From an uncultured Lentimicrobiaceae bacterium (GTDB lineage Bacteria > Bacteroidota > Bacteroidia > Bacteroidales > F082): DNA of 64,000 nt. Of the stretch, positions 1-64,000 are shown in pieces. The notes under the pieces are model-generated. The model made no database searches and was not told the DNA's origin. It was given only the letters and a program-made list of their open reading frames with translations. The number at the start of each line of letters is the position of its first letter. The first letter of the stretch is position 1. The DNA lies in the NCBI GenBank assembly GCA_964592175.1, contig CAZQBU010000004.1, positions 21,412-85,411 on the forward strand, in the 5' to 3' direction. The translations under genes were made by a program, and so were the position numbers.

Positions 1-194
1 AATTCTTTGATGTAACTGCCTAATAATTTATGATTTATCAATTTATTGTAAAGCCTTTCCGAGCTCAACGAATAAAAATATGCTGTTAATAACAAGAATG
101 GCGTAGTGGGCAATCCGGGGATGAATACACCCAATACCCCCAATGCAAGTGCAATAGTTCCAAGTAGTAAAAAAAGTAGTTTTTTTGCAGTCAT
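1..194 (-). CDS. YbaN/DUF454-family inner-membrane protein, N-terminal part (gene runs off the left window edge)
   Basis: Hand translation of the minus strand from ATG at 194-192 gives MTAKKLLFLLLGTIALALGVLGVFIPGLPTTPFLLLTAYFYSLSSERLYNKL. The PGLPTTPFLLL signature is typical of DUF454/YbaN. It is absent from the ORF track because the window edge truncates it. Confidence 0.6.
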   Translation of the reverse strand, partial: MTAKKLLFLLLGTIALALGVLGVFIPGLPTTPFLLLTAYFYSLSSERLYNKLINHKLLGSYIKE

Positions 195-203
195 GATTTA
201 AAA

Positions 204-336
204 CCTGCTTAATTCATGAATTTAATTTATAATAAACACTTTATAAAATCCCTGGTAAAATCTCCTAACGCAATGTTCATGAGCTTATTACAATAAAGCT
301 AGATTGACAAGCTTATGAATTGGTGAATTATTCAGG
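204..336 (+). mobile_element. MITE-like repeat, short (about 133 bp) internally deleted copy
   Basis: Starts CCTGCTTAATTCATGAATT and ends AATTGGTGAATTATTCAGG, an imperfect terminal inverted repeat. Its right two-thirds align at high identity with the reverse complement of 21883-22110. It is flanked by AAAA on both sides. Confidence 0.6.
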
Positions 337-445
337 AAAAAAGCCGAAAAAGCCTGAATCAAATCAAGCTTTTATTCGGCAATTATCGTTTATTCATTAT
401 CCGAAATGCTCCACTGGCATTTCAAACTCTGTTGTCGAAAACAAA

Positions 446-1480
446 TCACACTTTATTGGATTTTTCATAAATCTCCATAAACTCGGGACTATGTTCTGCC
501 ATGAGTGCTTCCGCTTTTTCAACCATGGAACGGCTGCCTATAAACAGGGGCGAGCGTTGGTGGATATGTTCCGGTTGTATGTCGAGTATGCGTCTGAAAC
601 CGTCAGAAGCTTTTGCACCGGCTTGTTCGGCAATAAATGCCATGGGAATACATTCGTACAGCAGTCGTAATTTTCCTGATGGATTTTTCCTGGTGCCTGG
701 ATAAATATAAATTCCTCCGCGTAATAAGTTTCTATGGAAGTCGGATATGAGCGAGCCAATATAGCGTGTTGTATAAGGGCGGTTTGTTTCCGGATCGTCT
801 ACCTGACAATATTTGATGTATTTTTTTACCCCTTCGGGGAAATAAATATAGTTTGCTTCGTTTATTGAATAAATATTTCCCGGGTCTTTAATCTTCATAT
901 TTTCGTGCGAAAGTATAAAAAGTCCGCAGGTGGGGTCGTAGGTAAATCCATTCACACCATCACCGGTAGTGTACACCATCATGGTGGATGAGCCGTAGAT
1001 AATATATCCTCCGCAAACAAGCTCGGTACCGGCTTGTAGAATTTCTTCCATTGTAATGGTTTCGCTGATGCACTTGCGGCGATAAATTGCAAAAATGGTT
1101 CCTATAGGCACATTTACTTCGATATTTGAAGAGCCGTCGAGCGGATCAATTGCCACAATATACTTTGCTCCATCCGCAATATTATCCTCAAAAATGATTA
1201 CATCGTCATTTTCTTCCGATATAAGTGCCGCACATTGTTTTCCGTTACCCAATGCCTTAATGAATTCATTGTTGGCAATTACATCCAACTTTTTTTGATG
1301 CTCGCCTTGTACATTGGTAGAGCCTTCAAGTCCCAGTATATCAGCTAATCCCGCTCGATTAACATCACGGTTTACGATTTTTGCAGCTACGCTGATATCG
1401 TTTAAAAGATGGGAAAACTCACCTGTAGCGTTTCCGAATTTTTTACGCTGTTGCCAAATAAATTCTACTAATGTTCTCAT
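446..1480 (-). CDS. fbp: Fructose-1,6-bisphosphatase, class 1
   Basis: 344 aa. Start MRTLVEFI, then DPLDGSSN and GSSTMMVYT metal/substrate motifs and a C-terminal [20 protein letters not shown]-like block, all typical of class I FBPase. Confidence 0.9.
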
Positions 1481-1557
1481 ATAAATACCTGTTGGTTTTG
1501 ATTCATACTCATTCTACAGCAAATGTATTACTTTTGTTTCGCTAAAACAAACTTAAA

Positions 1558-2850
1558 ATGACTGCAGGCTATAAAGTGTATAAATTTGGAGGGGCATCGG
1601 TAAAAGATGCAGAATCCGTGAGAAAAATTGCACATATTTTAAGACAAAGCAATCACAACCGACTGCTTATAGTTGTTTCGGCAATGGGCAAAAACACCAA
1701 TGCACTGGAAAAAATACTGGAAACGACAAGGACTGTCAAACAGATTGATACACAGTTGTTTGATGAATTTAAAGACTTTCATTATTCAATCTGCGCCAAT
1801 TTATTTGAAACATGCCCGAGCGGACTTACCGAAAGTTTGGATATTTACTTTAATCAGCTGCAGGAAGCATTGCTCCGGCATCTGACTGATTCCTACGATT
1901 TTCATTATGACCAAACCGTGGTATTCGGCGAATTGATTGGAAGTGCAATTGTATCAGCATATTTAAAACAAGATGGCTTCGACATTGAATTATTGGATGC
2001 CAGGCAGTTGCTTTTCACCAATGAGCGTCATCGTGCCGCACAAATTAATTGGAAACTCACATCTGCTACCGTGCAGAAAGCTATACAAAACAAGGATGCA
2101 GAAATTATTTTAACTCAAGGATTTATTGGAGGTACGGAGAATGGGCTTTCAACCACTTTGGGAAGGGAAGGCTCCGATTACAGTGCTGCAATTATTGCCT
2201 ATTGTGTAGATGCAGAAGAAGTTACAATTTGGAAAGATGTGCGCGGATTATTGAATGCCGATCCTAAAAAGTATGATGCAACGGTAAAAATTCCTCGAGT
2301 CTCATATAGGGAAGCCATCGAGCTGGCATATTATGGTGCTACTATTATACATCCAAATACCTTAAAGCCTTTGCAAAACAAGGCTATCCCCTTGTATATA
2401 CGTTCGTTTTTAAATATTTCGGAAGCCCCCAGTGTAATTCGGCAAGAGCGCGATTGCGATGATAAAGTGACTTCTTTCATAGTGAAGGACAATCAAATGC
2501 TGTTGAGTGTGCGTCCTTTGGATTATGATTTTATGGATGAACGACGCTTACACCAGCTGTTTGGCTATTTAAATGAGTTGGGTATGCACGCCTTTATGGT
2601 ACAGATTTCTGCCTTGAGCTTATCCATTTGTTTGAACCATAACGAAAAGAAGTTTCAAGACTTGAAGCAATTTCTTGGAAACGATTATTCGATAAAATAC
2701 AATACCGGCTTGCAACTTATTACGGTACGCCATTATGATGAGGCCGTTTTGGAGAAATTATATAATGAAAAGGAAATTTTATTGGAGCAGCGTTCACGCT
2801 TAATGATTCAACTGGTTGTACGACCAAAGGAAATCACTGAAAATAGCTAG
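1558..2850 (+). CDS. lysC: Aspartate kinase
   Basis: 430 aa. N-terminal VYKFGGASV kinase signature, TLGREGSDYSAA motif and a C-terminal ACT-like region. Confidence 0.85.
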   Translation: MTAGYKVYKFGGASVKDAESVRKIAHILRQSNHNRLLIVVSAMGKNTNALEKILETTRTVKQIDTQLFDEFKDFHYSICANLFETCPSGLTESLDIYFNQLQEALLRHLTDSYDFHYDQTVVFGELIGSAIVSAYLKQDGFDIELLDARQLLFTNERHRAAQINWKLTSATVQKAIQNKDAEIILTQGFIGGTENGLSTTLGREGSDYSAAIIAYCVDAEEVTIWKDVRGLLNADPKKYDATVKIPRVSYREAIELAYYGATIIHPNTLKPLQNKAIPLYIRSFLNISEAPSVIRQERDCDDKVTSFIVKDNQMLLSVRPLDYDFMDERRLHQLFGYLNELGMHAFMVQISALSLSICLNHNEKKFQDLKQFLGNDYSIKYNTGLQLITVRHYDEAVLEKLYNEKEILLEQRSRLMIQLVVRPKEITENS

Positions 2851-2855
2851 GCTAT

Positions 2856-4352
2856 TTATGAATCTAATTGTTTTGGAATTTCTTCCAAATCAGCATAATA
2901 CAAGTCCATTACCACAATTACAGCCATGAGCCCCCATACGGGGATGGACAATTTATCGGTATCTAAGAAATTGTTTAGAAAGCCGTGAACAAAATAGCTT
3001 ATCAATGCTAAAGTAGCTGATAATGATAGGATTTGTGCTTCTTTTGTTTTCGCCTTTTGATAGGTTTTGATTCCCCTATAAACCATTATTGAAACCAACA
3101 CAAAAACGATGAGCATGCCAAACAGTCCCATTTCGGATAAAGGTCCGATATATTCACTGTGTGCATTGCCCATATCACCGGCATTTGTGCTGATAATTGT
3201 TTTTTCTTTAGCGCGTTGATAGGGTCCGTAAACAAACTGATATGTGCCGGGCCCCCAGCCAAATACGGGGCGTTCTTCAAAAAGGCGGAATGCCGCTTGC
3301 CAACGGTTGATGCGCTCAAGGTTGGAAGCATCTGACGAAATATTGTAAATCGATTGTACGTGCTCAATCAAGTCGGCTGACGAATCTTGTTTGTTCTTTT
3401 CCATCAAATCGATAATCTGATGTTGAAAACTGAAAAAGATACCGGTAAACAAAACCATGCCCAGTGCAATCCATCTGAACTTAATTCGCAATTTAACAAT
3501 GATAAATACGACTAAAGACACTGCAATGCTTACCCAGCTTGCACGGCTTACCGACATGATGGTAGCGGCAACAAGCAATACACTCATAGCTGCAACAAGC
3601 ATTCGTTTCATCTTGCTTATACCCGGATAAAACAAATAACCGACCGTCATTATTAAAAATATACCGAGTGCTGCTCCATATGCCGTATGGTCATTATAAA
3701 AGGGCGACATCACCCAGTGTGCCGACCTTTCGGAAAAGCCGAATTGGGCATGATGAATGGTCGTATAAATGATAACGATTACCAGTGCCGCATTATAAAG
3801 CCAAATAAATCGATGGATATTGGAAATGCGTTTAAATACCAATGAGCCAACAAAGTAGGCTGGAATTACAAACCATAATCTAGCCATGATATATTTTATG
3901 GATACAACGGGAAGCTCACTCGTGAAGGTCGTAATCAGCATCCAAAAAAACATCACATATATCACATGTGAGATAGGATGATTCGCCACTTTCATGTCGT
4001 ACTTTTGGTCATATAGGATTTTGGCAATAAATAAAATCATAATGCCAAACAGCAAGGGCTCAACCGGCAAACTAATGCCAAGGCCTATGTCCATATCTTG
4101 TATATCGATTGACAAAGGAGTGAGGAAGCTGACCAAGAGTAAGACTTTATCCAACGAGAAGACGTAAAGCAATAATACACCCAATAAGAGTGGGAGCGCA
4201 TACATATAATAAATGCCTTTTCCTATCATTAAATAGAAATTCACAGCAAGAAACAATGCTGCAACCAAATAAACCCAGGCTATTTTTTTACGTTCACTCA
4301 ATGCAAGAAGTTTATGATTGCTTCGATGTGAGTTTGTGTCTGTTTTCAACAA
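2856..4352 (-). CDS. O-antigen ligase/polymerase (Wzy_C-like) family multi-pass membrane protein
   Basis: 498 aa and about 10-12 hydrophobic helices. A soluble loop (RWQAAFRLFEERPVFGWGPGTY) resembles the Wzy/WaaL family loop. It lies next to Wzz-like and flippase genes. Confidence 0.65.
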   Translation of the reverse strand: MLKTDTNSHRSNHKLLALSERKKIAWVYLVAALFLAVNFYLMIGKGIYYMYALPLLLGVLLLYVFSLDKVLLLVSFLTPLSIDIQDMDIGLGISLPVEPLLFGIMILFIAKILYDQKYDMKVANHPISHVIYVMFFWMLITTFTSELPVVSIKYIMARLWFVIPAYFVGSLVFKRISNIHRFIWLYNAALVIVIIYTTIHHAQFGFSERSAHWVMSPFYNDHTAYGAALGIFLIMTVGYLFYPGISKMKRMLVAAMSVLLVAATIMSVSRASWVSIAVSLVVFIIVKLRIKFRWIALGMVLFTGIFFSFQHQIIDLMEKNKQDSSADLIEHVQSIYNISSDASNLERINRWQAAFRLFEERPVFGWGPGTYQFVYGPYQRAKEKTIISTNAGDMGNAHSEYIGPLSEMGLFGMLIVFVLVSIMVYRGIKTYQKAKTKEAQILSLSATLALISYFVHGFLNNFLDTDKLSIPVWGLMAVIVVMDLYYADLEEIPKQLDS

Positions 4353-5271
4353 TGAAAAGCACGAGTACTGATAATAGTGCTGCGCCTACGGCAGATAACA
4401 ACACAATGACCCAACGTACCGGAAATATTTTTTTGTCGGCGGCATAAGGTTTGCTGATAATGTTAGAATAGCTCAGTGTTACATCCAAAAAGCGTTGTGA
4501 TGTTTCGGAATCGAGCTTGGCATCAGCATATGCTTCGGCTTCTGCTTCCAGCAATGCTGTAAGTTTCAGCATTTCGCCACCGTACATACCTAAATTCTGA
4601 CGCAATTCTTCTACAGCTTTGCTGTTGACAGCAGCTCCACCTGTTATCGTACGCAAATAACCGCGCATGACCTCTTGAGATTGATAACTGAAATCGACCA
4701 GACCGTATTCGGTTCCCAAGACCATCATTCGCTCTTGAATTGAATCCATGGTGGCTTTTTTGTGTTTCAGCTGTTGCTGATACATATTATTTACCTCACG
4801 GAATTTGATTTTGTGCAGATAGTCTTGTTTGAGGTCATACTGCCTTAATATCTCATTGACCATTGCGGCGGCTCTTTCCGGATCTTTGTCGCGTACCGTA
4901 ATGGATACAGCATCGTAAGGAGTTTTCTTAATTTTCACATTTTGTGAATAAAAGTACATCATGGTGGAGTACATATACTTGTAGTTCGGATCCACTTTGT
5001 ATACTTCTAATAAGTTGAATTTATTGATGAGTGAATCTTTAATATCTTGACCCTGAATAACCTGCAGCATTTGCTCCGTAACGCTTTCATCCGAATTGCT
5101 CATGATGTTGGCAGGATATGCAATGGCTTCCGATTTGAAAAGCGGAGTGATAAAGAAAGGTCCTGAAAAGATGGCTCCCAATATCGCTGCCACGATGGTG
5201 ATGACTACCAAATGTTTTCGCCATTTAATAATCAAATTGACTAATGAGGTGTTGTTGAAAAAGTTATCCAT
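4312..5271 (-). CDS. Wzz-like polysaccharide chain-length determinant protein (no kinase domain)
   Basis: The ORF track gives 4312..5427. I prefer the internal start MDNFFNNTSLVNLIIKW at 5271, which removes the overlap with the upstream gene ending at 5294. It has an N-terminal TM, a coiled soluble domain and a C-terminal TM (PVRWVIVLLSAVGAALLSVLVLF), the PCP/Wzz topology. Confidence 0.6.
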   Translation of the reverse strand: MDNFFNNTSLVNLIIKWRKHLVVITIVAAILGAIFSGPFFITPLFKSEAIAYPANIMSNSDESVTEQMLQVIQGQDIKDSLINKFNLLEVYKVDPNYKYMYSTMMYFYSQNVKIKKTPYDAVSITVRDKDPERAAAMVNEILRQYDLKQDYLHKIKFREVNNMYQQQLKHKKATMDSIQERMMVLGTEYGLVDFSYQSQEVMRGYLRTITGGAAVNSKAVEELRQNLGMYGGEMLKLTALLEAEAEAYADAKLDSETSQRFLDVTLSYSNIISKPYAADKKIFPVRWVIVLLSAVGAALLSVLVLFIVENRHKLTSKQS

Positions 5272-5293
5272 GATGCTCCTATGTTGCGATTTG

Positions 5294-6388
5294 TTAGGTT
5301 TTAAGGCTCTTTTGAATGTTTGTTTTACCCAAATCAATTTTGTTTGGCTCTTGTTTGAATGATTTGAAGTTTTTTTTTTGAGTGCTTTGCTGCATTTGAT
5401 CAATAAAGATGACGACAAAAAGTGCAATCAGCAAGGTTGAAACCACACTGACAAGCATTATTAGCCATCGTATGGGATATGACTTTCGCTCAGCTTCAAA
5501 TGCCGAGTTAACCACAAATTTATGAGGTAAATTCTCTGTGGCATCTACTTTTGCCTCTTCATACTTGGCTTTTATTTGTGATAGCTGTTTGCGCTCATGT
5601 TCCAGCATATCTCGAAGTGAAACATATGTTCCTCCATATTGGCTTAGCAGCTCCAGCTTGTCGTTTAATGATTTAATTCCACTGCTGTTGTTACGTGCCA
5701 ATTCGATTGCCAACTGCCTGTTAATCATTTCGGCTTGGCTCTCATAATCGTGAATTCCCATCTTGCGAATCACATCCAACGAGTCTTCCATGGCTTTTAC
5801 CTGATCATGTAAATTGTGGTACTCGCCTTCAACAATGCGAAAAGCTTTGATTGCCACTTCCTTTTGCATGATATTCATGGTTGAATCGAAAAGCTCCGCT
5901 ATATCGTTGGCAATATTGGATGCAATTACTGGGTCCTTGTCCAAAACAGTTATTTTTACAGCCATATATTCCGTGCGCCGGAATTTGATTTTGCTGTCAT
6001 ACTCCTTGTAAAGCTTGGTGAATCGATAACTTGAGCCGGCGGGGATGGCATAATGCTCCATCAAATTATATTTTTCAATGATTCGATCCCTGATTTTATT
6101 GGAATTGAGAATCTGCAGCATGCGTTCCGTCTGCTCGTCTTCACCAAATTCAAGTAAATCCTTATTGCTGCTAAAGTTGGTGCTTAAAAGCGATTTGGAA
6201 ATGGAATTAGATGAAGTAGGATAAAGGATTACCATTGATTTATACAGTGGTGTAATAAATAATGGGCTGCTGAAAATTAATGCCAATAAAGCTGTGGCAA
6301 CAGCAATGATGGTAAATGTTATTCGATGACGTATAACAAGCTGTACAAGACTGAAGTTCGAAATATCTGCTCCGCTGGAATTATGCAT
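5294..6388 (-). CDS. Wzz-like polysaccharide chain-length determinant protein, paralog of 4312..5271
   Basis: 364 aa with the same topology and alignable blocks: SSPLFITPLYKS versus SGPFFITPLFKS, and YPIRWLIMLVSVV versus FPVRWVIVLLSAV. Confidence 0.6.
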   Translation of the reverse strand: MHNSSGADISNFSLVQLVIRHRITFTIIAVATALLALIFSSPLFITPLYKSMVILYPTSSNSISKSLLSTNFSSNKDLLEFGEDEQTERMLQILNSNKIRDRIIEKYNLMEHYAIPAGSSYRFTKLYKEYDSKIKFRRTEYMAVKITVLDKDPVIASNIANDIAELFDSTMNIMQKEVAIKAFRIVEGEYHNLHDQVKAMEDSLDVIRKMGIHDYESQAEMINRQLAIELARNNSSGIKSLNDKLELLSQYGGTYVSLRDMLEHERKQLSQIKAKYEEAKVDATENLPHKFVVNSAFEAERKSYPIRWLIMLVSVVSTLLIALFVVIFIDQMQQSTQKKNFKSFKQEPNKIDLGKTNIQKSLKT

Positions 6389-6458
6389 TTTTTTCTTTCA
6401 AAAGGAGGTCAAAATTAAACAAAAATCTTTATGTGTGATAAATTAGGCATAAAACTTA

Positions 6459-7973
6459 TCAATTCGGTTTGCTTTTATCCTTTTGCATTGATTCTGTTGC
6501 GGTAAGCAAAAGTTCTTTCAAGCTCTTGATATGAATCATCCGCGTAACAAAAATCAATACGAAGGCTACTAGCGTTCCTAGCAAGAAATTAAGCTTCCAG
6601 TCGAATGGTAAAATTTTGCTTCCGAAGGCAACAACAAACAGCAGAGCTGCAAACAAAAAGACTTGTCCTAAAAATCCTTTTTCAAATTTCAGTTTGAAAA
6701 GCCGCTTTGCGATAAAGAATTGAATGATTGCAGTAACAGACTGTACGCTAAAACTTGCCCAAGCTGCTCCAACCGCTTGAAATACCGGAATCAAACTGAA
6801 ATTCAAAGCCAAATTGATGACTACGCCTGTGGCGGCTACCGTGTTTAAAAGTTTTAAATTGCCGTTTGCAGTAAGTAAGGTGCCAAAAATATAGGTTGTT
6901 GAAATTGCCACAAAGCTCCCCATTAATAAACGAAGAATATGTGCCGATTCATGTATCCTCAAGCTGAACTCAGTTATGCTTTCTCCTTCACGCATGCCGT
7001 ATAACAGCGCCATCAGTTCATTACTGAAAGCAATTGATATCACTGCAACCAAAAGCGACATGCTAAGCATAATTCGAAACGACAACTGTACCAGCTGATT
7101 TACCGACTCATTCTTTTTTATCATTGAAGAAAACATAGGTAATAGCAGCACTGAAAACAGCAGTGAGATATTATTTCCTGCATCCATTAGGCGGAATGCT
7201 TTGCCGTAAATTCCCGTTTGTACATCACCTATTCCTTTTGGAAGCAATCGTTCGATAAGTACCGGCTCTAAGCGGTTGTAGAAGCTCATTAGCAGCACCA
7301 GCAACGCAAAAGGCAAGCTTTTGCGTATAATCATCAGCATAAACGGATAATTAAGCCGGAGACGGATTTTGCCCGAATGCTTTAAAACAAAGAGCAGAGC
7401 AGCAACGAGGGTGATAAGGTATGCTGCGGTTTGAGCATATACAAACCATTCAATTTGGAATTTACCCGGCATAATACCCGACCACAACAAGATGCTACAT
7501 ATGAGAATCATTAAAAGGCGGTCCAGCACCGAGAAAAAACTGTCGACACTAAATAGCAATAAGCCGCTTATGTTGGAGCGCAGATACAAAATAAACGAAA
7601 GCAACACCTGATTAAATCCGAGCCAAGCAAGCAGGTAAAGCTGCTGCCCTCTATAACCGATTGCCAAGCCAATTGCAAAAATAACAATGCCGTATAGCAA
7701 GCTTAGTAGGATTTTCAAACCGGAGATGCCGGCAAAATGCTTTGAAAGTAATTGGCTGTTTTGGGCAATATTTCTGTTGTTGAAATTTGTAATGCCCATA
7801 TCCAACACGATGGTAAATAAGAAGCTGAAGCTTAAAATCGACAAATAAATACCGTAAGCGCTATCGCCTACTATATTTTGCACACTCCTGTCAATGCCTA
7901 AAATCCAAAATGGTTTTATCAGCAGATTAAGTGATAACAGCAAAATAAGATTCTTGATAAACTGCTTTTGCAT
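6459..7973 (-). CDS. Oligosaccharide/polysaccharide flippase (Wzx-like, MOP superfamily)
   Basis: 504 aa, about 12-14 TM helices, and an N-terminus (FIKNLILLLSLNLLIKPFWILGIDRSVQN) typical of polysaccharide biosynthesis flippases. It lies in a polysaccharide gene cluster. Confidence 0.7.
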   Translation of the reverse strand: MQKQFIKNLILLLSLNLLIKPFWILGIDRSVQNIVGDSAYGIYLSILSFSFLFTIVLDMGITNFNNRNIAQNSQLLSKHFAGISGLKILLSLLYGIVIFAIGLAIGYRGQQLYLLAWLGFNQVLLSFILYLRSNISGLLLFSVDSFFSVLDRLLMILICSILLWSGIMPGKFQIEWFVYAQTAAYLITLVAALLFVLKHSGKIRLRLNYPFMLMIIRKSLPFALLVLLMSFYNRLEPVLIERLLPKGIGDVQTGIYGKAFRLMDAGNNISLLFSVLLLPMFSSMIKKNESVNQLVQLSFRIMLSMSLLVAVISIAFSNELMALLYGMREGESITEFSLRIHESAHILRLLMGSFVAISTTYIFGTLLTANGNLKLLNTVAATGVVINLALNFSLIPVFQAVGAAWASFSVQSVTAIIQFFIAKRLFKLKFEKGFLGQVFLFAALLFVVAFGSKILPFDWKLNFLLGTLVAFVLIFVTRMIHIKSLKELLLTATESMQKDKSKPN

Positions 7974-8108
7974 AATGCCTGTCGCTTCGTGCGATTTTAT
8001 ACCTATTTCCCTTTGTTTCGCAGAAATGAGATATGATTTTCAATGAGAAAGTTGCATCTCATCCGCCTTTAAATTCGAATTCTACTGATTAATACTGTTT
8101 CAGATGAA

Positions 8109-9317
8109 ATGAATTTCGGATATTTGCCACAAAGTTATGGTTTATTCAGTTTCATCAGCTTTAATTTTTCATTCTTGAAGATTGCAGTAAATACCAGGTT
8201 GCTCTTGCCGAATCGATTAGAAGGCATTGGATGGTTTACTTTTGAAAACCTGAGCAGGATAGTAGCGTCCAATCCGCAGCACGAATTTTATTTTTTCTTT
8301 GATAGGCAGCCTGACCCGAAATTTATTTTTGCCGAGAATGTAAAAGCAGTTGTGCTGAAGCCGCCTGCGCGACATCCGTTTTTATTTATTGTATGGTTTG
8401 AATGGTCGGTTACACGGGCGTTAAAGAAAATAAAACCGGATATATTTCTTTCTCCCGACGGCTATTTGAGTCTGCAAAGCAAAGTACCATCCATTGCCGT
8501 ATTTCATGATTTGAATTTCGAGCATTTTCCAAAAGATATTCCCAAGCTTGTACGCTGGCATTATAGTTACTTTTTTCCGCGCTTTGCCCGCAAAGCGGCG
8601 CGAATTGCCACCGTATCCGAATATTCAAAGCAGGATATTGTGGAACAATACGCTATTGATCCCGCAAAAATTGATGTAGTATATAATGGTGCAAATGAGC
8701 GCTTTACTCCTGTTTCGGAGGAGGTGCAAGCCCAAATTCGTGAAGAATATACCCAAGGTGCGCCTTATTTTTTATTTGTCGGGGCATTGCATCCGCGTAA
8801 AAATTTAGTGCGCTTATTTCAAGCTTTTGATCGCTACAAAGAAAAAACAGGCAGCAAGGTGAAGCTGTTGATTGTCGGTGAAAAAATGTTTCGCACCCAA
8901 TCCATTGAAAAAACCTATGATGCCATGAAATACCGTGATGAGGTCGTATTTTGCGGACGCGTTTCAAATGATGCATTGTATAAGATCATGGCTTCGGCTT
9001 TGGCTTTGACATATGTGTCTTATTTTGAGGGCTTTGGCATCCCGATTGTTGAAGCTTTTCGCAGCGGCACGGCGGTAATCACTTCCAACTGCACCTCCAT
9101 GCCGGAGGTGGCAGGCGATGCTGCCCTATTATGTGACCCTTATAATGTGGATTCCATCGCTGAAGCAATGGAACAAATCACATATGACGATAAATTACGC
9201 GAAGAATTGATAAAAAAAGGCTTGGAACGCAGCCGAATCTTTAGCTGGGATGCGGCGGCCGAGCGCCTTTGGAATACTGTTGAACGAACATTGGAACAAT
9301 CCAAAAACAAAAGATGA
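8109..9317 (+). CDS. Glycosyltransferase family 4 (GT-B, group 1)
   Basis: C-terminal EGFGIPIVEAFRSGTAVITSNCTSMPEVAGDAALL is the GT4 E-x7-E region. The real start may be the TTG at 8175 (LKIAVNTRLL), which resembles the usual MKIAVNTR start of this family. Confidence 0.8.
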   Translation: MNFGYLPQSYGLFSFISFNFSFLKIAVNTRLLLPNRLEGIGWFTFENLSRIVASNPQHEFYFFFDRQPDPKFIFAENVKAVVLKPPARHPFLFIVWFEWSVTRALKKIKPDIFLSPDGYLSLQSKVPSIAVFHDLNFEHFPKDIPKLVRWHYSYFFPRFARKAARIATVSEYSKQDIVEQYAIDPAKIDVVYNGANERFTPVSEEVQAQIREEYTQGAPYFLFVGALHPRKNLVRLFQAFDRYKEKTGSKVKLLIVGEKMFRTQSIEKTYDAMKYRDEVVFCGRVSNDALYKIMASALALTYVSYFEGFGIPIVEAFRSGTAVITSNCTSMPEVAGDAALLCDPYNVDSIAEAMEQITYDDKLREELIKKGLERSRIFSWDAAAERLWNTVERTLEQSKNKR

Positions 9318-10609
9318 TGAAGGTTTTATTACTGGGCTCGGGAGGGCGTGAACATGCGATGGCTTGGAAGCTTAAACAATCGCGAAAACTGAAGAAATTA
9401 TATATTGCACCCGGTAATGCCGGCACTTCCGCATTAGGCGTAAACCTGCCGATTGATGTTTCCGATTTTCCGCAGCTTCGCGAGGTGGTTATCGAAAAGG
9501 ATATTAATCTTGTTGTTGTAGGTCCTGAGCAGCCACTCGTAGATGGGCTTGCCGATTATTTTTTACAAGATAACTTATTGCGTGAAATTCCTGTCATCGG
9601 TCCGGCTGCCGAAGGAGCTAAGCTGGAAGGGAGTAAAGCATTTGCCAAAGCATTTATGCAACGCCACTCCATTCCCACCGCTCGCTATATGGAGGTGAGC
9701 AGCGAGAGCCTGGAAGAAGGTATTGCCTTTTTGCATGAGCTTGAAGCCCCTTATGTGCTTAAAGCCGATGGGCTGGCTGCCGGAAAAGGGGTGCTTATCA
9801 TTGAAGATAAGGAAGAGGCAGAGCAGGAGCTGAAAAATATGCTGGCAGGAAAGTTTGGAAAAGCGAGCCGCGTGGTGGTTATCGAAGAATATTTGAGTGG
9901 CATCGAGCTGTCATGCTTTGTGATTACCGACGGCAGCTCGTATAAGATGCTGCCTTCAGCAAAAGATTATAAGCGTATCGGTGTAAATGACAGCGGTCCG
10001 AATACCGGAGGGATGGGGGCGGTATCACCCGTTGTTTTTGCCGATAAGGTGTTTATGGAAAAAGTGGAAAACTCCATCATTGTCCCTACCATCGAAGGCT
10101 TACAGAAAGATAATATCCCGTATAAAGGATTTATTTTCTTCGGTATAATGAATGTGGATGGAGCGCCATATGTAATTGAATATAATGTACGTTTGGGCGA
10201 CCCGGAGGCAGAATGTATCTTGCCCCGCATAAAAAGTGATTTTGCTGACTTGTTAGATGCCTGTGCCAATGGCAGTTTAGATCAGTATAATCTCGAAATT
10301 GATGATGCAGCGGCAGTAACAGTAGTTATTGTTTCGGGAGGCTACCCGGGCGACTACGAAAAAGGCGAACCGATAGAAGGCTTGGATAGCCTTTCAAATT
10401 GTTTAACATTCCATTCCGGCACTTCCGTGGACGTAAACAGCGGCGGATATAAAACAAATGGAGGAAGGGTGTTGGCACTGACAGCTTTGGGTTACAGTAT
10501 TGAAGAAGCAAAATGGCTGGCTATGGAAAATGCCGAAAAGATTCAGTTTGAAGGGGCTTATTTCCGAAATGATATTGCAGATGATTTGTTACGTTATCGA
10601 ACTATTTAG
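9314..10609 (+). CDS. purD: Phosphoribosylamine--glycine ligase
   Basis: 431 aa. MKVLLLGSGGREHAMAWKL start, ATP-grasp core and a GGYPG motif. ATGA overlap with the upstream GT4. Confidence 0.95.
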   Translation: MMKVLLLGSGGREHAMAWKLKQSRKLKKLYIAPGNAGTSALGVNLPIDVSDFPQLREVVIEKDINLVVVGPEQPLVDGLADYFLQDNLLREIPVIGPAAEGAKLEGSKAFAKAFMQRHSIPTARYMEVSSESLEEGIAFLHELEAPYVLKADGLAAGKGVLIIEDKEEAEQELKNMLAGKFGKASRVVVIEEYLSGIELSCFVITDGSSYKMLPSAKDYKRIGVNDSGPNTGGMGAVSPVVFADKVFMEKVENSIIVPTIEGLQKDNIPYKGFIFFGIMNVDGAPYVIEYNVRLGDPEAECILPRIKSDFADLLDACANGSLDQYNLEIDDAAAVTVVIVSGGYPGDYEKGEPIEGLDSLSNCLTFHSGTSVDVNSGGYKTNGGRVLALTALGYSIEEAKWLAMENAEKIQFEGAYFRNDIADDLLRYRTI

Positions 10610-10611
10610 CC

Positions 10612-11601
10612 ATGCTGATACGCTTTTTTCGATCGAACTTTATCATTCAACAGCTAATCATCACGATTACGGCGCTGCTGCTGTGGTTTCCTGCCTTTTT
10701 GAAGCCGCTCGCACCTCAGACCTCAGATTCTTGGCAGCCCTTGTATAACTGGCTTGCATCCTGGCTATCATCTTTTCCGCTGCTTTCGGTGATACTTGCG
10801 TTTATCATATTGGTTTTAAGCGCATTTTATTTGAATCTAGTGCTTGCCGAAAATGGTTTTGTCGGAAGGACGGCATCCGCTGCGGCCTTTTTATTTGTGA
10901 TATTAAACAGTCTTTTCCCCACTCAAACCTATTTGAGTAGCTATATTTTGGCATTACCGATATTGGTTTTTACACTTTCGGTGCTGTTTAAAATGTACGA
11001 AGAAGCAGAAAATGAATTCAATTTGTTTAATGCAGCTTTTGGCATTGCCCTGCTAGGTATTTTAGATTTTTATTTGGTCACCTTATTGCTTTGGCTGTAT
11101 GTATCCCTTTTTGTATTACGTATGGTCAGACTAAACGAATGGCTTATCCCTATAATCGGTTTTATCACACCCTTTTTCTTCTTGGCATCCTATTTTTTCA
11201 TGCGAAACAAGCTTGTAAGCCAGGCCTTGCTGTTACAAACACAAATTGATGCCTTTTATTTTCAGCTCCCAGAAATGCCATCGATTTTTACGATTATCGG
11301 ATTGGTTCTAATTGTGCTGATGTTTATACAATCGGTTCAAATTGTTGCCTCTCCTGTTTCGGATCACGGTATTTTTATGCGCAAGAAAAAAGCCATTTTA
11401 AATGCGCTGGTCTTTTTCGGCTTTTTATTTCTTTTCTTCAATGAAGAAGCCTTGCAAAATAGTCAGCTGATGCTTATCCCTGTTACTGCTTATATCGGCT
11501 ACAGCTGGATGTTGTATAAACGCTATCTTATGCCGCAGCTGTATCTCTTGCTGTTGCTTTTATTTGCTTTTGTGAATCAATATGCGGGATTGATTTCATG
11601 A
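10612..11601 (+). CDS. Hypothetical multi-pass membrane protein
   Basis: 329 aa and almost entirely hydrophobic helices, with no recognisable motif. Tightly packed between purD (2-nt gap) and rnhB (4-nt overlap). Confidence 0.45.
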
Positions 11602-12200
11602 GTCAGCTTTTGGCATATTTTCAATCTGAACTACTCGAAGCCGGCTTGGATGAGGCCGGTAGGGGATGCCTTGCAGGTCCTGTGGTAGCTGCTGCGGTAA
11701 TCCTTCCGCATGATTTTGACCATCCTCGCCTGAACGACTCCAAAAAGCTGAGCGCCCTACATCGCTTGGAACTTCGTGAAGAAATCATTGCGCATGCAAT
11801 CAGCTATGGGATTGGATATGCAAGCGTGGATGAAATTGATGATATCAATATATTAAATGCTTCTTTCCTAGCCATGCATCGTGCTTTGGAGCAGCTGCAA
11901 CAAAAGCCGGAGCTGCTGCTAGTGGATGGGAACCGCTTTCGAAATCAAACCGAAATACCGTATCAATGTATTGTGGGCGGTGATGCAAAATATCGTAGCA
12001 TAGCAGCTGCCTCCATATTGGCAAAAGTGGCACGCGATACACTGATGGAACAGCTTGATGAAGAGTTTCCGCACTACAATTGGAAGCAAAATAAAGGCTA
12101 TCCCACCAAAGCACATAAACAAGCTATTGCAGCCCACGGCAGATGCATACATCACAGGAGAAGCTTTAATGTAGGCGAACAATTGCGCATCCAAATCTGA
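11598..12200 (+). CDS. rnhB: Ribonuclease HII
   Basis: 200 aa. [15 protein letters not shown] catalytic DEAGRG motif, DSKKLS, and a LLVDGN block. Confidence 0.9.
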
Positions 12201-12322
12201 TGAAGTTTGCTGTCGCAGCTTGTTTTTATAGTATGATTTCTTTGTGCTTTAATCTGATAAAATAAATTTATCAAAATCCGTAAAATTTTTTTGCAAAATG
12301 TATTGGTGTGAATGTAAAACTG

Positions 12323-12330
12323 TAAATTTG
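12323..12330 (+). promoter_or_regulatory. Possible Bacteroidota -7 promoter box (TAAATTTG, consensus TAnnTTTG)
   Basis: Exact match to TAnnTTTG, 44 nt upstream of the ATG at 12374. The -33 TTTG partner is not convincing. Confidence 0.25.
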
Positions 12331-12373
12331 TAGCACAAATAAAACCTAGTAGAACATTTAAAATCACCAAATT

Positions 12374-12883
12374 ATGAACAAACAGTTAATGAAAATGATT
12401 TCGCTTTTGTTAGCGACTTCAGTTTTACTGGCAAGTTGTGGCAGCACAACCATGATTCACTCTGATCCAAGTGGTGCAAAACTTTATCTTAATGGTGAGC
12501 CGGTAGGAACCACGCCATACTCTCACCGTGATACCAAAATAGTTGGAAGCACGACGATGGTAAAACTGGAAAAGGAAGGATACGAACCTTTAAACACCTC
12601 ATTTTCAAGAGATGAGGAAGTTGATGTAGGTGCAATTATTGGTGGGCTTTTTGTTTTAGTTCCATTTTTGTGGACCATGAAATATAAGCCGACACATACC
12701 TATGAGCTGATACCAAGTTCGAATTACGAACACTTACAAATTGAAACAGATTTACAGCAAACCGAATTCAGATCAAAAGCTGAAAGGCTGCGAGAACTAA
12801 AACAGCTTCTTGATGAAAATATCCTCACACAAGAAGAGTATGAAAAAGAAAAGGCAAAAATCTTGCAAGAAGACGAGAATTAA
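12374..12883 (+). CDS. Lipoprotein with PEGA domain and C-terminal SHOCT domain
   Basis: Lipobox LLASCGS. SDPSGAKLYLNGEPVGTTPY is a PEGA motif. There is an internal TM, and the C-terminal RLRELKQLLDENILTQEEYEKEKAKIL is a SHOCT-type motif. Confidence 0.6.
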   Translation: MNKQLMKMISLLLATSVLLASCGSTTMIHSDPSGAKLYLNGEPVGTTPYSHRDTKIVGSTTMVKLEKEGYEPLNTSFSRDEEVDVGAIIGGLFVLVPFLWTMKYKPTHTYELIPSSNYEHLQIETDLQQTEFRSKAERLRELKQLLDENILTQEEYEKEKAKILQEDEN

Positions 12884-12929
12884 ATCTTGATGAAACAAAA
12901 AAACAAAAATTAAAGGGGGTTTAAGTTAT

Positions 12930-12967
12930 CAGGGGTTTAAAATCCAATGTTTAAACCTCTGTTTTTT
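12930..12967 (+). terminator. Rho-independent terminator
   Basis: Stem AGGGGTTTAAA / TTTAAACCTCT with one mismatch and an 8-nt loop, followed by GTTTTTTT. Confidence 0.5.
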
Positions 12968-13102
12968 TATCCTCCCATAAAACCAAAATTACTTACATAT
13001 TTTGAACCTAATATTGTGGAAAATTGGATATTAGGTACAAAGAAAAATGTTAAAAATATCACAAATTAAAAATTTCATGATTATTTTAAATAGCTTTGTA
13101 TT

Positions 13103-14239
13103 GTGAGTACAAGAATTGAAAATATAAACAAAGATATTATTGAATGGGCTATCATCAGAAATGGTTTTAGCTTAGAGGAGTTTTATGCCCAAAATCCAAC
13201 TGTTGAGAGTTGGATTAAAGGAGAGAAATTTCCAACAATAAAGCAATTAGAAAGTTTTACTCACAAAGTTCACGTACCTTTTGGATATATGTTTCTTCCA
13301 GCCCCACCTGAAGAAAATATTTCTTTGCCATTTTTTAGAACTGCTCAGAAAAAAAGTACAAATAAGGTAAGTTTAAATGTATATCATACTATTCAAATGA
13401 TTCAGGATCGACAAAATTGGTTGACTGAATATTTAGATGAATTAGATTTTCCTGATTTGGAATTTGTAGGAAGATTTTCTGAAAGAGATAGTTATAAAGA
13501 AATAGTTGCTGATATAAGAAAAACATTGCAGATTGATTTAGATTGGGCATCCAAGTTTAGTAATTGGGAACAAACTTTAGATCATTTAACGGATAAAATT
13601 GAAGAAGCAGGAATTATTGTGACTTTCAATGGTGTTGTCGGTACTAATCCGCATAGAGTTATTGATGTAAATGAGTGTCGGGGGTTTGTGTTAGTGAATA
13701 ATAAAGCACCTTTTTTGTTTATTAATTCCAGTGATGCAAAAGCTGCTCAAATGTTCACTTTAATACATGAATTAGCACATGTTTGGTTAGGAGAAAGTGC
13801 TGGTTTTGATAATGAAAATATGCTTCCGGCATCCAATCCAATAGAAATAATATGCGACAAAGTTGCAGCGGAGTTTTTAGTTCCTGAGACTTATCTACTC
13901 CAAAGATGGCAAATGAATAAAGATTTTAAAGCCTTAAGTAGAATTTTTAAAGTTAGCCAAATTGTTATTGCCAGAAGAGCCTTGGACTTAGAGCTTATTA
14001 ATTTGACTGAATTTCAGTCTTTTTATAATAAATATATGCTTGACTTCAAGCAAAGACAGAGTAATCAAGCTTCCGGTGGAAACTTTTATGCTACGATGAA
14101 AAAAAGAACAAGTCTAAGATTTGCAGCTTTTGTGGACAATGCCGTGAAAGAAAACAAACTTTTATATAGGGATGCATATAAACTGACCAATATGAAAGCG
14201 TCAACTTATAATAAATTCATTCTAAAGCATTTGTACTAA
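13103..14239 (+). CDS. ImmA/IrrE-family zinc metallopeptidase with N-terminal HTH-like region
   Basis: 378 aa with a GTG start. HEXXH motif LIHELAHVWLGES (His222 codon at 13766), followed by AAEFLVP, a block typical of the DUF955/ImmA fold. The gene is visibly AT-rich. Confidence 0.8.
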   Translation: MSTRIENINKDIIEWAIIRNGFSLEEFYAQNPTVESWIKGEKFPTIKQLESFTHKVHVPFGYMFLPAPPEENISLPFFRTAQKKSTNKVSLNVYHTIQMIQDRQNWLTEYLDELDFPDLEFVGRFSERDSYKEIVADIRKTLQIDLDWASKFSNWEQTLDHLTDKIEEAGIIVTFNGVVGTNPHRVIDVNECRGFVLVNNKAPFLFINSSDAKAAQMFTLIHELAHVWLGESAGFDNENMLPASNPIEIICDKVAAEFLVPETYLLQRWQMNKDFKALSRIFKVSQIVIARRALDLELINLTEFQSFYNKYMLDFKQRQSNQASGGNFYATMKKRTSLRFAAFVDNAVKENKLLYRDAYKLTNMKASTYNKFILKHLY

Positions 14240-14736
14240 TGAGTAAGTTCTTGTTAGATAGTAATGTTTTTATTCAAGCCTACCGAATGCATTATCCTTT
14301 TGATGTGGTTCCTGGTTTTTGGAATAAATTGCTGGAATTATCTAAGCGCGATATAATTTTGAGTATTGATAAAGTAAAGAAAGAAATTTGTTATAGTGAA
14401 AAACAGGACGACTTAGCCTTATGGTGCATTAATTCAGTTGACAAAGAGTTTTTTGTTGACACTTCTTCATGTATTGACGAATATGCTGAACTTGCTAATT
14501 GGATAAATTCAAATAAACATTATACGCAAACTGCAAAAGCGGAATTTTTGAAAACAGATTTAGCTGACCCTTGGTTAATTGCCTACGTTAAAAAACACGA
14601 TTATATAATTGTAACTTACGAGCTTAGTCAACCAGGCAGGAAAAATATCATCAAAATTCCGGAACCTTGTCTTCATTTTGGTATCAAAAACCTATCACCT
14701 ATACAAATGTTTAGACAATTAGGCGAAACATTTTGA
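14239..14736 (+). CDS. DUF4411-family PIN-like nuclease
   Basis: 165 aa. The N-terminal KFLLDSNVFIQAYRMHYPFDVVPGFW matches the DUF4411 consensus as I remember it, with a PIN-like acidic Asp. The start overlaps the ImmA stop (TAATG). Confidence 0.7.
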   Translation: MSKFLLDSNVFIQAYRMHYPFDVVPGFWNKLLELSKRDIILSIDKVKKEICYSEKQDDLALWCINSVDKEFFVDTSSCIDEYAELANWINSNKHYTQTAKAEFLKTDLADPWLIAYVKKHDYIIVTYELSQPGRKNIIKIPEPCLHFGIKNLSPIQMFRQLGETF

Positions 14737-14888
14737 AATCACTGCAATACTCCTGATTCCTTTTATTTCATAAAATAGATCAAACAAAAAAAACAGCCCG
14801 GCATCTCCACCAAAACACATTTTGACCACAGCCATAATGAAACTTTCTTTATTTTTACAGAAACTTATACTGTGCAAAGTGTTTTCAG

Positions 14889-17800
14889 ATGATTTTAAAA
14901 CTTTTAAAGCCGAGAAAGGCATTAAATAAAGCCTTTTTAAAACTAAAACCTGTACGAAGCGATATCGAGCGCTTCAAAGCAAACCTGATTAACTTATTAG
15001 ACAAAATCAATGATGCCGAAAGCGAAGAATATCATAAAAACTTGCTTTCCGACTTCTTGAAAAACACTTATTACGAGCCGGCACATTTTATCAATACCAA
15101 AGGGCGTAACGATTTGGTGATTCATAACGGGAAAAGCCCTGCCAGTACCGTAGCTGTAATCCTAGAAACCAAAAAGCCTACCAATAAATCCGAGATGATT
15201 AGTGCTACCAAGCTGAATGTGAAAGCATTTCATGAGTTGGTGCTCTATTATATGCGCGAGCGAATTCAGTTGAAAAACTTGGAGATACGGCATTTAGTCG
15301 CAAGCAATATTTATGAATGGTATGTATTTGATGCCATTGATTTTGACCGTTTATTTGCACAAAATAAATCCTTTGTACAACAGTTTACCGATTTTGAAAA
15401 TGGCAGATTGGCGGATACGACCACCGATTTCTTTTATAATCAAATTGCAGCCCCTTTTATTGATTCAATAGGTTCAGAAATATTATGTACTCGATTTTAT
15501 CTGTCTGATTATCAGGAATTATTACATGCAACAGACAGAGAAGGCGATAAAAAACTGATTGCATTGTATAAGTTGTTATCTCCCGAGCATTTGCTGAAGC
15601 TTCCTTTCGTGAATGACAGCAATACCTTGGATAAACGCTTTTATGATGAGCTGCTTCATATCATCGGACTTACCGAAACCAAAGATGGCGGAAAGAAAGT
15701 CATTGGTCGCAACGCCGAAGCGAAACGAAATCCGGGCTCATTATTGGAAAATGCCATTGCACAATTGGACAGCCTTGATAAAATCAGTCGCTTGGAAAAG
15801 CCTGCTCGATATGGCGATAATTTACAAGAACGCTTTTTTAATGTGGCGCTTGAGCTTTGCATCAGCTGGATGAACCGTATTTTGTTTTTGAAACTATTGG
15901 AAGCGCAGCTGCTAAGCTATCATAATGGAGATACATCGTATGGCTTTTTAAATAGCGATAAAATTCAAAATTATGACGATTTAAACAGCTTGTTTTTTCA
16001 AGTGCTGGCACGTAAATACGAAGATAGGGACACCGAAGTATTGAAACAATTTGGCAAAGTTCCTTATTTAAACAGCTCTTTGTTTGAGCCTAGTGAATTA
16101 GAACATGACACCCTGTTTATCAGTAATCTACGTGATGAGCGTCAGCTGCCAATTTATGGCTCTACCGTTTTAAAAGACAGCTTGGGACGTAAAAAGACAG
16201 GTAGCTTAGCGGCTTTGGAATATCTTTTTGAGTTTTTGGATGCCTACGACTTCAGCAGCGAAGGCTCGGAAGATATTCAGGAAGAAAATAAAACCCTGAT
16301 TAACGCATCGGTGCTGGGACTTATTTTTGAAAAAATAAACGGCTACAAAGACGGCTCTTTCTTCACGCCCGGATTTATCACCATGTATATGTGCCGCGAA
16401 ACCATCCGTCGTGCCGTAGTACAGAAATTTAACGAAACCAAAGGCTGGAACTGTAGCGGATTGGATGAAATTTACGATAAAATAGAAGACCGTGATGAAG
16501 CAAACCGGATTGTAAACAGCATTAAAATTGTGGATCCTGCAGTAGGCTCCGGGCATTTCTTGGTTTCGGCACTAAATGAGATTATTGCTACAAAAAGCGA
16601 TTTAAAAATCTTGCAAGACCGCAATGGCAGGCGGCTTAAGGAGTATCATGTGGAAGTGGTAAACGATGAGCTGATTGTTACCGATGAAGACGCTGAATTG
16701 TTTGAATACAATCCTGCCAGCCCCGAAAGCCGGCGCGTGCAGGAAGCCCTTTTTCATGAAAAGCAAAGCATCATTGAAAACTGCTTATTTGGCGTGGATA
16801 TCAATAACAATTCGGTGAAAATATGCCGTTTGAGACTATGGATTGAATTATTGAAAAACGCATATTACAAGCCGGAAACCTTGTTAAACGGCAGTCTTCC
16901 TCAGTTGGAAACCTTGCCAAATATTGATATTAATATCAAGCAGGGTAATTCTTTGGTAAGCCGCTTCGCCTTGGATGCCGATTTGCGCCAAGCCTTGAAA
17001 AAGAGCAAGTGGAGCATTGAAAGCTATCGCTTGGCAGTGTCAAGCTACCGCAATGCGCGTAACAGGGAAGAAAAACGCGATATGGCAAGGCTGATACAAG
17101 CGATAAAAACCGACTTCCGCAGCGAAATTACCGAGAACGACCCTAAAGCAAAACGGCTGTATAAGTTACGTGGCGAACTGGTGAATCTGACCACACAACC
17201 TGAGCTTTTTGACCTGAATAAAAAAGAATTAGAACGCTGGAACAAGCAAGTTGAGGACCTTAGTTCCGATATACAAAAGCTGGAAGATGAAATTGAAGAA
17301 ATAAAAAGCAATAAAATTTACGAAAACGCTTTTGAATGGCGTTTTGAATTCCCCGAAGTGCTGAATGACGAAGGAGAATTTGTAGGCTTTGATGTGGTGA
17401 TTGGGAATCCTCCGTATATCAGGCAGGAGGAAATAAAAGAATTTAAGCCGTTTTTTAAATCTCACTATAAGCTTTATACGGGTACATCAGATATTTACAT
17501 TTTCTTTATAGAGAAAGGTTTTGAGATACTCAAACATCAAGGTTTGTTTACTTATATTATGCCTAATAAATTTATGCAGACTGGATACGGTAAACCGGCA
17601 AGAAAATATCTGTTAGAACAAAATTTAAAAGAGATTATTGATTTTGGCGATTTTCAGGTATTTGAAGAGGCAACTACTTATCCATTAATTCTAATGGCAG
17701 AAAAGAACAGTCCGGAAAGCGATTTTAAAACAGTGAAGATTAATTCGCCCGACTTTTCAATAGATTTTCCGCTTTATGTTGAAGAAAATAGCAATATCAT

Positions 17801-18665
17801 TGAGCACAAGTCCCTAAATGATGAAACTTGGATAATATCAAATGCAGCGGAGCAATCAATCTTAAATAAAATAGCATTCAAGTCTGAAAAATTGGAAGAT
17901 TATATCCATAATATAGCCAAATATGGAATTAAAACAGGATTAACAGAAGCATTTGTTATTGATTCAGTGCATGCTGAAGAGATATTGGCGACTCACAATA
18001 ATTATGAAAACCATCTATATCCCTTTTTACTCGGTAGAGAAGCTAAACCATATGTTGTAGAAGAACCATCAAAATATTTAATCAAGTTTGAAAAGGGATT
18101 TACTAATAGCGTGTTTTCAGGTAATCCGGAAAACTGGTTTATGAGTGAGTTTGAAGAGATATATAAACACTTGATTCAATTTAAAGATAGAGCAATTAAA
18201 AGAACAGATAAGGGTGATTATTATTGGGAGCTGAGAGCTTGTGATTATTATGATTTGTTTGATAAACCAAAAATAATGTATCAAAGATTCCAAGTAAAAC
18301 CATGTTTTATTTTTGATGAATCCGGCTTGTATTGTAATGATTCTATGTGGATAATCCCTTCTGATGATATGGTCTTACTTGGTATATTAAACTCAAAAAT
18401 GGGTTGGTGGTTAATTTCAAAATACTGCACAGCTATTCAAAATGGGTATCAATTGATTTGGAAATATTTTAGTCAAATTCCTATCGCTATAGGAAACGAG
18501 CCAATAAGGAATGAAATAAAATCACGTGTAAATTCAATCATCGATCTCAAAAAAGAAGATTCAACTGCCGACATTATTACTCTTGAAGCAGAAATCGACC
18601 AATTGGTTTATGAACTTTATGGTTTAAATGAAGAGGAAATCGCAATAGTAGAAAACGCAATATAA
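14889..18665 (+). CDS. Type IIG restriction-modification enzyme (PD-ExK nuclease + gamma-class N6-adenine methyltransferase + target-recognition region, Eco57I-like)
   Basis: 1258 aa. Nuclease motif D75 ... E93-T-K95 (NDLVIH...VILETKKP, 15111-15173). AdoMet motif VDPAVGSGHF (16530-16559). Catalytic motif VIGNPPYIRQEE (NPPY at 17406-17417). The C-terminal third resembles a TaqI-like specificity domain. Confidence 0.85.
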   Translation: MILKLLKPRKALNKAFLKLKPVRSDIERFKANLINLLDKINDAESEEYHKNLLSDFLKNTYYEPAHFINTKGRNDLVIHNGKSPASTVAVILETKKPTNKSEMISATKLNVKAFHELVLYYMRERIQLKNLEIRHLVASNIYEWYVFDAIDFDRLFAQNKSFVQQFTDFENGRLADTTTDFFYNQIAAPFIDSIGSEILCTRFYLSDYQELLHATDREGDKKLIALYKLLSPEHLLKLPFVNDSNTLDKRFYDELLHIIGLTETKDGGKKVIGRNAEAKRNPGSLLENAIAQLDSLDKISRLEKPARYGDNLQERFFNVALELCISWMNRILFLKLLEAQLLSYHNGDTSYGFLNSDKIQNYDDLNSLFFQVLARKYEDRDTEVLKQFGKVPYLNSSLFEPSELEHDTLFISNLRDERQLPIYGSTVLKDSLGRKKTGSLAALEYLFEFLDAYDFSSEGSEDIQEENKTLINASVLGLIFEKINGYKDGSFFTPGFITMYMCRETIRRAVVQKFNETKGWNCSGLDEIYDKIEDRDEANRIVNSIKIVDPAVGSGHFLVSALNEIIATKSDLKILQDRNGRRLKEYHVEVVNDELIVTDEDAELFEYNPASPESRRVQEALFHEKQSIIENCLFGVDINNNSVKICRLRLWIELLKNAYYKPETLLNGSLPQLETLPNIDINIKQGNSLVSRFALDADLRQALKKSKWSIESYRLAVSSYRNARNREEKRDMARLIQAIKTDFRSEITENDPKAKRLYKLRGELVNLTTQPELFDLNKKELERWNKQVEDLSSDIQKLEDEIEEIKSNKIYENAFEWRFEFPEVLNDEGEFVGFDVVIGNPPYIRQEEIKEFKPFFKSHYKLYTGTSDIYIFFIEKGFEILKHQGLFTYIMPNKFMQTGYGKPARKYLLEQNLKEIIDFGDFQVFEEATTYPLILMAEKNSPESDFKTVKINSPDFSIDFPLYVEENSNIIEHKSLNDETWIISNAAEQSILNKIAFKSEKLEDYIHNIAKYGIKTGLTEAFVIDSVHAEEILATHNNYENHLYPFLLGREAKPYVVEEPSKYLIKFEKGFTNSVFSGNPENWFMSEFEEIYKHLIQFKDRAIKRTDKGDYYWELRACDYYDLFDKPKIMYQRFQVKPCFIFDESGLYCNDSMWIIPSDDMVLLGILNSKMGWWLISKYCTAIQNGYQLIWKYFSQIPIAIGNEPIRNEIKSRVNSIIDLKKEDSTADIITLEAEIDQLVYELYGLNEEEIAIVENAI

Positions 18666-18705
18666 GCCCTATACAATTGCGTATGAATAACTTAGTGCAT
18701 CTTTA

Positions 18706-20037
18706 TCAAATCGTCTTTTTCCGCCAGCTTCCTTTTTTTAGGTAGAGATAGGATAAAATGGTGAGTAGTATGCCGTAAACTATTTCTGTAATCCAAGCGA
18801 CAGTTACATTCGCGTTGAAATGATAAATAGCCACATACACAAATAGTACATAAATGGGTATCACCACTGCTTCAATTAAAAACGAAACAGTTGTTTTTCC
18901 GGTGCCCATCACCCCGTTGAACAATATATTCCCCGAGGCTAAAAATATGGAGCTAATTCCTATCACCTTAAGCGGTCCTATGCTTTGTTTTATCAGCTCG
19001 CTATCATTGGTATAAACTTGAAGAATAAAATCCGGGAAGATAAACGACAAGCTGACAAGTATTCCTACTCCAACTATTGCCATCAATTCGATTCTTCGTA
19101 ACAGCAAAAATACCATATCGGACTTTTTCATGCCAATCAAATAGCTTACCATGGAGTTGGATGCGGCTGCAAAACCCCAAATCGGAATCATCAATACGAT
19201 GTATACGCTTCGGATGATATTAGAAACTGCCAATGCTTGTTCGCCTAATTTTTCAACAAACAAGAAAAAGCTAAACCATACGGCAAATGAAAAGAAATTT
19301 TGCACCATAATGGGTACGGCAAGGCGTGAGCTTCTGTTGAACAGCTTGCGGTCAAACCCACTAAACTTATACATCCCAAACTCTTTATGGTGCTTTTTAA
19401 GCTGTACATAGCCCATCAGATACACAAAAGTCACCCCTTCTGCTATGGTGGAGGCGAGGGCAGCCCCTTCCACGCCCATTTCCGGGAAGCCGAACTTTCC
19501 AAAGATAAGTGCATAATCCAAAAAGATATTCACCACTGCCATCACCACCGTGCTCCAGGTGATTATTTTCGTTTGGGCTATCCCTACATAAAATGCTCGA
19601 AAGATTACTTGTCCCGCCGCGAAAAATATCCCGTACATGCGGTAATTTAAAAAGCGCACCGAAGCCTTATATACTTCAGTCGAATCAATTACAAGCCGCA
19701 GTATAGGGTCGCCTAAGTATTTCATTATCAAGAAGCTGATAAGTGCGACCGGAATCATGAAATAAATGGCATGGTCAAAACTTTTCCCGATTAAATGTTT
19801 CCTTCCCTCACCAAATCGGCGCGACATCATAATTTGAAGTCCTGTTCCAAAGCCCATGCCAACAGTAAACAAGATCAAATAAAACATGCCGCCCAAGGCA
19901 GCAGCACCCAGCTCAATTTCTCCCACACGACCTAAAAATGCCGTGTCGGTCACATTTATGAGATTTTGGGCAACGCTACCCAAAATAATCGGGTAGGCGA
20001 TGGTCCAAATGCGCTTATAACTAATGTTTACTGCCAA
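18706..20037 (-). CDS. MATE-family efflux transporter
   Basis: 443 aa with 12 TM helices. N-terminal IWTIAYPIILGSVAQNLINVTDTAFLGRVG is typical of the MATE family. Confidence 0.85.
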   Translation of the reverse strand: MAVNISYKRIWTIAYPIILGSVAQNLINVTDTAFLGRVGEIELGAAALGGMFYLILFTVGMGFGTGLQIMMSRRFGEGRKHLIGKSFDHAIYFMIPVALISFLIMKYLGDPILRLVIDSTEVYKASVRFLNYRMYGIFFAAGQVIFRAFYVGIAQTKIITWSTVVMAVVNIFLDYALIFGKFGFPEMGVEGAALASTIAEGVTFVYLMGYVQLKKHHKEFGMYKFSGFDRKLFNRSSRLAVPIMVQNFFSFAVWFSFFLFVEKLGEQALAVSNIIRSVYIVLMIPIWGFAAASNSMVSYLIGMKKSDMVFLLLRRIELMAIVGVGILVSLSFIFPDFILQVYTNDSELIKQSIGPLKVIGISSIFLASGNILFNGVMGTGKTTVSFLIEAVVIPIYVLFVYVAIYHFNANVTVAWITEIVYGILLTILSYLYLKKGSWRKKTI

Positions 20038-20162
20038 AATTCGCTTAAAAAGACTGCAAAGATAAGGAGCTTCTTAAAATCTGCTAATTGATTTTTTAGT
20101 TTATACTCAATATAAACAAAAAAGCCTGCTGCTTTGTTATACTGTTAAAGCAAATCCAAACT

Positions 20163-21074
20163 ATGAAAATTATTTTAACCGGAGCTACGGGACTAATTGG
20201 GCAAGCATTGGTAAAACGCTTGCTGGGAAGGCATGAATTGATTGTTTTTTCGCGCAATATCCCAAGGGCACGTACAATTTTTAAGGATAGCGGCATTCAG
20301 TTTGCCGACTGGCATCAGCCTCCTTCCTGCTTGGCAGCCATGGTGGAGGGGAGCAGCGTACTCATTAATCTTGCCGGCGAAGGGATTGGAAACGGACGAT
20401 GGACCTCTACACGAAAAGAAGCTATTTTATGGAGTAGAATCCAATCAACTGAAATGATGTTTACGCTATTGGAAGCTGCCGAAATGAAGCTGAAAACAGT
20501 TATTCAGGCTTCAGCCATAGGCTATTACGGCTTTGACGATGAACGCAGCTTCACCGAAGAAGATGTGGCAGGCAGCGGCTTTTTGTCTGAAGTAAGTAAG
20601 CGATGGGAAAAGACGGCACAAAAGTTTGAACAACTCAGTGAGCGCTTGTTGGTCTTGCGTACCGGCATTGTATTGTCCAATCAAGGAGGTGTACTGCCGA
20701 AAATGGCATTGCCGTTTCGCTTTTTTGTAGGAGGGAAAATCGGAAGTGGCAATCAGTGGATGTCGTGGATTGATATTGAAGATGAAGTGGAAGCCATACT
20801 GTTTTTATTGGACAACAAATCAAGCAAAGGAGTGTATAATTTGACTGCTCCGGAGCCTGTACGCCAAAAAGAATTTGCAAAACAGCTGGGAATCACCTTA
20901 AAACGACCTTCAATACTGCCTATGCCGGCATCGCTAATGCGCCTTGTTATGGGTGAAATGGCTGAAGAGCTGCTTCTAAATGGCACGCGAGCCCTCCCTA
21001 AACGGCTTTTGGAAGAAGGATTTCGTTTTCATTTTACCCAATTGCAAGATTCCCTACACGATAAATTGAAATAA
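20163..21074 (+). CDS. TIGR01777/YfcH-like NAD-dependent epimerase family protein (DUF1731 C-terminus)
   Basis: 303 aa. MKIILTGATGLIGQAL Rossmann start, and GSGNQWMSWIDIEDEV followed by RALPKRLLEEGFRF, typical of YfcH. Confidence 0.8.
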   Translation: MKIILTGATGLIGQALVKRLLGRHELIVFSRNIPRARTIFKDSGIQFADWHQPPSCLAAMVEGSSVLINLAGEGIGNGRWTSTRKEAILWSRIQSTEMMFTLLEAAEMKLKTVIQASAIGYYGFDDERSFTEEDVAGSGFLSEVSKRWEKTAQKFEQLSERLLVLRTGIVLSNQGGVLPKMALPFRFFVGGKIGSGNQWMSWIDIEDEVEAILFLLDNKSSKGVYNLTAPEPVRQKEFAKQLGITLKRPSILPMPASLMRLVMGEMAEELLLNGTRALPKRLLEEGFRFHFTQLQDSLHDKLK

Positions 21075-21192
21075 ATTATCAAGCCGGAAGTTTGAGAAAT
21101 TGACTTTGTTTCAAAGTGGTTTAAGGCATGCTTTTTGCTTATTTATATATGTAGAAATACCTTATAAACATCTCTTTACAAAATTTTGCGCG

Positions 21193-21816
21193 ATGAAACG
21201 AGCCTATATATTTTTCATTCTTTTGGCTGGCATACTTCCATTTTCTGCTCATGCACAGCAAGGGAATCAAATTCGAGACATGCATACGATTGGCTTGTCT
21301 GTGGTGCCTTTTGGTACCAATTCGGCAATTCGCTTTGCAGCACTCGATGGGGCAGCTTCCTATAATGCCGATAAATTCTTTACAATTGGCTTTAATTACA
21401 GCCGCTTTCTTACTGAAAAGCTTGAAATAGAAACCGGATTGGAATACAGCAAGCAAAGTTTTATTGTTTCACATGCATATCACGAATTGCATTTTCTGTC
21501 GCCGCCGGTAAAGCTAAAATTAATGAGCATTCCGGTTTCAGTCCGCATTAATTTCGCAAAATATTTTTACGGCTTGGCGGGCATCTTATTCGATATTGAT
21601 GTGTTTGAGCGCCAAGTTATTTCCAAGCAATCCGGTATTGGTGCACAATTGGGTTTTGGTGCCAAATATGATTTTGCTTCCGGCTTTTCAGTTTTTGCAC
21701 AGCCTTATGCCAAAATGCATGCACTTATTCCGTTTCAATCGTCAAAATACCCTGAACGCATATTTGATGCCGGCTTGCGCATTGGAATAAGTTATCAGTT
21801 TGTGCAAAAAAAATAA
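21193..21816 (+). CDS. Small outer-membrane beta-barrel (porin-family) protein
   Basis: The ORF track starts at 21100. I prefer the ATG at 21193 (MKRAYIFFILLAGILPFSAHAQ), which gives a clean signal peptide. Alternating beta-strand pattern and a C-terminal aromatic strand (GISYQF). Confidence 0.55.
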   Translation: MKRAYIFFILLAGILPFSAHAQQGNQIRDMHTIGLSVVPFGTNSAIRFAALDGAASYNADKFFTIGFNYSRFLTEKLEIETGLEYSKQSFIVSHAYHELHFLSPPVKLKLMSIPVSVRINFAKYFYGLAGILFDIDVFERQVISKQSGIGAQLGFGAKYDFASGFSVFAQPYAKMHALIPFQSSKYPERIFDAGLRIGISYQFVQKK

Positions 21817-21832
21817 ATAGCAACTGATTTAT

Positions 21833-21858
21833 CCTGCTTAATTCATGAATTATGCAGC
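21833..21858. repeat. Collapsed TIR-only palindrome of the MITE-like family
   Basis: CCTGCTTAATTCATGAATTATGCAGC is the left TIR fused directly to the right TIR, a near-perfect palindrome. The 34-nt string ATTTATCCTGCTTAATTCATGAATTATGCAGCTT (21827-21860) recurs identically at 23105-23138. Confidence 0.55.
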
Positions 21859-21882
21859 TTATATAAACCAGATGCTATTTAT

Positions 21883-22110
21883 CCTGCATAATTCACCAAT
21901 TCATAAACTTGTCAATCTAACTTAATTGTAATAAGCTCATGAACATTGCGTTAGGAGATTTTACTAGTGATTTTATAAAGTGTTTATTATAAAATGAATT
22001 TTGATTTAATTTTGGCAATTTTTACGTTATGAGTTGTTCGCGGTAGTTTACTACAGCTTCACAGCTCACGCCTGAAAATTTCTCAAAATTAAATTCATGA
22101 ATTAAGCAGG
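21883..22110 (-). mobile_element. MITE-like repeat, full-length (228 bp) copy
   Basis: CCTGCATAATTCACCAATT ... AATTCATGAATTAAGCAGG. The reverse complement aligns end to end with 32462-32687, and with 204-336 apart from an internal gap of about 95 bp. Flanked by TTAT on both sides. Confidence 0.65.
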
Positions 22111-22160
22111 TTATGTCAATTTTAAGCTCTGAATATCAGCTTTTTGGCTGATTCCGAAAT

Positions 22161-22958
22161 TTATTCTGCATCTACTGCTTCAAAAATTGCCAAAGGCGCC
22201 ATACGTGCTTTGTTAAGTGATAATCTGCCATAGCCGATGCTGTAATTATCTACTATTTCAAATAGCTCGAACAGTTCTTTTTCAACTTCCATTTCGGGGC
22301 AAGCCATGAGTGTGGCAGCAATATTTCCAAAGCGCAGACGGAATTGTTCGGGATGTTCGTAGGTGCCGCTAAAGCCGTTACAGCCGCTATTTCCGTGTAC
22401 ATTATTGTCTTCGGCATTGAAGAAGATAAAGGCTTCCTTAAAATCTCCGTCAGGGATAATAGCTTTTCCGTTCAGCTCAATCAGCTTCCAATGTACGCCT
22501 TCAAGCTCCGAAGGAACTTCCTTTTTTCTGAGGATATATAAATCTGCCAGCTCGCCTGTGATGCGGTTGCCTTCTCTGTCGAGCATAAACAACTGATTTT
22601 CACCAACTAAAAAAGTATAGCCTTGATCGTCTTCGCTTTTTAGATGCACAGCACCATCATTATTTACCCATTCAAAGCTGCCGCTTTCTTCAAAACGATT
22701 CTTTTCTTTGCCCAAATAAGTGCTGGTAAGCGCATAATTTTCAGAATCATAAAGCACTAATCTCGTGAGTATTCCCTCGCAATCGGCACAAGGTAAAGTG
22801 CCTTCGTACACACCTGCCCAATCGAGTGAAATTCTACTAGTGTGCATATCCACTTGTTCGGGTATATTGTCGGCTTGTTCGCTTTGGTTTGCAGTATTTT
22901 GGCAAGCAAAACCAAAAAACATCAAAAATGTAATCAATAAAAGAAATTGTGATTTCAT
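22161..22958 (-). CDS. Lipoprotein with NlpE-N-like and META (HslJ-like) domains
   Basis: Lipobox FFGFAC. YEGTLPCADCEGILTRLVLY is the NlpE N-terminal CxxC motif. VHWKLIELNGK and GNSGCNGFSGTYE are META-domain motifs. Confidence 0.65.
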   Translation of the reverse strand: MKSQFLLLITFLMFFGFACQNTANQSEQADNIPEQVDMHTSRISLDWAGVYEGTLPCADCEGILTRLVLYDSENYALTSTYLGKEKNRFEESGSFEWVNNDGAVHLKSEDDQGYTFLVGENQLFMLDREGNRITGELADLYILRKKEVPSELEGVHWKLIELNGKAIIPDGDFKEAFIFFNAEDNNVHGNSGCNGFSGTYEHPEQFRLRFGNIAATLMACPEMEVEKELFELFEIVDNYSIGYGRLSLNKARMAPLAIFEAVDAE

Positions 22959-23110
22959 AATAAAAAAATGATTTATAAAACTATTGTTGAATTCAATTTT
23001 TGGAAAGTGTGTGCAAAGATATGGCGAAAATCCCTTGCTTTTGCTGTTTTTGTTTGTTTTTAAGCTTATTTATGGCATCAAATGCGTAAATTTGTGAGGA
23101 TATGCATTTA

Positions 23111-23136
23111 TCCTGCTTAATTCATGAATTATGCAG
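23111..23136. repeat. Collapsed TIR-only palindrome of the MITE-like family (second copy)
   Basis: Identical to 21833-21858, including 6 nt of left and 2 nt of right flank. Confidence 0.55.
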
Positions 23137-23296
23137 CTTGAATTGTCGGCTTGCGTGAATGCAGATGATAATTTCAATGCCGAAAAGATTGGATTAGTTG
23201 GCATAAAAAACACGATTTTCTGCTTTTGAGCGTTCAAATTACGGGCTGTCATGCCGAATTGGTTTATTTTTGTTGTGATTTCAATTCGATAAAGCA

Positions 23297-24805
23297 TTGA
23301 AAAAGATATATGGCTATGTTCTGAGGTCTTATCTGGGACCCTTGGTACTGACCTTTTTTATTGCCTTGTTTATATTGCTTTTGCAGTTTTTGTGGAAGTA
23401 CATAGACGATTTGGTGGGAAAAGGTCTTGAGTTTACCGTCATTGCACGCTTGATGTTTTATGCGAGCGCTACCTTTGTGCCATTGGCGCTACCTTTGGCA
23501 ATCTTGCTTTCGTCCTTGATGACCTTTGGAAATCTTGGCGAGCATTATGAGCTGGTAGCTGTAAAGGCATCCGGTATCTCCATTTGGAAGGTGATGCGCC
23601 CTTTGGTGTATTTATCTGTCTTTATCAGCTTGTTGGCATACGGCTTTTCGAATAATGTGCTTCCGGTGGCAAACCTTAAATTTCAGTCTTTGCTTTATGA
23701 TGTACGCCAACAAAAGCTGGCATTTAATATCAGCGAAGGCGTATTTTATAATGGTATTGAAAATTATATCATCCGCATCGGCAAAAAAGATAAAGACGGA
23801 AGCACCATTTATGATGTAAAGATTTATGACCATAGCGATAGGGCGGGAAATATTAAAGTAACCACGGCAAAATCGGGTTTTATGCAGCTCAGCCCTGACC
23901 AGCAACATATTATCTTCACGCTTTTTGACGGATACAACTATAACGATATTGTTTCTACTCGAAATTATCGAGATAATCGCCCTTTTGAACGTGTGGCATT
24001 TGAACAGCAGCGGATAAAATTCGACTTGAGTGAGTTTGACCTTACGCGAACCGATGAAAATCTGTTTAAAAGCCATTATACCATGCTGACTACAAGGCAG
24101 TTGACAATTTTTATCGATTCGCTAAACGATAATTTTGCTGAAAGGCGAAATCGTTTTGAAGATAATTTTTACCGGCGATATCAGAACCTTTCTACCATTG
24201 ATACGCTAGATAAACCCTTGACCCAACGGACAAGAAAACCCAAAATGCCCTTGCCCGAGGCCGATTCCTTGGTTTCTGACAGCTTAGAAATCGTGGCTGA
24301 GCAGCAAGAGTTGAAATGGCCTATCTTGGATAACTTCAACTCGGATGAACAATTTAGCATTATTGAAAATGCGCTTACGGCTTCGCGTAGCAATCGCAAC
24401 AACATAGCCGATAACCATAAACACTTGGATGTATTTGCCGAAAGCATTCGAAAGCACGAGATTGCATGGCATAAAAAGTTCAGCTTGTCGGTGGCATGTT
24501 TAATATTGTTTTTTGTGGGTGCCCCTTTGGGTGCCATTATCCGAAAAGGAGGGCTTGGGCTGCCCGTCGTAATGGCGGTTTTGTTGTTTGTGATTTATCA
24601 CATCATCAGTATTACAGGTGAAAAAATGACAAAAGTAGGTGATATTGAGGCACATATCGGTGTTTGGCTGTCGAGTGTCGCCTTGCTTCCGCTTGGGCTT
24701 TTTCTTACATTTAAGGCAGCTACTGATGCAGCTTTGCTGGATTCCGAAAGTTGGAAAAAGATGTTTGCACGCATGCTGAAAGGCGTAAAAAGAAAGGCAG
24801 TATGA
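23297..24805 (+). CDS. LptF/LptG-family (YjgP/YjgQ) permease
   Basis: 502 aa with a TTG start. IYGYVLRSYLGPLVLTFFIALFILLLQFLW is typical of the family. Three N-terminal TMs, a large periplasmic beta-jellyroll region and three C-terminal TMs. Confidence 0.8.
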   Translation: MKKIYGYVLRSYLGPLVLTFFIALFILLLQFLWKYIDDLVGKGLEFTVIARLMFYASATFVPLALPLAILLSSLMTFGNLGEHYELVAVKASGISIWKVMRPLVYLSVFISLLAYGFSNNVLPVANLKFQSLLYDVRQQKLAFNISEGVFYNGIENYIIRIGKKDKDGSTIYDVKIYDHSDRAGNIKVTTAKSGFMQLSPDQQHIIFTLFDGYNYNDIVSTRNYRDNRPFERVAFEQQRIKFDLSEFDLTRTDENLFKSHYTMLTTRQLTIFIDSLNDNFAERRNRFEDNFYRRYQNLSTIDTLDKPLTQRTRKPKMPLPEADSLVSDSLEIVAEQQELKWPILDNFNSDEQFSIIENALTASRSNRNNIADNHKHLDVFAESIRKHEIAWHKKFSLSVACLILFFVGAPLGAIIRKGGLGLPVVMAVLLFVIYHIISITGEKMTKVGDIEAHIGVWLSSVALLPLGLFLTFKAATDAALLDSESWKKMFARMLKGVKRKAV

Positions 24806-26019
24806 GAATATTATTTCTTTGTAATAAATCCCCTTATCCGGCTCTTGAAGGTGGTCCCATGGCGATGAACAGCATGATTGAAGGCATGCTTGAAGCCGGG
24901 CATGAAGTGAAAATCTTGGCGGTAAATTCTGAGAAATACAATATCAAGACGGAGGATATCCCTGCTGCCTATCGCAAAAAAACCTCCATTGAGCTGATAG
25001 ACCTTGATTTACGAATTAAAGCATTTGATGCCTTGCGCAATCTGCTTGCCGGTAAATCTTACCATGTGGAGCGTTTTATATCCGAAACATTTCGTCAAAA
25101 GCTGTTACAGGTCTTGGATGCAGCCCCTTATGATGTGGTACAGCTCGAAACCTTGTATATGATTCCTTATGTGCCCGACATACGTCGTCACAGCAAAGCG
25201 GTTGTGGTTTTGCGCGCACACAATATCGAACATTTGATTTGGGAGCGCATCGCACATCAAACCACATTTTTTCCTAAAAGATGGTATATCCGTCAGCTTG
25301 CTTCCAGCTTAAAACAGTTTGAAATCAACGCCTTGGCGCAGATTGACGGCATTGCAGCCATTACGCGAAACGACGCATCATTTTTTAAGCAATTTTCGCC
25401 TGCACCCGTCATCGATATTCCGTTTGGAATAAATCCCGCCCAATACGAATTGGCAGATGAAGCTGAAACGGCTTGGGACACATTATTTCATATCGGTGCC
25501 ATGAATTGGATGCCGAATGAAGAAGGCATAAGTTGGTTTTTGGAAGAAGTATGGTTCCTTGTGCACCAACGACTCCCGGAAACCAAACTGTTTTTGGCAG
25601 GAAGATATATGCCACGCTGGCTTATCGAAAAGAAATATCCAAATGTGGAAGTGCTTGGCGAGGTGCCTGATGCCCAAGATTTTGTTCGTGCGCACGGTAT
25701 TTCGGTGGTGCCTTTGTTGTCGGGAAGCGGCATACGAATTAAAATTATTGAAGCAATGGCGCTCGGAAAGCCGGTTGTAACCACACGAATAGGAGCGGAA
25801 GGTATTTTTTACAATCATGGCGAAAATATATTAATAGCCGAACAGCCTGAAGACTTTGCAAATGCAGTTGAATTACTGATAAATAAGCCGGAAAAGGCAA
25901 AAGAAATAGGACGAAATGCACGCAAACTGATTGAACAGCAGTATGACCATCAAAAACTGATTGAACGTATGTTGCTGTTTTATCAGGAGTTGATGCGAAG
26001 AAAGCAACGAATAAAATAA
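24802..26019 (+). CDS. Glycosyltransferase family 4
   Basis: I prefer the start MRILFLCNKSPYP at 24802 (ATGA overlap with the LptF/G-like gene) over the ORF-track 24751. GSGIRIKIIEAMALGKPVVTTRIGAEGI is the GT4 donor-binding region. Confidence 0.8.
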   Translation: MRILFLCNKSPYPALEGGPMAMNSMIEGMLEAGHEVKILAVNSEKYNIKTEDIPAAYRKKTSIELIDLDLRIKAFDALRNLLAGKSYHVERFISETFRQKLLQVLDAAPYDVVQLETLYMIPYVPDIRRHSKAVVVLRAHNIEHLIWERIAHQTTFFPKRWYIRQLASSLKQFEINALAQIDGIAAITRNDASFFKQFSPAPVIDIPFGINPAQYELADEAETAWDTLFHIGAMNWMPNEEGISWFLEEVWFLVHQRLPETKLFLAGRYMPRWLIEKKYPNVEVLGEVPDAQDFVRAHGISVVPLLSGSGIRIKIIEAMALGKPVVTTRIGAEGIFYNHGENILIAEQPEDFANAVELLINKPEKAKEIGRNARKLIEQQYDHQKLIERMLLFYQELMRRKQRIK

Positions 26020-26109
26020 ATCTGCCTCTCGCATTTTGATTGTTTTGTATGCATTTGTTAACTTCTTATCTTTGCACAATCACTGTCAATAAATCTAGAA
26101 AAACGGCGC

Positions 26110-27291
26110 ATGAAGATATTTGTACTACTCTCTCGTATACCTTGGCCTCTTGAAAAAGGTGATAAGCTTCGCGCCTTTCATCAAATAAGGGAACTGTCGG
26201 CAGAAAATGAAGTGGTGGTCTGTGCCTTAAATACCGACCCCAAAGCCGACAAACAAGCTGCATTTAGAGCATTACAACCTTATTGCGTTTCCGTTAATTT
26301 TATTGATTTGCCGTTTTATGTGATTGTATGGAATCTCTTTGTCGCATGGATTAGTGGACGACCCATGCAAACCGGCTATTTTTATGGTGCCGGAGCTGCA
26401 AAACGTGTCAAAAAACTGATTGCACACCATAAGCCGCAACTGCTTTATGGACAATTGCTCAGAGTAGCTGAATACATACGTAAAGAGCCCTATTTCAAGG
26501 TGTTGGACTATCAAGATGTATTTTCAAAAGGCATTCAAAGGCGCATCAAAAATGCACTATTTTGGAAGAAACCGCTGTTTAGGACAGAATATAAAAGACT
26601 GCTTCGTTACGAAGAAGCTATATTTGATGATTTCGACATAAAAACAATTATCAGCAAGCCCGATAGGGATTTGATTCCACATCCGGAAAGGGATAAAATA
26701 ATGATACTGCCTAATGGGGTGGATCATGATTTTTTCAAGCCGATTGAAAAAGAAAAGGAATATGATATTGTATTTACGGGCAATATGGCCTATCCGCCAA
26801 ATGTGAATGCTGCCGTATTTCTTGTACGCGATATCATGCCTTTGGTATGGAAGGAGCTGCCTTCTGCCAAGGTATTGATTGCAGGTGCCACACCGGATAA
26901 GCAGGTGAAGCTGCTCAAGCAGGAAAATGTATTTATCAGTGGTTGGCTCGACGATATCCGCGATGGATATTCCTCAGCAAAAGTATTTATTGCCCCCATG
27001 CGTATCGGCACAGGCTTGCAAAATAAATTGTTAGAAGCAATGTCGATGAAAATGCCGTCGGTAACTACTCCTTTGGCACACAGTGCTTTAGGTGGAGAGC
27101 CGGGTAAAGATTTGCTGGTAGAAGAATCGCCTGAAGCACTGGCACAAGCCCTTGTCCGCCTGCTGACAGATGCAGATTTTGCGGAAATAGTAGCTAAGAA
27201 TGGACATGATTTTGTGAAAAAGCAATACCATTGGGGAGAAACAATTCAAAGATTGCAAGATGAAATCAAAAAAATGCTGCCAAAAACCTAG
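26110..27291 (+). CDS. Glycosyltransferase family 4
   Basis: 393 aa. MKIFVLLSRIPWPLEKGDKLR start, and IGTGLQNKLLEAMSMKMPSVTT, a GT-B motif. Confidence 0.8.
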   Translation: MKIFVLLSRIPWPLEKGDKLRAFHQIRELSAENEVVVCALNTDPKADKQAAFRALQPYCVSVNFIDLPFYVIVWNLFVAWISGRPMQTGYFYGAGAAKRVKKLIAHHKPQLLYGQLLRVAEYIRKEPYFKVLDYQDVFSKGIQRRIKNALFWKKPLFRTEYKRLLRYEEAIFDDFDIKTIISKPDRDLIPHPERDKIMILPNGVDHDFFKPIEKEKEYDIVFTGNMAYPPNVNAAVFLVRDIMPLVWKELPSAKVLIAGATPDKQVKLLKQENVFISGWLDDIRDGYSSAKVFIAPMRIGTGLQNKLLEAMSMKMPSVTTPLAHSALGGEPGKDLLVEESPEALAQALVRLLTDADFAEIVAKNGHDFVKKQYHWGETIQRLQDEIKKMLPKT

Positions 27292-27359
27292 CAGACTAAA
27301 ATTTGATAGAAATACATTGATATTCAGGAATATATAATTAATAACTTAATTTATTTATA

Positions 27360-29039
27360 GTGTCAGACGATAAAAAAATTATTTTTTCCATGGTTGGGGT
27401 TAGTAAACTGATACCTCCGTCACGGACTATTTTAAAAGATATTTATTTATCCTTCTTTTATGGTGCTAAAATTGGCATTATTGGCTTAAACGGTTCGGGT
27501 AAATCCACCCTTTTGAGGATTATTGCAGGCAAAGACAAGTCGTATCAAGGTGAGGTAGTTTTTTCGCCTGGCTATTCGGTGGGTATGTTGGATCAGGAGC
27601 CGGAGCTTGATGATGCAAAAACAGTTAAAGAAGTTGTAGAAGAAGGTGTTCAGGAGGTGGTGGACATTTTAAAAGCCTATGAAGAAGTTAACAACCGCTT
27701 CATGGAGCCCATGTCGGACGACGAGATGAACGCATTGATTGAAGAACAAGGCAGGTTGACAGACCTTATCGAACAAAAGGATGCATGGGAGCTTGACAGC
27801 AAGCTGGAGCGCGCCATGGATGCATTACGTTGCCCCGAGCCGGAAACGCCTGTGAAAAATCTTTCGGGAGGGGAGCGCCGCCGAGTGGCATTATGCCGCC
27901 TCTTGCTCAGCGAACCGGATATCTTATTGCTCGACGAGCCCACAAACCACTTGGATGCCGAATCCGTCGAATGGCTGGAACAGCATTTGCAGCAATATAA
28001 AGGCACGGTGATCGCTGTTACGCACGACCGTTACTTCCTTGATCATGTAGCCGGATGGATTTTGGAATTAGATAGAGGAGAGGGTATCCCATGGAAAGGG
28101 AATTACTCTTCTTGGCTTGAACAAAAGACCAAACGCCTTGAGATGGAGGAAAAAACTGAAAGCAGAAGAAGGAAAACCTTGGAAAGGGAATTGGAATGGG
28201 TGCGTATGGCACCAAAAGCACGTCATGCCAAATCGAAAGCACGACTTTCGTCTTATGAACGACTGCTTCAGGAAGATGTGAAACAAAAAGAAGAACGCCT
28301 CGAGCTCTTTATTCCTAACGGTCCCCGCCTTGGAAATAAAGTGATTGAGTGTAATAACGTACGTAAAGCATACGGAGATAAGCTATTGTTTGAAGACCTC
28401 AGCTTCAGCTTGCCACCGGCCGGAATAGTAGGGGTAATCGGACCTAACGGAGCCGGAAAAACCACCCTGTTTCGCCTGATAATGGGACATGAAAAACCGG
28501 ATTCAGGTCATTTTGAAGTAGGAGAGACCGTACGTTTGGGATATGTGGACCAAGCACATGAAGAAATTGATCCCGAGAAAAATGTTTTTGAAATTATTTC
28601 GGGAGGACATGACGATATTCGACTTGGTAACCGTACCATTAACGCCAGAGCTTACGTGGCACGATTTAACTTTACGGGTAACGATCAAAATAAAAAAGCC
28701 GGCATCCTATCGGGCGGTGAGCGCAATCGCATGCACCTCGCATTGACGCTGAGGCAAGAAGCAAATGTGCTATTACTCGACGAACCCACAAACGATATTG
28801 ACGTGAATACGCTCAGGGCTTTGGAGGAAGGACTTGAAAATTTTGCAGGCTGCGCAGTCGTTATTTCACACGATAGATGGTTCCTCGACCGTATCGCAAC
28901 GCATATTCTCGCTTTTGAAGGCGATTCACAAGTTTATTTCTTCGAAGGAAGCTATACCGAATACGAAGAAAATAGAAGAAAACGACTTGGAGATAAAGGT
29001 CCCACACGAATACGCTATAAAAAGTTAAAGTCTGATTAG
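27360..29039 (+). CDS. ettA: Energy-dependent translational throttle protein EttA (ABC-F ATPase)
   Basis: 559 aa with a GTG start. Two ABC cassettes (GLNGSGKST and GPNGAGKTT Walker A motifs, LSGGERRR and LSGGERNR signatures) and an arm/linker typical of EttA. Confidence 0.9.
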   Translation: MSDDKKIIFSMVGVSKLIPPSRTILKDIYLSFFYGAKIGIIGLNGSGKSTLLRIIAGKDKSYQGEVVFSPGYSVGMLDQEPELDDAKTVKEVVEEGVQEVVDILKAYEEVNNRFMEPMSDDEMNALIEEQGRLTDLIEQKDAWELDSKLERAMDALRCPEPETPVKNLSGGERRRVALCRLLLSEPDILLLDEPTNHLDAESVEWLEQHLQQYKGTVIAVTHDRYFLDHVAGWILELDRGEGIPWKGNYSSWLEQKTKRLEMEEKTESRRRKTLERELEWVRMAPKARHAKSKARLSSYERLLQEDVKQKEERLELFIPNGPRLGNKVIECNNVRKAYGDKLLFEDLSFSLPPAGIVGVIGPNGAGKTTLFRLIMGHEKPDSGHFEVGETVRLGYVDQAHEEIDPEKNVFEIISGGHDDIRLGNRTINARAYVARFNFTGNDQNKKAGILSGGERNRMHLALTLRQEANVLLLDEPTNDIDVNTLRALEEGLENFAGCAVVISHDRWFLDRIATHILAFEGDSQVYFFEGSYTEYEENRRKRLGDKGPTRIRYKKLKSD

Positions 29040-29117
29040 ATTTTGATGGTATCAGATGCGCCTTGCTGAGCCAAACCGCGAAATTTTTCTACTTTTGCCT
29101 TTCTAACGAAAGCAATT

Positions 29118-30488
29118 ATGATGCAAAAACCTGCAATACCGAAAGGAACAAGAGATTTCGGACCAAAAATTATGGTGGGTCGAAACTATATTTTCGACCA
29201 GATACGTGATGTGTTTAAAAGATACGGCTATCAACCTATTGAAACTCCGGCAATTGAAAATTTGTCAACCCTGCTTGGAAAATATGGAGACGAAGGTGAT
29301 AAGCTGCTTTTCAGAATACTTGATTCAGGAGATTTTTTACGCAATGTACAGTTCACGGCAGATACGAAAGCCGAAGAGCTCTCGCCTCAAATTAGCGAAA
29401 AAGGATTGCGCTACGACCTGACAGTCCCCTTTGCACGTTTTGTTGTGCAAAATAGAAATGATATCAGCTTTCCTTTCAAACGTTATCAAATTCAACCGGT
29501 TTGGCGGGCTGACAGACCCCAAAAAGGCAGATACAGAGAGTTTTATCAATGTGATGTGGATGTGGTGGGAAGCGATTCACTGCTGAATGAAGCCGAACTG
29601 GTGCATATAGTGGATGATGTATTTGACAAGCTTGGAATTGATGTCATTGTAAAAATAAATAATCGAAAAATATTGGCAGGTATAGCCGAATATATCGAAT
29701 GTCCGGATGAATTAATCACCATTACCGTTGCCATCGATAAACTAGATAAAATTGGCTTGGATGGAGTGACCAAAGAATTGTTGGACAGAGGAATTCCGGC
29801 AGCTTCAATTGAGCGTTTGAAGCCCATTTTATTTATGAAAGGCGATAATACCGACAAACTAAATACCCTTGCCCTCATTTTACAATCTTCGGAAATCGGC
29901 ATGAAAGGCATTGAAGAAATGCGCGATCTTTTCGATTATTTAAAGCAAATGAATTTGAAGCTGCATTCGGAGCTTGACCTTACGCTTGCCAGGGGATTAA
30001 ATTATTATACCGGAGCAATTTTTGAAGTAAAAGCACGCGATTTTGATATTGGCAGCATCTGCGGAGGCGGGCGCTACGACGATTTAACCGGAATCTTTGG
30101 CTTGAAAGACGTTTCGGGCGTAGGAATCAGCTTTGGTGCCGATAGGATTTATGATGTGATGAGTGCCAAAGGACTTTTCCCAGAAGAAACCACCGACACC
30201 ACTAAGCTGCTGTTTGTGAATTTCGGCGCAAAAGAACTTACATACTGCCTGCCCTATCTGCAGCAGCTGAGAAAAGCAGGAATTAATGCAGAAATTTATC
30301 CCGATGCCGACAAGCTTAAAAAGCAGATGAGATATGCCGATCAAAAAGAAATTCCACTGGTTATTATGGCAGGTGAAACCGAAATACAACAACAAACTTT
30401 TGGCTTGAAATGGATGAAAACAGGCGAACAAACACAAATTCCGGCCGATGAACTCATAGCAACACTCATTAAAAAGTTTAACGAATAA
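29118..30488 (+). CDS. hisS: Histidine--tRNA ligase
   Basis: 456 aa. PKGTRDF, class II motif 2 (FRYEVPQ-like: [26 protein letters not shown]), a GGGRYD motif and a C-terminal anticodon-binding domain. Confidence 0.95.
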
Positions 30489-30557
30489 ATAGAGCGGAAA
30501 ATCGTAACAAGAAATAAATAGGAAAAGAACGAAATTATAAACTGCAAGCATTATTGT

Positions 30558-32075
30558 ATGAAAACACATTATATCAGTTCAGACAAACTCACTTTTCAAA
30601 CTTTGTTTGATATTATAAAAGAAGGTCATAAACTGGCTCTTTCTGACACGGCAAAAGAAAAAATCAGCCATTGCCGCGCATACCTCGATGAGAAGATGAG
30701 CTCGCACAAAGAGCCGGTTTACGGGATTACCACCGGTTTTGGCTCCTTGTACAATAAAAAGATTTCATCCGAAGATTTGGGGACGTTGCAAAAAAACTTG
30801 GTCATGTCGCATGCCTGCGGCATAGGCGAAGAAGTTCCTGCAGAAATTGTCCGTCTGATGCTGATTTTAAAAATTCAAAGCTTGTCATACGGGCATTCAG
30901 GCGTTCAACTTCAAACGGTGGAGCGCTTGATTGACTTTTTCAATCACGATATACTCCCCATAGTGTATCAGCAAGGTTCATTAGGTGCTTCGGGCGACCT
31001 GGCTCCTTTGGCACATTTGAGCTTGCCTTTGTTGGGCTTGGGAGAAGTTTTGTATAAAGGCAAGCGTCAGCCTGCAGCCGATGTGCTTCAGTCCTTTGGC
31101 TGGCAAGCTATTGAGTTGCAATCAAAAGAAGGGCTTGCACTCCTTAACGGAACTCAGTTTATGAGTGCATATGGTGTGTTTATACTCATGAAATCCTTCC
31201 GCTTGTCAATATTGGCAGATATTATTGCTTCTATTTCTCTTGATGCGTTTGATGGCAGGATTGAAGCCTTTTATGAGCAGGTACATCGTATCCGAAATCA
31301 TAAAGGACAGCTTGATACCGCAGCACGTATCCGTCAGCTATTAAATGGAAGTCAAATTATCAGCCGTCCCAAACAACATGTGCAGGATCCTTACAGCTTC
31401 CGCTGTATCCCACAGGTACACGGCGCTTCCAAAGATGCCGTAAACTATGCTGCACAGGTATTTTCCAATGAAATTAATGCCGTAACCGATAACCCGACGA
31501 TCTTTCCTGATGAAGATTTGATCATATCGGCCGGTAACTTCCACGGTCAGCCTCTGGCATTAGCTTTGGATCAGCTTGCCATAGCCCTTGCCGAATGGGG
31601 AAGCATCTCGGAGCGAAGAACGTATCAGCTGCTGTTTGGTAAGCGCGATTTACCCTCATTTTTGGTTGCCAATCCCGGCTTGAACTCCGGCTTTATGATT
31701 CCGCAATATACTGCAGCAAGTTTGGTAAGTCAAAACAAACAACTGTGCATGCCGGCTTCCGTGGATACCATCGATTCTTCGCAAGGTCAAGAAGATCATG
31801 TGAGTATGGGCGCCAATGCCGCCACACGTACCTATCGCGTACTCATGAACCTTGAACGTATCTTGGCAATAGAACTGTTTAATGCCGCACAAGCACTCGA
31901 TTTTAGACGACCGCTGAAGTCATCCGATTTTATTGAAGACTTCGTGGCTCAATATCGAACAAAGGTTGACTTCGTCGAGCAAGACAAGATTATGTACACC
32001 GAAATGCAGAAATCGGTTGAATTTTTAAGAGAAGTGGAGCTGAAAATAGCAGCTGCCTTGGTAAAAGGTGTATAA
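30558..32075 (+). CDS. hutH: Histidine ammonia-lyase
   Basis: 505 aa. The MIO-forming triad sits in GSLGASGDLAPLAHL. The substrate-selectivity position reads LVMSHACGIG (Ser-His), as in HAL rather than TAL or PAL. Confidence 0.9.
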   Translation: MKTHYISSDKLTFQTLFDIIKEGHKLALSDTAKEKISHCRAYLDEKMSSHKEPVYGITTGFGSLYNKKISSEDLGTLQKNLVMSHACGIGEEVPAEIVRLMLILKIQSLSYGHSGVQLQTVERLIDFFNHDILPIVYQQGSLGASGDLAPLAHLSLPLLGLGEVLYKGKRQPAADVLQSFGWQAIELQSKEGLALLNGTQFMSAYGVFILMKSFRLSILADIIASISLDAFDGRIEAFYEQVHRIRNHKGQLDTAARIRQLLNGSQIISRPKQHVQDPYSFRCIPQVHGASKDAVNYAAQVFSNEINAVTDNPTIFPDEDLIISAGNFHGQPLALALDQLAIALAEWGSISERRTYQLLFGKRDLPSFLVANPGLNSGFMIPQYTAASLVSQNKQLCMPASVDTIDSSQGQEDHVSMGANAATRTYRVLMNLERILAIELFNAAQALDFRRPLKSSDFIEDFVAQYRTKVDFVEQDKIMYTEMQKSVEFLREVELKIAAALVKGV

Positions 32076-32080
32076 TGCTG

Positions 32081-32401
32081 TTATTCAGAGAATAAAAGAT
32101 TGTACGGACGCTCGATGGCAGCAGCTATTTGTGCGGTGGAAACATATTTACTCCAGCGCTGAAACTCCCTTTCTTGGAAAAATACAATGAAAGTTGGGTT
32201 GGAAAACACATTGTAAGATGCCGCAATCTCGGGATGGGCTTCCGAATCTATAAAAAGGATTTTGATGTTAGGGAAATCCACATCAATTAATTCTTGAATT
32301 TTAGGGCGCAGACTCACGCATGGAGCGCAACGGTCACTATAAAAATAAAGTAAGATTGCATCCTGTTGTGCAATTTCTTGTTCAATAAGTTGTTTATCCA
32401 C
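32081..32401 (-). CDS. Thioredoxin-family protein
   Basis: 106 aa. CAPC active-site motif in FYSDRCAPCVSLRP, and a thioredoxin-fold length. Confidence 0.7.
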   Translation of the reverse strand: MDKQLIEQEIAQQDAILLYFYSDRCAPCVSLRPKIQELIDVDFPNIKILFIDSEAHPEIAASYNVFSNPTFIVFFQEREFQRWSKYVSTAQIAAAIERPYNLLFSE

Positions 32402-32461
32402 AAAAATAATTTTTCGGCAAAGATACTATGAAAGCTATGATTAAAAGCCTTAATTTTGAAT

Positions 32462-32687
32462 CCTGCTTAATTCATGAATTTAATTTTGAGAAATTTTCAG
32501 GCATGAGCTGTGAAGCTGTAGCCAACTACCGCGAACAGCTTATAACGCAAAAGTTGCCAAAATTAAATCAAAATTCATTTATAATAAATAGTTTTTTAGT
32601 TACCATTAAAATCTCTTAAGACAATGATTATAAGCTTATTACGATAAAGTTAGCTTTATAAACTTATGAATTGGTGAATTATGCGGG
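32462..32687 (+). mobile_element. MITE-like repeat, full-length (226 bp) copy
   Basis: CCTGCTTAATTCATGAATT ... AATTGGTGAATTATGCGGG, flanked by GAAT on both sides (32458-32461 and 32688-32691). The left half is near-identical to the reverse complement of 21883-22110; the right half is more diverged. Confidence 0.65.
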
Positions 32688-32749
32688 GAATGTTGTTAAT
32701 CAAAGTCAGGTTTTTAAAGGCTTTTGAGCAAATTGAGCCGACTTTTTGA

Positions 32750-33241
32750 ATGAATTTATTCAGGTTTGGAAGAAAAATCGTTTTTCCGAATCCTTTTGTG
32801 AATTTGAAAATTGATAAAGTAGTGATGGTACAGCAGAAACGACCGCCGGTCTTGACTTTTATATGTGTTTTGAGTTTTATTGGAAGCGGATTGACGGCAT
32901 TGAGTAATTTATTCGTGTATGTCAATTATAATCTGGTGATGGAATCTCTTAAAAGCATGGATTTTGATTTATTTGAATTTGATCCGGCTTTATTTTTGGC
33001 AATAAAACGACCTTATTTTATTTTAACCGGCTTGTTGGCAATTTTTTCGTTTTTAGGCGTAAAACGTATATGGAATCTGCAAAAAATTGGTCTTCATATG
33101 TATGCTATTGCTCAAATTGTATTACTAATTGTATCATCCGTACATATTTATCGACCGATCGGGCAAATCCCAATCTTCGATTTGATGTTGACCACACTAT
33201 TTATTTTAATGTATCTTCGTTTTAAAGAAATTATGAACTGA
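32750..33241 (+). CDS. Hypothetical small membrane protein
   Basis: Four predicted TM helices. The likely real start is MVQQKRPP at 32825. No recognisable motif. Confidence 0.4.
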   Translation: MNLFRFGRKIVFPNPFVNLKIDKVVMVQQKRPPVLTFICVLSFIGSGLTALSNLFVYVNYNLVMESLKSMDFDLFEFDPALFLAIKRPYFILTGLLAIFSFLGVKRIWNLQKIGLHMYAIAQIVLLIVSSVHIYRPIGQIPIFDLMLTTLFILMYLRFKEIMN

Positions 33242-33264
33242 TTTTACGCCGGCATTCAAAGAAT

Positions 33265-33687
33265 ATGGAAGAACAAGCAACATATAAGCCTAAAAAGACC
33301 GGTATTTGGTCCAAGCTATTTTTCACATTTGCGTTTGTATATTACGCCAGCACTGCTATCTGGATATTCTTGGCATTATTTTTTCACGACTTCATAAAAG
33401 ATATGGCAGCGCTTTATATTGATGAATTTGCCATGTCGAATGTGTTGTTTTTTCTCCTCTTGCTATTGGTTTTCGGCTTATATGCAATGCTCCTTACCGG
33501 TTTATTGTTTATGTACAAGGGATTGCCTAAGCTTGGCTTAATATTTTTTCTCACCTCCTCTTTAATTATTCTGGGGCTTCAAACCTCTATCATAAACTCT
33601 GTTGGCTACCATAAATTATACCTTGATTTGGGCATAATGGTGGCAGTAATCTTGTTTCAATGGGTTAGAATGGCACAAAAAGCATAA
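33265..33687 (+). CDS. Hypothetical small membrane protein
   Basis: 140 aa with four hydrophobic helices. No recognisable motif. Confidence 0.4.
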   Translation: MEEQATYKPKKTGIWSKLFFTFAFVYYASTAIWIFLALFFHDFIKDMAALYIDEFAMSNVLFFLLLLLVFGLYAMLLTGLLFMYKGLPKLGLIFFLTSSLIILGLQTSIINSVGYHKLYLDLGIMVAVILFQWVRMAQKA

Positions 33688-34005
33688 AAATTTTGACTTT
33701 TAAGCGAAAAAAGTTGACAAATACGATTAAAGTCAATATTTTTGAAGATTATAATACGTGATATCGGCATAAACTAGCTTTAAGCCGTATCTCGGATATA
33801 TGATTTTATGTTTGTTTTAAAGCCGAAAATCACAAGATGAAAGTGCTTCAAACTTGTTGTCTGCAAATAAAACAAGCAAAAATAATGTTGTATTAAATAA
33901 ATTTATTAATATTGTAGTCTTGTTCAAAATAAAAAAGGACAAATATTATTTATGTTTAAGTTTATAAGTATTTATTAATCAATTCACTAACCAAAATTCA
34001 TCATT

Positions 34006-37000
34006 ATGAGAAAAATTACGTTTATGTTAGTGTTCTTGCTTGCCGTAGGCATCAGCGGTGCTTTTGCGCAAACAAGGACCGTGACTGGTAAGGTTACCAG
34101 CTCACAGGATGGAGAGGGAATTCCTGGTGTTACGGTGAGGGTAAAGGGTACTACTATAGGTGCCATTACCAATTTTGATGGATATTATGAGCTCAATGTA
34201 CGTCCTGAGCACCGTACATTGGTCTTCTCATTTATATCCATGAAGACACAGGAGGTTGAACTTGGTGCACAAACTAGCATTAATATCGAGATGGAGCCTG
34301 ATGTGATCCAGATTGATGAGGTGGTGGTCACTGCATTGGGAATTTCCAGAGAGAAAAAGTCATTGGGTTATGCTGTGCAAACAGTGGCCGACGATGAGCT
34401 GGTTCGTACAGGAAATACCAGTTTGGTAGGAGCCATGCAGGGTAAAATTGCGGGGGTTGACATTAAGCCTTCCAGCGGTATGCCCGGTGCTTCTTCACAA
34501 ATGGTAATTCGTGGAGCCCGTTCATTTACCGGTGACAACACTCCCTTGTATGTTATTGATGGGATGCCTATTTCATCAACAGCACCTTACTCAACAGGAA
34601 ATAGTGTTACCGGAACCGACGTTGCAAACCGTGCGCTCGACATTAACCCCGCCGATATCGAAAGCATCGACATCCTTAAAGGACAGGCAGCTGCCGCTCT
34701 TTACGGTATCCGTGCTTCAAACGGTGTGATTATTATTACTACAAAAAGCGGACGTGGCCTCGCAGCCGGAAGACCGGTGGTTACCTTTAACCACAATACC
34801 AGCTTTGATGTAGTATCTCGTACTCCCGACTTCCAAACTACTTATGCTCAAGGTAGCTATGGCGTGTACCAGCCCACCGCTTCCTATTCATGGGGTCCAA
34901 AAATTACTGACCTCCCGAATGACCCAAGATATGGTGGAAATACCGATAACTCTTATACAGCAGAGTGGGGACTTCAAGAAGGAAAATATTTTGTTCCTCA
35001 GCTTGATCAAGCCGGAGTAAATCCTTGGCTGACACCTCAGGTATATAATAACTGGGACGATTATTTCCAAACAGGATATACTGTTTCAAATAACCTGAAT
35101 GTTTCACAAGCCAATGCTGACGGAAACTTTGCCATAGGCGTTAGCATGACAGACCAAAAGGGTATTGCCCTTGCTACAGGTATGAAACGCTACAATGCCA
35201 AAGCTTCGGGTGAAAGAAATTTGAATAAAAACTTTACCGTTGGATATAATGCCAACTATTCAAAAAGTAATATTGATAAGCTGTCAGGTGCTAACGACGG
35301 TTCCTTGACAGGACCTTTGGCTGCTCCTTCAAGCTATAACTTAAAAGGAACACCTTATCATGTACCGGGCGATCCATACAGACAAATTTACTTCCGTGGA
35401 GGTTCATTTGACAACTCATACTGGGTTCCGGACAATAACACCTTTAACGAAAAGAACGATCGCTTCTTCGGAAACGGTTTTGTGAATTATATCGCAAATC
35501 TGAATGAAGGAATGATTCTTCGTTTACGCTATCAAGCAGGTGTTGATACCTATTCCACTCACTTCCAAGATATCTTTGGATACGGAAGCCGTGGTAACTC
35601 AAAAGGTGTGATTGACAACTACGGAACTACCTATGCACTGTTTAACTCAACTGCTACTGCTAACTTCGACTGGAAGATTAACAGTGATTTTGACTTTAAT
35701 TTCATGTTAGGTAATGAGTTGAACCATAGCACCAGAAAAACCTACTGGGAATCAGGAACTGACTTTAACTTTGGCGGATGGAACCATATTGGAAATGCCA
35801 GTATCGTTACTGCCGGTGAAGGACAAAATTCATTCCGTGATGTGGGTGTATTCGGTAGCTTGGCATTAAGCTGGAGATCCATGTTGTTCCTCAATGCTAC
35901 AGGAAGAAATGACGTGGTATCACAAATGCCCAGAGACAATCGTACATTCTTCTATCCTTCAGTTTCATTAGGCTTTGTAGTAACTGAACTTCCCGGCCTT
36001 GACGAAGTTAACTGGTTGTCATTTGCAAAACTTAGAGCATCATACGCCGAAGTTGGACAAGCAGGTCGTTATCTTGAAAACTATTATGTAACTCCAGGTT
36101 ACGGTGGCGGTTTCTGGCAGTCAGACCCAATCCAATATCCTATTGGTGGTGTGAATGCATACATGCCGAGCACTACTCATTATGACCCCAACCTGAGACC
36201 ACAGAATACTGCTTCCTATGAGTTGGGTGTTGACTTGAAGTTCTTTGATAACCGTTTCGGAATCGACTATAACTTCTCACACCAAACTGTTACTGACCAA
36301 ATCTTCCCCGTACCGCTTGCCGGTTCAACAGGAGCAGCTCAGTTAGTAATGAACGGTGGTAAAGTTCAAACCGACGTACACGAATTAATGATGTATGTTA
36401 CTCCTGTGAGAACACGTCAGTTCCAATGGGATATGAGCTTCAACTTTGCAGCAGTAAAGAACGAAGTTCTTGAATTGGCCGACGGTGTTGAAAGTATTTT
36501 CTTAGGTGGATTCGTTACACCTCAAGTGCGTGCCGGAATTGGATATACCTATCCTGTAATTTATGGTACTTCATTTGCAAGACATGAAAATGGTGAAATC
36601 TTGGTTGTTGACAATCCGGGTGCATGGAACCACGGTATGCCGATGACCGGTGAACCAGCTGTAATCGGTGAAGTATCACCCGATTTCATCCTTGGTGCAA
36701 CCAATACTTTCAGCTTTAAAGAATTTTCATTAAGTGCCACATTCGAATGGAAGAACGGCGGTGAAATGTATTCCGGATCTAACGGACTGTTAGACTTATA
36801 CGGAATGTCATCTGTAACAGAAAATAGAGATGATACCTTTATATTTAAAGGTGTGAAGCCCGATGGCACGCCAAACGATATCGTTAGAGGAGGTGTAAAC
36901 GATCCTGAAGCAATTCAAGATTTATATGCCAACGTACTGTCAGATGTAGATGAATATTACATCCATGATAATTCGTTTGTAAAACTGCGTGAGCTTTCAC

Positions 37001-37203
37001 TCAGATATCAGTTTGCAAAACCGATTTATAAAACCATGAATGTAGGCGTATCATTATATGCCAGAAATATTCTATTGTGGACTGCATTACGTAATCTTGA
37101 CCCCGAAACCTCACAAGGTAATAACAATATGGGAGGTTCATTCGAAAGATTCTCATTGCCACAGACTACCAGCTATGGATTTGGTTTTGATATAACATTC
37201 TAA
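34006..37203 (+). CDS. SusC/RagA-family TonB-dependent outer-membrane transporter
   Basis: 1065 aa. Signal peptide, then a carboxypeptidase-regulatory-like domain (VTGKVTSSQDGEGIPGVTVRVKGTTIGAITNFDGYYEL). Plug motif (IESIDILKGQAAAALYGIRASNGVIIITTK) and a C-terminal beta-barrel ending in F. Confidence 0.9.
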   Translation: MRKITFMLVFLLAVGISGAFAQTRTVTGKVTSSQDGEGIPGVTVRVKGTTIGAITNFDGYYELNVRPEHRTLVFSFISMKTQEVELGAQTSINIEMEPDVIQIDEVVVTALGISREKKSLGYAVQTVADDELVRTGNTSLVGAMQGKIAGVDIKPSSGMPGASSQMVIRGARSFTGDNTPLYVIDGMPISSTAPYSTGNSVTGTDVANRALDINPADIESIDILKGQAAAALYGIRASNGVIIITTKSGRGLAAGRPVVTFNHNTSFDVVSRTPDFQTTYAQGSYGVYQPTASYSWGPKITDLPNDPRYGGNTDNSYTAEWGLQEGKYFVPQLDQAGVNPWLTPQVYNNWDDYFQTGYTVSNNLNVSQANADGNFAIGVSMTDQKGIALATGMKRYNAKASGERNLNKNFTVGYNANYSKSNIDKLSGANDGSLTGPLAAPSSYNLKGTPYHVPGDPYRQIYFRGGSFDNSYWVPDNNTFNEKNDRFFGNGFVNYIANLNEGMILRLRYQAGVDTYSTHFQDIFGYGSRGNSKGVIDNYGTTYALFNSTATANFDWKINSDFDFNFMLGNELNHSTRKTYWESGTDFNFGGWNHIGNASIVTAGEGQNSFRDVGVFGSLALSWRSMLFLNATGRNDVVSQMPRDNRTFFYPSVSLGFVVTELPGLDEVNWLSFAKLRASYAEVGQAGRYLENYYVTPGYGGGFWQSDPIQYPIGGVNAYMPSTTHYDPNLRPQNTASYELGVDLKFFDNRFGIDYNFSHQTVTDQIFPVPLAGSTGAAQLVMNGGKVQTDVHELMMYVTPVRTRQFQWDMSFNFAAVKNEVLELADGVESIFLGGFVTPQVRAGIGYTYPVIYGTSFARHENGEILVVDNPGAWNHGMPMTGEPAVIGEVSPDFILGATNTFSFKEFSLSATFEWKNGGEMYSGSNGLLDLYGMSSVTENRDDTFIFKGVKPDGTPNDIVRGGVNDPEAIQDLYANVLSDVDEYYIHDNSFVKLRELSLRYQFAKPIYKTMNVGVSLYARNILLWTALRNLDPETSQGNNNMGGSFERFSLPQTTSYGFGFDITF

Positions 37204-37211
37204 TTTAAAAA

Positions 37212-38669
37212 ATGAAGAACATGAAAAAGAAAATAAATATAGTGCTGGCAGCCATGCTTCTAATGATTGCATGGTCGTGCTCAAAAGATACCATGGACGA
37301 CATTAATAAGAATGTCAACGACCCAACGAATGTTGCTGCTAATCTGATTATTACTGATGCGATGATTAAATCTGCTTTCAGTATTACAGGAAGTGATTTG
37401 GCGTTCTATGCATCCATTTATATGGAACATAATGTTGGCGTCTGGAGCCAAGGCTATAGTGCTGAAATTCGTACCGGTGAACCCACTAGTGCGACAACCT
37501 ATAACAATAACTGGAACACTACCTATATTAACTTGGGTAACTTAAAAACCATTATAGAAAAATGTTCCCCCGGTGGACCGGAAGAAGATAATGTGTATAC
37601 CTTAGGTATTGCACAAGTGTTGATGGCTCATAACCTCGCCACCTTAACCGACTTGATGGGTGACGTGCCATGGGAAGAAGCCTTACAGCCCGGAATTATC
37701 TATACTCCGAAACTGGATAAACAAGAAGATTTGTATAAAGAAGTATTCAGACTGCTCGATGCAGCCATTGAAAACTTTAACAAAGAATCAATTATCTTTT
37801 TAGGTGCACAAGACTTTATTTATAGTGGAAATGCCGCTTCAATCAAATTGTGGGAAAAATTCGCCTACGGTCTGAAAGCTCGTTACACTATGAGATTGTC
37901 ACATAAAAACCCACAATATGGTAAAGTTATCGAATATGCTGAAAAATCATTTGCTTCAAGCAGTGAGCAGGCTCAGTTGAATTACAACGGTAGCACCATG
38001 ATTAGTCCTTTCCAAAAGTTTTATAACGACCGCGACTACTTTGGTGCAAGCGAAAGCTTTTATAACAAACTCGATGATCGTAATGACCCCAGATTAGATG
38101 TGTACTGGAAAATCCATCCAAAGGGAGACGAATTCTTATTGGCTCCAAACGGATCACCTGACCAGGTGCAAGGAATGTATGCAGTATCTGCAATTACAGA
38201 TGCGAAAGCTCCAACTTATTTGTTGAGCTATCACGAACTTGAGTTCTTAAAAGCAGAAGCTTATGCTCGTGACAATAATACACCTGATGCACAAACAGCA
38301 TTAGAGAAAGCTATCACAGCCGCATTCCAAAAAGTAAATGTTGGACTTACCGCTGAAGATGCCGAAGAATACTTTAATGATGAGGTTCTACCGAAATTCA
38401 ATGCCAATGCTCTTTCCGAAATTATGAACCAAAAGTATTTTGCGTTCTTTGAAGAAGAAGCTTTGGAAGTTTATCACGACTATCGTAGGCTGAAAGCAAT
38501 GGGTAATAACTTTATCCAATTGTCAAATCCAAAGAATGCAGATCGCTTCCCATTGAGATTTACTTATGGAAATAGCGATGTGACTACGAATGTGAATGTA
38601 CGCGAAGCATATGGCGATGGAACCTATGTATTTACTGAAAATGTATGGTGGGCCGGTGGCTCTCGTTAA
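37212..38669 (+). CDS. SusD/RagB-family nutrient-binding lipoprotein
   Basis: 485 aa, directly downstream of SusC. Lipobox AWSCSKD and TPR-like helical content (ELEFLKAEAYAR block). Confidence 0.85.
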   Translation: MKNMKKKINIVLAAMLLMIAWSCSKDTMDDINKNVNDPTNVAANLIITDAMIKSAFSITGSDLAFYASIYMEHNVGVWSQGYSAEIRTGEPTSATTYNNNWNTTYINLGNLKTIIEKCSPGGPEEDNVYTLGIAQVLMAHNLATLTDLMGDVPWEEALQPGIIYTPKLDKQEDLYKEVFRLLDAAIENFNKESIIFLGAQDFIYSGNAASIKLWEKFAYGLKARYTMRLSHKNPQYGKVIEYAEKSFASSSEQAQLNYNGSTMISPFQKFYNDRDYFGASESFYNKLDDRNDPRLDVYWKIHPKGDEFLLAPNGSPDQVQGMYAVSAITDAKAPTYLLSYHELEFLKAEAYARDNNTPDAQTALEKAITAAFQKVNVGLTAEDAEEYFNDEVLPKFNANALSEIMNQKYFAFFEEEALEVYHDYRRLKAMGNNFIQLSNPKNADRFPLRFTYGNSDVTTNVNVREAYGDGTYVFTENVWWAGGSR

Positions 38670-38702
38670 TATTAATTTTGTCGAAAATTAAATAGATAAG
38701 AT

Positions 38703-39509
38703 ATGAAAAAGATAAAATATTTAAGCTTTATTACCGCACTTATCCTTGTAATAACGGCTTGCGAAACCAAAGTGGTCGACCCAGCGGGTGACCGCGATGT
38801 AGCTCCCGTACCAGGAATAGTGGATTTGAACCCGGCTACCTTCGACGTATATAACCTGGAAACTACCTTTGTGAAGTTTACTGTTGTTTTAGATGACTCA
38901 AGAGTAAGTGAAGCAAAAGTGCTCGTTTCTTATAAAGGTAATAAAAAGCGTGTTGAAGTAGCAAAGGTGAGCAGCTTCCCGAAAACTTTAGAAATTACAG
39001 CAAAAGATGTGGCAGCCAAACTTGGATTACAGTTAGATGATGTGAAAGAAGCTGATGTGTTCAACTTCGAAGTACAAACTGTAGTTGGTGGCGATGTCTA
39101 TTTCTCCAGTGCAGCATTTAATGTTGCCGTAGTTTGTGCATATGATGTTGCAAATGTTTCAGGAGCATATACCGCTGTAAGTGAGGACTGGGGACTTGAA
39201 GCAGATGTTGAAATCGTGGTAGACCCGAATGATGACTATGTGCTTTATGTACACGGACTTGCTGAAGGAGACGGCCTTGTTGAAACCGGACCACTTAAGC
39301 TGGTTGTAGACGAGCTTGACTTTTCTGTTAAAGCCGGCAAATCAGTTTTAGCTGCCGATACCGAACCATGGGATCTTCCTTATACCGGATTCAACTATGA
39401 AGGCTCCGGTGAATTGAATACCTGTAACGGTACATATACATTAGCTATTACAGTAGGTGTAGACCAAGGTACTTGGGGATTGAAGAATTTCGTATTCACC
39501 AAGAAATAA
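38703..39509 (+). CDS. Hypothetical surface lipoprotein encoded downstream of SusC/SusD
   Basis: 268 aa, lipobox LVITACE and beta-rich sequence. Its position is analogous to SusE/F-like accessory lipoproteins, but I see no sequence signature. Confidence 0.45.
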   Translation: MKKIKYLSFITALILVITACETKVVDPAGDRDVAPVPGIVDLNPATFDVYNLETTFVKFTVVLDDSRVSEAKVLVSYKGNKKRVEVAKVSSFPKTLEITAKDVAAKLGLQLDDVKEADVFNFEVQTVVGGDVYFSSAAFNVAVVCAYDVANVSGAYTAVSEDWGLEADVEIVVDPNDDYVLYVHGLAEGDGLVETGPLKLVVDELDFSVKAGKSVLAADTEPWDLPYTGFNYEGSGELNTCNGTYTLAITVGVDQGTWGLKNFVFTKK

Positions 39510-39570
39510 AAACCTGAAATGAAATTGCTTGCTTGAGAAAATCAAATAGGCTATTTCTAATATATTTGTA

Positions 39571-39600
39571 AAAGGCTGCCTAATTGCTAGGCGGCCTTTT
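39571..39600 (+). terminator. Rho-independent terminator after the SusCD unit
   Basis: AAAGGCTGCCTA / TAGGCGGCCTTT, a 12-bp stem with one G-U pair and a 5-nt loop, ending in TTTT. Confidence 0.6.
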
Positions 39601-39704
39601 ACATTTTATAGCTGCCCAATAGTCTGGTTAAGGAAATGTATGAAAGAAATTTCATGGGAAAATGGATTTAAATTTTCTCCGGATAAAGCCGAAATATAGA
39701 ATGC

Positions 39705-40232
39705 TTATTGCTTTACGATTTGCTCCATGCAGCTTGGGCAAAAGTTTTTTGATTTTTGATCAATATCTTCCACATAGGTGCTTGATTGCATGACACAGTC
39801 CGGATGATGGCAGTGAATGAGCCCAAAGGAATGCCCGAGTTCGTGGTTGATTTCTTTGATGAGGCGGTCTTGTAATAATAAATCGTTCTTTTTTAAGCCA
39901 TAAAGCTCATTTTGCAAGCGGTATAGTGAAGCGATTGCCGAATTACCGTTTAAGTAGGCCTGCCCGAAAATGTATGTTAAAATTGGAATAAATAAATCTA
40001 CACTTACCAAGCCGATGGTTTTGTGCGATTTATGGTTTAATTCCTTTTCTACATAATCCAGCAGCATATTGGCATTATATTGTTTTCTGTTGGAATCGTA
40101 ATAAGGCTCAAGATCGTGAAAATGAACTTTTGTTTCTACAGTTAATTTAAACGAGTTTGACACATCTTCTGCAACAACTTCTAAAAGTTGTCTGTCAAAA
40201 TATCCTAAGCTTATTAATCGGATGACGGTCAT
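39705..40232 (-). CDS. Archaemetzincin-like zinc metallopeptidase (peptidase M54)
   Basis: 175 aa. HELGHSFGLIHCHHPDCVM then 16 residues then CPSC, which matches the archaemetzincin signature HExxHxxGxxHCxxxxCxM...CxxC. Confidence 0.85.
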   Translation of the reverse strand: MTVIRLISLGYFDRQLLEVVAEDVSNSFKLTVETKVHFHDLEPYYDSNRKQYNANMLLDYVEKELNHKSHKTIGLVSVDLFIPILTYIFGQAYLNGNSAIASLYRLQNELYGLKKNDLLLQDRLIKEINHELGHSFGLIHCHHPDCVMQSSTYVEDIDQKSKNFCPSCMEQIVKQ

Positions 40233-40282
40233 TTGGTATTTTTGAAATTTGAAAAAAGAACGGTTTTGATTCCTACTGTGTT

Positions 40283-41623
40283 TTATTCCGGTTTTTCAAT
40301 TTCATATTTCTTCATTTTATTATAAAGCGTTACCCTGTCAATGCCGAGTACCCTGGCAGTTCTGGAAATATTCCATTCATATTTTTCCAGTATCTGGTGA
40401 ATATGTTTCTTTTCCAATTCATCGAGGCTTTCAACAGTAGAAGTGTTTGCAGCTTTTGATAAGGGTAAGTCTCTTACTTTTATTTCTTTCCCATTGCCAA
40501 TCACTATGGCACGCTCAATCATATTTTCAAGCTCTCTCACATTGCCTGGAAAATCAAACTCTTGAAGACGCTCCAAAGCGGCTTTTTCAATTGTTACGAG
40601 ATTTTTGCTCATTGCGGTGCAGAATTTTTTAATAAAATGATCTACAAGCAATGGGATATCGCTTTTTCGTTCGCGTAATGCAGGTATTCGAATGTTTACC
40701 ACATTTAATCTGTAATACAAGTCTTCTCTGAAGGTGCCTGCGTCTACCATTTGTTTTAAATCACGGTTTGTGGCACATATTACGCGGAAGTCGGAAGTGA
40801 TTTGTTTGTTTCCTCCAACCCTCATAAAGCTTTTTGTTTCGAGCACACGCAGCAGTTCAATTTGCATTTTAGCAGAGATAGTAGCAATCTCATCTAAGAA
40901 AATGGTGCCGCTATCTGCCATTTCAAATCTTCCTTTACGGTTATATACTGCCCCTGTAAACGCTCCTTTTTCATGCCCAAACAGCTCGCTTTCCAATAAA
41001 CTTTCGCTCAAAGCACCGCAATGTACGCTGATAAGTGGGAAAAAGCGTCTTTGAGAGTTGGCATGTATGGCACGTGCAATAATTTCTTTTCCGGTACCGC
41101 TTTCTCCGGTCAAAATAACTGTTGCATTGGACTGTGCCACGCGTTCCACTTCTTTGAGCAGCTCTTGCATAGGCTCACTTTCTCCAATGATGTCCTCCAC
41201 ATTTTCCAAGCTAATGACCTGCTCACGTAAGCGCATATTTTCGTCTTTTAAATTCACTTGCAGTGAAGCATTTCGGATGAGGTGCGATAAATCATCCGGG
41301 TCGAAAGGCTTGGTGACATAATCGAATGCGCCATCCTTTAATGCTTGTACGGCAGTATCCACGGTGGCAAAAGCGGTCATCACGATTACAATGGCATCGG
41401 GCTTGAGGCTTTTGATGCGCTTAAGCATTTCCAAACCATCCATGCCGGGCATTTTAATATCCGTTAAGATGATGTCAAATACTTCTTCCTCAAGCATCTG
41501 CAATGCTGTTTTAGCATTTTCGGCACAGCTTACTCTATATCCGTCCTCCTGAAACCAATTGGCTAATGAGTCACGGACAGAAGATTCATCGTCTACAATA
41601 AGTAATGATATTTTTTTAGGCAT
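40283..41623 (-). CDS. Sigma-54-dependent response regulator (NtrC family: REC + AAA+ + Fis-type HTH)
   Basis: 446 aa. REC domain (LLIVDDE ... DIILTDIKMPGMDG). AAA+ Walker A GESGTGKE, GAFTGA sigma-54 contact loop and ESELFGHEKGAFTGA. C-terminal HTH ISRTARVLGIDRVTLYNKMKKY. Confidence 0.9.
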   Translation of the reverse strand: MPKKISLLIVDDESSVRDSLANWFQEDGYRVSCAENAKTALQMLEEEVFDIILTDIKMPGMDGLEMLKRIKSLKPDAIVIVMTAFATVDTAVQALKDGAFDYVTKPFDPDDLSHLIRNASLQVNLKDENMRLREQVISLENVEDIIGESEPMQELLKEVERVAQSNATVILTGESGTGKEIIARAIHANSQRRFFPLISVHCGALSESLLESELFGHEKGAFTGAVYNRKGRFEMADSGTIFLDEIATISAKMQIELLRVLETKSFMRVGGNKQITSDFRVICATNRDLKQMVDAGTFREDLYYRLNVVNIRIPALRERKSDIPLLVDHFIKKFCTAMSKNLVTIEKAALERLQEFDFPGNVRELENMIERAIVIGNGKEIKVRDLPLSKAANTSTVESLDELEKKHIHQILEKYEWNISRTARVLGIDRVTLYNKMKKYEIEKPE

Positions 41624-43313
41624 TGCTTTGTTTATTTTGATCTAATAGTGGGAAAGTGATATGAAAAGCGGTTCCTTTACCAAGCTCTGAACTGACTTCG
41701 ATTTTTGCTTTATGGCTTTGGATAATGCCATGTACAATGGCTAAACCAAGACCAATACCGCTTGCTTCATGTTTAGTAGAATAAAAAGGCTCAAAAATAT
41801 GTTCAATATTTTCCGGGTCCATGCCTCTGCCGTTATCGATAATTGAAATACGTACCGAGTTTGGATTGGGATTAAAAGTATGTAGGGTGATTTCGCCGGT
41901 GATATTCGGTTGCATTGCTTCACTGGCGTTCACTATCATTGCAATACAAGCTTGTTTAATCTGGTTTGGCGTGCATTGGATTAAATCTTCCGTTGCAGTG
42001 AAATGCTTGTTGAAGCTGATGTTTTTCATTTTCATCGGATGCTTCATCAACTCATGCGTACTTTCTAAAATATCGTGCAAATGACTGATTTCTTGATGTT
42101 CATCGTCTTTACGTGAAAAATCCAACAGCCCTTTTACGATATCACCGCAGCGTTTTGTTTCGTTTTCAATGAGTTTTAATTTGCTTAAAATACCTTGTTT
42201 CTTTTCTTCATCCAAATTGGGATTGCTAAGCTGTTTGTGTACTAATTTGGTATACACCAAAATACCTGATAAGGGATTATTCAGTTCGTGTGCTACGGAT
42301 GAAGAAAGTTTACCTAATGACGCAATACGTTCAATCTGAATGAGTTCTTGTTGCACCGAGCTCAGTTCCTCACTTTTTTTACGCACCTTATATTCTAATT
42401 GTCTCGACCAGTTTTCAAGTTCAATATTTGCGGCTTGAAGTTTGTCGAGCATTTTATTAAAAGCGTATGACACCAATTTAATATCGTCTAATTCGTCAGC
42501 CATCGGCTGTAGGCGGGTTTCGGTTTCACCCCTTGCCACCGAAAGACTTGCATCAATCAAGGCATTTAAAGGACGTTTTACATTCTTTTGGGTGAAAAAC
42601 ACCAAGAATAACGCCACTAATACGGTAATACTCAATGCAAACAAGAAATACTTGGTTGAAGACTCACGAATTGATGTGTCAAGCTGTCCCAGCGGCATCT
42701 TGATAATAAGTGAGCCCAACATGGTTTCTTCCGGGAAATGTGCATGGCAATCGGCTGTGAAGCAGGATGATTCGTTAAGTATTGGGTTTCTTATCAGCAG
42801 ATAACGCTCGTTATTGTCTGTAAGAAACATTTCGCATTTGCTTTTGCCGTCAATAATATGGTAGGTTTTTTCCTCTCCGGGAAAAATTTGATCCAAGGAG
42901 AGGTGGCAGTTCATGCAGTCCGGGTCTTCGTACTCATCTATGGGTTTGGTAGAGTAGGAGGTGTAAACCATATAGTCCGTATTGTCGTATAACTCCACCT
43001 CGTCAATACCCGAGAGTGTATTAATTAAATCTAGGGTGTTATAAAGTTCGGTTTTATCGTTGCGTAACATCGAATGATATAAAGCTCCCTCAACTATTGC
43101 TCCGACATTATTTCCGTTTTGATAAATCAAATTTTGCAGAAAATGCTCGTTAACCGTCCTGAATATAATTACATAAGTGCCTAGCAATAATGCAGATAGG
43201 GCTGCTATAATTATAACAACCCGGCTGTATATTGATGAATGAAACCGCACATATTGTTTGACGATTTTATTCTTTTTGGCTTTTGATTTCCTCCGCCACA
43301 TCCTTTTTGTCAT
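41616..43313 (-). CDS. Sensor histidine kinase with Cys/His-motif periplasmic domain, HAMP, HisKA and HATPase_c
   Basis: 565 aa. TM1 at aa 31-51. A periplasmic region of about 170 aa contains CMNCH (aa 133-137) and CFTADCH (aa 184-190). TM2 at aa 222-240, then HAMP, the H-box SSVAHELNNPLSGI and a G-box GIGLGLAIV. 8-nt overlap with the response-regulator gene. Confidence 0.85.
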   Translation of the reverse strand: MTKRMWRRKSKAKKNKIVKQYVRFHSSIYSRVVIIIAALSALLLGTYVIIFRTVNEHFLQNLIYQNGNNVGAIVEGALYHSMLRNDKTELYNTLDLINTLSGIDEVELYDNTDYMVYTSYSTKPIDEYEDPDCMNCHLSLDQIFPGEEKTYHIIDGKSKCEMFLTDNNERYLLIRNPILNESSCFTADCHAHFPEETMLGSLIIKMPLGQLDTSIRESSTKYFLFALSITVLVALFLVFFTQKNVKRPLNALIDASLSVARGETETRLQPMADELDDIKLVSYAFNKMLDKLQAANIELENWSRQLEYKVRKKSEELSSVQQELIQIERIASLGKLSSSVAHELNNPLSGILVYTKLVHKQLSNPNLDEEKKQGILSKLKLIENETKRCGDIVKGLLDFSRKDDEHQEISHLHDILESTHELMKHPMKMKNISFNKHFTATEDLIQCTPNQIKQACIAMIVNASEAMQPNITGEITLHTFNPNPNSVRISIIDNGRGMDPENIEHIFEPFYSTKHEASGIGLGLAIVHGIIQSHKAKIEVSSELGKGTAFHITFPLLDQNKQSNA

Positions 43314-43393
43314 TGTATCCTTCCTTAATTACAAAAATAGTGATTTTCAGATACAATCAGCTATTATTTGTTTAAAAATCTAAGCTACTCATT

Positions 43394-43975
43394 TCAAGAG
43401 CCACTAAACAGAAAATCTTGCGCCAAATCCTTCCATATTTCTTGAGGAAGTATCTGCAATATTTGAGGGCGTAATTCTCCGCCGTCATAAAGCACTTGCG
43501 CACTGCCTGCTTGATTATTTTTCCAAAGGGAGGCAGCTAAAAAGTCTCTGAAACGTATTGTTTCCGATTTAAACCATGCATCGGAACTTTCTTCGGCTAG
43601 GGTATGTGCTCTTTCATTAATCCAGTTGGAGGGCTTAATCGTAAATAGCCATGCTGATTCCTGCTTTGTGTCTGTATCTGCCAAAACAGCTGCTTCTTTA
43701 TTTATTGCTAAAATTTCTCCGGAAAGCGGACTAAGAATATCTAAATACTTATCTTTTTGTTGGATTTGGCCGATGTATTCACCTTTCGTTAATTTCGCCC
43801 CTTCTTGCAGCTGTGGGTTAAATTTCGCATCTCCGATGACTTTGCTTAGGAATGGTCCTAGATGAATGCGAATAGCCCCTTCCGACTCAACTATTAACTG
43901 TAAATGATTTATACTGTGGAAACTGCCTTTTTGGCTTACCAAAGAATCAAATTTATGTTTGTTTTGCTTTTTCAT
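43394..43975 (-). CDS. Soluble GcvH-like (lipoyl/swinging-arm fold) domain protein with C-terminal extension
   Basis: 193 aa. IGDAKFNPQLQEGAKLTKGEYIGQIQQKDKYLDILSPLSGEILAINKEA aligns by eye with the GcvH core (lGdivfvelPevG..v..gd.fg.vESvKa.sdlysPvSGevvevN). WLFTIKPSNW matches the GcvH GWlfkik block. Confidence 0.5.
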   Translation of the reverse strand: MKKQNKHKFDSLVSQKGSFHSINHLQLIVESEGAIRIHLGPFLSKVIGDAKFNPQLQEGAKLTKGEYIGQIQQKDKYLDILSPLSGEILAINKEAAVLADTDTKQESAWLFTIKPSNWINERAHTLAEESSDAWFKSETIRFRDFLAASLWKNNQAGSAQVLYDGGELRPQILQILPQEIWKDLAQDFLFSGS

Positions 43976-44146
43976 AAACTAATTATGCATTTAATTGTTA
44001 AAAAGAAGGCTGCCGCTTTGCCCGAATGCCAAGTTGTGGGCGTATTAGCTGACAGCCTTTATGTTTGCACGATTATCGCTTAGAACTTTTTATTTTGATT
44101 TCGCAAATGAAATATTATTAATTGATTATCAGTTCACTAAGTCAGA

Positions 44147-45643
44147 TTATTTTAAAAATTCAGCTTCGAATTCTACCCACATTTCAGGTGTCATTTCACT
44201 CATAAAGCCTGTTTTTAGTTCGCCACCGTCTTGATAAGCTACTGTTTCTAGGCTCATATACTGTTGATTAATCATGGAAGCAACAAACTCTCTCAAACGA
44301 TTAAATTCTTGTTTTACCCATTGACGATATGCATCTGCCATGAATAAAAACTCGGTTTCGCGTTTCCAGTTTGCCGGCTGAATTTTATAAATCCATGAGC
44401 TTGTCAAATCTTCATTTCCCATGATGGAATTGATGTCTTTGTTGATTTCGGTGATAACTCCCGAAACGGAAGCGATAAGCTTTACTTTTTTACCTTGGTA
44501 GTGAATGGAAGCAAGTACATCACCTTTTTTAATTTCGCTGTTGATGTCTTTGAATTCAATTTTGTCGGCTTTACCAAAGGCTTTGCGTAAAAAATCATCC
44601 AAACCGATTTTTACTTTTCCTGAAGTTTCTAAAAATGCCCAAGTATGGGTTTTGTCGTACAGCAAACCGTTTGGCGTATCCAATGCTTGTGGAGCAAAAT
44701 CTTCACTTCTATTTTCCTTAGCCATGCTGTAGCCTTTTGCTTTTCTGCTTAAGAGCAAGGTTACTACATAACCTGCAATTGCTATTCCTGCGATAATAAT
44801 GAGTAGGAGGGCAGCCCAATTATCTTTTGTAGCTGCAGATTCTTCGGTTTGAATCGGATTAATTGCTTTTACTTGTGCAATCAGTTCGTGTGGTTTTGGA
44901 TTTGCAAATCCGTGCTCGGCAAGAATTCCTTTTCCGGAAGCAAGCATCCAGCTCATATAATTAATGTCGGCTTCGCTCAACTCAAGTTCATAGCTTACAA
45001 GACTCAAGTTGTTCATCAAAATACGGGGATATTTTCCAACCCACAGTGCATGCTGTAAGCTTTCGATTGATGAATAAAAATCTTCTTGTGCATCAATTTT
45101 TCCGTTTCCGTTTCTGTCAACAGCTATAATTTGGATGGCTGCAGACGGATTTTCTTCCATGAAGCGGATATAATCGGATAAATAACAGAATCCGACTGCC
45201 GTAGGATTTTTAGTTGCCATTGCAACGAAATTTTCGATGCTTCCGGCAGCTTCTGCTTGTATACCGTTATTAAATCTGAAATTTAAATGACTAATTATAT
45301 CATCAGTAATATAGGTAATGGTGTTTTCCATAGGATTGGAAAAATATGCAAAAGGAATACCTTGTTCCATTAGCTCTACAATCTCCGGATTGTTTTGTGC
45401 GCTAATTGGAATAATTGCATCGCGTGCAATTAAAAACTGATGAATTGCTGTGCCTTCATTACGAATTAGATCGTTGTCAGTTTGAATCACTAAATTAAGT
45501 TGTGAAGCATCAATTTTATCCGAAGGGATTGCTTCGGTAACAATGCTTTCTACTTGTTCTGCTTTCGTGAAATTTGGATTGAAACTTGCAAAAGCTGTGT
45601 TGATGATCATCAGAAGGCTGAAAAGAATTAGGTTTGTTTTCAT
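44147..45643 (-). CDS. Membrane protein: signal peptide + periplasmic domain of about 250 aa (substrate-binding-protein-like) + one TM + cytoplasmic GcvH-like domain
   Basis: 498 aa. Signal peptide MKTNLILFSLLMIINTAFA, TM at aa 276-298. The GcvH-like region is aa 326-445 (44309-44668): YDKTHTWAFLETSGKVKIGLDDFLRKAFGKADKIEFKDINSEIKKGDVLASIHYQGKKVKLIASVSGVITEIN ... WIYKIQPANW. The C-terminal tail is paralogous to that of 43394..43975. Confidence 0.5.
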   Translation of the reverse strand: MKTNLILFSLLMIINTAFASFNPNFTKAEQVESIVTEAIPSDKIDASQLNLVIQTDNDLIRNEGTAIHQFLIARDAIIPISAQNNPEIVELMEQGIPFAYFSNPMENTITYITDDIISHLNFRFNNGIQAEAAGSIENFVAMATKNPTAVGFCYLSDYIRFMEENPSAAIQIIAVDRNGNGKIDAQEDFYSSIESLQHALWVGKYPRILMNNLSLVSYELELSEADINYMSWMLASGKGILAEHGFANPKPHELIAQVKAINPIQTEESAATKDNWAALLLIIIAGIAIAGYVVTLLLSRKAKGYSMAKENRSEDFAPQALDTPNGLLYDKTHTWAFLETSGKVKIGLDDFLRKAFGKADKIEFKDINSEIKKGDVLASIHYQGKKVKLIASVSGVITEINKDINSIMGNEDLTSSWIYKIQPANWKRETEFLFMADAYRQWVKQEFNRLREFVASMINQQYMSLETVAYQDGGELKTGFMSEMTPEMWVEFEAEFLK

Positions 45644-45690
45644 GATTATAATTTTTTTAGATTATTTTTTTATCAATTTACCTTTATATA

Positions 45691-45707
45691 GGCGAATACC
45701 GTGCCAA
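45691..45707 (-). promoter_or_regulatory. Candidate sigma-54 (-24/-12) promoter for the 45643..39705 operon
   Basis: The minus strand reads TTGGCACGGTATTCGCC. TGGCACG matches the -24 element exactly, the spacing is GG-N10-GC, and the -12 element is TCGC versus consensus TTGC. The -12 GC lies about 48 nt upstream of the ATG at 45643. The operon encodes a sigma-54 activator. Confidence 0.5.
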
Positions 45708-45748
45708 ACTTTGTAAAGTATCAGTAAATCAACAAGATACACTAAATA

Positions 45749-45877
45749 GTTGAAAAAATATACAACGCTAACTGTTGAAAAAATATACAGTCATATCCGG
45801 TTAGTTGCCTAAGCAATTGATAATGAACATTATAAGTTGAGTGTTTAAAAATGCAACAGCTGTTGAAAAAATATACA
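45749..45877. promoter_or_regulatory. Three perfect direct copies of GTTGAAAAAATATACA (candidate activator-binding/UAS sites)
   Basis: Copies at 45749-45764, 45774-45789 and 45862-45877; copies 2 and 3 share an extended CTGTTGAAAAAATATACA. They lie 42-170 bp upstream of the putative -24 element, in the 622-bp divergent intergenic region. Confidence 0.4.
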
Positions 45878-46265
45878 TACACTTGTAACAAATTGGAAGA
45901 CTGTGGATTGTATTAATGGATTTATTCTATTCGATGCTGTTGTGTCAATAAGTAGGATGAAAAACAAGTCCAATCTTTCTTTCCGAAAAAAACAACTTTA
46001 TTCAAACTATTACATGCTTGTTCGAGAAAAATGAGGCAAGTTGCAGATTCATGAAATATAGATTTGGAATGATTTCCTCAAGCTGCATTCGTGTATTTTA
46101 AAAATGCCAATGCTTTAACATCTAAAACTTTATCATCTGATTTTGTTGTCATCTTATTTTTAATCTTACTTAGATTAATTATAAATTGCAGGAAATCAAC
46201 AACTAAGCGATTTTATAAGCCAAACTTTGTTTAATTTAGATGCAAAATATTTGAAGGGATAGCTT

Positions 46266-49200
46266 ATGAGTCAGTATATCAAAATCACTATAAATGGCAA
46301 GCAATTAACCGGCTTCGAGGGCGAATCCGTTTACGATTGTGCATTGCGTCATGGAATTGAAATACCTTGTATGTGTTATGATCCACGATTGGAACCCTTG
46401 AACTCTTGTGGTATTTGCATGGTGGAAATTGAAGGCAAGCAGCGCTTACATTCTGCAAACCTCACCTATTTATATAAGGATATCTCAATAATTACTGAAA
46501 GCGATGTGCTTAGTACTTATCGCCGAAAAACTTTGGAAGATAAGCTTCGTACTCATTTTGCAGATTGCCTACCACCTTGTACTACGGTTTGTCCTGTTGG
46601 AGTTGACATTCAAGCTGTGATTGCATTACTGAAGAATAATAGGCTTCAAGATGCTGCATATCGCCTGGCTGAACGGAATCCGCTTGCAAATATTTGTGCT
46701 GCAATTTGTCCGCACCCTTGCGAATTTGCTTGTGGTGAAAGACATGATTCAAATGGCTCCAAAGTTTCAATCAGGGAGATTGAGAAGGCTGTTGCCGCAC
46801 AACGGCAATCGCTTATTGAAGACAATAAAATTGAATCTAACGGAAAGTCGGTTGTGATATTTGGCTCCGCTGCGGCTGCCTTGCTGGCATCCTATTTATT
46901 GAATCAAAAAGGATATCGTGTACAAATACTTGATTCCTCTGCTTCTTTCGGAGGCTGGATGCGTACTGCTGCCCGGGATAAGCAGCTTTCAGAGGGCTTA
47001 TTGGATAAAGACATTGATTTTATTGCTGCTTCTGGTGTAGACTTTTCTTCCTTAAAGGAGTATGAGGAATCATCTATATTATCGGAGGTTTTACAAAAAG
47101 CAGATGCATTATTGCTTACAACAGAAATAATGGATTCAAGTCGTTTGGCTCAACTTATTCGTGATTTACATTCGAATGATGACTCAATCATGGATAAAAC
47201 GCAATTGCAAGCCCTATCAGATTCCTTGCAAACTGCAATTCCTTTTGTATTTGCCTTAAAAGATTTTGATGAAAAACCTGAATTGTTTGTTGATCAACTA
47301 AAACAAGCCATTATAGCAGCTGATTCGATTGATAGCTATCTTATGAATCGTCCTTTTAAACCGCAATCTGAAGCGTTTTTGAGTAAAAAGAAACATTTTA
47401 TTGCGGTTGATATACCTCATGCCACTGCCGAAATCAGTCAAAGTTCTCAAAATATTTCGGATATAATTGCTGACTGTACTGAATGTGGCTGTTTGAGCTA
47501 TTATGACTGCAAGTTGCGTTTGTATTCCGACCGTTATGGTGCCAAACAAAAGGATGTGGATAGGCGTGTCATCGATATGAAGATTGACAGCCGCCATCCA
47601 TTCATACGATTGGAGCCTGCAAAATGTATAGGATGTGGGCGCTGCGTGCGTGTTTGTGCGGAAATAGTGGGTGCTAAGGCATTGGAAATGCGAGAAACCG
47701 AAATAAAATCCTTTGCTGCCCCTGTGAATTCATTAGCTTTGACAGAAACCAATTGTGAATCCTGCGGAATGTGTATTACAAGCTGTCCGGTAGGAGCAAT
47801 TTCTGAAAATCATGACTTTAGTTTTGGTCCATTACCTGTACAAGCCATACATTCGATTGATATGGTAGGCTCCGAAGGTTATGAAATTGAACTATTCAAT
47901 TACCGTGATGCCTTATATGCCGCAAGACCTTTGCAGCATGAAATGAACCGCTTGAGTTTGATCAACCGCCGTCAGTTATTTGGATATAAGCATTTTAGCG
48001 ATAGGGATCGTATTAGTAAACCCATGCTTCGTACAGTAGATACCTGGAAAGAAATTGAATTTCAAGAAGCTTTTAAGCTGATTGCGGAACGTATAAAAGC
48101 AGTTTCAGCGGATGAAAATGCATGTTTTGGAGGTGCCCGCCTATCGAATGAAGAATTATATATGATACAAAAGCTGGCTCGCACCGGCGCAAAAACCAAT
48201 AATACGGCAAGCTTCCATTATATGGGAAGGGGGGAAGGCTATGTACGAAATTCCAATGAAAATGCGATTTATTGCGATATACGCGGTGCTTCAAAACTGT
48301 TTGTGGCAGGAGGGGAGCTGCACTTGAATCATCCTATCGTAAACCACCTGATTATGAATACCCGCCATAAGGAAGGTATTGAATTGGTGCATATTACGAC
48401 AAAAGCTGATTCCTGGTTTAGTAAAAAAGCCGATCAACAAATTCGGATACGCAATTATTTTCACTTCATTAAAGCAGTCAATTATTACATCATTAAAGAA
48501 AAACGATATAACGAAGATTTCGTAAACAGCCGTACCGAAGACTTTGAAGCATATATGAAATCCATGCTTTCGGAAGATTATGATACCTTGTTGCGTGCAG
48601 CCGGTGTAAGCCATGAAGTAGTTTCCGGTTTTGCCGAAGATTATATCAATGAAATGAATGCCCTGCTTATTTTTGAAGAAAAGGAGCTTTCGGCAAATAC
48701 GGGTATGTCCATGCATAATTTGGCGATGCTTACCGGCAAATTAGGTAAGACCGCCACCGGTATCATTGCGCTAAAAGAGCGAAATAACAGTCACGGAATT
48801 TTCGATATGGGGGTCAGCCCGCAGCTTGGCCCCGGTGCAGAAGCTATTTGCGATCCTGATTTGCAATACCGCATGGCATTCTTATGGAAGACGGACGAAT
48901 TACCTTCTACTATTTTGGATGTGAATACGTTATTCCATCAAGGCAAGTTGCGTAATGCCTTTATCTTTGGTGAAGACCCTGCAGGATGTGCCGTAGATAA
49001 GGAGCACATCATCGATAAGCTGAAGCAGATTGACTTTTTGATGGTTCAAGACTTCTTTATGTCGGATACGGCACGTATGGCGGATTTGATACTTCCGGCT
49101 TCTTTCCCATGGGAGATGGGGGGAAGTTATACCAATTCGCAGCGGCGTATACAGCAGATTGACAAACAATTAGAAGGACCGCTTCGCATGAATTCATTTG

Positions 49201-49442
49201 AACAGTTGCTGGAAATCACAAAGCTATTGACACTCGTAACTACCGACAGTCCGCAAGAAGCAATGGATGAAGCCTTAAGCTTGTTTCCAAGGCGTGGAGA
49301 TTATAAAGAACTGCGTTTTGTGTACAAAGAAAAAGACAATGCCAACCGTCAGTTTGAATACGGATGCGATGTGCTGAATAAGCGTATTGATGAAGAATTT
49401 GCCGAAAAGTTGGGTGGGAAGTTTGTTGTTGCTAGTACTTGA
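46266..49442 (+). CDS. Multidomain Fe-S protein: 2Fe-2S ferredoxin-like + GltD-N-like Fe-S + degenerate FAD/NAD Rossmann-like + 2x[4Fe-4S] ferredoxin + molybdopterin-oxidoreductase (Fdh/NuoG)-like domain lacking canonical ligands
   Basis: 1058 aa. IPCMCYDPRLEPLNSCGICMVEIEGK resembles a NuoG/Fdh 2Fe-2S domain. CLPPCTTVCPVGVDI...NPLANICAAICPHPCEFAC resembles the GltD N-terminal domain. KSVVIFGSAAAALLASYLLNQKGYRVQILD and FVFALKD resemble the Rossmann region and the GD motif. KCIGCGRCVRVCAE and CESCGMCITSCPVGA are ferredoxin motifs. DRISKPMLR, SNEELYMIQKLAR and DFLMVQDFFMSDTARMADLILPAS are MopB blocks. Confidence 0.7.
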   Translation: MSQYIKITINGKQLTGFEGESVYDCALRHGIEIPCMCYDPRLEPLNSCGICMVEIEGKQRLHSANLTYLYKDISIITESDVLSTYRRKTLEDKLRTHFADCLPPCTTVCPVGVDIQAVIALLKNNRLQDAAYRLAERNPLANICAAICPHPCEFACGERHDSNGSKVSIREIEKAVAAQRQSLIEDNKIESNGKSVVIFGSAAAALLASYLLNQKGYRVQILDSSASFGGWMRTAARDKQLSEGLLDKDIDFIAASGVDFSSLKEYEESSILSEVLQKADALLLTTEIMDSSRLAQLIRDLHSNDDSIMDKTQLQALSDSLQTAIPFVFALKDFDEKPELFVDQLKQAIIAADSIDSYLMNRPFKPQSEAFLSKKKHFIAVDIPHATAEISQSSQNISDIIADCTECGCLSYYDCKLRLYSDRYGAKQKDVDRRVIDMKIDSRHPFIRLEPAKCIGCGRCVRVCAEIVGAKALEMRETEIKSFAAPVNSLALTETNCESCGMCITSCPVGAISENHDFSFGPLPVQAIHSIDMVGSEGYEIELFNYRDALYAARPLQHEMNRLSLINRRQLFGYKHFSDRDRISKPMLRTVDTWKEIEFQEAFKLIAERIKAVSADENACFGGARLSNEELYMIQKLARTGAKTNNTASFHYMGRGEGYVRNSNENAIYCDIRGASKLFVAGGELHLNHPIVNHLIMNTRHKEGIELVHITTKADSWFSKKADQQIRIRNYFHFIKAVNYYIIKEKRYNEDFVNSRTEDFEAYMKSMLSEDYDTLLRAAGVSHEVVSGFAEDYINEMNALLIFEEKELSANTGMSMHNLAMLTGKLGKTATGIIALKERNNSHGIFDMGVSPQLGPGAEAICDPDLQYRMAFLWKTDELPSTILDVNTLFHQGKLRNAFIFGEDPAGCAVDKEHIIDKLKQIDFLMVQDFFMSDTARMADLILPASFPWEMGGSYTNSQRRIQQIDKQLEGPLRMNSFEQLLEITKLLTLVTTDSPQEAMDEALSLFPRRGDYKELRFVYKEKDNANRQFEYGCDVLNKRIDEEFAEKLGGKFVVAST

Positions 49443-49555
49443 TGGATATGAGCTATAAACTAGCACATAGGTAAGAACCATTGTTTCATTAAAAAATAAT
49501 GGTTGAAACTATATAAAAAGTGATTTAATATCCAGAAAAATTAAATTGTTGGAAT

Positions 49556-51484
49556 ATGGCTAAAATGCGTATAAAACTTGACGAACTGGCAAACCCAGAT
49601 GAGAAGAAAGTATATAAAATTCTTGAAACTAAATTGTCAGATGATTATCATGTTTGGCCTAACTTTAATTTTCATAAAGTTGGCCGTGAAATAGATTTTG
49701 TAATACTTCATCCACTTGACGGTATATACGTCCTTGAAGTTAAAGGTTGGTTAAAACAAAATATTAACTTTAACAGTGAAGGGAAATTACAATTTGTTAA
49801 TTCAAAAGGTGAGAAATCGATACAATCAAATCCATTAGATCAGGTTAAATTAAATGTTCAACTGATATTGGCTGAATTAATAAAGAAAGTAGAATTTCAA
49901 CAAGATTCCGGATATTATAAGGGGAGATTAATATTCCCTATTAGTTATGGCGTTGTTTTTACTAATATTCGTGCTGAAGAAATTGAAAAAAATAATTGGT
50001 CAGAAAAATTCCCCCTTAATTCGATTTTAGATAAAGGGTTTGCTAATGGTGAATACTTCAATGAACAGGATTATGAAGACTCTTTAAAACAACTTAGGAA
50101 GCTGACATATACTAATCCAAGAAGCTTAACTAATAAACAGTGGGAAATTATCTCTAGTTTCTTTGGTACTACTATTATTCAAAATGTAAATGATGATGCG
50201 GTTATAGGGGTTTTAGATGAGTTTCAAGAGGAGTTAGTTCGCCATGAAATAACTAAAACTGTTATTTTTGAAGGTCCTGCCGGAAGTGGTAAATCAATAG
50301 TATTAGTTAATCGAGCAGAATTTATTCATGAGCAAAACCCAAATAGTAAAATTGGTGTATTTTGTTTTAATGTTGTGATGGCTAATATGTTAAGAAGTTT
50401 GCTGAATAAGAGAGAGTTTAATGATAATATAGAAGTACATCATTTTGATAGCAATTATATTGATAAGTTTCCAGAAAAATACTTTGATGCAATACTCATA
50501 GATGAAGCTCAAGATATGGAAGATAAACATTTTAATAAAATATTCGATCTTTTGAAAACTGAATCCTTATCAATATTTTATGACCCAAAACAAAATATAT
50601 ATAATAGGAGTAGTTTGCAGTCTCTACTTGAAGGACATGGTATAGTTGCAGAGTATACTAAGAAATTAATTCGTCAACAAAGGTCACCTCTACTTTTACT
50701 TGCACAAATCATGTATGATTCGATTATGCAGTTTGAAGAAGATGATAGTGATATATATATAGATAATATAGATCAAGTCATTGAGAAAGTCCTTAGTCAA
50801 GCACCTCAATATTTTGAATCTGCTTCGGACCCAATTTCATCAATTGCCACTGGTGCAGCTAGACATTTTACTATTGAAGGTCAAGAATTATCAGAGCTTA
50901 CTTTAACTGAAATGCTATCTTTTAGAATTGAAGTAAAAGAAATGAAATATGTTAAAGATATTATTAAAGATTTCATTGAAATTATTAAGGATTTTGTTGA
51001 TGTAGAGATAGCTACTTATAATGATTTTGCTATTATTTTTCCAGCGCGTAAACTATATGATGGTTATCAGGCTGTTTCAATCGAATATTGGGCTAAAAGA
51101 TTATTTGAGGAAGAAAAAATTCCAATTCGGATTATTAATAATAAACAAGGAAGAGTTATTCAAGCACCGGAATTTGAGGAGATTATGGAAAATGATAATA
51201 GAGAATTTGATTTTGAGGATGATGTAGTGCGATGTACTACTATAAATCAATTTAAAGGGTTAGATGCAAAATATATTGCGATAGTTGGTTTTGAGAATAT
51301 AACAAATCGTATTGAGAATAATCGTTATACTGATTTTGAATCAGATAAAAAGAAAAGTGCATCCTTGGCTTATGCGGGACTAACACGAGCTACTGAACAA
51401 TGTTGGGTTTATTATATACAATCAAACAAATCAATAGAAATTTTAGAGCATGTGCTTGAAAGTGAGTATTTAGTTTTTAGCTAG
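49556..51484 (+). CDS. NERD-domain nuclease fused to a UvrD-like SF1 helicase (P-loop NTPase)
   Basis: 642 aa. N-terminal NERD pattern (EKKVYKILETKL..YHVWPNFNF...REIDFVILHPLDGIYVLEVKGW). Walker A GPAGSGKS and Walker B AILIDEAQD. The C-terminal blocks TTINQFKGLDAKYIAIVGF and AYAGLTRATEQCWVY are UvrD_C-like. The gene is strongly AT-rich. Confidence 0.8.
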   Translation: MAKMRIKLDELANPDEKKVYKILETKLSDDYHVWPNFNFHKVGREIDFVILHPLDGIYVLEVKGWLKQNINFNSEGKLQFVNSKGEKSIQSNPLDQVKLNVQLILAELIKKVEFQQDSGYYKGRLIFPISYGVVFTNIRAEEIEKNNWSEKFPLNSILDKGFANGEYFNEQDYEDSLKQLRKLTYTNPRSLTNKQWEIISSFFGTTIIQNVNDDAVIGVLDEFQEELVRHEITKTVIFEGPAGSGKSIVLVNRAEFIHEQNPNSKIGVFCFNVVMANMLRSLLNKREFNDNIEVHHFDSNYIDKFPEKYFDAILIDEAQDMEDKHFNKIFDLLKTESLSIFYDPKQNIYNRSSLQSLLEGHGIVAEYTKKLIRQQRSPLLLLAQIMYDSIMQFEEDDSDIYIDNIDQVIEKVLSQAPQYFESASDPISSIATGAARHFTIEGQELSELTLTEMLSFRIEVKEMKYVKDIIKDFIEIIKDFVDVEIATYNDFAIIFPARKLYDGYQAVSIEYWAKRLFEEEKIPIRIINNKQGRVIQAPEFEEIMENDNREFDFEDDVVRCTTINQFKGLDAKYIAIVGFENITNRIENNRYTDFESDKKKSASLAYAGLTRATEQCWVYYIQSNKSIEILEHVLESEYLVFS

Positions 51485-51586
51485 TTTATGGCTTTCAAAT
51501 AAATTTATAGTTTATTATCTACATCTAATAGGATATTTCATATTTCGCATCAGTTGGCGATTCCTATTGGCAAGCGCTAAAAAAAT

Positions 51587-51612
51587 AAGGTGTTACTTTT
51601 CAGCAACACCTT
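51587..51612. terminator. Hairpin between convergent genes (possible bidirectional terminator)
   Basis: AAGGTGTT / AACACCTT, an 8-bp stem with a 10-nt loop. An A-run precedes it (a T-run on the minus strand) and an AT-rich tract follows. Confidence 0.4.
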
Positions 51613-51635
51613 ATATTATGTAGCACAAAAAAATA

Positions 51636-53108
51636 TTAGAATTTAAAACGTGTGGTCAAAACAAAATGATTGTTAATAATCTTTTGTTGGGTAGGATTGG
51701 TAATCCAATTATTGGAGCTGTACAAGAAATAATCTTGATTCATGCTACCGTTTATCCAGGCTAAATCCAATCCAAAATTATTTTCCGAATATCCTATTCC
51801 GAATGAAATATTTTGCAGTGCGCCATCATTCACTCCTTCTGCATAGGGGCTTCCATATAAGGCATAGCCCCCACGGAAGTTGAAGTTACTGAAACGCCAT
51901 TCTGTTCCAAAGCGGAGGTTCACCACCGACTGGAAATTATTTTTTATTGAATTGTTTTCATTGTTAAAGCTATAATCATTTGCTCTGAGGCGCATTTTGC
52001 TGTAGTCAACAAACTCCACATCTGCACTTATCAAGCCCAGATTACCAAAAATAAATGCAGCACTTCCTGTGCTACGCAAAGGCGTGCTCAGCTCGTACAT
52101 ATATTCACCGGTAGGCGAATCTTTTTTGTTGTAATCCGGTCCGATATATGCTTCAGTACTTGTTTGCCACACATCCATCAAATTACCGTAATAGGTGGGC
52201 GTATGTATGGAGGCTCCTAATCTGAGCCAATCTACGGGCCAGGCGATGACACCCAGCTTGAAGTTCAAGCCCCAGCCGTGTGTTTCCAAGAGTTCGGTAT
52301 AGCTCCATTCGTCAAAGTCGTACACATCTTCCCACACCAGATTATATTCCGTGAAGGTGGTAGAGCGGTAAAAGCGCGTATAAGGCAATCCCAGGGTACC
52401 ACCTATATATAATCTGTCATTCAAGTTGGCACCTGCAGAAAACAGCCATTCATTGGTGGAGCCGTAGCTGCTCATCACTTCTGACTGCAGCAATCCACCC
52501 GGTGGAATAGGGCTGTCATAATATAATAGTCCGTCGCTGCCACGGATGGTGTCAAGCACATATACATACCATGCTGGATACAAGTCAAACGGATAATTAT
52601 CCTGATTGATGTTTGCAGGATCCACTCCGTCGAGCCTGTCTAAATAAATATCGATTAAAGAATGTTCCCAATTTTCGCCTTCTATTGCACTTCTGCTTCC
52701 AAAGTGATTGGTACGATTCATTCCGATACCATAATGATAAAATTTCCATGGAGAAGTTTTACCGTTCATCTGAGGTATTTCATTTGTAAATACCATTCCG
52801 AAGTTTCCAAGGTTAAAGCGCATACGCGAATCATCGGCAAATGAGTTGTTATATGTTGACTCGATGCTTCTATTGAAGAGCCCCGGGCTGAAGCTAAATT
52901 CGGAGCTTCGATATAATGCGATACCTGCGGGGTTTGTGCTGAGTGTTGAAAAATCGGCACCCAAAGCCCCAAATGCCCCTCCCATTGCCATGCTACGGGC
53001 TGTGCCTTGGTAAAACTGTTGTGATAATCGAAGTGCATCAACTTCATTTTGAGCTGTCAACAGTGTGGCAGTGAGCAGGAAGGATGCAATAATCAGTATT
53101 TTTTTCAT
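51636..53108 (-). CDS. FadL/PorV-like outer-membrane beta-barrel protein
   Basis: 490 aa. Signal peptide ending TAQ. GTARSMAMGGAFGALGADFSTLSTNPAGIAL resembles the N-terminal hatch motif of FadL-superfamily barrels. C-terminal TTRFKF. Confidence 0.5.
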   Translation of the reverse strand: MKKILIIASFLLTATLLTAQNEVDALRLSQQFYQGTARSMAMGGAFGALGADFSTLSTNPAGIALYRSSEFSFSPGLFNRSIESTYNNSFADDSRMRFNLGNFGMVFTNEIPQMNGKTSPWKFYHYGIGMNRTNHFGSRSAIEGENWEHSLIDIYLDRLDGVDPANINQDNYPFDLYPAWYVYVLDTIRGSDGLLYYDSPIPPGGLLQSEVMSSYGSTNEWLFSAGANLNDRLYIGGTLGLPYTRFYRSTTFTEYNLVWEDVYDFDEWSYTELLETHGWGLNFKLGVIAWPVDWLRLGASIHTPTYYGNLMDVWQTSTEAYIGPDYNKKDSPTGEYMYELSTPLRSTGSAAFIFGNLGLISADVEFVDYSKMRLRANDYSFNNENNSIKNNFQSVVNLRFGTEWRFSNFNFRGGYALYGSPYAEGVNDGALQNISFGIGYSENNFGLDLAWINGSMNQDYFLYSSNNWITNPTQQKIINNHFVLTTRFKF

Positions 53109-53222
53109 CTGTGTATTTATTATAAGCTTTTCAAAAAATCTCTTGTAAATCAGGCGTTTTCGCAGCCTATTTTTTGTGAGATTATATTCTTACAAAAATT
53201 TATTTATGCTATACTATTCATT

Positions 53223-54692
53223 TTAGCGGCGTCCACCTGAGCTTGTTGCTGAGCTGCTGCTTCCTCTGGATGCGCCTGATGACGAAGAGCCTGATGATGA
53301 GCTTCTTGCCGGTGCCGAGTAGGAGGGCGAGCTGCTTCTTGCCGGTGCTGAATAGGATGAGCTTCTGTTATTTGAAGGTGCCGAATAGCTTCTGCTGTTC
53401 GATGTTCCTGAACTGCGTGCAGGTGCTGATTGACTCCTTACTGTATTTGTCTGACGCTGTACCGGTGCTTGATTTCTGTTTATGGTACCGGAATTTTGGC
53501 GTGGTGTTGCTTGCGGACGTACATATTCATTACTTGACTTAGGTTGACGTGTACTGGGTGAAGTATACGATCTGGGTCTTTCATATTGTTGTGTTCTGCT
53601 TTGTGCATTTGATGAGGCAGGGCGATCGTAGCGTTGACGGTATTCCGAAACCTTATCTTGTGTACTGGGTCTTGTGGTTTGTCCTGCTGATGTTCCGGGT
53701 CTTGTAGCACGTGTCACAGTTTGTTGTCTGTCTTGTGTGGTGCCGCTGGCACTTCCTGTACCTCTGTTTACAGCAGTGCCTCTTGCTTCGCCACTTTGTA
53801 CGGAAGAACCCCTTTCGGCAGCACGTGCGCTGGTGCCGACAGCTGGATCATTAATACGCGTGCCGCGATTGTTACCTACACTATTACCTTGTATATTGTC
53901 GCTGCGGTTACCCCTTGGAGCGCCGGAAGCAACAGTAGTTCCACCTCCGGTAGTAGCACGTGGTCCATATACATAGCTGCTTGATTTCCAGTAAAACGGA
54001 TTATCAATATTGTTTCCGTAATAATAACCGTCGTAGAAACCGTGGCGATAACCTGCCCAATAGCTGCCGTATCCGTATCCGTAATAGCCGCCATATCCCC
54101 AATAGTTGTAGCGCCAAGGATTATAATATCCATAACCGTATCCATACCAGGGTGAGTACCAAGGATCATAGAAGAATGAGTTATAATAACCCATATGGGA
54201 ACGATAATATGGATAGCCGTAGCTGTAGGAGAGGCCGAGTCCGTAGGGATAGCCGTAGCTTAATGCAAAGCTGCTGCCTGAGCAGTCGAAGCAATTGCTG
54301 TTATAACCGTCATAATATCCGAATGAACTGTTGAGCCCACTGTCAAATCTCCTGAAACGGCTTGCATAATCGGAATCGTAATAAGTTTCGGTAGTTGAAT
54401 AACTCGTACCGTCCGGCTCGATAATGGTTTCGTTTGTGGTATAAACCGGATTGACGGAAGTGCTTTGAACCTGTGAGGCCGCATTGTCCTGATAATAGCT
54501 TTGGTATTCATAATCACCGTTTGTACTTTGTGTTACAACACGTTTTTGCACATCGGGTGCACTAGCCATCTGTTGTTCGTAACTTGCATTTTTGCTACGT
54601 GAATAATAGATGTCGTCATACACATGACTGCTTGTGGAACAGGCACTCAAGGCGAATACCACGAGAATGGTAAGAATGTTAAAAGTTTTCAT
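53223..54692 (-). CDS. Low-complexity lipoprotein (Tyr/Gly-rich core, Ser/Arg/Thr-rich repetitive tail)
   Basis: I prefer the start [19 protein letters not shown] at 54692 (lipobox). The core reads [33 protein letters not shown]. The tail carries the repeats [33 protein letters not shown]. The opposite-strand ORFs here are compositional shadows. Confidence 0.6.
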
Positions 54693-54795
54693 TTTATTGA
54701 TCTCCATATTTTTATTGTGCAAAATCTGCATGGTTTTATTATTTTTGCCACTAGATTTATCTACAATTAAGTTACAAATATTATACCAAACTTCA

Positions 54796-56268
54796 ATGGC
54801 AAAAGATTTTAGTTCACGCGAAGATAACTATTCTCAGTGGTATACCGACATAGTTACGAAGGCTGATTTAGCAGAAAACTCTGCAGTACGCGGCTGCATG
54901 GTCATAAAACCCTATGGTTATGCCATATGGGAAAAGATGCAAGCTGCTCTAGATAAGATGTTTAAGGATACAGGACACCAAAATGCATATTTCCCTCTTT
55001 TTATTCCGAAATCTTTTTTCAGTAAAGAGGCAAGCCATGTGGAAGGCTTCGCAAAAGAGTGTGCGGTAGTGACGCATTATCGTTTAAAGAACGATCCTGA
55101 TGGGCAAGGCATCGTAGTGGATGAGACTGCCAAGCTGGAAGAAGAGCTGATTGTGCGTCCTACGAGCGAAACAATTATCTGGGACACCTATAGAAATTGG
55201 ATTCAGTCGTATCGTGACCTTCCTTTATTAATTAATCAATGGGCAAATGTGGTGCGTTGGGAAATGCGTACGCGTTTATTTTTACGTACTGCCGAATTTT
55301 TATGGCAGGAAGGGCATACGGCACATGCTACGAAGGAAGAAGCTGTTGCTGAAGCAGAATTGATGCTGAAGGTGTATGCCACTTTTGCCGAGGAATGGAT
55401 GGCATTGCCTGTACTACAAGGTGTGAAGTCGATAAATGAACGCTTTGCCGGTGCAGAAGATACCTATTGTATTGAAGCATTGATGCAGGATGGAAAAGCA
55501 TTGCAAGCCGGTACTTCACATTTCCTTGGACAAAATTTTGCAAAAGCATTTGATGTGCAGTTTTTGAGCAAAGAAAATAAGCTGGAATATGTTTGGGCAA
55601 CTTCTTGGGGTGTTTCCACCCGATTGATGGGTGCATTAATTATGACTCATTCGGATGATAACGGCTTGGTGCTGCCACCAAAACTGGCTCCTATTCAAGT
55701 GGTTATTGTACCTATTTATCGTAATGACGAGCAATATGAAGCTGTTTGTGGTAAAGGAGAAGAACTTAAAAAGCAGCTTGAAGCAGTAGGAATTCGTGTG
55801 AAATTAGACGATCGCGATACCCAAAAGCCCGGTTTCAAATTTAATGAATGGGAGTTTAAAGGGGTACCTGTGCGTTTGGTAATTGGACCGCGTGACCTTG
55901 AAAATAATACGGTAGAAATGGCGCGCCGCGATACCATGGAAAAAGAAGTATTGCAAATGGAAGGCATTGAAACGAAGATACAGCATGTGCTTGACCGTAT
56001 TCAGTCCAATCTTTTCCAACGGGCATTGGATTTTCGTGAACAAAATACACATCAAGCAGATAGTTGGGAAGAATTTAACGAACTGATTGAAAAAGGTGGT
56101 TTCATTTTGGCACATTGGGACGGCACTGCCGAAACCGAACAGCTGATTAAAGATGAAACAAAAGCTACGATTCGATTAATACCTATTGACGGTAAAATGG
56201 AAGAAGGAAAATGTATTTATAGCGGAAAACCTTCAAAACAACGCGTAGTTTTTGCACGCGCATACTAA
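54796..56268 (+). CDS. proS: Proline--tRNA ligase (archaeal/eukaryote-like type, about 490 aa)
   Basis: I prefer the start [20 protein letters not shown] at 54796; the ORF-track extension to 54634 overlaps the divergent lipoprotein gene. Class II motifs are present (FRDEMRPR-like: [24 protein letters not shown]), as is the C-terminal zinc-type ProRS domain ending in Y. Confidence 0.95.
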
Positions 56269-56307
56269 ATTTTTATTGAAACTAAAGAAAGGTTGGGGAC
56301 GAATGAA

Positions 56308-57384
56308 TTAATTTCCTGCGGGGATTAGTTTTCCGGATCCATTTCCTTTTGGATCACCGAACTCGGGATTTCCGTAGTAATATACATTTCCGGCACCAAA
56401 AATACCTACAGTTAAGGACTCCTCTGCGCGGATATGACAGTCCCTGTTGGAGTAATTATCACATTCTGCCAGATTTGCATAAAAATCTCTTGTATCAATA
56501 AATCCAAAGCATTCCGTCATTTGGCTGAAAAATAGTTTTTCCCCCTTTCCTCGTAAGACTATTTCGGCCGAGCCGTAATGATATTTAATATAGGTTTGAT
56601 TGAATTCATTGGTCTCCAAATCGAGAAAAAGGTCTCCGGCGCCCTCTTTCACTTGTAGCATAAACCTTGAATAGTTGGGCCATGAGTCGATGGCTTCCTG
56701 TTTTGCTTTTCTTATTATGCTATTGATGCTGTCATTCATGGTTTCATCCGGTACAAAATCAGGGTCGTAGGTTGTTTTTGTATGTGTTGGACCATCATAT
56801 GTGAATGCAAAATAGTTTTTTGTTAAAGTGATGGGCTCAGGGCATGTAATATCTCCAATAGAGCGATATTCAATATGTTCAATCGGGTTTACATAATAAA
56901 CAACAGCTTTCACTTTCTTTTTTTGATAATCTGATAAAGCATGTTTGTTTCTTATACTCAAACGTTTATAATGTCCTTCGATGTTTTTGAATTCAAACTC
57001 CATCATCATATACACTTTTGCACTCGTATTTTTTTCACCTATTTTCCCTTCAAGATATACTGATTTTCCAATAACTTTTTTGAAATCATTGAAGCCGCCA
57101 TCACTAAAGTCTTCGATGTCTGTGTCGATTTTATCAATAAGATGTTTTCCTCCTGTTAACTCTATGCGAGCATTTTCACCCGGAGCAGCTTTGCGCAATT
57201 CAATATCTATATTATCATATAAGGCAATGGCGTTAAAATCATCTAAGTCCATGGTTTTTGTTGTTGTTTCACCATCAAAGCCAACCCAATTGCCATCTTT
57301 GTCGCAACTGCTAAAAAGCAGTCCGAGGCTGAATAAGCTGAGTATAAAAGCAGCAAATAAGCTATGTGCGCCGTGTTTTTTCAT
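56308..57384 (-). CDS. Hypothetical lipoprotein
   Basis: 358 aa with lipobox LLFSSCDKD. DDFNAIALYDNIDIELRKA faintly resembles DUF2807/GIN-type beta-helix proteins. 1-nt spacing from the upstream gene. Confidence 0.45.
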   Translation of the reverse strand: MKKHGAHSLFAAFILSLFSLGLLFSSCDKDGNWVGFDGETTTKTMDLDDFNAIALYDNIDIELRKAAPGENARIELTGGKHLIDKIDTDIEDFSDGGFNDFKKVIGKSVYLEGKIGEKNTSAKVYMMMEFEFKNIEGHYKRLSIRNKHALSDYQKKKVKAVVYYVNPIEHIEYRSIGDITCPEPITLTKNYFAFTYDGPTHTKTTYDPDFVPDETMNDSINSIIRKAKQEAIDSWPNYSRFMLQVKEGAGDLFLDLETNEFNQTYIKYHYGSAEIVLRGKGEKLFFSQMTECFGFIDTRDFYANLAECDNYSNRDCHIRAEESLTVGIFGAGNVYYYGNPEFGDPKGNGSGKLIPAGN

Positions 57385-57385
57385 C

Positions 57386-58660
57386 TTACCATTTGCCTTT
57401 TGCGTAGTTTCTACTTAAATAATACTTCACATCCCATTTGTAGCCTATTCCAAAGCCGATAAAATCTGCTCGTCCCCCATGTGCAGTAAGTGCAATGGAG
57501 CCAAATACATTGTCTGTGAAATGATACTTCATTCCTAATTTCTGATACACAATTCCTTTTGTTATCAACTTATTTTCAATAGGATCCGAATCTTCTATTG
57601 TTTTGATTTTCCTGCCTGCCAAATTATGATAACCCAAATGAAAAATAAAAGAAGTTTTTGACATCATCAGTTCATAGGCTAAACCGGCACCAAATTTTAT
57701 TAGATGGAAGTCGTTTTCATAAATCAACTCTTCGGTTCCTTGGCTTTTTTTATGGTCCAGCATCGCTTTGTCCGATCCATCAAAAGTCATTTCGAGTCCC
57801 AAACCAATTTTATATTTCAGGGCGAAAGGAAGCATGATATTGGCTGATGTATTGCTTACAAAATAACGTTCTCCAAGTTGTTGGCTCATATCGCGTGTAC
57901 CCACTGACTGCATGATTTCAACCGAAAACCACTTTTTATTGTCATATTCGAAAGGACGTAATATTGGCAGAAATTTTGCTTCCAAATATGGATTTGGGCG
58001 TGTGAGGTAAAAGTTTATTCCTGCAACGGCAGTCAGCATATTTAGCCCGTAATTGGGTGTTTTTGTGGAACCGTTGGAAAAATGTGTCAGTCCTGCTGCT
58101 GCTACGAATGTAAAGCGCGGGCTGATGTTTTTTCGATAATCAAAAAATAAGCTTGCTGCCGCATTCAAGTGACTGCCAATCGCAAAGTTTTTGGGATTAT
58201 TTTCAATATCAAACTTATTTGTAAGATATCCCAAACCTACTCCCAGCCTGAAGTTGATTCGGTTGTCCACATCCCGGTTAAGCGGAAAATTTATAAATGG
58301 ATAGACTGCATAAACCTCACCAATTTCCTCAAATCCTCCCATTCCTGAATAAAAAAATGAAAAACCGATGATGGGATAGGCATATAATGCTTCCCAGCGT
58401 TGGTTTCCGTAGGTGGAGCGCTGAAATGCAAGCTCAAAAGAAGGAAAAGTGGCATTGAAACGACGAAATTCGAGATGGTGGTGCAGGTAAAACCCGTAAT
58501 GCGTACGTACTTCGAGTTGGTAATTATTTTTTGGCAGTGGCGGACGGGCTTGTGCTCGTGTCACTTGCGGGAGGGCAATAAACATCAGCCCTAGGGCAGT
58601 AATGAATAACAGCCGACTGCAATAATTTTTAATATGTTTTAATTTGTTTGTGTACTTCAA
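57386..58660 (-). CDS. Outer-membrane beta-barrel, acyloxyacyl hydrolase / lipid A deacylase (PagL)-like
   Basis: 424 aa with a signal peptide. HYGFYLHHH...FELAFQRSTYGNQRWEALYAYPIIGFSF resembles the Bacteroidota PagL-like family pattern as I remember it. This is not a verified assignment. Confidence 0.45.
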   Translation of the reverse strand: MKYTNKLKHIKNYCSRLLFITALGLMFIALPQVTRAQARPPLPKNNYQLEVRTHYGFYLHHHLEFRRFNATFPSFELAFQRSTYGNQRWEALYAYPIIGFSFFYSGMGGFEEIGEVYAVYPFINFPLNRDVDNRINFRLGVGLGYLTNKFDIENNPKNFAIGSHLNAAASLFFDYRKNISPRFTFVAAAGLTHFSNGSTKTPNYGLNMLTAVAGINFYLTRPNPYLEAKFLPILRPFEYDNKKWFSVEIMQSVGTRDMSQQLGERYFVSNTSANIMLPFALKYKIGLGLEMTFDGSDKAMLDHKKSQGTEELIYENDFHLIKFGAGLAYELMMSKTSFIFHLGYHNLAGRKIKTIEDSDPIENKLITKGIVYQKLGMKYHFTDNVFGSIALTAHGGRADFIGFGIGYKWDVKYYLSRNYAKGKW

Positions 58661-58858
58661 TGGAATAATAAATTCAGTATGGCATTTGCCCCTTTAGCCC
58701 ATTCTTTGTGAAAAACGCTGCAAAAGTAACTAAAAGCATTTACATGATTTATGTTGCCATAAACGAAAAAGCTGTATTCATATTGTTTTTAGCTTTGATT
58801 ATTCTATAAACCGGCAGTGGATGGGCTGTAATAATTGGCTTAGCTAAGCTTAAAACCG

Positions 58859-58866
58859 TATTTTTG
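58859..58866 (+). promoter_or_regulatory. Possible Bacteroidota -7 promoter box (TATTTTTG)
   Basis: Matches TAnnTTTG, 18 nt upstream of the mazG ATG at 58884. Confidence 0.3.
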
Positions 58867-58883
58867 CAAACAAATTACAAGCT

Positions 58884-59657
58884 ATGCAAGAAAAACTTGA
58901 ATCCTTTGCCCGCCTGTTGACGATTATGGACGAGCTACGGGCAGGATGTCCTTGGGACAAAGACCAAACAATCGAAAGTTTACGTCATTTAACCATTGAA
59001 GAAACCTTTGAGCTGAGCGATGCCATCTTATCGAAGGATTTGATGCAGGTAAAGCAGGAGTTGGGCGATTTAATGCTGCATCTGGTGTTTTACTCTAAAA
59101 TAGCATCGGAGCAGGGTGCTTTTAGTATTAAAGAGGTGCTGGATGGAATTTCGGACAAGCTTGTGGTGCGTCATCCGCACATTTACGGCGAAGTTTCTGT
59201 TGATGATGCCAAAGGAGTAAAAGATAATTGGGAAAAGATAAAACTGGCTCAAGGCTCGCGCTCGGTTTTGGGCGGTGTCCCTAAGTCTTTGCCTGCTTTG
59301 CTAAAGGCATACCGCATGCAAGAAAAAGCTGGCGGTGTAGGCTTTGAATGGGAGAAACGAGATGAAGTTTGGGAAAAAATTGAAGAAGAGCTGAACGAGC
59401 TGCGTACCGAAGTTGATTCAGCAGCACCCAAAGAGCGTGTGGAAGAAGAATTTGGCGATTTACTCTTCGCCTTGGTGAATTACGCACGTTATATAGGAGT
59501 AAATCCGGAAGATGCACTCGAAAAGACCAATATCAAGTTTAAGTCACGCTTTGAATATATTGAAAAGCAAGCCGCCGAAAAGGGCAAAAAGCTACATGAA
59601 ATGGGCTTGAAGCAGATGGACGGCTTATGGAACGAAGCGAAAGAAAAAGGGATGTAA
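58884..59657 (+). CDS. mazG: Nucleoside triphosphate pyrophosphohydrolase MazG
   Basis: 257 aa. Tandem MazG domains with EETFELSDAI and EEFGDLLFALVN EExxE/D motifs, and a CPWDKDQT motif. Confidence 0.9.
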   Translation: MQEKLESFARLLTIMDELRAGCPWDKDQTIESLRHLTIEETFELSDAILSKDLMQVKQELGDLMLHLVFYSKIASEQGAFSIKEVLDGISDKLVVRHPHIYGEVSVDDAKGVKDNWEKIKLAQGSRSVLGGVPKSLPALLKAYRMQEKAGGVGFEWEKRDEVWEKIEEELNELRTEVDSAAPKERVEEEFGDLLFALVNYARYIGVNPEDALEKTNIKFKSRFEYIEKQAAEKGKKLHEMGLKQMDGLWNEAKEKGM

Positions 59658-59789
59658 CTACCTAAGATATTCGTTATCTTACTGTGTATCAATTCATATC
59701 TTTATTAAAATATTTTTAACCGCCTTTTGAAACCGATGTCAAAGGCATGTATGTTTTGTGTATTTTTGTTTGAGTAATGGCAATAGCAT

Positions 59790-61514
59790 ATGATTAATAT
59801 TTACCAACTGTTTCCACGTGTTTTTGGCAACAAAAGTTTCCAGATGCAGCTTGACGGCAGCATTGAAGCCAACGGTTGCGGGAAGTTTAACGATATCAAT
59901 GATGCGGCGCTTGCTTCCATTAAAGATATGGGCTTTACGCATATCTGGCTTACCGGAATCATACGACATGCTTCCCTGACGGATTATAGTGCCTACCGTA
60001 TTCCTCGGCAGCATCCTTCCTTGGTGAAGGGCAGGGCAGGCTCACCTTATGCCATTACCGATTATTATGATGTAGACCCCGACCTTGCTGAAAATATCCC
60101 ATTGCGCATGCAGGAGTTTGAACAGCTTGTGAAGCGTATTAAAGCGCATGGAATGAAGCTGTTAATCGACTTTGTGCCAAATCACTTGGCAAGGGAGTAC
60201 CAATCGGTGATGAAACCGGAAGCTGAGAATGACTTTGGTACACATGATATTAGTTGGCAAAGCTTTTCGCCTGACAACAATTTTTATTATCTGCCCGGAC
60301 AGTCCTTTTTTCCACCTTTGCGCGAAGAAGAAATGTATCATGGCGATAAACCTTATATCGAACAGCCTGCAAAAGTTACCGGAAACGATTGCTTTACGGC
60401 ATCGCCCGGCTTAAACGACTGGTTTGAAACCGTAAAATTAAATTATGGTGTCGATTACGGAGATATGCTGAGCCATCACTTTGAGCCGATACCGGATACC
60501 TGGTTGAAGATGCGCAGCATACTGAAATATTGGCTTGAAAAAGGAGTAGATGGCTTTCGTACCGATATGTCCGAGATGGTACCTACCGCTTTTTGGCAAT
60601 GGCTGATAAGCGATTTGCGGAAACAATTTCCCGAACTATTGATGATGGCAGAAATTTATCAGCCGGGCCTTTATCGCGACTTCATCAATGTCGGCTTTGA
60701 CCTGCTTTATGATAAGGTGGGCTTGTATAACAGCCTTGAAAATATATTACGCCACGGACATAATGCCGAAATCATTTCAAATTGTTGGCGTCAGACTGAA
60801 GGTATCAACCACCATATGTTGCGTTTCATGGAAAATCATGATGAAATGCGGTTGGCTTCCCAACATTTTATGGGCACTACACGTGCGGCATTGCCGGCTG
60901 TAGTGGTAAGTGCCTTGATGCATCCGGGCGGTTTTATGGTATATAACGGACAAGAGCTTGGTGAAAATGCGGAGGGAGCGGTAGGTTACAGCAAAGATGA
61001 CGGAAAGACTTCGATTTATGATTATTGCCGCATGCCCATGCATCAGCGATGGATGAATAATGGGCTTTTCGACGGAGGAGGGATGTTGTATGAGCAGCAG
61101 TTTTTACGAAAATATTATCGCAAACTCTTGCGAATGCGCCTTGAGTGGGAAGCTTTTAGCGAAGGAGAATTTTATGATTTGATGTGGGCGAATCCTTGGT
61201 TTTCTAATTTTGATCCTCAATTTGTGTATGCTTTTTTCCGTTATACACCGAAGCAACGCATCCTTGTCATTACCAACTTCAATCGCCTTGAGCGTCGTGA
61301 AGTATCGTTAAAAATACCGCTTCATGCCCAAAAACTTTCCGGCATGCTGTCGGAAGGAGCCGAGCAGTGGATTGCCGTGGAGCTGATGGAAGAAGAAGCG
61401 GAGCAATATACATTTTCTTTGGAGCAGCTGGCAACGGAAGGGATTCAATTGATGATTCCTGCCTCCGGCTCGAAAGTATTTCATCTTCAACCACATAACA
61501 ACAAAACAAGTTAA
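59790..61514 (+). CDS. Alpha-amylase-family glycoside hydrolase (GH13)
   Basis: 574 aa. DFVPNHLA (region I), VDGFRTDMSEMVP (region II, nucleophile Asp), MMAEIY (region III Glu) and FMENHDEMR (region IV). Confidence 0.85.
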   Translation: MINIYQLFPRVFGNKSFQMQLDGSIEANGCGKFNDINDAALASIKDMGFTHIWLTGIIRHASLTDYSAYRIPRQHPSLVKGRAGSPYAITDYYDVDPDLAENIPLRMQEFEQLVKRIKAHGMKLLIDFVPNHLAREYQSVMKPEAENDFGTHDISWQSFSPDNNFYYLPGQSFFPPLREEEMYHGDKPYIEQPAKVTGNDCFTASPGLNDWFETVKLNYGVDYGDMLSHHFEPIPDTWLKMRSILKYWLEKGVDGFRTDMSEMVPTAFWQWLISDLRKQFPELLMMAEIYQPGLYRDFINVGFDLLYDKVGLYNSLENILRHGHNAEIISNCWRQTEGINHHMLRFMENHDEMRLASQHFMGTTRAALPAVVVSALMHPGGFMVYNGQELGENAEGAVGYSKDDGKTSIYDYCRMPMHQRWMNNGLFDGGGMLYEQQFLRKYYRKLLRMRLEWEAFSEGEFYDLMWANPWFSNFDPQFVYAFFRYTPKQRILVITNFNRLERREVSLKIPLHAQKLSGMLSEGAEQWIAVELMEEEAEQYTFSLEQLATEGIQLMIPASGSKVFHLQPHNNKTS

Positions 61515-61520
61515 ATTCTT

Positions 61521-63545
61521 ATGCCTATGAAAGCAGATGTCATGCCTATCGTAAAAGCCGACCCTTGGCTGGAGCCGGTTGCAAAAGCGGTGGAGGAGCG
61601 TTACCAACGCTTCCTTAGTAGAAAGAAAAATATTGAATCTTTTTATGGCAGCTTGTATACCTTTGCTTCTGCCGATTTGCTGTTCGGTTTTAACTATGAT
61701 CCTATTCGAAAAGGCTGGTGGTACCGTGAATGGGCTCCTGCAGCGGCAGCACTTTTCCTGATGGGCGACTTCAACGGCTGGAATCGATACAGTCACCCTT
61801 TAACAAATAATGGAAGAGGCGTTTGGGAGTTGTTTTTACCGGATAAGACCTATAAAACCAAGCTGTTGCATCAAAGCTTGCTTAAGCTAATTGTGCAATC
61901 GAAGATGGGTGAAGAGGAAAAGATTCCCGTATACATCAAACGTGTGGTTCAGGATGAAAACAGCAAGGATTTTAGCGGGCAGCTATGGAATCCGGATGAG
62001 CCGTATCAGTTTCAATTTGCATCACCCCAGCTTGAAGCGGATACCCCTTTGTTGATTTATGAAACCCATGTGGGCATGGCACAGGAAGCAGCAGCAGTAG
62101 GGACTTATAATGAATTCAGAGAAATTACACTGCCTTATATTGCAGCTGCCGGATACAATGCCATACAAGTCATGGCCATAGCCGAACATCCGTATTATGG
62201 CTCTTTTGGCTATCATGTAGCTAATTTCTTTGCCCCCAGCTCACGATTTGGCACTCCCGAAGAGCTGAAGCAGCTGATAGATGAAGCCCATAAGCTTGGA
62301 ATTTTGGTTATCATGGATATTGTTCATTCGCATACGGTAAAAAACACCCGTGAAGGCGTGAATTTGTTCGACGGAACGGATTACCAATACACCCATGCCG
62401 GCGAGCGCGGGAATCATCCGCAATGGGGTTCCAAACTGTTTAACTATGGCAAAGATGAAGTGCTGCAGCTGCTGTTGTCAAATCTACGTTATTGGATGGA
62501 AGAATTTCGCTTTGACGGATTTCGCTTCGATGGAGTTACTTCAATGATGTATTTTCATCACGGCAATGATGTGGTCTTTGATACGCCTGAAAAATATTTT
62601 CTCGATGGGGTGGAATATGATGCAATTACCTATCTGCAACTGGCAAACACCTTAATCCACGAGATAAATCCCAAGGCAATCAGTATTGCGGAAGATGTGA
62701 GCGGCATGCCCGGATTGTGTCGTCCTATAACCGAAGGAGGAATTGGATTTGATTATCGCTTGGGAATGGGATTGCCGGACTTTTGGATAAACTATTTAAA
62801 AGATTTGCCGGATGACCGATGGAATATGGAAGAAATGTATCATGCAATGACAAATCGTTTGTTTGACATAAAAACGATTGCGTATGTGGAGTCGCATGAT
62901 CAGGCGATGGTAGGGGATAAGACCATTGCTTTCAGGCTGATGGACAAGGAGATGTATGATTTCATGAGTAAAGATAGTGAAAGCCTGATAGTAGATCGCG
63001 GCATTGCCCTGCATAAGATGATTCGATTCTTTAGCTTGGTGCTGGGAGGTGAAGGCTGGCTTAATTTTATGGGAAATGAATTTGGGCATCCGGAATGGAT
63101 TGACTTTCCGCGAGAGGGAAATGATTGGAGCTATCAGCATGCACGCCGACAATGGTCTTTGCTCAAAAAAGAGTATTTAAAATATCATTGGTTAGCCGAT
63201 TTTGATAAGGCAATGTTGGATTTCGTGAAAATGCATCATTTGTTGCTCGCCCTTCCGCCATGGAAACTGCTGTCCGATGAAGATGCCAAAACCATTGTCT
63301 TCGAACGCGGGAAGTTGATTTTTGTGTTTAACTGGCATCCTACGCAAACATTGCCTGATTATGAAATACCGCTGCGGGAATCCGGTGAATATATGCTTGT
63401 GTTTAGTTCGGATGATTCTAGTTTTGGAGGATATGCCCGATTGAATAAGGAAACCGTATATTACTCCTATCTAAAAGATTCACAGCCTGTTATGAAAATA
63501 TATAATATCAACAGGGCGGTGATGGTGTTTGCTAAGAAAGAATAA
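61521..63545 (+). CDS. glgB: 1,4-alpha-glucan branching enzyme (GH13, eukaryote-like subfamily with N-terminal CBM48)
   Basis: 674 aa. DIVHSH, FDGFRFDGVTSMMY, ISIAEDVSGMP and YVESHDQA conserved regions. Confidence 0.9.
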   Translation: MPMKADVMPIVKADPWLEPVAKAVEERYQRFLSRKKNIESFYGSLYTFASADLLFGFNYDPIRKGWWYREWAPAAAALFLMGDFNGWNRYSHPLTNNGRGVWELFLPDKTYKTKLLHQSLLKLIVQSKMGEEEKIPVYIKRVVQDENSKDFSGQLWNPDEPYQFQFASPQLEADTPLLIYETHVGMAQEAAAVGTYNEFREITLPYIAAAGYNAIQVMAIAEHPYYGSFGYHVANFFAPSSRFGTPEELKQLIDEAHKLGILVIMDIVHSHTVKNTREGVNLFDGTDYQYTHAGERGNHPQWGSKLFNYGKDEVLQLLLSNLRYWMEEFRFDGFRFDGVTSMMYFHHGNDVVFDTPEKYFLDGVEYDAITYLQLANTLIHEINPKAISIAEDVSGMPGLCRPITEGGIGFDYRLGMGLPDFWINYLKDLPDDRWNMEEMYHAMTNRLFDIKTIAYVESHDQAMVGDKTIAFRLMDKEMYDFMSKDSESLIVDRGIALHKMIRFFSLVLGGEGWLNFMGNEFGHPEWIDFPREGNDWSYQHARRQWSLLKKEYLKYHWLADFDKAMLDFVKMHHLLLALPPWKLLSDEDAKTIVFERGKLIFVFNWHPTQTLPDYEIPLRESGEYMLVFSSDDSSFGGYARLNKETVYYSYLKDSQPVMKIYNINRAVMVFAKKE

Positions 63546-63607
63546 TGAGCCATGTATAGATGATGTTCTGATACTCGACTGTATCCGGTTAAAGGACATG
63601 AACCTTG

Positions 63608-63639
63608 AAAAGCATATATCCTAAGCTTTATGCTTTTTT
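63608..63639 (+). terminator. Rho-independent terminator after glgB
   Basis: AAAAGCATA / TATGCTTTT stem with a 12-nt loop, followed by a T-run. Confidence 0.55.
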
Positions 63640-63729
63640 AGTCGATACACATCATCACGGTCATTCATAATGAGATAGACATTGTCCTTCTCGGAGAAAC
63701 TCTCCCGCATCGCAGAAACTTCACGATTT

Positions 63730-64000
63730 TTATTTATCCTCAACGATTAAATTCAAAATTCCTGCCAGAATCATAAATCCACCGCCCAGTATCAGCGTAT
63801 AAATAGCGTGCCCCTGGAAAAGATGCTTAGTAAGGCTGCCCAGAATGGTAGCAGCCAGTATTTGTGGCAGCACAATAAAAAAGTTAAAAATTCCCATGTA
63901 AGTACCCATTTTATTGGATGGAAGTGAACCGGTCAGCATCGCATAAGGCATCGATAAAATACTTGCCCAGGCCACTCCCACGCCAAACATGCTTACAATC
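63730..64000 (-). CDS. MFS sugar transporter (SLC45/GPH-like), C-terminal part; gene runs off the right window edge
   Basis: The reading frame stays open upstream of the ORF-track Met at 63990. The last two or three TM helices include GTYMGIFNFFIVLPQILAA, typical of sucrose/maltose-type MFS symporters. The glycogen/starch gene context fits. Confidence 0.65.
   Translation of the reverse strand, partial: IVSMFGVGVAWASILSMPYAMLTGSLPSNKMGTYMGIFNFFIVLPQILAATILGSLTKHLFQGHAIYTLILGGGFMILAGILNLIVEDK

Follow-up and report, generated by a model that had tools for sequence, protein, structure and literature searches.

In the 64,000-nucleotide stretch of DNA analyzed here (the window), from an uncultured Lentimicrobiaceae bacterium, we identified a 1058-aa ORF (46266–49442, + strand) which, judged by its domain order and closest matches, is a cut-down, orphan large subunit of the NfnA/StnC type (BfuA type 1) of electron-bifurcating NADPH/NADH/ferredoxin transhydrogenases. 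Conserved, orphaned and depleted of cofactors, the gene probably descends from the large subunit of a Bfu-type NADH-dependent ferredoxin:NADP+ transhydrogenase and has been repurposed, and its product would most likely serve as a flavin-free iron-sulfur relay or scaffold. What is truly special about the gene is a deletion of about 175 aa, decayed FAD motifs, the C65N substitution, a Lys-to-Glu replacement and the deletion of the partner genes; the absence of the Mo ligand, of the C-terminal barrel and of the MopB N-terminal cluster are family or clade traits.

Family assignment and domain order

The reading frame is uninterrupted over its 1058 codons. Pfam domains follow in the order Fer2_4 (aa 4–77), Fer4_20 (aa 101–179), a weak NAD_binding_8 (aa 198–238), Fer4_7/Fer4_Nqo3 (aa 445–512) and Molybdopterin (aa 582–972), and the scan of the 1058-aa protein yielded no match to Pyr_redox_2, Molybdop_Fe4S4 (PF04879) or Molydop_binding (PF01568). 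The top sequence matches in the PDB were 9bov_A (E = 4e-98) and 8oh5_C (E = 2e-93), with identical domain order, and the same two chains led the fold search (E about 5e-53). Thus, the protein carries the NfnA/StnC succession of a [2Fe-2S] domain, a GltD/NfnL-like module, NuoG-type clusters and a pterin-free Fdh-like domain. In neighbor-joining trees, the window protein and its short relatives (the short form) make up a single clade inside the NfnA/StnC family, with the syntenic intact locus L002 as sister; the original prediction had asked whether a conserved degenerate clade exists, and the trees recover one, consisting of two sub-lineages. The formate dehydrogenase/NuoG-like identity first proposed for the protein was apt as to domain resemblance and wrong as to family, the best matches being 8oh5_C and 9bov_A.

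Pterin-free Fdh-like domain

An Fdh-like domain that lacks both molybdopterin and barrel is the norm in the StnC (8OH5)/NfnA (9BOV) family; it is catalytically inactive and mediates tetramerization, the B and C subunits dock on it, and no pterin is present in the solved StnABC and NfnABC complexes (PMC10482914, PMC11829005). The corresponding MopB/Fdh-like domain of the window protein (48009–49181, +; Pfam aa 582–972) also lacks cofactor sites. As originally predicted, the MopB N-terminal CxxCxxxC...C site (47850–47975, +) is replaced, and the alignments place D532, G535, Y539 and N567 in the positions of the four Cys. These substitutions are identical in the intact proteins P0002–P0006; the cluster is absent in the closest fully intact relatives too and was lost several times independently across the family. 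The predicted change at the Mo-ligand Cys/Sec position was likewise found: the column reads TNNTASFHYMGRG (aa 644–656; 48195–48233), and a genuine FdhA reads TNNVDHCARLCHG in the matching columns, so that the alignment is in register and the ligands are not simply present but shifted. The C-terminal molybdopterin-binding β-barrel was correctly called absent (no PF01568 match), and both it and the Mo ligand are missing from every relative examined. Because the Mo-ligand, barrel and MopB-cluster absences are common to the relatives, they are not peculiar to the window gene; among the losses first regarded as unusual, the FAD motifs and the fourth [2Fe-2S] Cys do deserve that description.

An active NAD(P)H-linked formate dehydrogenase or other molybdoenzyme with shifted ligands would fit the overall likeness to Fdh-alpha and NuoG models, and its probability is now practically negligible, this reading being already refuted at the sequence level. 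Scores fell well below the curated cut-offs for both Mo/W formate dehydrogenase (TIGR01591, 253 bits against 666) and NuoG (TIGR01973, 193 bits against 470), and nuo genes are absent nearby. Furthermore, in the column that reads HCARLCH in the control FdhA, the window protein has SFHY, leaving no Cys/Sec; PF01568, PF04879, the four MopB Cys and the NADPH domain are all lacking; and the solved relatives are pterin-free. The earlier suggestion of a possible pseudo-enzyme is supported to this extent: neither an active Mo/W formate dehydrogenase nor an NAD(P)H-linked flavoenzyme is possible.

The Fdh-like domain is the best-modelled part of the protein and among the most conserved (pLDDT 80–97, dN/dS 0.05). 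It is followed by a clade-specific C-terminal tail (49284–49415, +), whose identity is 92% across the two short-form sub-lineages, 76–78% with intact L002 and about 32% with other relatives.

Iron-sulfur sites

All 19 Cys of the five [4Fe-4S] motifs are kept. The GltD/NfnL-type domain (Fer4_20; 46560–46802, +) retains 7 of 7 Cys for two clusters (C101, 105, 109, 144, 148, 152 and 156) and evolves at a dN/dS of 0.03. An intact C404-x2-C407-x-C409-x5-C415 motif in the NuoG N5-type position (47475–47510, +), overlooked in the first reading, is followed by H444 and two intact CxxCxxCxxxC(P) motifs (C454–464 and C497–507; 47595–47789, +) with a dN/dS of 0.06. AlphaFold confidence is low across the Fe-S regions of the protein.

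In the N-terminal [2Fe-2S] domain (Fer2_4; 46275–46496, +), C37, C48 and C51 are kept and the fourth ligand is lost. The by-eye reading of C37-x10-C48-x2-C51 with no Cys in LHSANLTY (46446–46469) agrees with profile-guided alignments, which put Asn65 (codon 46458–46460) in the fourth-ligand column. Full-length relatives have Cys there in 14 of 14 sequences in one alignment and in about 55 of 55 in another, and P0047, from the sister sub-lineage, still has it. In StnC and NfnA, the [2Fe-2S] cluster sits on the path to the NuoF-like subunit, BfuB (PMC10482914, PMC11829005); if the cluster is lost in the window lineage, where three Cys remain, the old electron chain is interrupted.

NADPH and FAD module

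An in-frame deletion with a net loss of about 175 aa, which had escaped the first reading, removed the whole NADPH-binding Rossmann sub-domain with its GGGNTAMD motif, present in about 55 of 55 full-length relatives. In its place is a 35-aa junction (TEIMDSS...LQALSDS; 47121–47225, +), where the intact proteins have about 210 aa. Of the two-dinucleotide FAD plus NAD(P)H architecture of GltD and NfnB(L), only Fer4_20 and a degenerate first β-α-β are left.

The FAD site of NfnA and StnC is defined by the motifs GxGxxG, GGxLRYGIPxxRLP and GD, all of which are degraded here. Profile-guided alignments agree with the original prediction that GxGxxG has become GSAAAA (aa 200–205; 46863–46880, +; GAGPGG in the family) and that GD has become KD. 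The latter change lies in FALKDFDEKP (47250–47279, +), against FAAGDGVTGP in the family, with ALKDFDEKP (aa 330–338) occupying the AAGDGVTGP column. Between these two, GGWMRTAARDKQLS (46950–46991, +) is a decayed version of the flavin-site motif GGWLRYGIPEYRLP, in which the Arg is kept and the remainder lost. Within the short form, GxGxxG reads GSGPGG in P0047, GSGPAA in L006 and GSAAAA in the window.

A further change missed in the first reading affects the flavin-proximal [4Fe-4S] cluster, which in StnC is ligated by three Cys and a strictly conserved Lys, replaced by Glu in NfnB (PMC10482914, PMC11829005). The window protein has the three Cys, and Glu173 (46782–46784, +) takes the place of the Lys (K170 in StnC and NfnA), which corresponds to the NfnB state of NfnAB. 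When set against about 55 relatives, the loss of the NADPH domain and the changes in GxGxxG, GD, the fourth [2Fe-2S] Cys and the cluster Lys are confined to short forms.

Lost partner genes and genomic context

NuoE- and NuoF-like genes lie immediately upstream in about 50 of the ~55 full-length relatives having upstream sequence, and L002 has NuoE-NuoF-BigC at the syntenic position. Neither gene was found at the window locus or at L001, L003–L006, L084, L086 and L089, an absence that had been overlooked; the search for NuoE/F homologues, covering the 64-kb window and 8–10 kb around nine short-form loci, detected none, and no other Fe-S motif occurs in the window. Thus, within this range, the large subunit is not encoded with BfuB (NuoF-like) and BfuC (NuoE-like). 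The divergent intergenic region upstream (45644–46265) is collinear with the region before nuoE in L002 and contains a conserved block (about 46170–46215) with no nuoE or nuoF remnants.

These observations bear on the idea, which we regard as unlikely, that the protein is still a Bfu "A" subunit, docking a NuoF/NuoE-like core encoded elsewhere and drawing electrons from a donor other than NADPH. The Fdh-like domain evolves at the normal family rate and is the most constrained part, the clusters closest to the former exit have full Cys sets, and NuoE/F are likewise missing within 10 kb of two intact relatives, L045 and L074, which points to the possible existence of unlinked arrangements. However, the linked ancestral copies were deleted outright, NuoE/F are missing from the searched range, and the [2Fe-2S] site on the published path to NuoF is short of one ligand in the window lineage.

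On the other side of the intergenic region is a reduced cassette (39705–45643, −) that encodes GcvH498 (44147–45643), GcvH193 (43394–43975), a histidine kinase (HK, 41616–43313), a sigma54 response regulator (RR, 40283–41623) and an M54 peptidase (39705–40232), all on the − strand; HmcB-like and HmcC-like genes are missing. This GcvH-domain membrane-protein cassette might have recruited the protein, for instance to stand in for the lost HmcB/HmcC-like module as a cytoplasmic Fe-S partner under sigma54 two-component control. Adjacency and divergent orientation are kept in all short-form loci and in L002, the Fe-S and quinone subunits of the cassette were lost in exactly the genomes with a stripped Nfn operon, and selection on GcvH498 is strongly purifying (dN/dS 0.03). 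However, the cassette is widespread in Bacteroidota without nearby Nfn genes (L109, L110), so that the association may be mere synteny, and the lost HmcB-like protein had a Tat signal and was thus periplasmic, whereas the window protein has no signal peptide. We therefore hold recruitment by the cassette to be quite improbable.

Selection on the short form

The short form constitutes a small, monophyletic group of two sub-lineages that are 55% identical, with shared orphan synteny and stepwise degeneration, each sub-lineage being represented by a few closely related genomes or metagenomes, which makes the evidence base narrow. Comparing the window gene with L001 gives a dN/dS of 0.15 (Fisher p = 5e-23), and comparing it with L006 gives 0.10 (p = 7e-81); the second sub-lineage has values of 0.13–0.18. 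By domain, the Fe-S and MopB parts have values of 0.03–0.06 and the flavin remnant 0.24 (p = 6e-11). Neutral evolution would have produced about 14 stop codons in 307 substitutions; none was observed. Thus, the short form is kept by strong purifying selection in a few Lentimicrobiaceae-type bacteria and is not a pseudogene.

A non-functional, slowly decaying relic, with several cofactor sites and both partner genes gone, an FAD motif and a [2Fe-2S] ligand progressively eroded and an N-terminal half quicker to diverge than in the relatives, is a very improbable reading, already largely refuted. Against it stand the low dN/dS that two independent sub-lineages show (0.10–0.18; smallest p = 7e-81), the absence of stops and frameshifts across lineages only 55% identical, and the conservation of all 19 cluster Cys and of the promoter-region block. 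The N-terminal half did diverge far faster in the short form (38–44% identity, against 92–97% for intact relatives over a comparable span); as gauged from these identities, constraint on this half is relaxed relative to the parent enzyme despite the low recent dN/dS. The label "pseudo-enzyme or electron-relay scaffold" given originally is a fair description, provided that "pseudo" is not taken to mean decaying, given the strong purifying selection.

Proposed route and function

The repurposed-descendant reading, which we favor, can be cast as the following scenario. In the intact enzyme, electrons pass from NADPH to the FAD in the GltD/NfnL-like module and then through the Fe-S cluster chain and the N-terminal [2Fe-2S] to the NuoF/NuoE-like bifurcating core, with the pterin-free Fdh-like domain just building the tetramer and docking the partners. 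In the clade ancestor, the nuoE- and nuoF-like genes would have been cleanly deleted, leaving the old promoter region before the big gene, the NADPH domain would have been excised in frame, and the flavin-proximal cluster ligand would have changed from Lys to Glu. Later, the useless ends of the wire would have decayed stepwise, the FAD glycines going from GSGPGG through GSGPAA to GSAAAA and the fourth [2Fe-2S] Cys disappearing. The open frame, the 19 [4Fe-4S] Cys, the Fdh-like scaffold and the clade-specific C-tail are still under selection. Stripped in this way, the short-form protein would no longer handle NAD(P)H, flavin, Mo or formate and would act as a multi-[4Fe-4S] protein without flavin, whether relaying electrons, storing them or serving as an oligomeric scaffold, probably exchanging electrons with a low-potential carrier or another protein via the cluster uncovered by the deletion and retuned by the Lys-to-Glu change.

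A bolder possibility, to which we give a low but appreciable chance, is a new functional class, in which the stripped subunit would be a stand-alone low-potential multi-[4Fe-4S] store, relay or redox sensor working with the neighboring, likewise reduced GcvH membrane-protein cassette under sigma54 control. If true, this would be a documented example of an electron-bifurcating complex undergoing modular "de-evolution" to become something else. Discussions of Bfu-type bifurcating enzymes usually center on modular gains, with catalytic modules bolted on a conserved BfuBC core. The window locus presents the reverse process stage by stage: core and NADPH module are taken away, the wire ends then erode ligand by ligand, and the middle clusters and pterin-free scaffold stay selected. 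Should a function be found, it would reveal what the "dead-end" Fdh-like domain and the side clusters of NfnA/StnC are capable of by themselves. For annotation, the names that proteins of this kind receive automatically, "formate dehydrogenase major subunit," "FAD-dependent oxidoreductase" and "molybdopterin oxidoreductase," are all inapplicable to the window protein.

Comparison with known systems

The closest solved counterparts are the large subunits of Bfu-type Nfn enzymes, StnC of Sporomusa ovata StnABC (PDB 8OH5/8OH9) and NfnA of Caldicellulosiruptor saccharolyticus NfnABC (PDB 9BOV/9BP5), which share with the window protein the order of 2Fe-2S, GltD/NfnL-type two-cluster, FAD domain, NuoG-type clusters and pterin-free, barrel-less Fdh-like domain without Mo ligand. 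Owing to the deletion of the NADPH Rossmann domain, the window protein is ~115–120 aa shorter than these and ~175 aa shorter than its closest intact relatives; it further differs from StnC and NfnA in its degenerate FAD motifs, the Lys-to-Glu change, the lost fourth [2Fe-2S] Cys, the lost MopB N-terminal cluster and the lack of adjacent NuoF-/NuoE-like subunits.

Those relatives, the intact Bacteroidales/Lentimicrobiaceae NfnA-type proteins P0002–P0006 (1232–1237 aa; L002), are 53–59% identical to it (62–67% in the MopB core) and have the same D/G/Y/N in place of the MopB cluster and the same clade-specific C-tail. The flanks of L002 are syntenic, with the GcvH cassette and HK/RR, and its downstream genes are as in L084. 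Unlike the window protein, P0002–P0006 retain the NADPH domain, GAGPGG, GD, the Lys, four [2Fe-2S] Cys and the NuoE/NuoF genes.

More distantly, the alpha subunits of NAD+-dependent Mo/W formate dehydrogenases (FdsA/FdhA; 6TG9, 7VW6) and E. coli FdhF (1AA6) share the MopB fold and NuoG-type Fe-S N-terminus, whereas the window protein lacks the Cys/Sec ligand, the MopB N-terminal [4Fe-4S] cluster and the domain IV barrel and has a GltD-type insertion. NuoG/Nqo3, the 75-kDa subunit of complex I, similarly combines a cofactor-less MopB scaffold with preceding 2Fe-2S and 4Fe-4S clusters, but the window protein differs in the GltD-type insertion and in lying outside a nuo operon. Finally, NfnB/NfnL of NfnAB(SL) and GltD have the Fer4_20 two-cluster domain, and the Glu at the flavin-proximal cluster is the NfnB state; however, NfnB and GltD bind FAD and NADPH, whereas the window protein has degenerate FAD motifs and no NADPH domain.

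Parent family and domain organization

The reading frame at 46266–49442 (+) is open over 1058 codons, and Pfam searches of its product identified Fer2_4 (aa 4–77), Fer4_20 (aa 101–179), a weak NAD_binding_8 match (aa 198–238), a two-cluster ferredoxin domain (aa 445–512), and Molybdopterin (aa 582–972), with no match to Pyr_redox_2, Molybdop_Fe4S4, or Molydop_binding. The protein scores far under the cut-off of every curated NCBIfam model, including Fdh-alpha (253 vs 666), NuoG (193 vs 470), and "putative NADPH-dependent glutamate synthase small subunit" (203 vs 916). When the sequence was compared with solved structures, every formate dehydrogenase and complex I subunit ranked behind the two best matches, 9bov_A (E = 4e-98) and 8oh5_C (E = 2e-93). 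The same two structures were the top matches in a fold search with the AlphaFold model (mean pLDDT 72; 80–97 in the MopB part), the confidence of which in the Fe-S regions is too low for arguments on cluster geometry. Each is ~1,170 aa long, with a domain order identical to that of the 1058-aa protein. 8OH5 represents StnC from the StnABC transhydrogenase of Sporomusa ovata, and 9BOV represents NfnA from the NfnABC enzyme of Caldicellulosiruptor saccharolyticus; both are NADPH-oxidising large subunits of Bfu-type electron-bifurcating transhydrogenases (PMC10482914, PMC11829005). The 1058-aa protein thus descends from NfnA/StnC, which replaces the formate-dehydrogenase/NuoG-like frame of the original prediction, whereas the residue observations made within that frame stand.

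Family traits and changes special to the short form

In profile-guided alignments, the 2Fe-2S domain contains C37, C48, and C51, with the fourth ligand changed to N65; the glycine motif is GSAAAA (aa 200–205, 46863–46880); the GD motif reads KD; the four Cys of the MopB N-terminal cluster are replaced by D532, G535, Y539, and N567; and the Mo-ligand column reads TNNTASFHYMGRG. The C-terminal barrel is missing as well, as judged from the Pfam search. The alignment is in register because a true FdhA (L080) gives TNNVDHCARLCHG and VCPYCGCGC in the same columns, which disposes of the possibility that the MopB-domain ligands are merely shifted.

Comparison with 14 database homologs and ~55 species-level genome relatives from Bacteroidota and Ignavibacteria separates family traits from changes peculiar to this protein. 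None of these homologs or relatives has Cys in the Mo-ligand column, and no family member examined has PF01568. The MopB N-terminal cluster is also gone, with identical replacement residues, in the closest intact relatives (P0002–P0006 and the syntenic locus L002), and repeated, independent losses of its Cys have occurred among NfnA-type proteins that are otherwise intact (L007, L009, L011, L031, L045, L052, and L060). Being common to relatives, these three losses, all listed in the original prediction, are not special here. The Fdh-like domain of StnC and NfnA has been described as "catalytically inactive," with an "incomplete" pterin site that lacks pterin density, and its two clusters as a dead-end "evolutionary remnant" (PMC10482914, PMC11829005); the repeated loss of the N-terminal cluster is consistent with this view of a dispensable dead end.

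Five other features, invariant in all those relatives, are altered in the window protein and its near copies alone: the fourth 2Fe-2S Cys, the GxGxxG and GD motifs, the Lys ligating the flavin-proximal cluster, and the GGGNTAMD motif for NADPH. The NADPH-binding Rossmann sub-domain is wholly missing, a junction of 35 aa (aa 286–320, 47121–47225) standing in for ~210 aa of the intact proteins, and a further ~25 aa are deleted ahead of aa 400. The [4Fe-4S] Cys are kept in full (19/19) in five motifs, namely, seven in Fer4_20, C404/407/409/415, and two CxxCxxCxxxC motifs. A true dehydrogenase, to which the overall similarity to the Fdh-alpha and NuoG models would point, can practically be dismissed given the low NCBIfam scores, the missing Mo ligand and C-terminal barrel, and the deletion of the NADPH domain. 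Three residues ahead of the lost 2Fe-2S Cys, Gln is replaced by His62 (46449–46451), a lineage-specific change shared by the window, L001, and L006 and absent from P0047, the 1078-aa representative of a second short-form sub-lineage; His62 could be a substitute ligand in a putative 3 Cys + 1 His site.

Loss of the partner genes

Among the intact relatives, the big-subunit gene is the third in a NuoE-like/NuoF-like/big-subunit operon in ~50 of the ~55 loci with upstream sequence, and L081–83 have the same order. L002, the intact locus closest to that of the window, shares synteny with it on both flanks and carries genes for a sigma54 RR, HK, GcvH243, NrfD, Fer4_11, and GcvH512, followed divergently by NuoE, NuoF, and the 1237-aa subunit. 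The window keeps this gene frame minus NuoE, NuoF, NrfD, and Fer4_11. A very permissive tblastn search of the intergenic regions for remnants of these four genes found none (nothing below E = 0.3), and no NuoE/F homolog or other ferredoxin-type motif is present anywhere in the 64-kb window. A BfuBC partner encoded in trans, which the five retained cluster motifs would leave room for, is unlikely considering the degenerate 2Fe-2S site of the window lineage. As a separate observation on the family, L045 (10001–13486) and L074 (10001–13384) have intact flavin, NADPH, and 2Fe-2S motifs, yet no NuoE/NuoF-like genes within 10 kb; therefore, the family may also include big subunits that are unlinked or have other partners.

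The 622-bp intergenic region of the window is collinear with the 601 bp ahead of nuoE in L002, and the two share a conserved block ~60–100 nt 5′ of the start codon, indicating that the ancestral promoter region now adjoins the truncated gene. This region contains three direct copies of (C)TGTTGAAAAAATATACA (45748–45764, 45772–45789, and 45860–45877), partly conserved in L002, which may be regulator binding sites. Scanning for sigma54 promoters (TGGCAC-N5-TTGCW, ≤1 mismatch) gave six matches against ~3 expected, none of them in the intergenic region. The sigma54-like element TGGCACGGTATTCGCC (45691–45706, −), 5′ of GcvH498, is only a weak lead because it has two mismatches to the consensus. Neither Rfam nor tRNA scanning revealed an RNA gene in the window.

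The short-form clade and the order of losses

Copies of the short form that are identical or 96% identical occur in four further assemblies, and a 92% copy is found in a Lentimicrobiaceae MAG (L006). A word-indexed protein search yielded just the 96% copy; P0047, which aligns end to end with the window protein at 55% identity, surfaced only in an exhaustive representative search. Its three variants (L084, L086, and L089) all occupy the same orphan context, in the order M54 peptidase, RR, HK, GcvH238, GcvH500, and then the divergent short subunit, and the genes 3′ of the latter match those 3′ of the L002 big subunit. In neighbor-joining trees of three separate regions, the short forms constitute one clade, sister to L002 in the MopB-domain tree. 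The short form is therefore a conserved clade rather than a single occurrence, a point for which the original prediction had suggested a phylogeny check; in all, the observation behind that prediction is confirmed and its interpretation is supported in part.

P0047 and the window protein have in common the NADPH-domain deletion, the Lys-to-Glu replacement, and the gene losses, and the GD and YGIPEYRLP motifs are degenerate in P0047 too. P0047 keeps the fourth 2Fe-2S Cys (LQPACSTY), and the glycine motif passes from GSGPGG in P0047 through GSGPAA in L006 to GSAAAA in the window. Thus, the partners and the NADPH domain were lost first, and the FAD site and the 2Fe-2S cluster eroded stepwise later.

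Selection on the short form

The dN/dS of the gene is 0.15 against L001 (Sd 73, Nd 43) and 0.10 against L006 (Sd 211, Nd 96), with Fisher tests against neutrality giving p = 5e-23 and 7e-81, respectively; within the P0047 group, it is 0.13–0.18 (MopB, 0.06–0.09). By domain, the values against L006 are 0.03 for Fer4_20, 0.06 for the Fe-S block, 0.05 for MopB, 0.10 for 2Fe-2S, and 0.24 for the flavin-domain remnant, which departs from neutrality even alone (p = 6e-11). No stop codons are seen among 307 substitutions, compared to ~14 expected under neutrality. A pseudogene, which the degenerate motifs might suggest, is accordingly very improbable: both sub-lineages are under purifying selection.

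In relative-rate comparisons, the short-form lineage shows strong divergence of the N-terminal half (identity to P0004 of 44% for 2Fe-2S and 38% for Fer4_20, compared to 92% and 97% between the intact proteins P0004 and P0005), whereas the MopB core evolved at the family rate (67% vs 72%) and the C-terminal tails of the two sub-lineages are 92% identical. Hence, the electron-transfer half came under weaker or different constraint but did not escape it, and at no point was the scaffold half freed.

Between the window and L006, dS is 0.01–0.04 for SusD, M54, RR, and HK (window 37200–43300) and 0.28–0.40 for GcvH193, GcvH498, the big subunit, and a 490-aa gene (window ~43300–53100), a sharp jump that indicates a recombination boundary near 43.3 kb. 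Just 3′ of the short-form gene, within a low-GC stretch (0.31 over 50–52 kb), lies a NERD-domain/UvrD-like helicase gene (49556–51484, +) with the highest dN/dS in the region (0.35); it occurs in the window, L001, and L003–5 but is missing from the otherwise collinear L006, implying a recent insertion. Another low-GC island (0.34–0.35 over 12–16 kb) holds a 1258-aa type IIG restriction-modification enzyme (13103–18665, +) with DUF7149/DUF7814, an Eco57I/MmeI-type methylase, and TaqI_C, which follows an M78/IrrE-like peptidase gene.

The adjoining GcvH cassette

GcvH498 comprises a signal peptide, a ~270-aa external domain, a single TM helix, and a GcvH-like domain on the cytoplasmic side. Its family is large in Bacteroidota, and many of the proteins in it carry a PBP-like domain annotation. 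In L109 (9001–17233) and L110 (9001–17251), a gene of this type heads a seven-gene cassette encoding PBP-TM-GcvH, HmcB/HybA-like Fer4_11, HmcC/HybB-like NrfD, a ~240-aa GcvH, a HAMP-HK, a sigma54 RR, and an M54 peptidase, with no Nfn genes nearby; comparable stretches are window 39705–45643 (−) and L002 1–7013. The cassette, widespread in Bacteroidota and apparently uncharacterized, is therefore an independent unit that only adjoins the Nfn operon in L002 and the short-form lineage. Both of its redox-core genes, including that of the Fer4_11 protein, which carries a Tat signal, were lost in the short-form genomes, and both GcvH-like genes of the window remain under purifying selection (dN/dS 0.03 and 0.21). 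That both the cassette and the Nfn operon were reduced is suggestive, but is not evidence of a functional link; with the same cassette found without Nfn genes, we rejected it as evidence of such a tie and consider recruitment of the short form by the cassette decidedly unlikely.

Relation to known transhydrogenases

In the characterized enzymes, electrons pass from FAD through two GltD-type clusters and the NuoG-type clusters, including [2Fe-2S], to cluster B1 of the NuoF-like subunit, and the Fdh-like domain mediates both tetramerization and docking of the NuoF/NuoE-like core (PMC10482914, PMC11829005). Nfn-Bfu enzymes are known from Bacteroidetes, and the cluster content of BfuA is variable (PMC9304861).

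The short form retains five cluster motifs and the scaffold, its partners and NADPH domain are deleted, and its FAD, 2Fe-2S, and Lys sites are degenerate. From what is known of the family, we infer that it lacks NAD(P)H, flavin, Mo, and formate chemistry; its retained clusters probably still assemble, and the Fdh-like domain probably still oligomerizes. We speculate that the short form, free of flavin, could work as a low-potential Fe-S relay, store, or scaffold, in which electrons would enter at the cluster exposed by the NADPH-domain deletion and retuned by the Lys-to-Glu replacement. In NfnB of NfnAB, a Glu is a ligand of the proximal cluster and is associated with low potential.

The locus is a clean natural case of the staged dismantling of a bifurcating complex with the "remnant" parts retained, although the taxonomic range of the short form is narrow and any role for it is conjectural. 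A literature search found no published description of an orphan, NADPH-domain-deleted NfnA/StnC form. Among the defining features of NfnA/StnC, five are lacking in the 1058-aa protein, for which the names transhydrogenase subunit, formate dehydrogenase, and FAD-dependent oxidoreductase should therefore be avoided in annotation; it is best regarded as a new orphan form that descends from the NfnA/StnC family and has its NADPH domain deleted.
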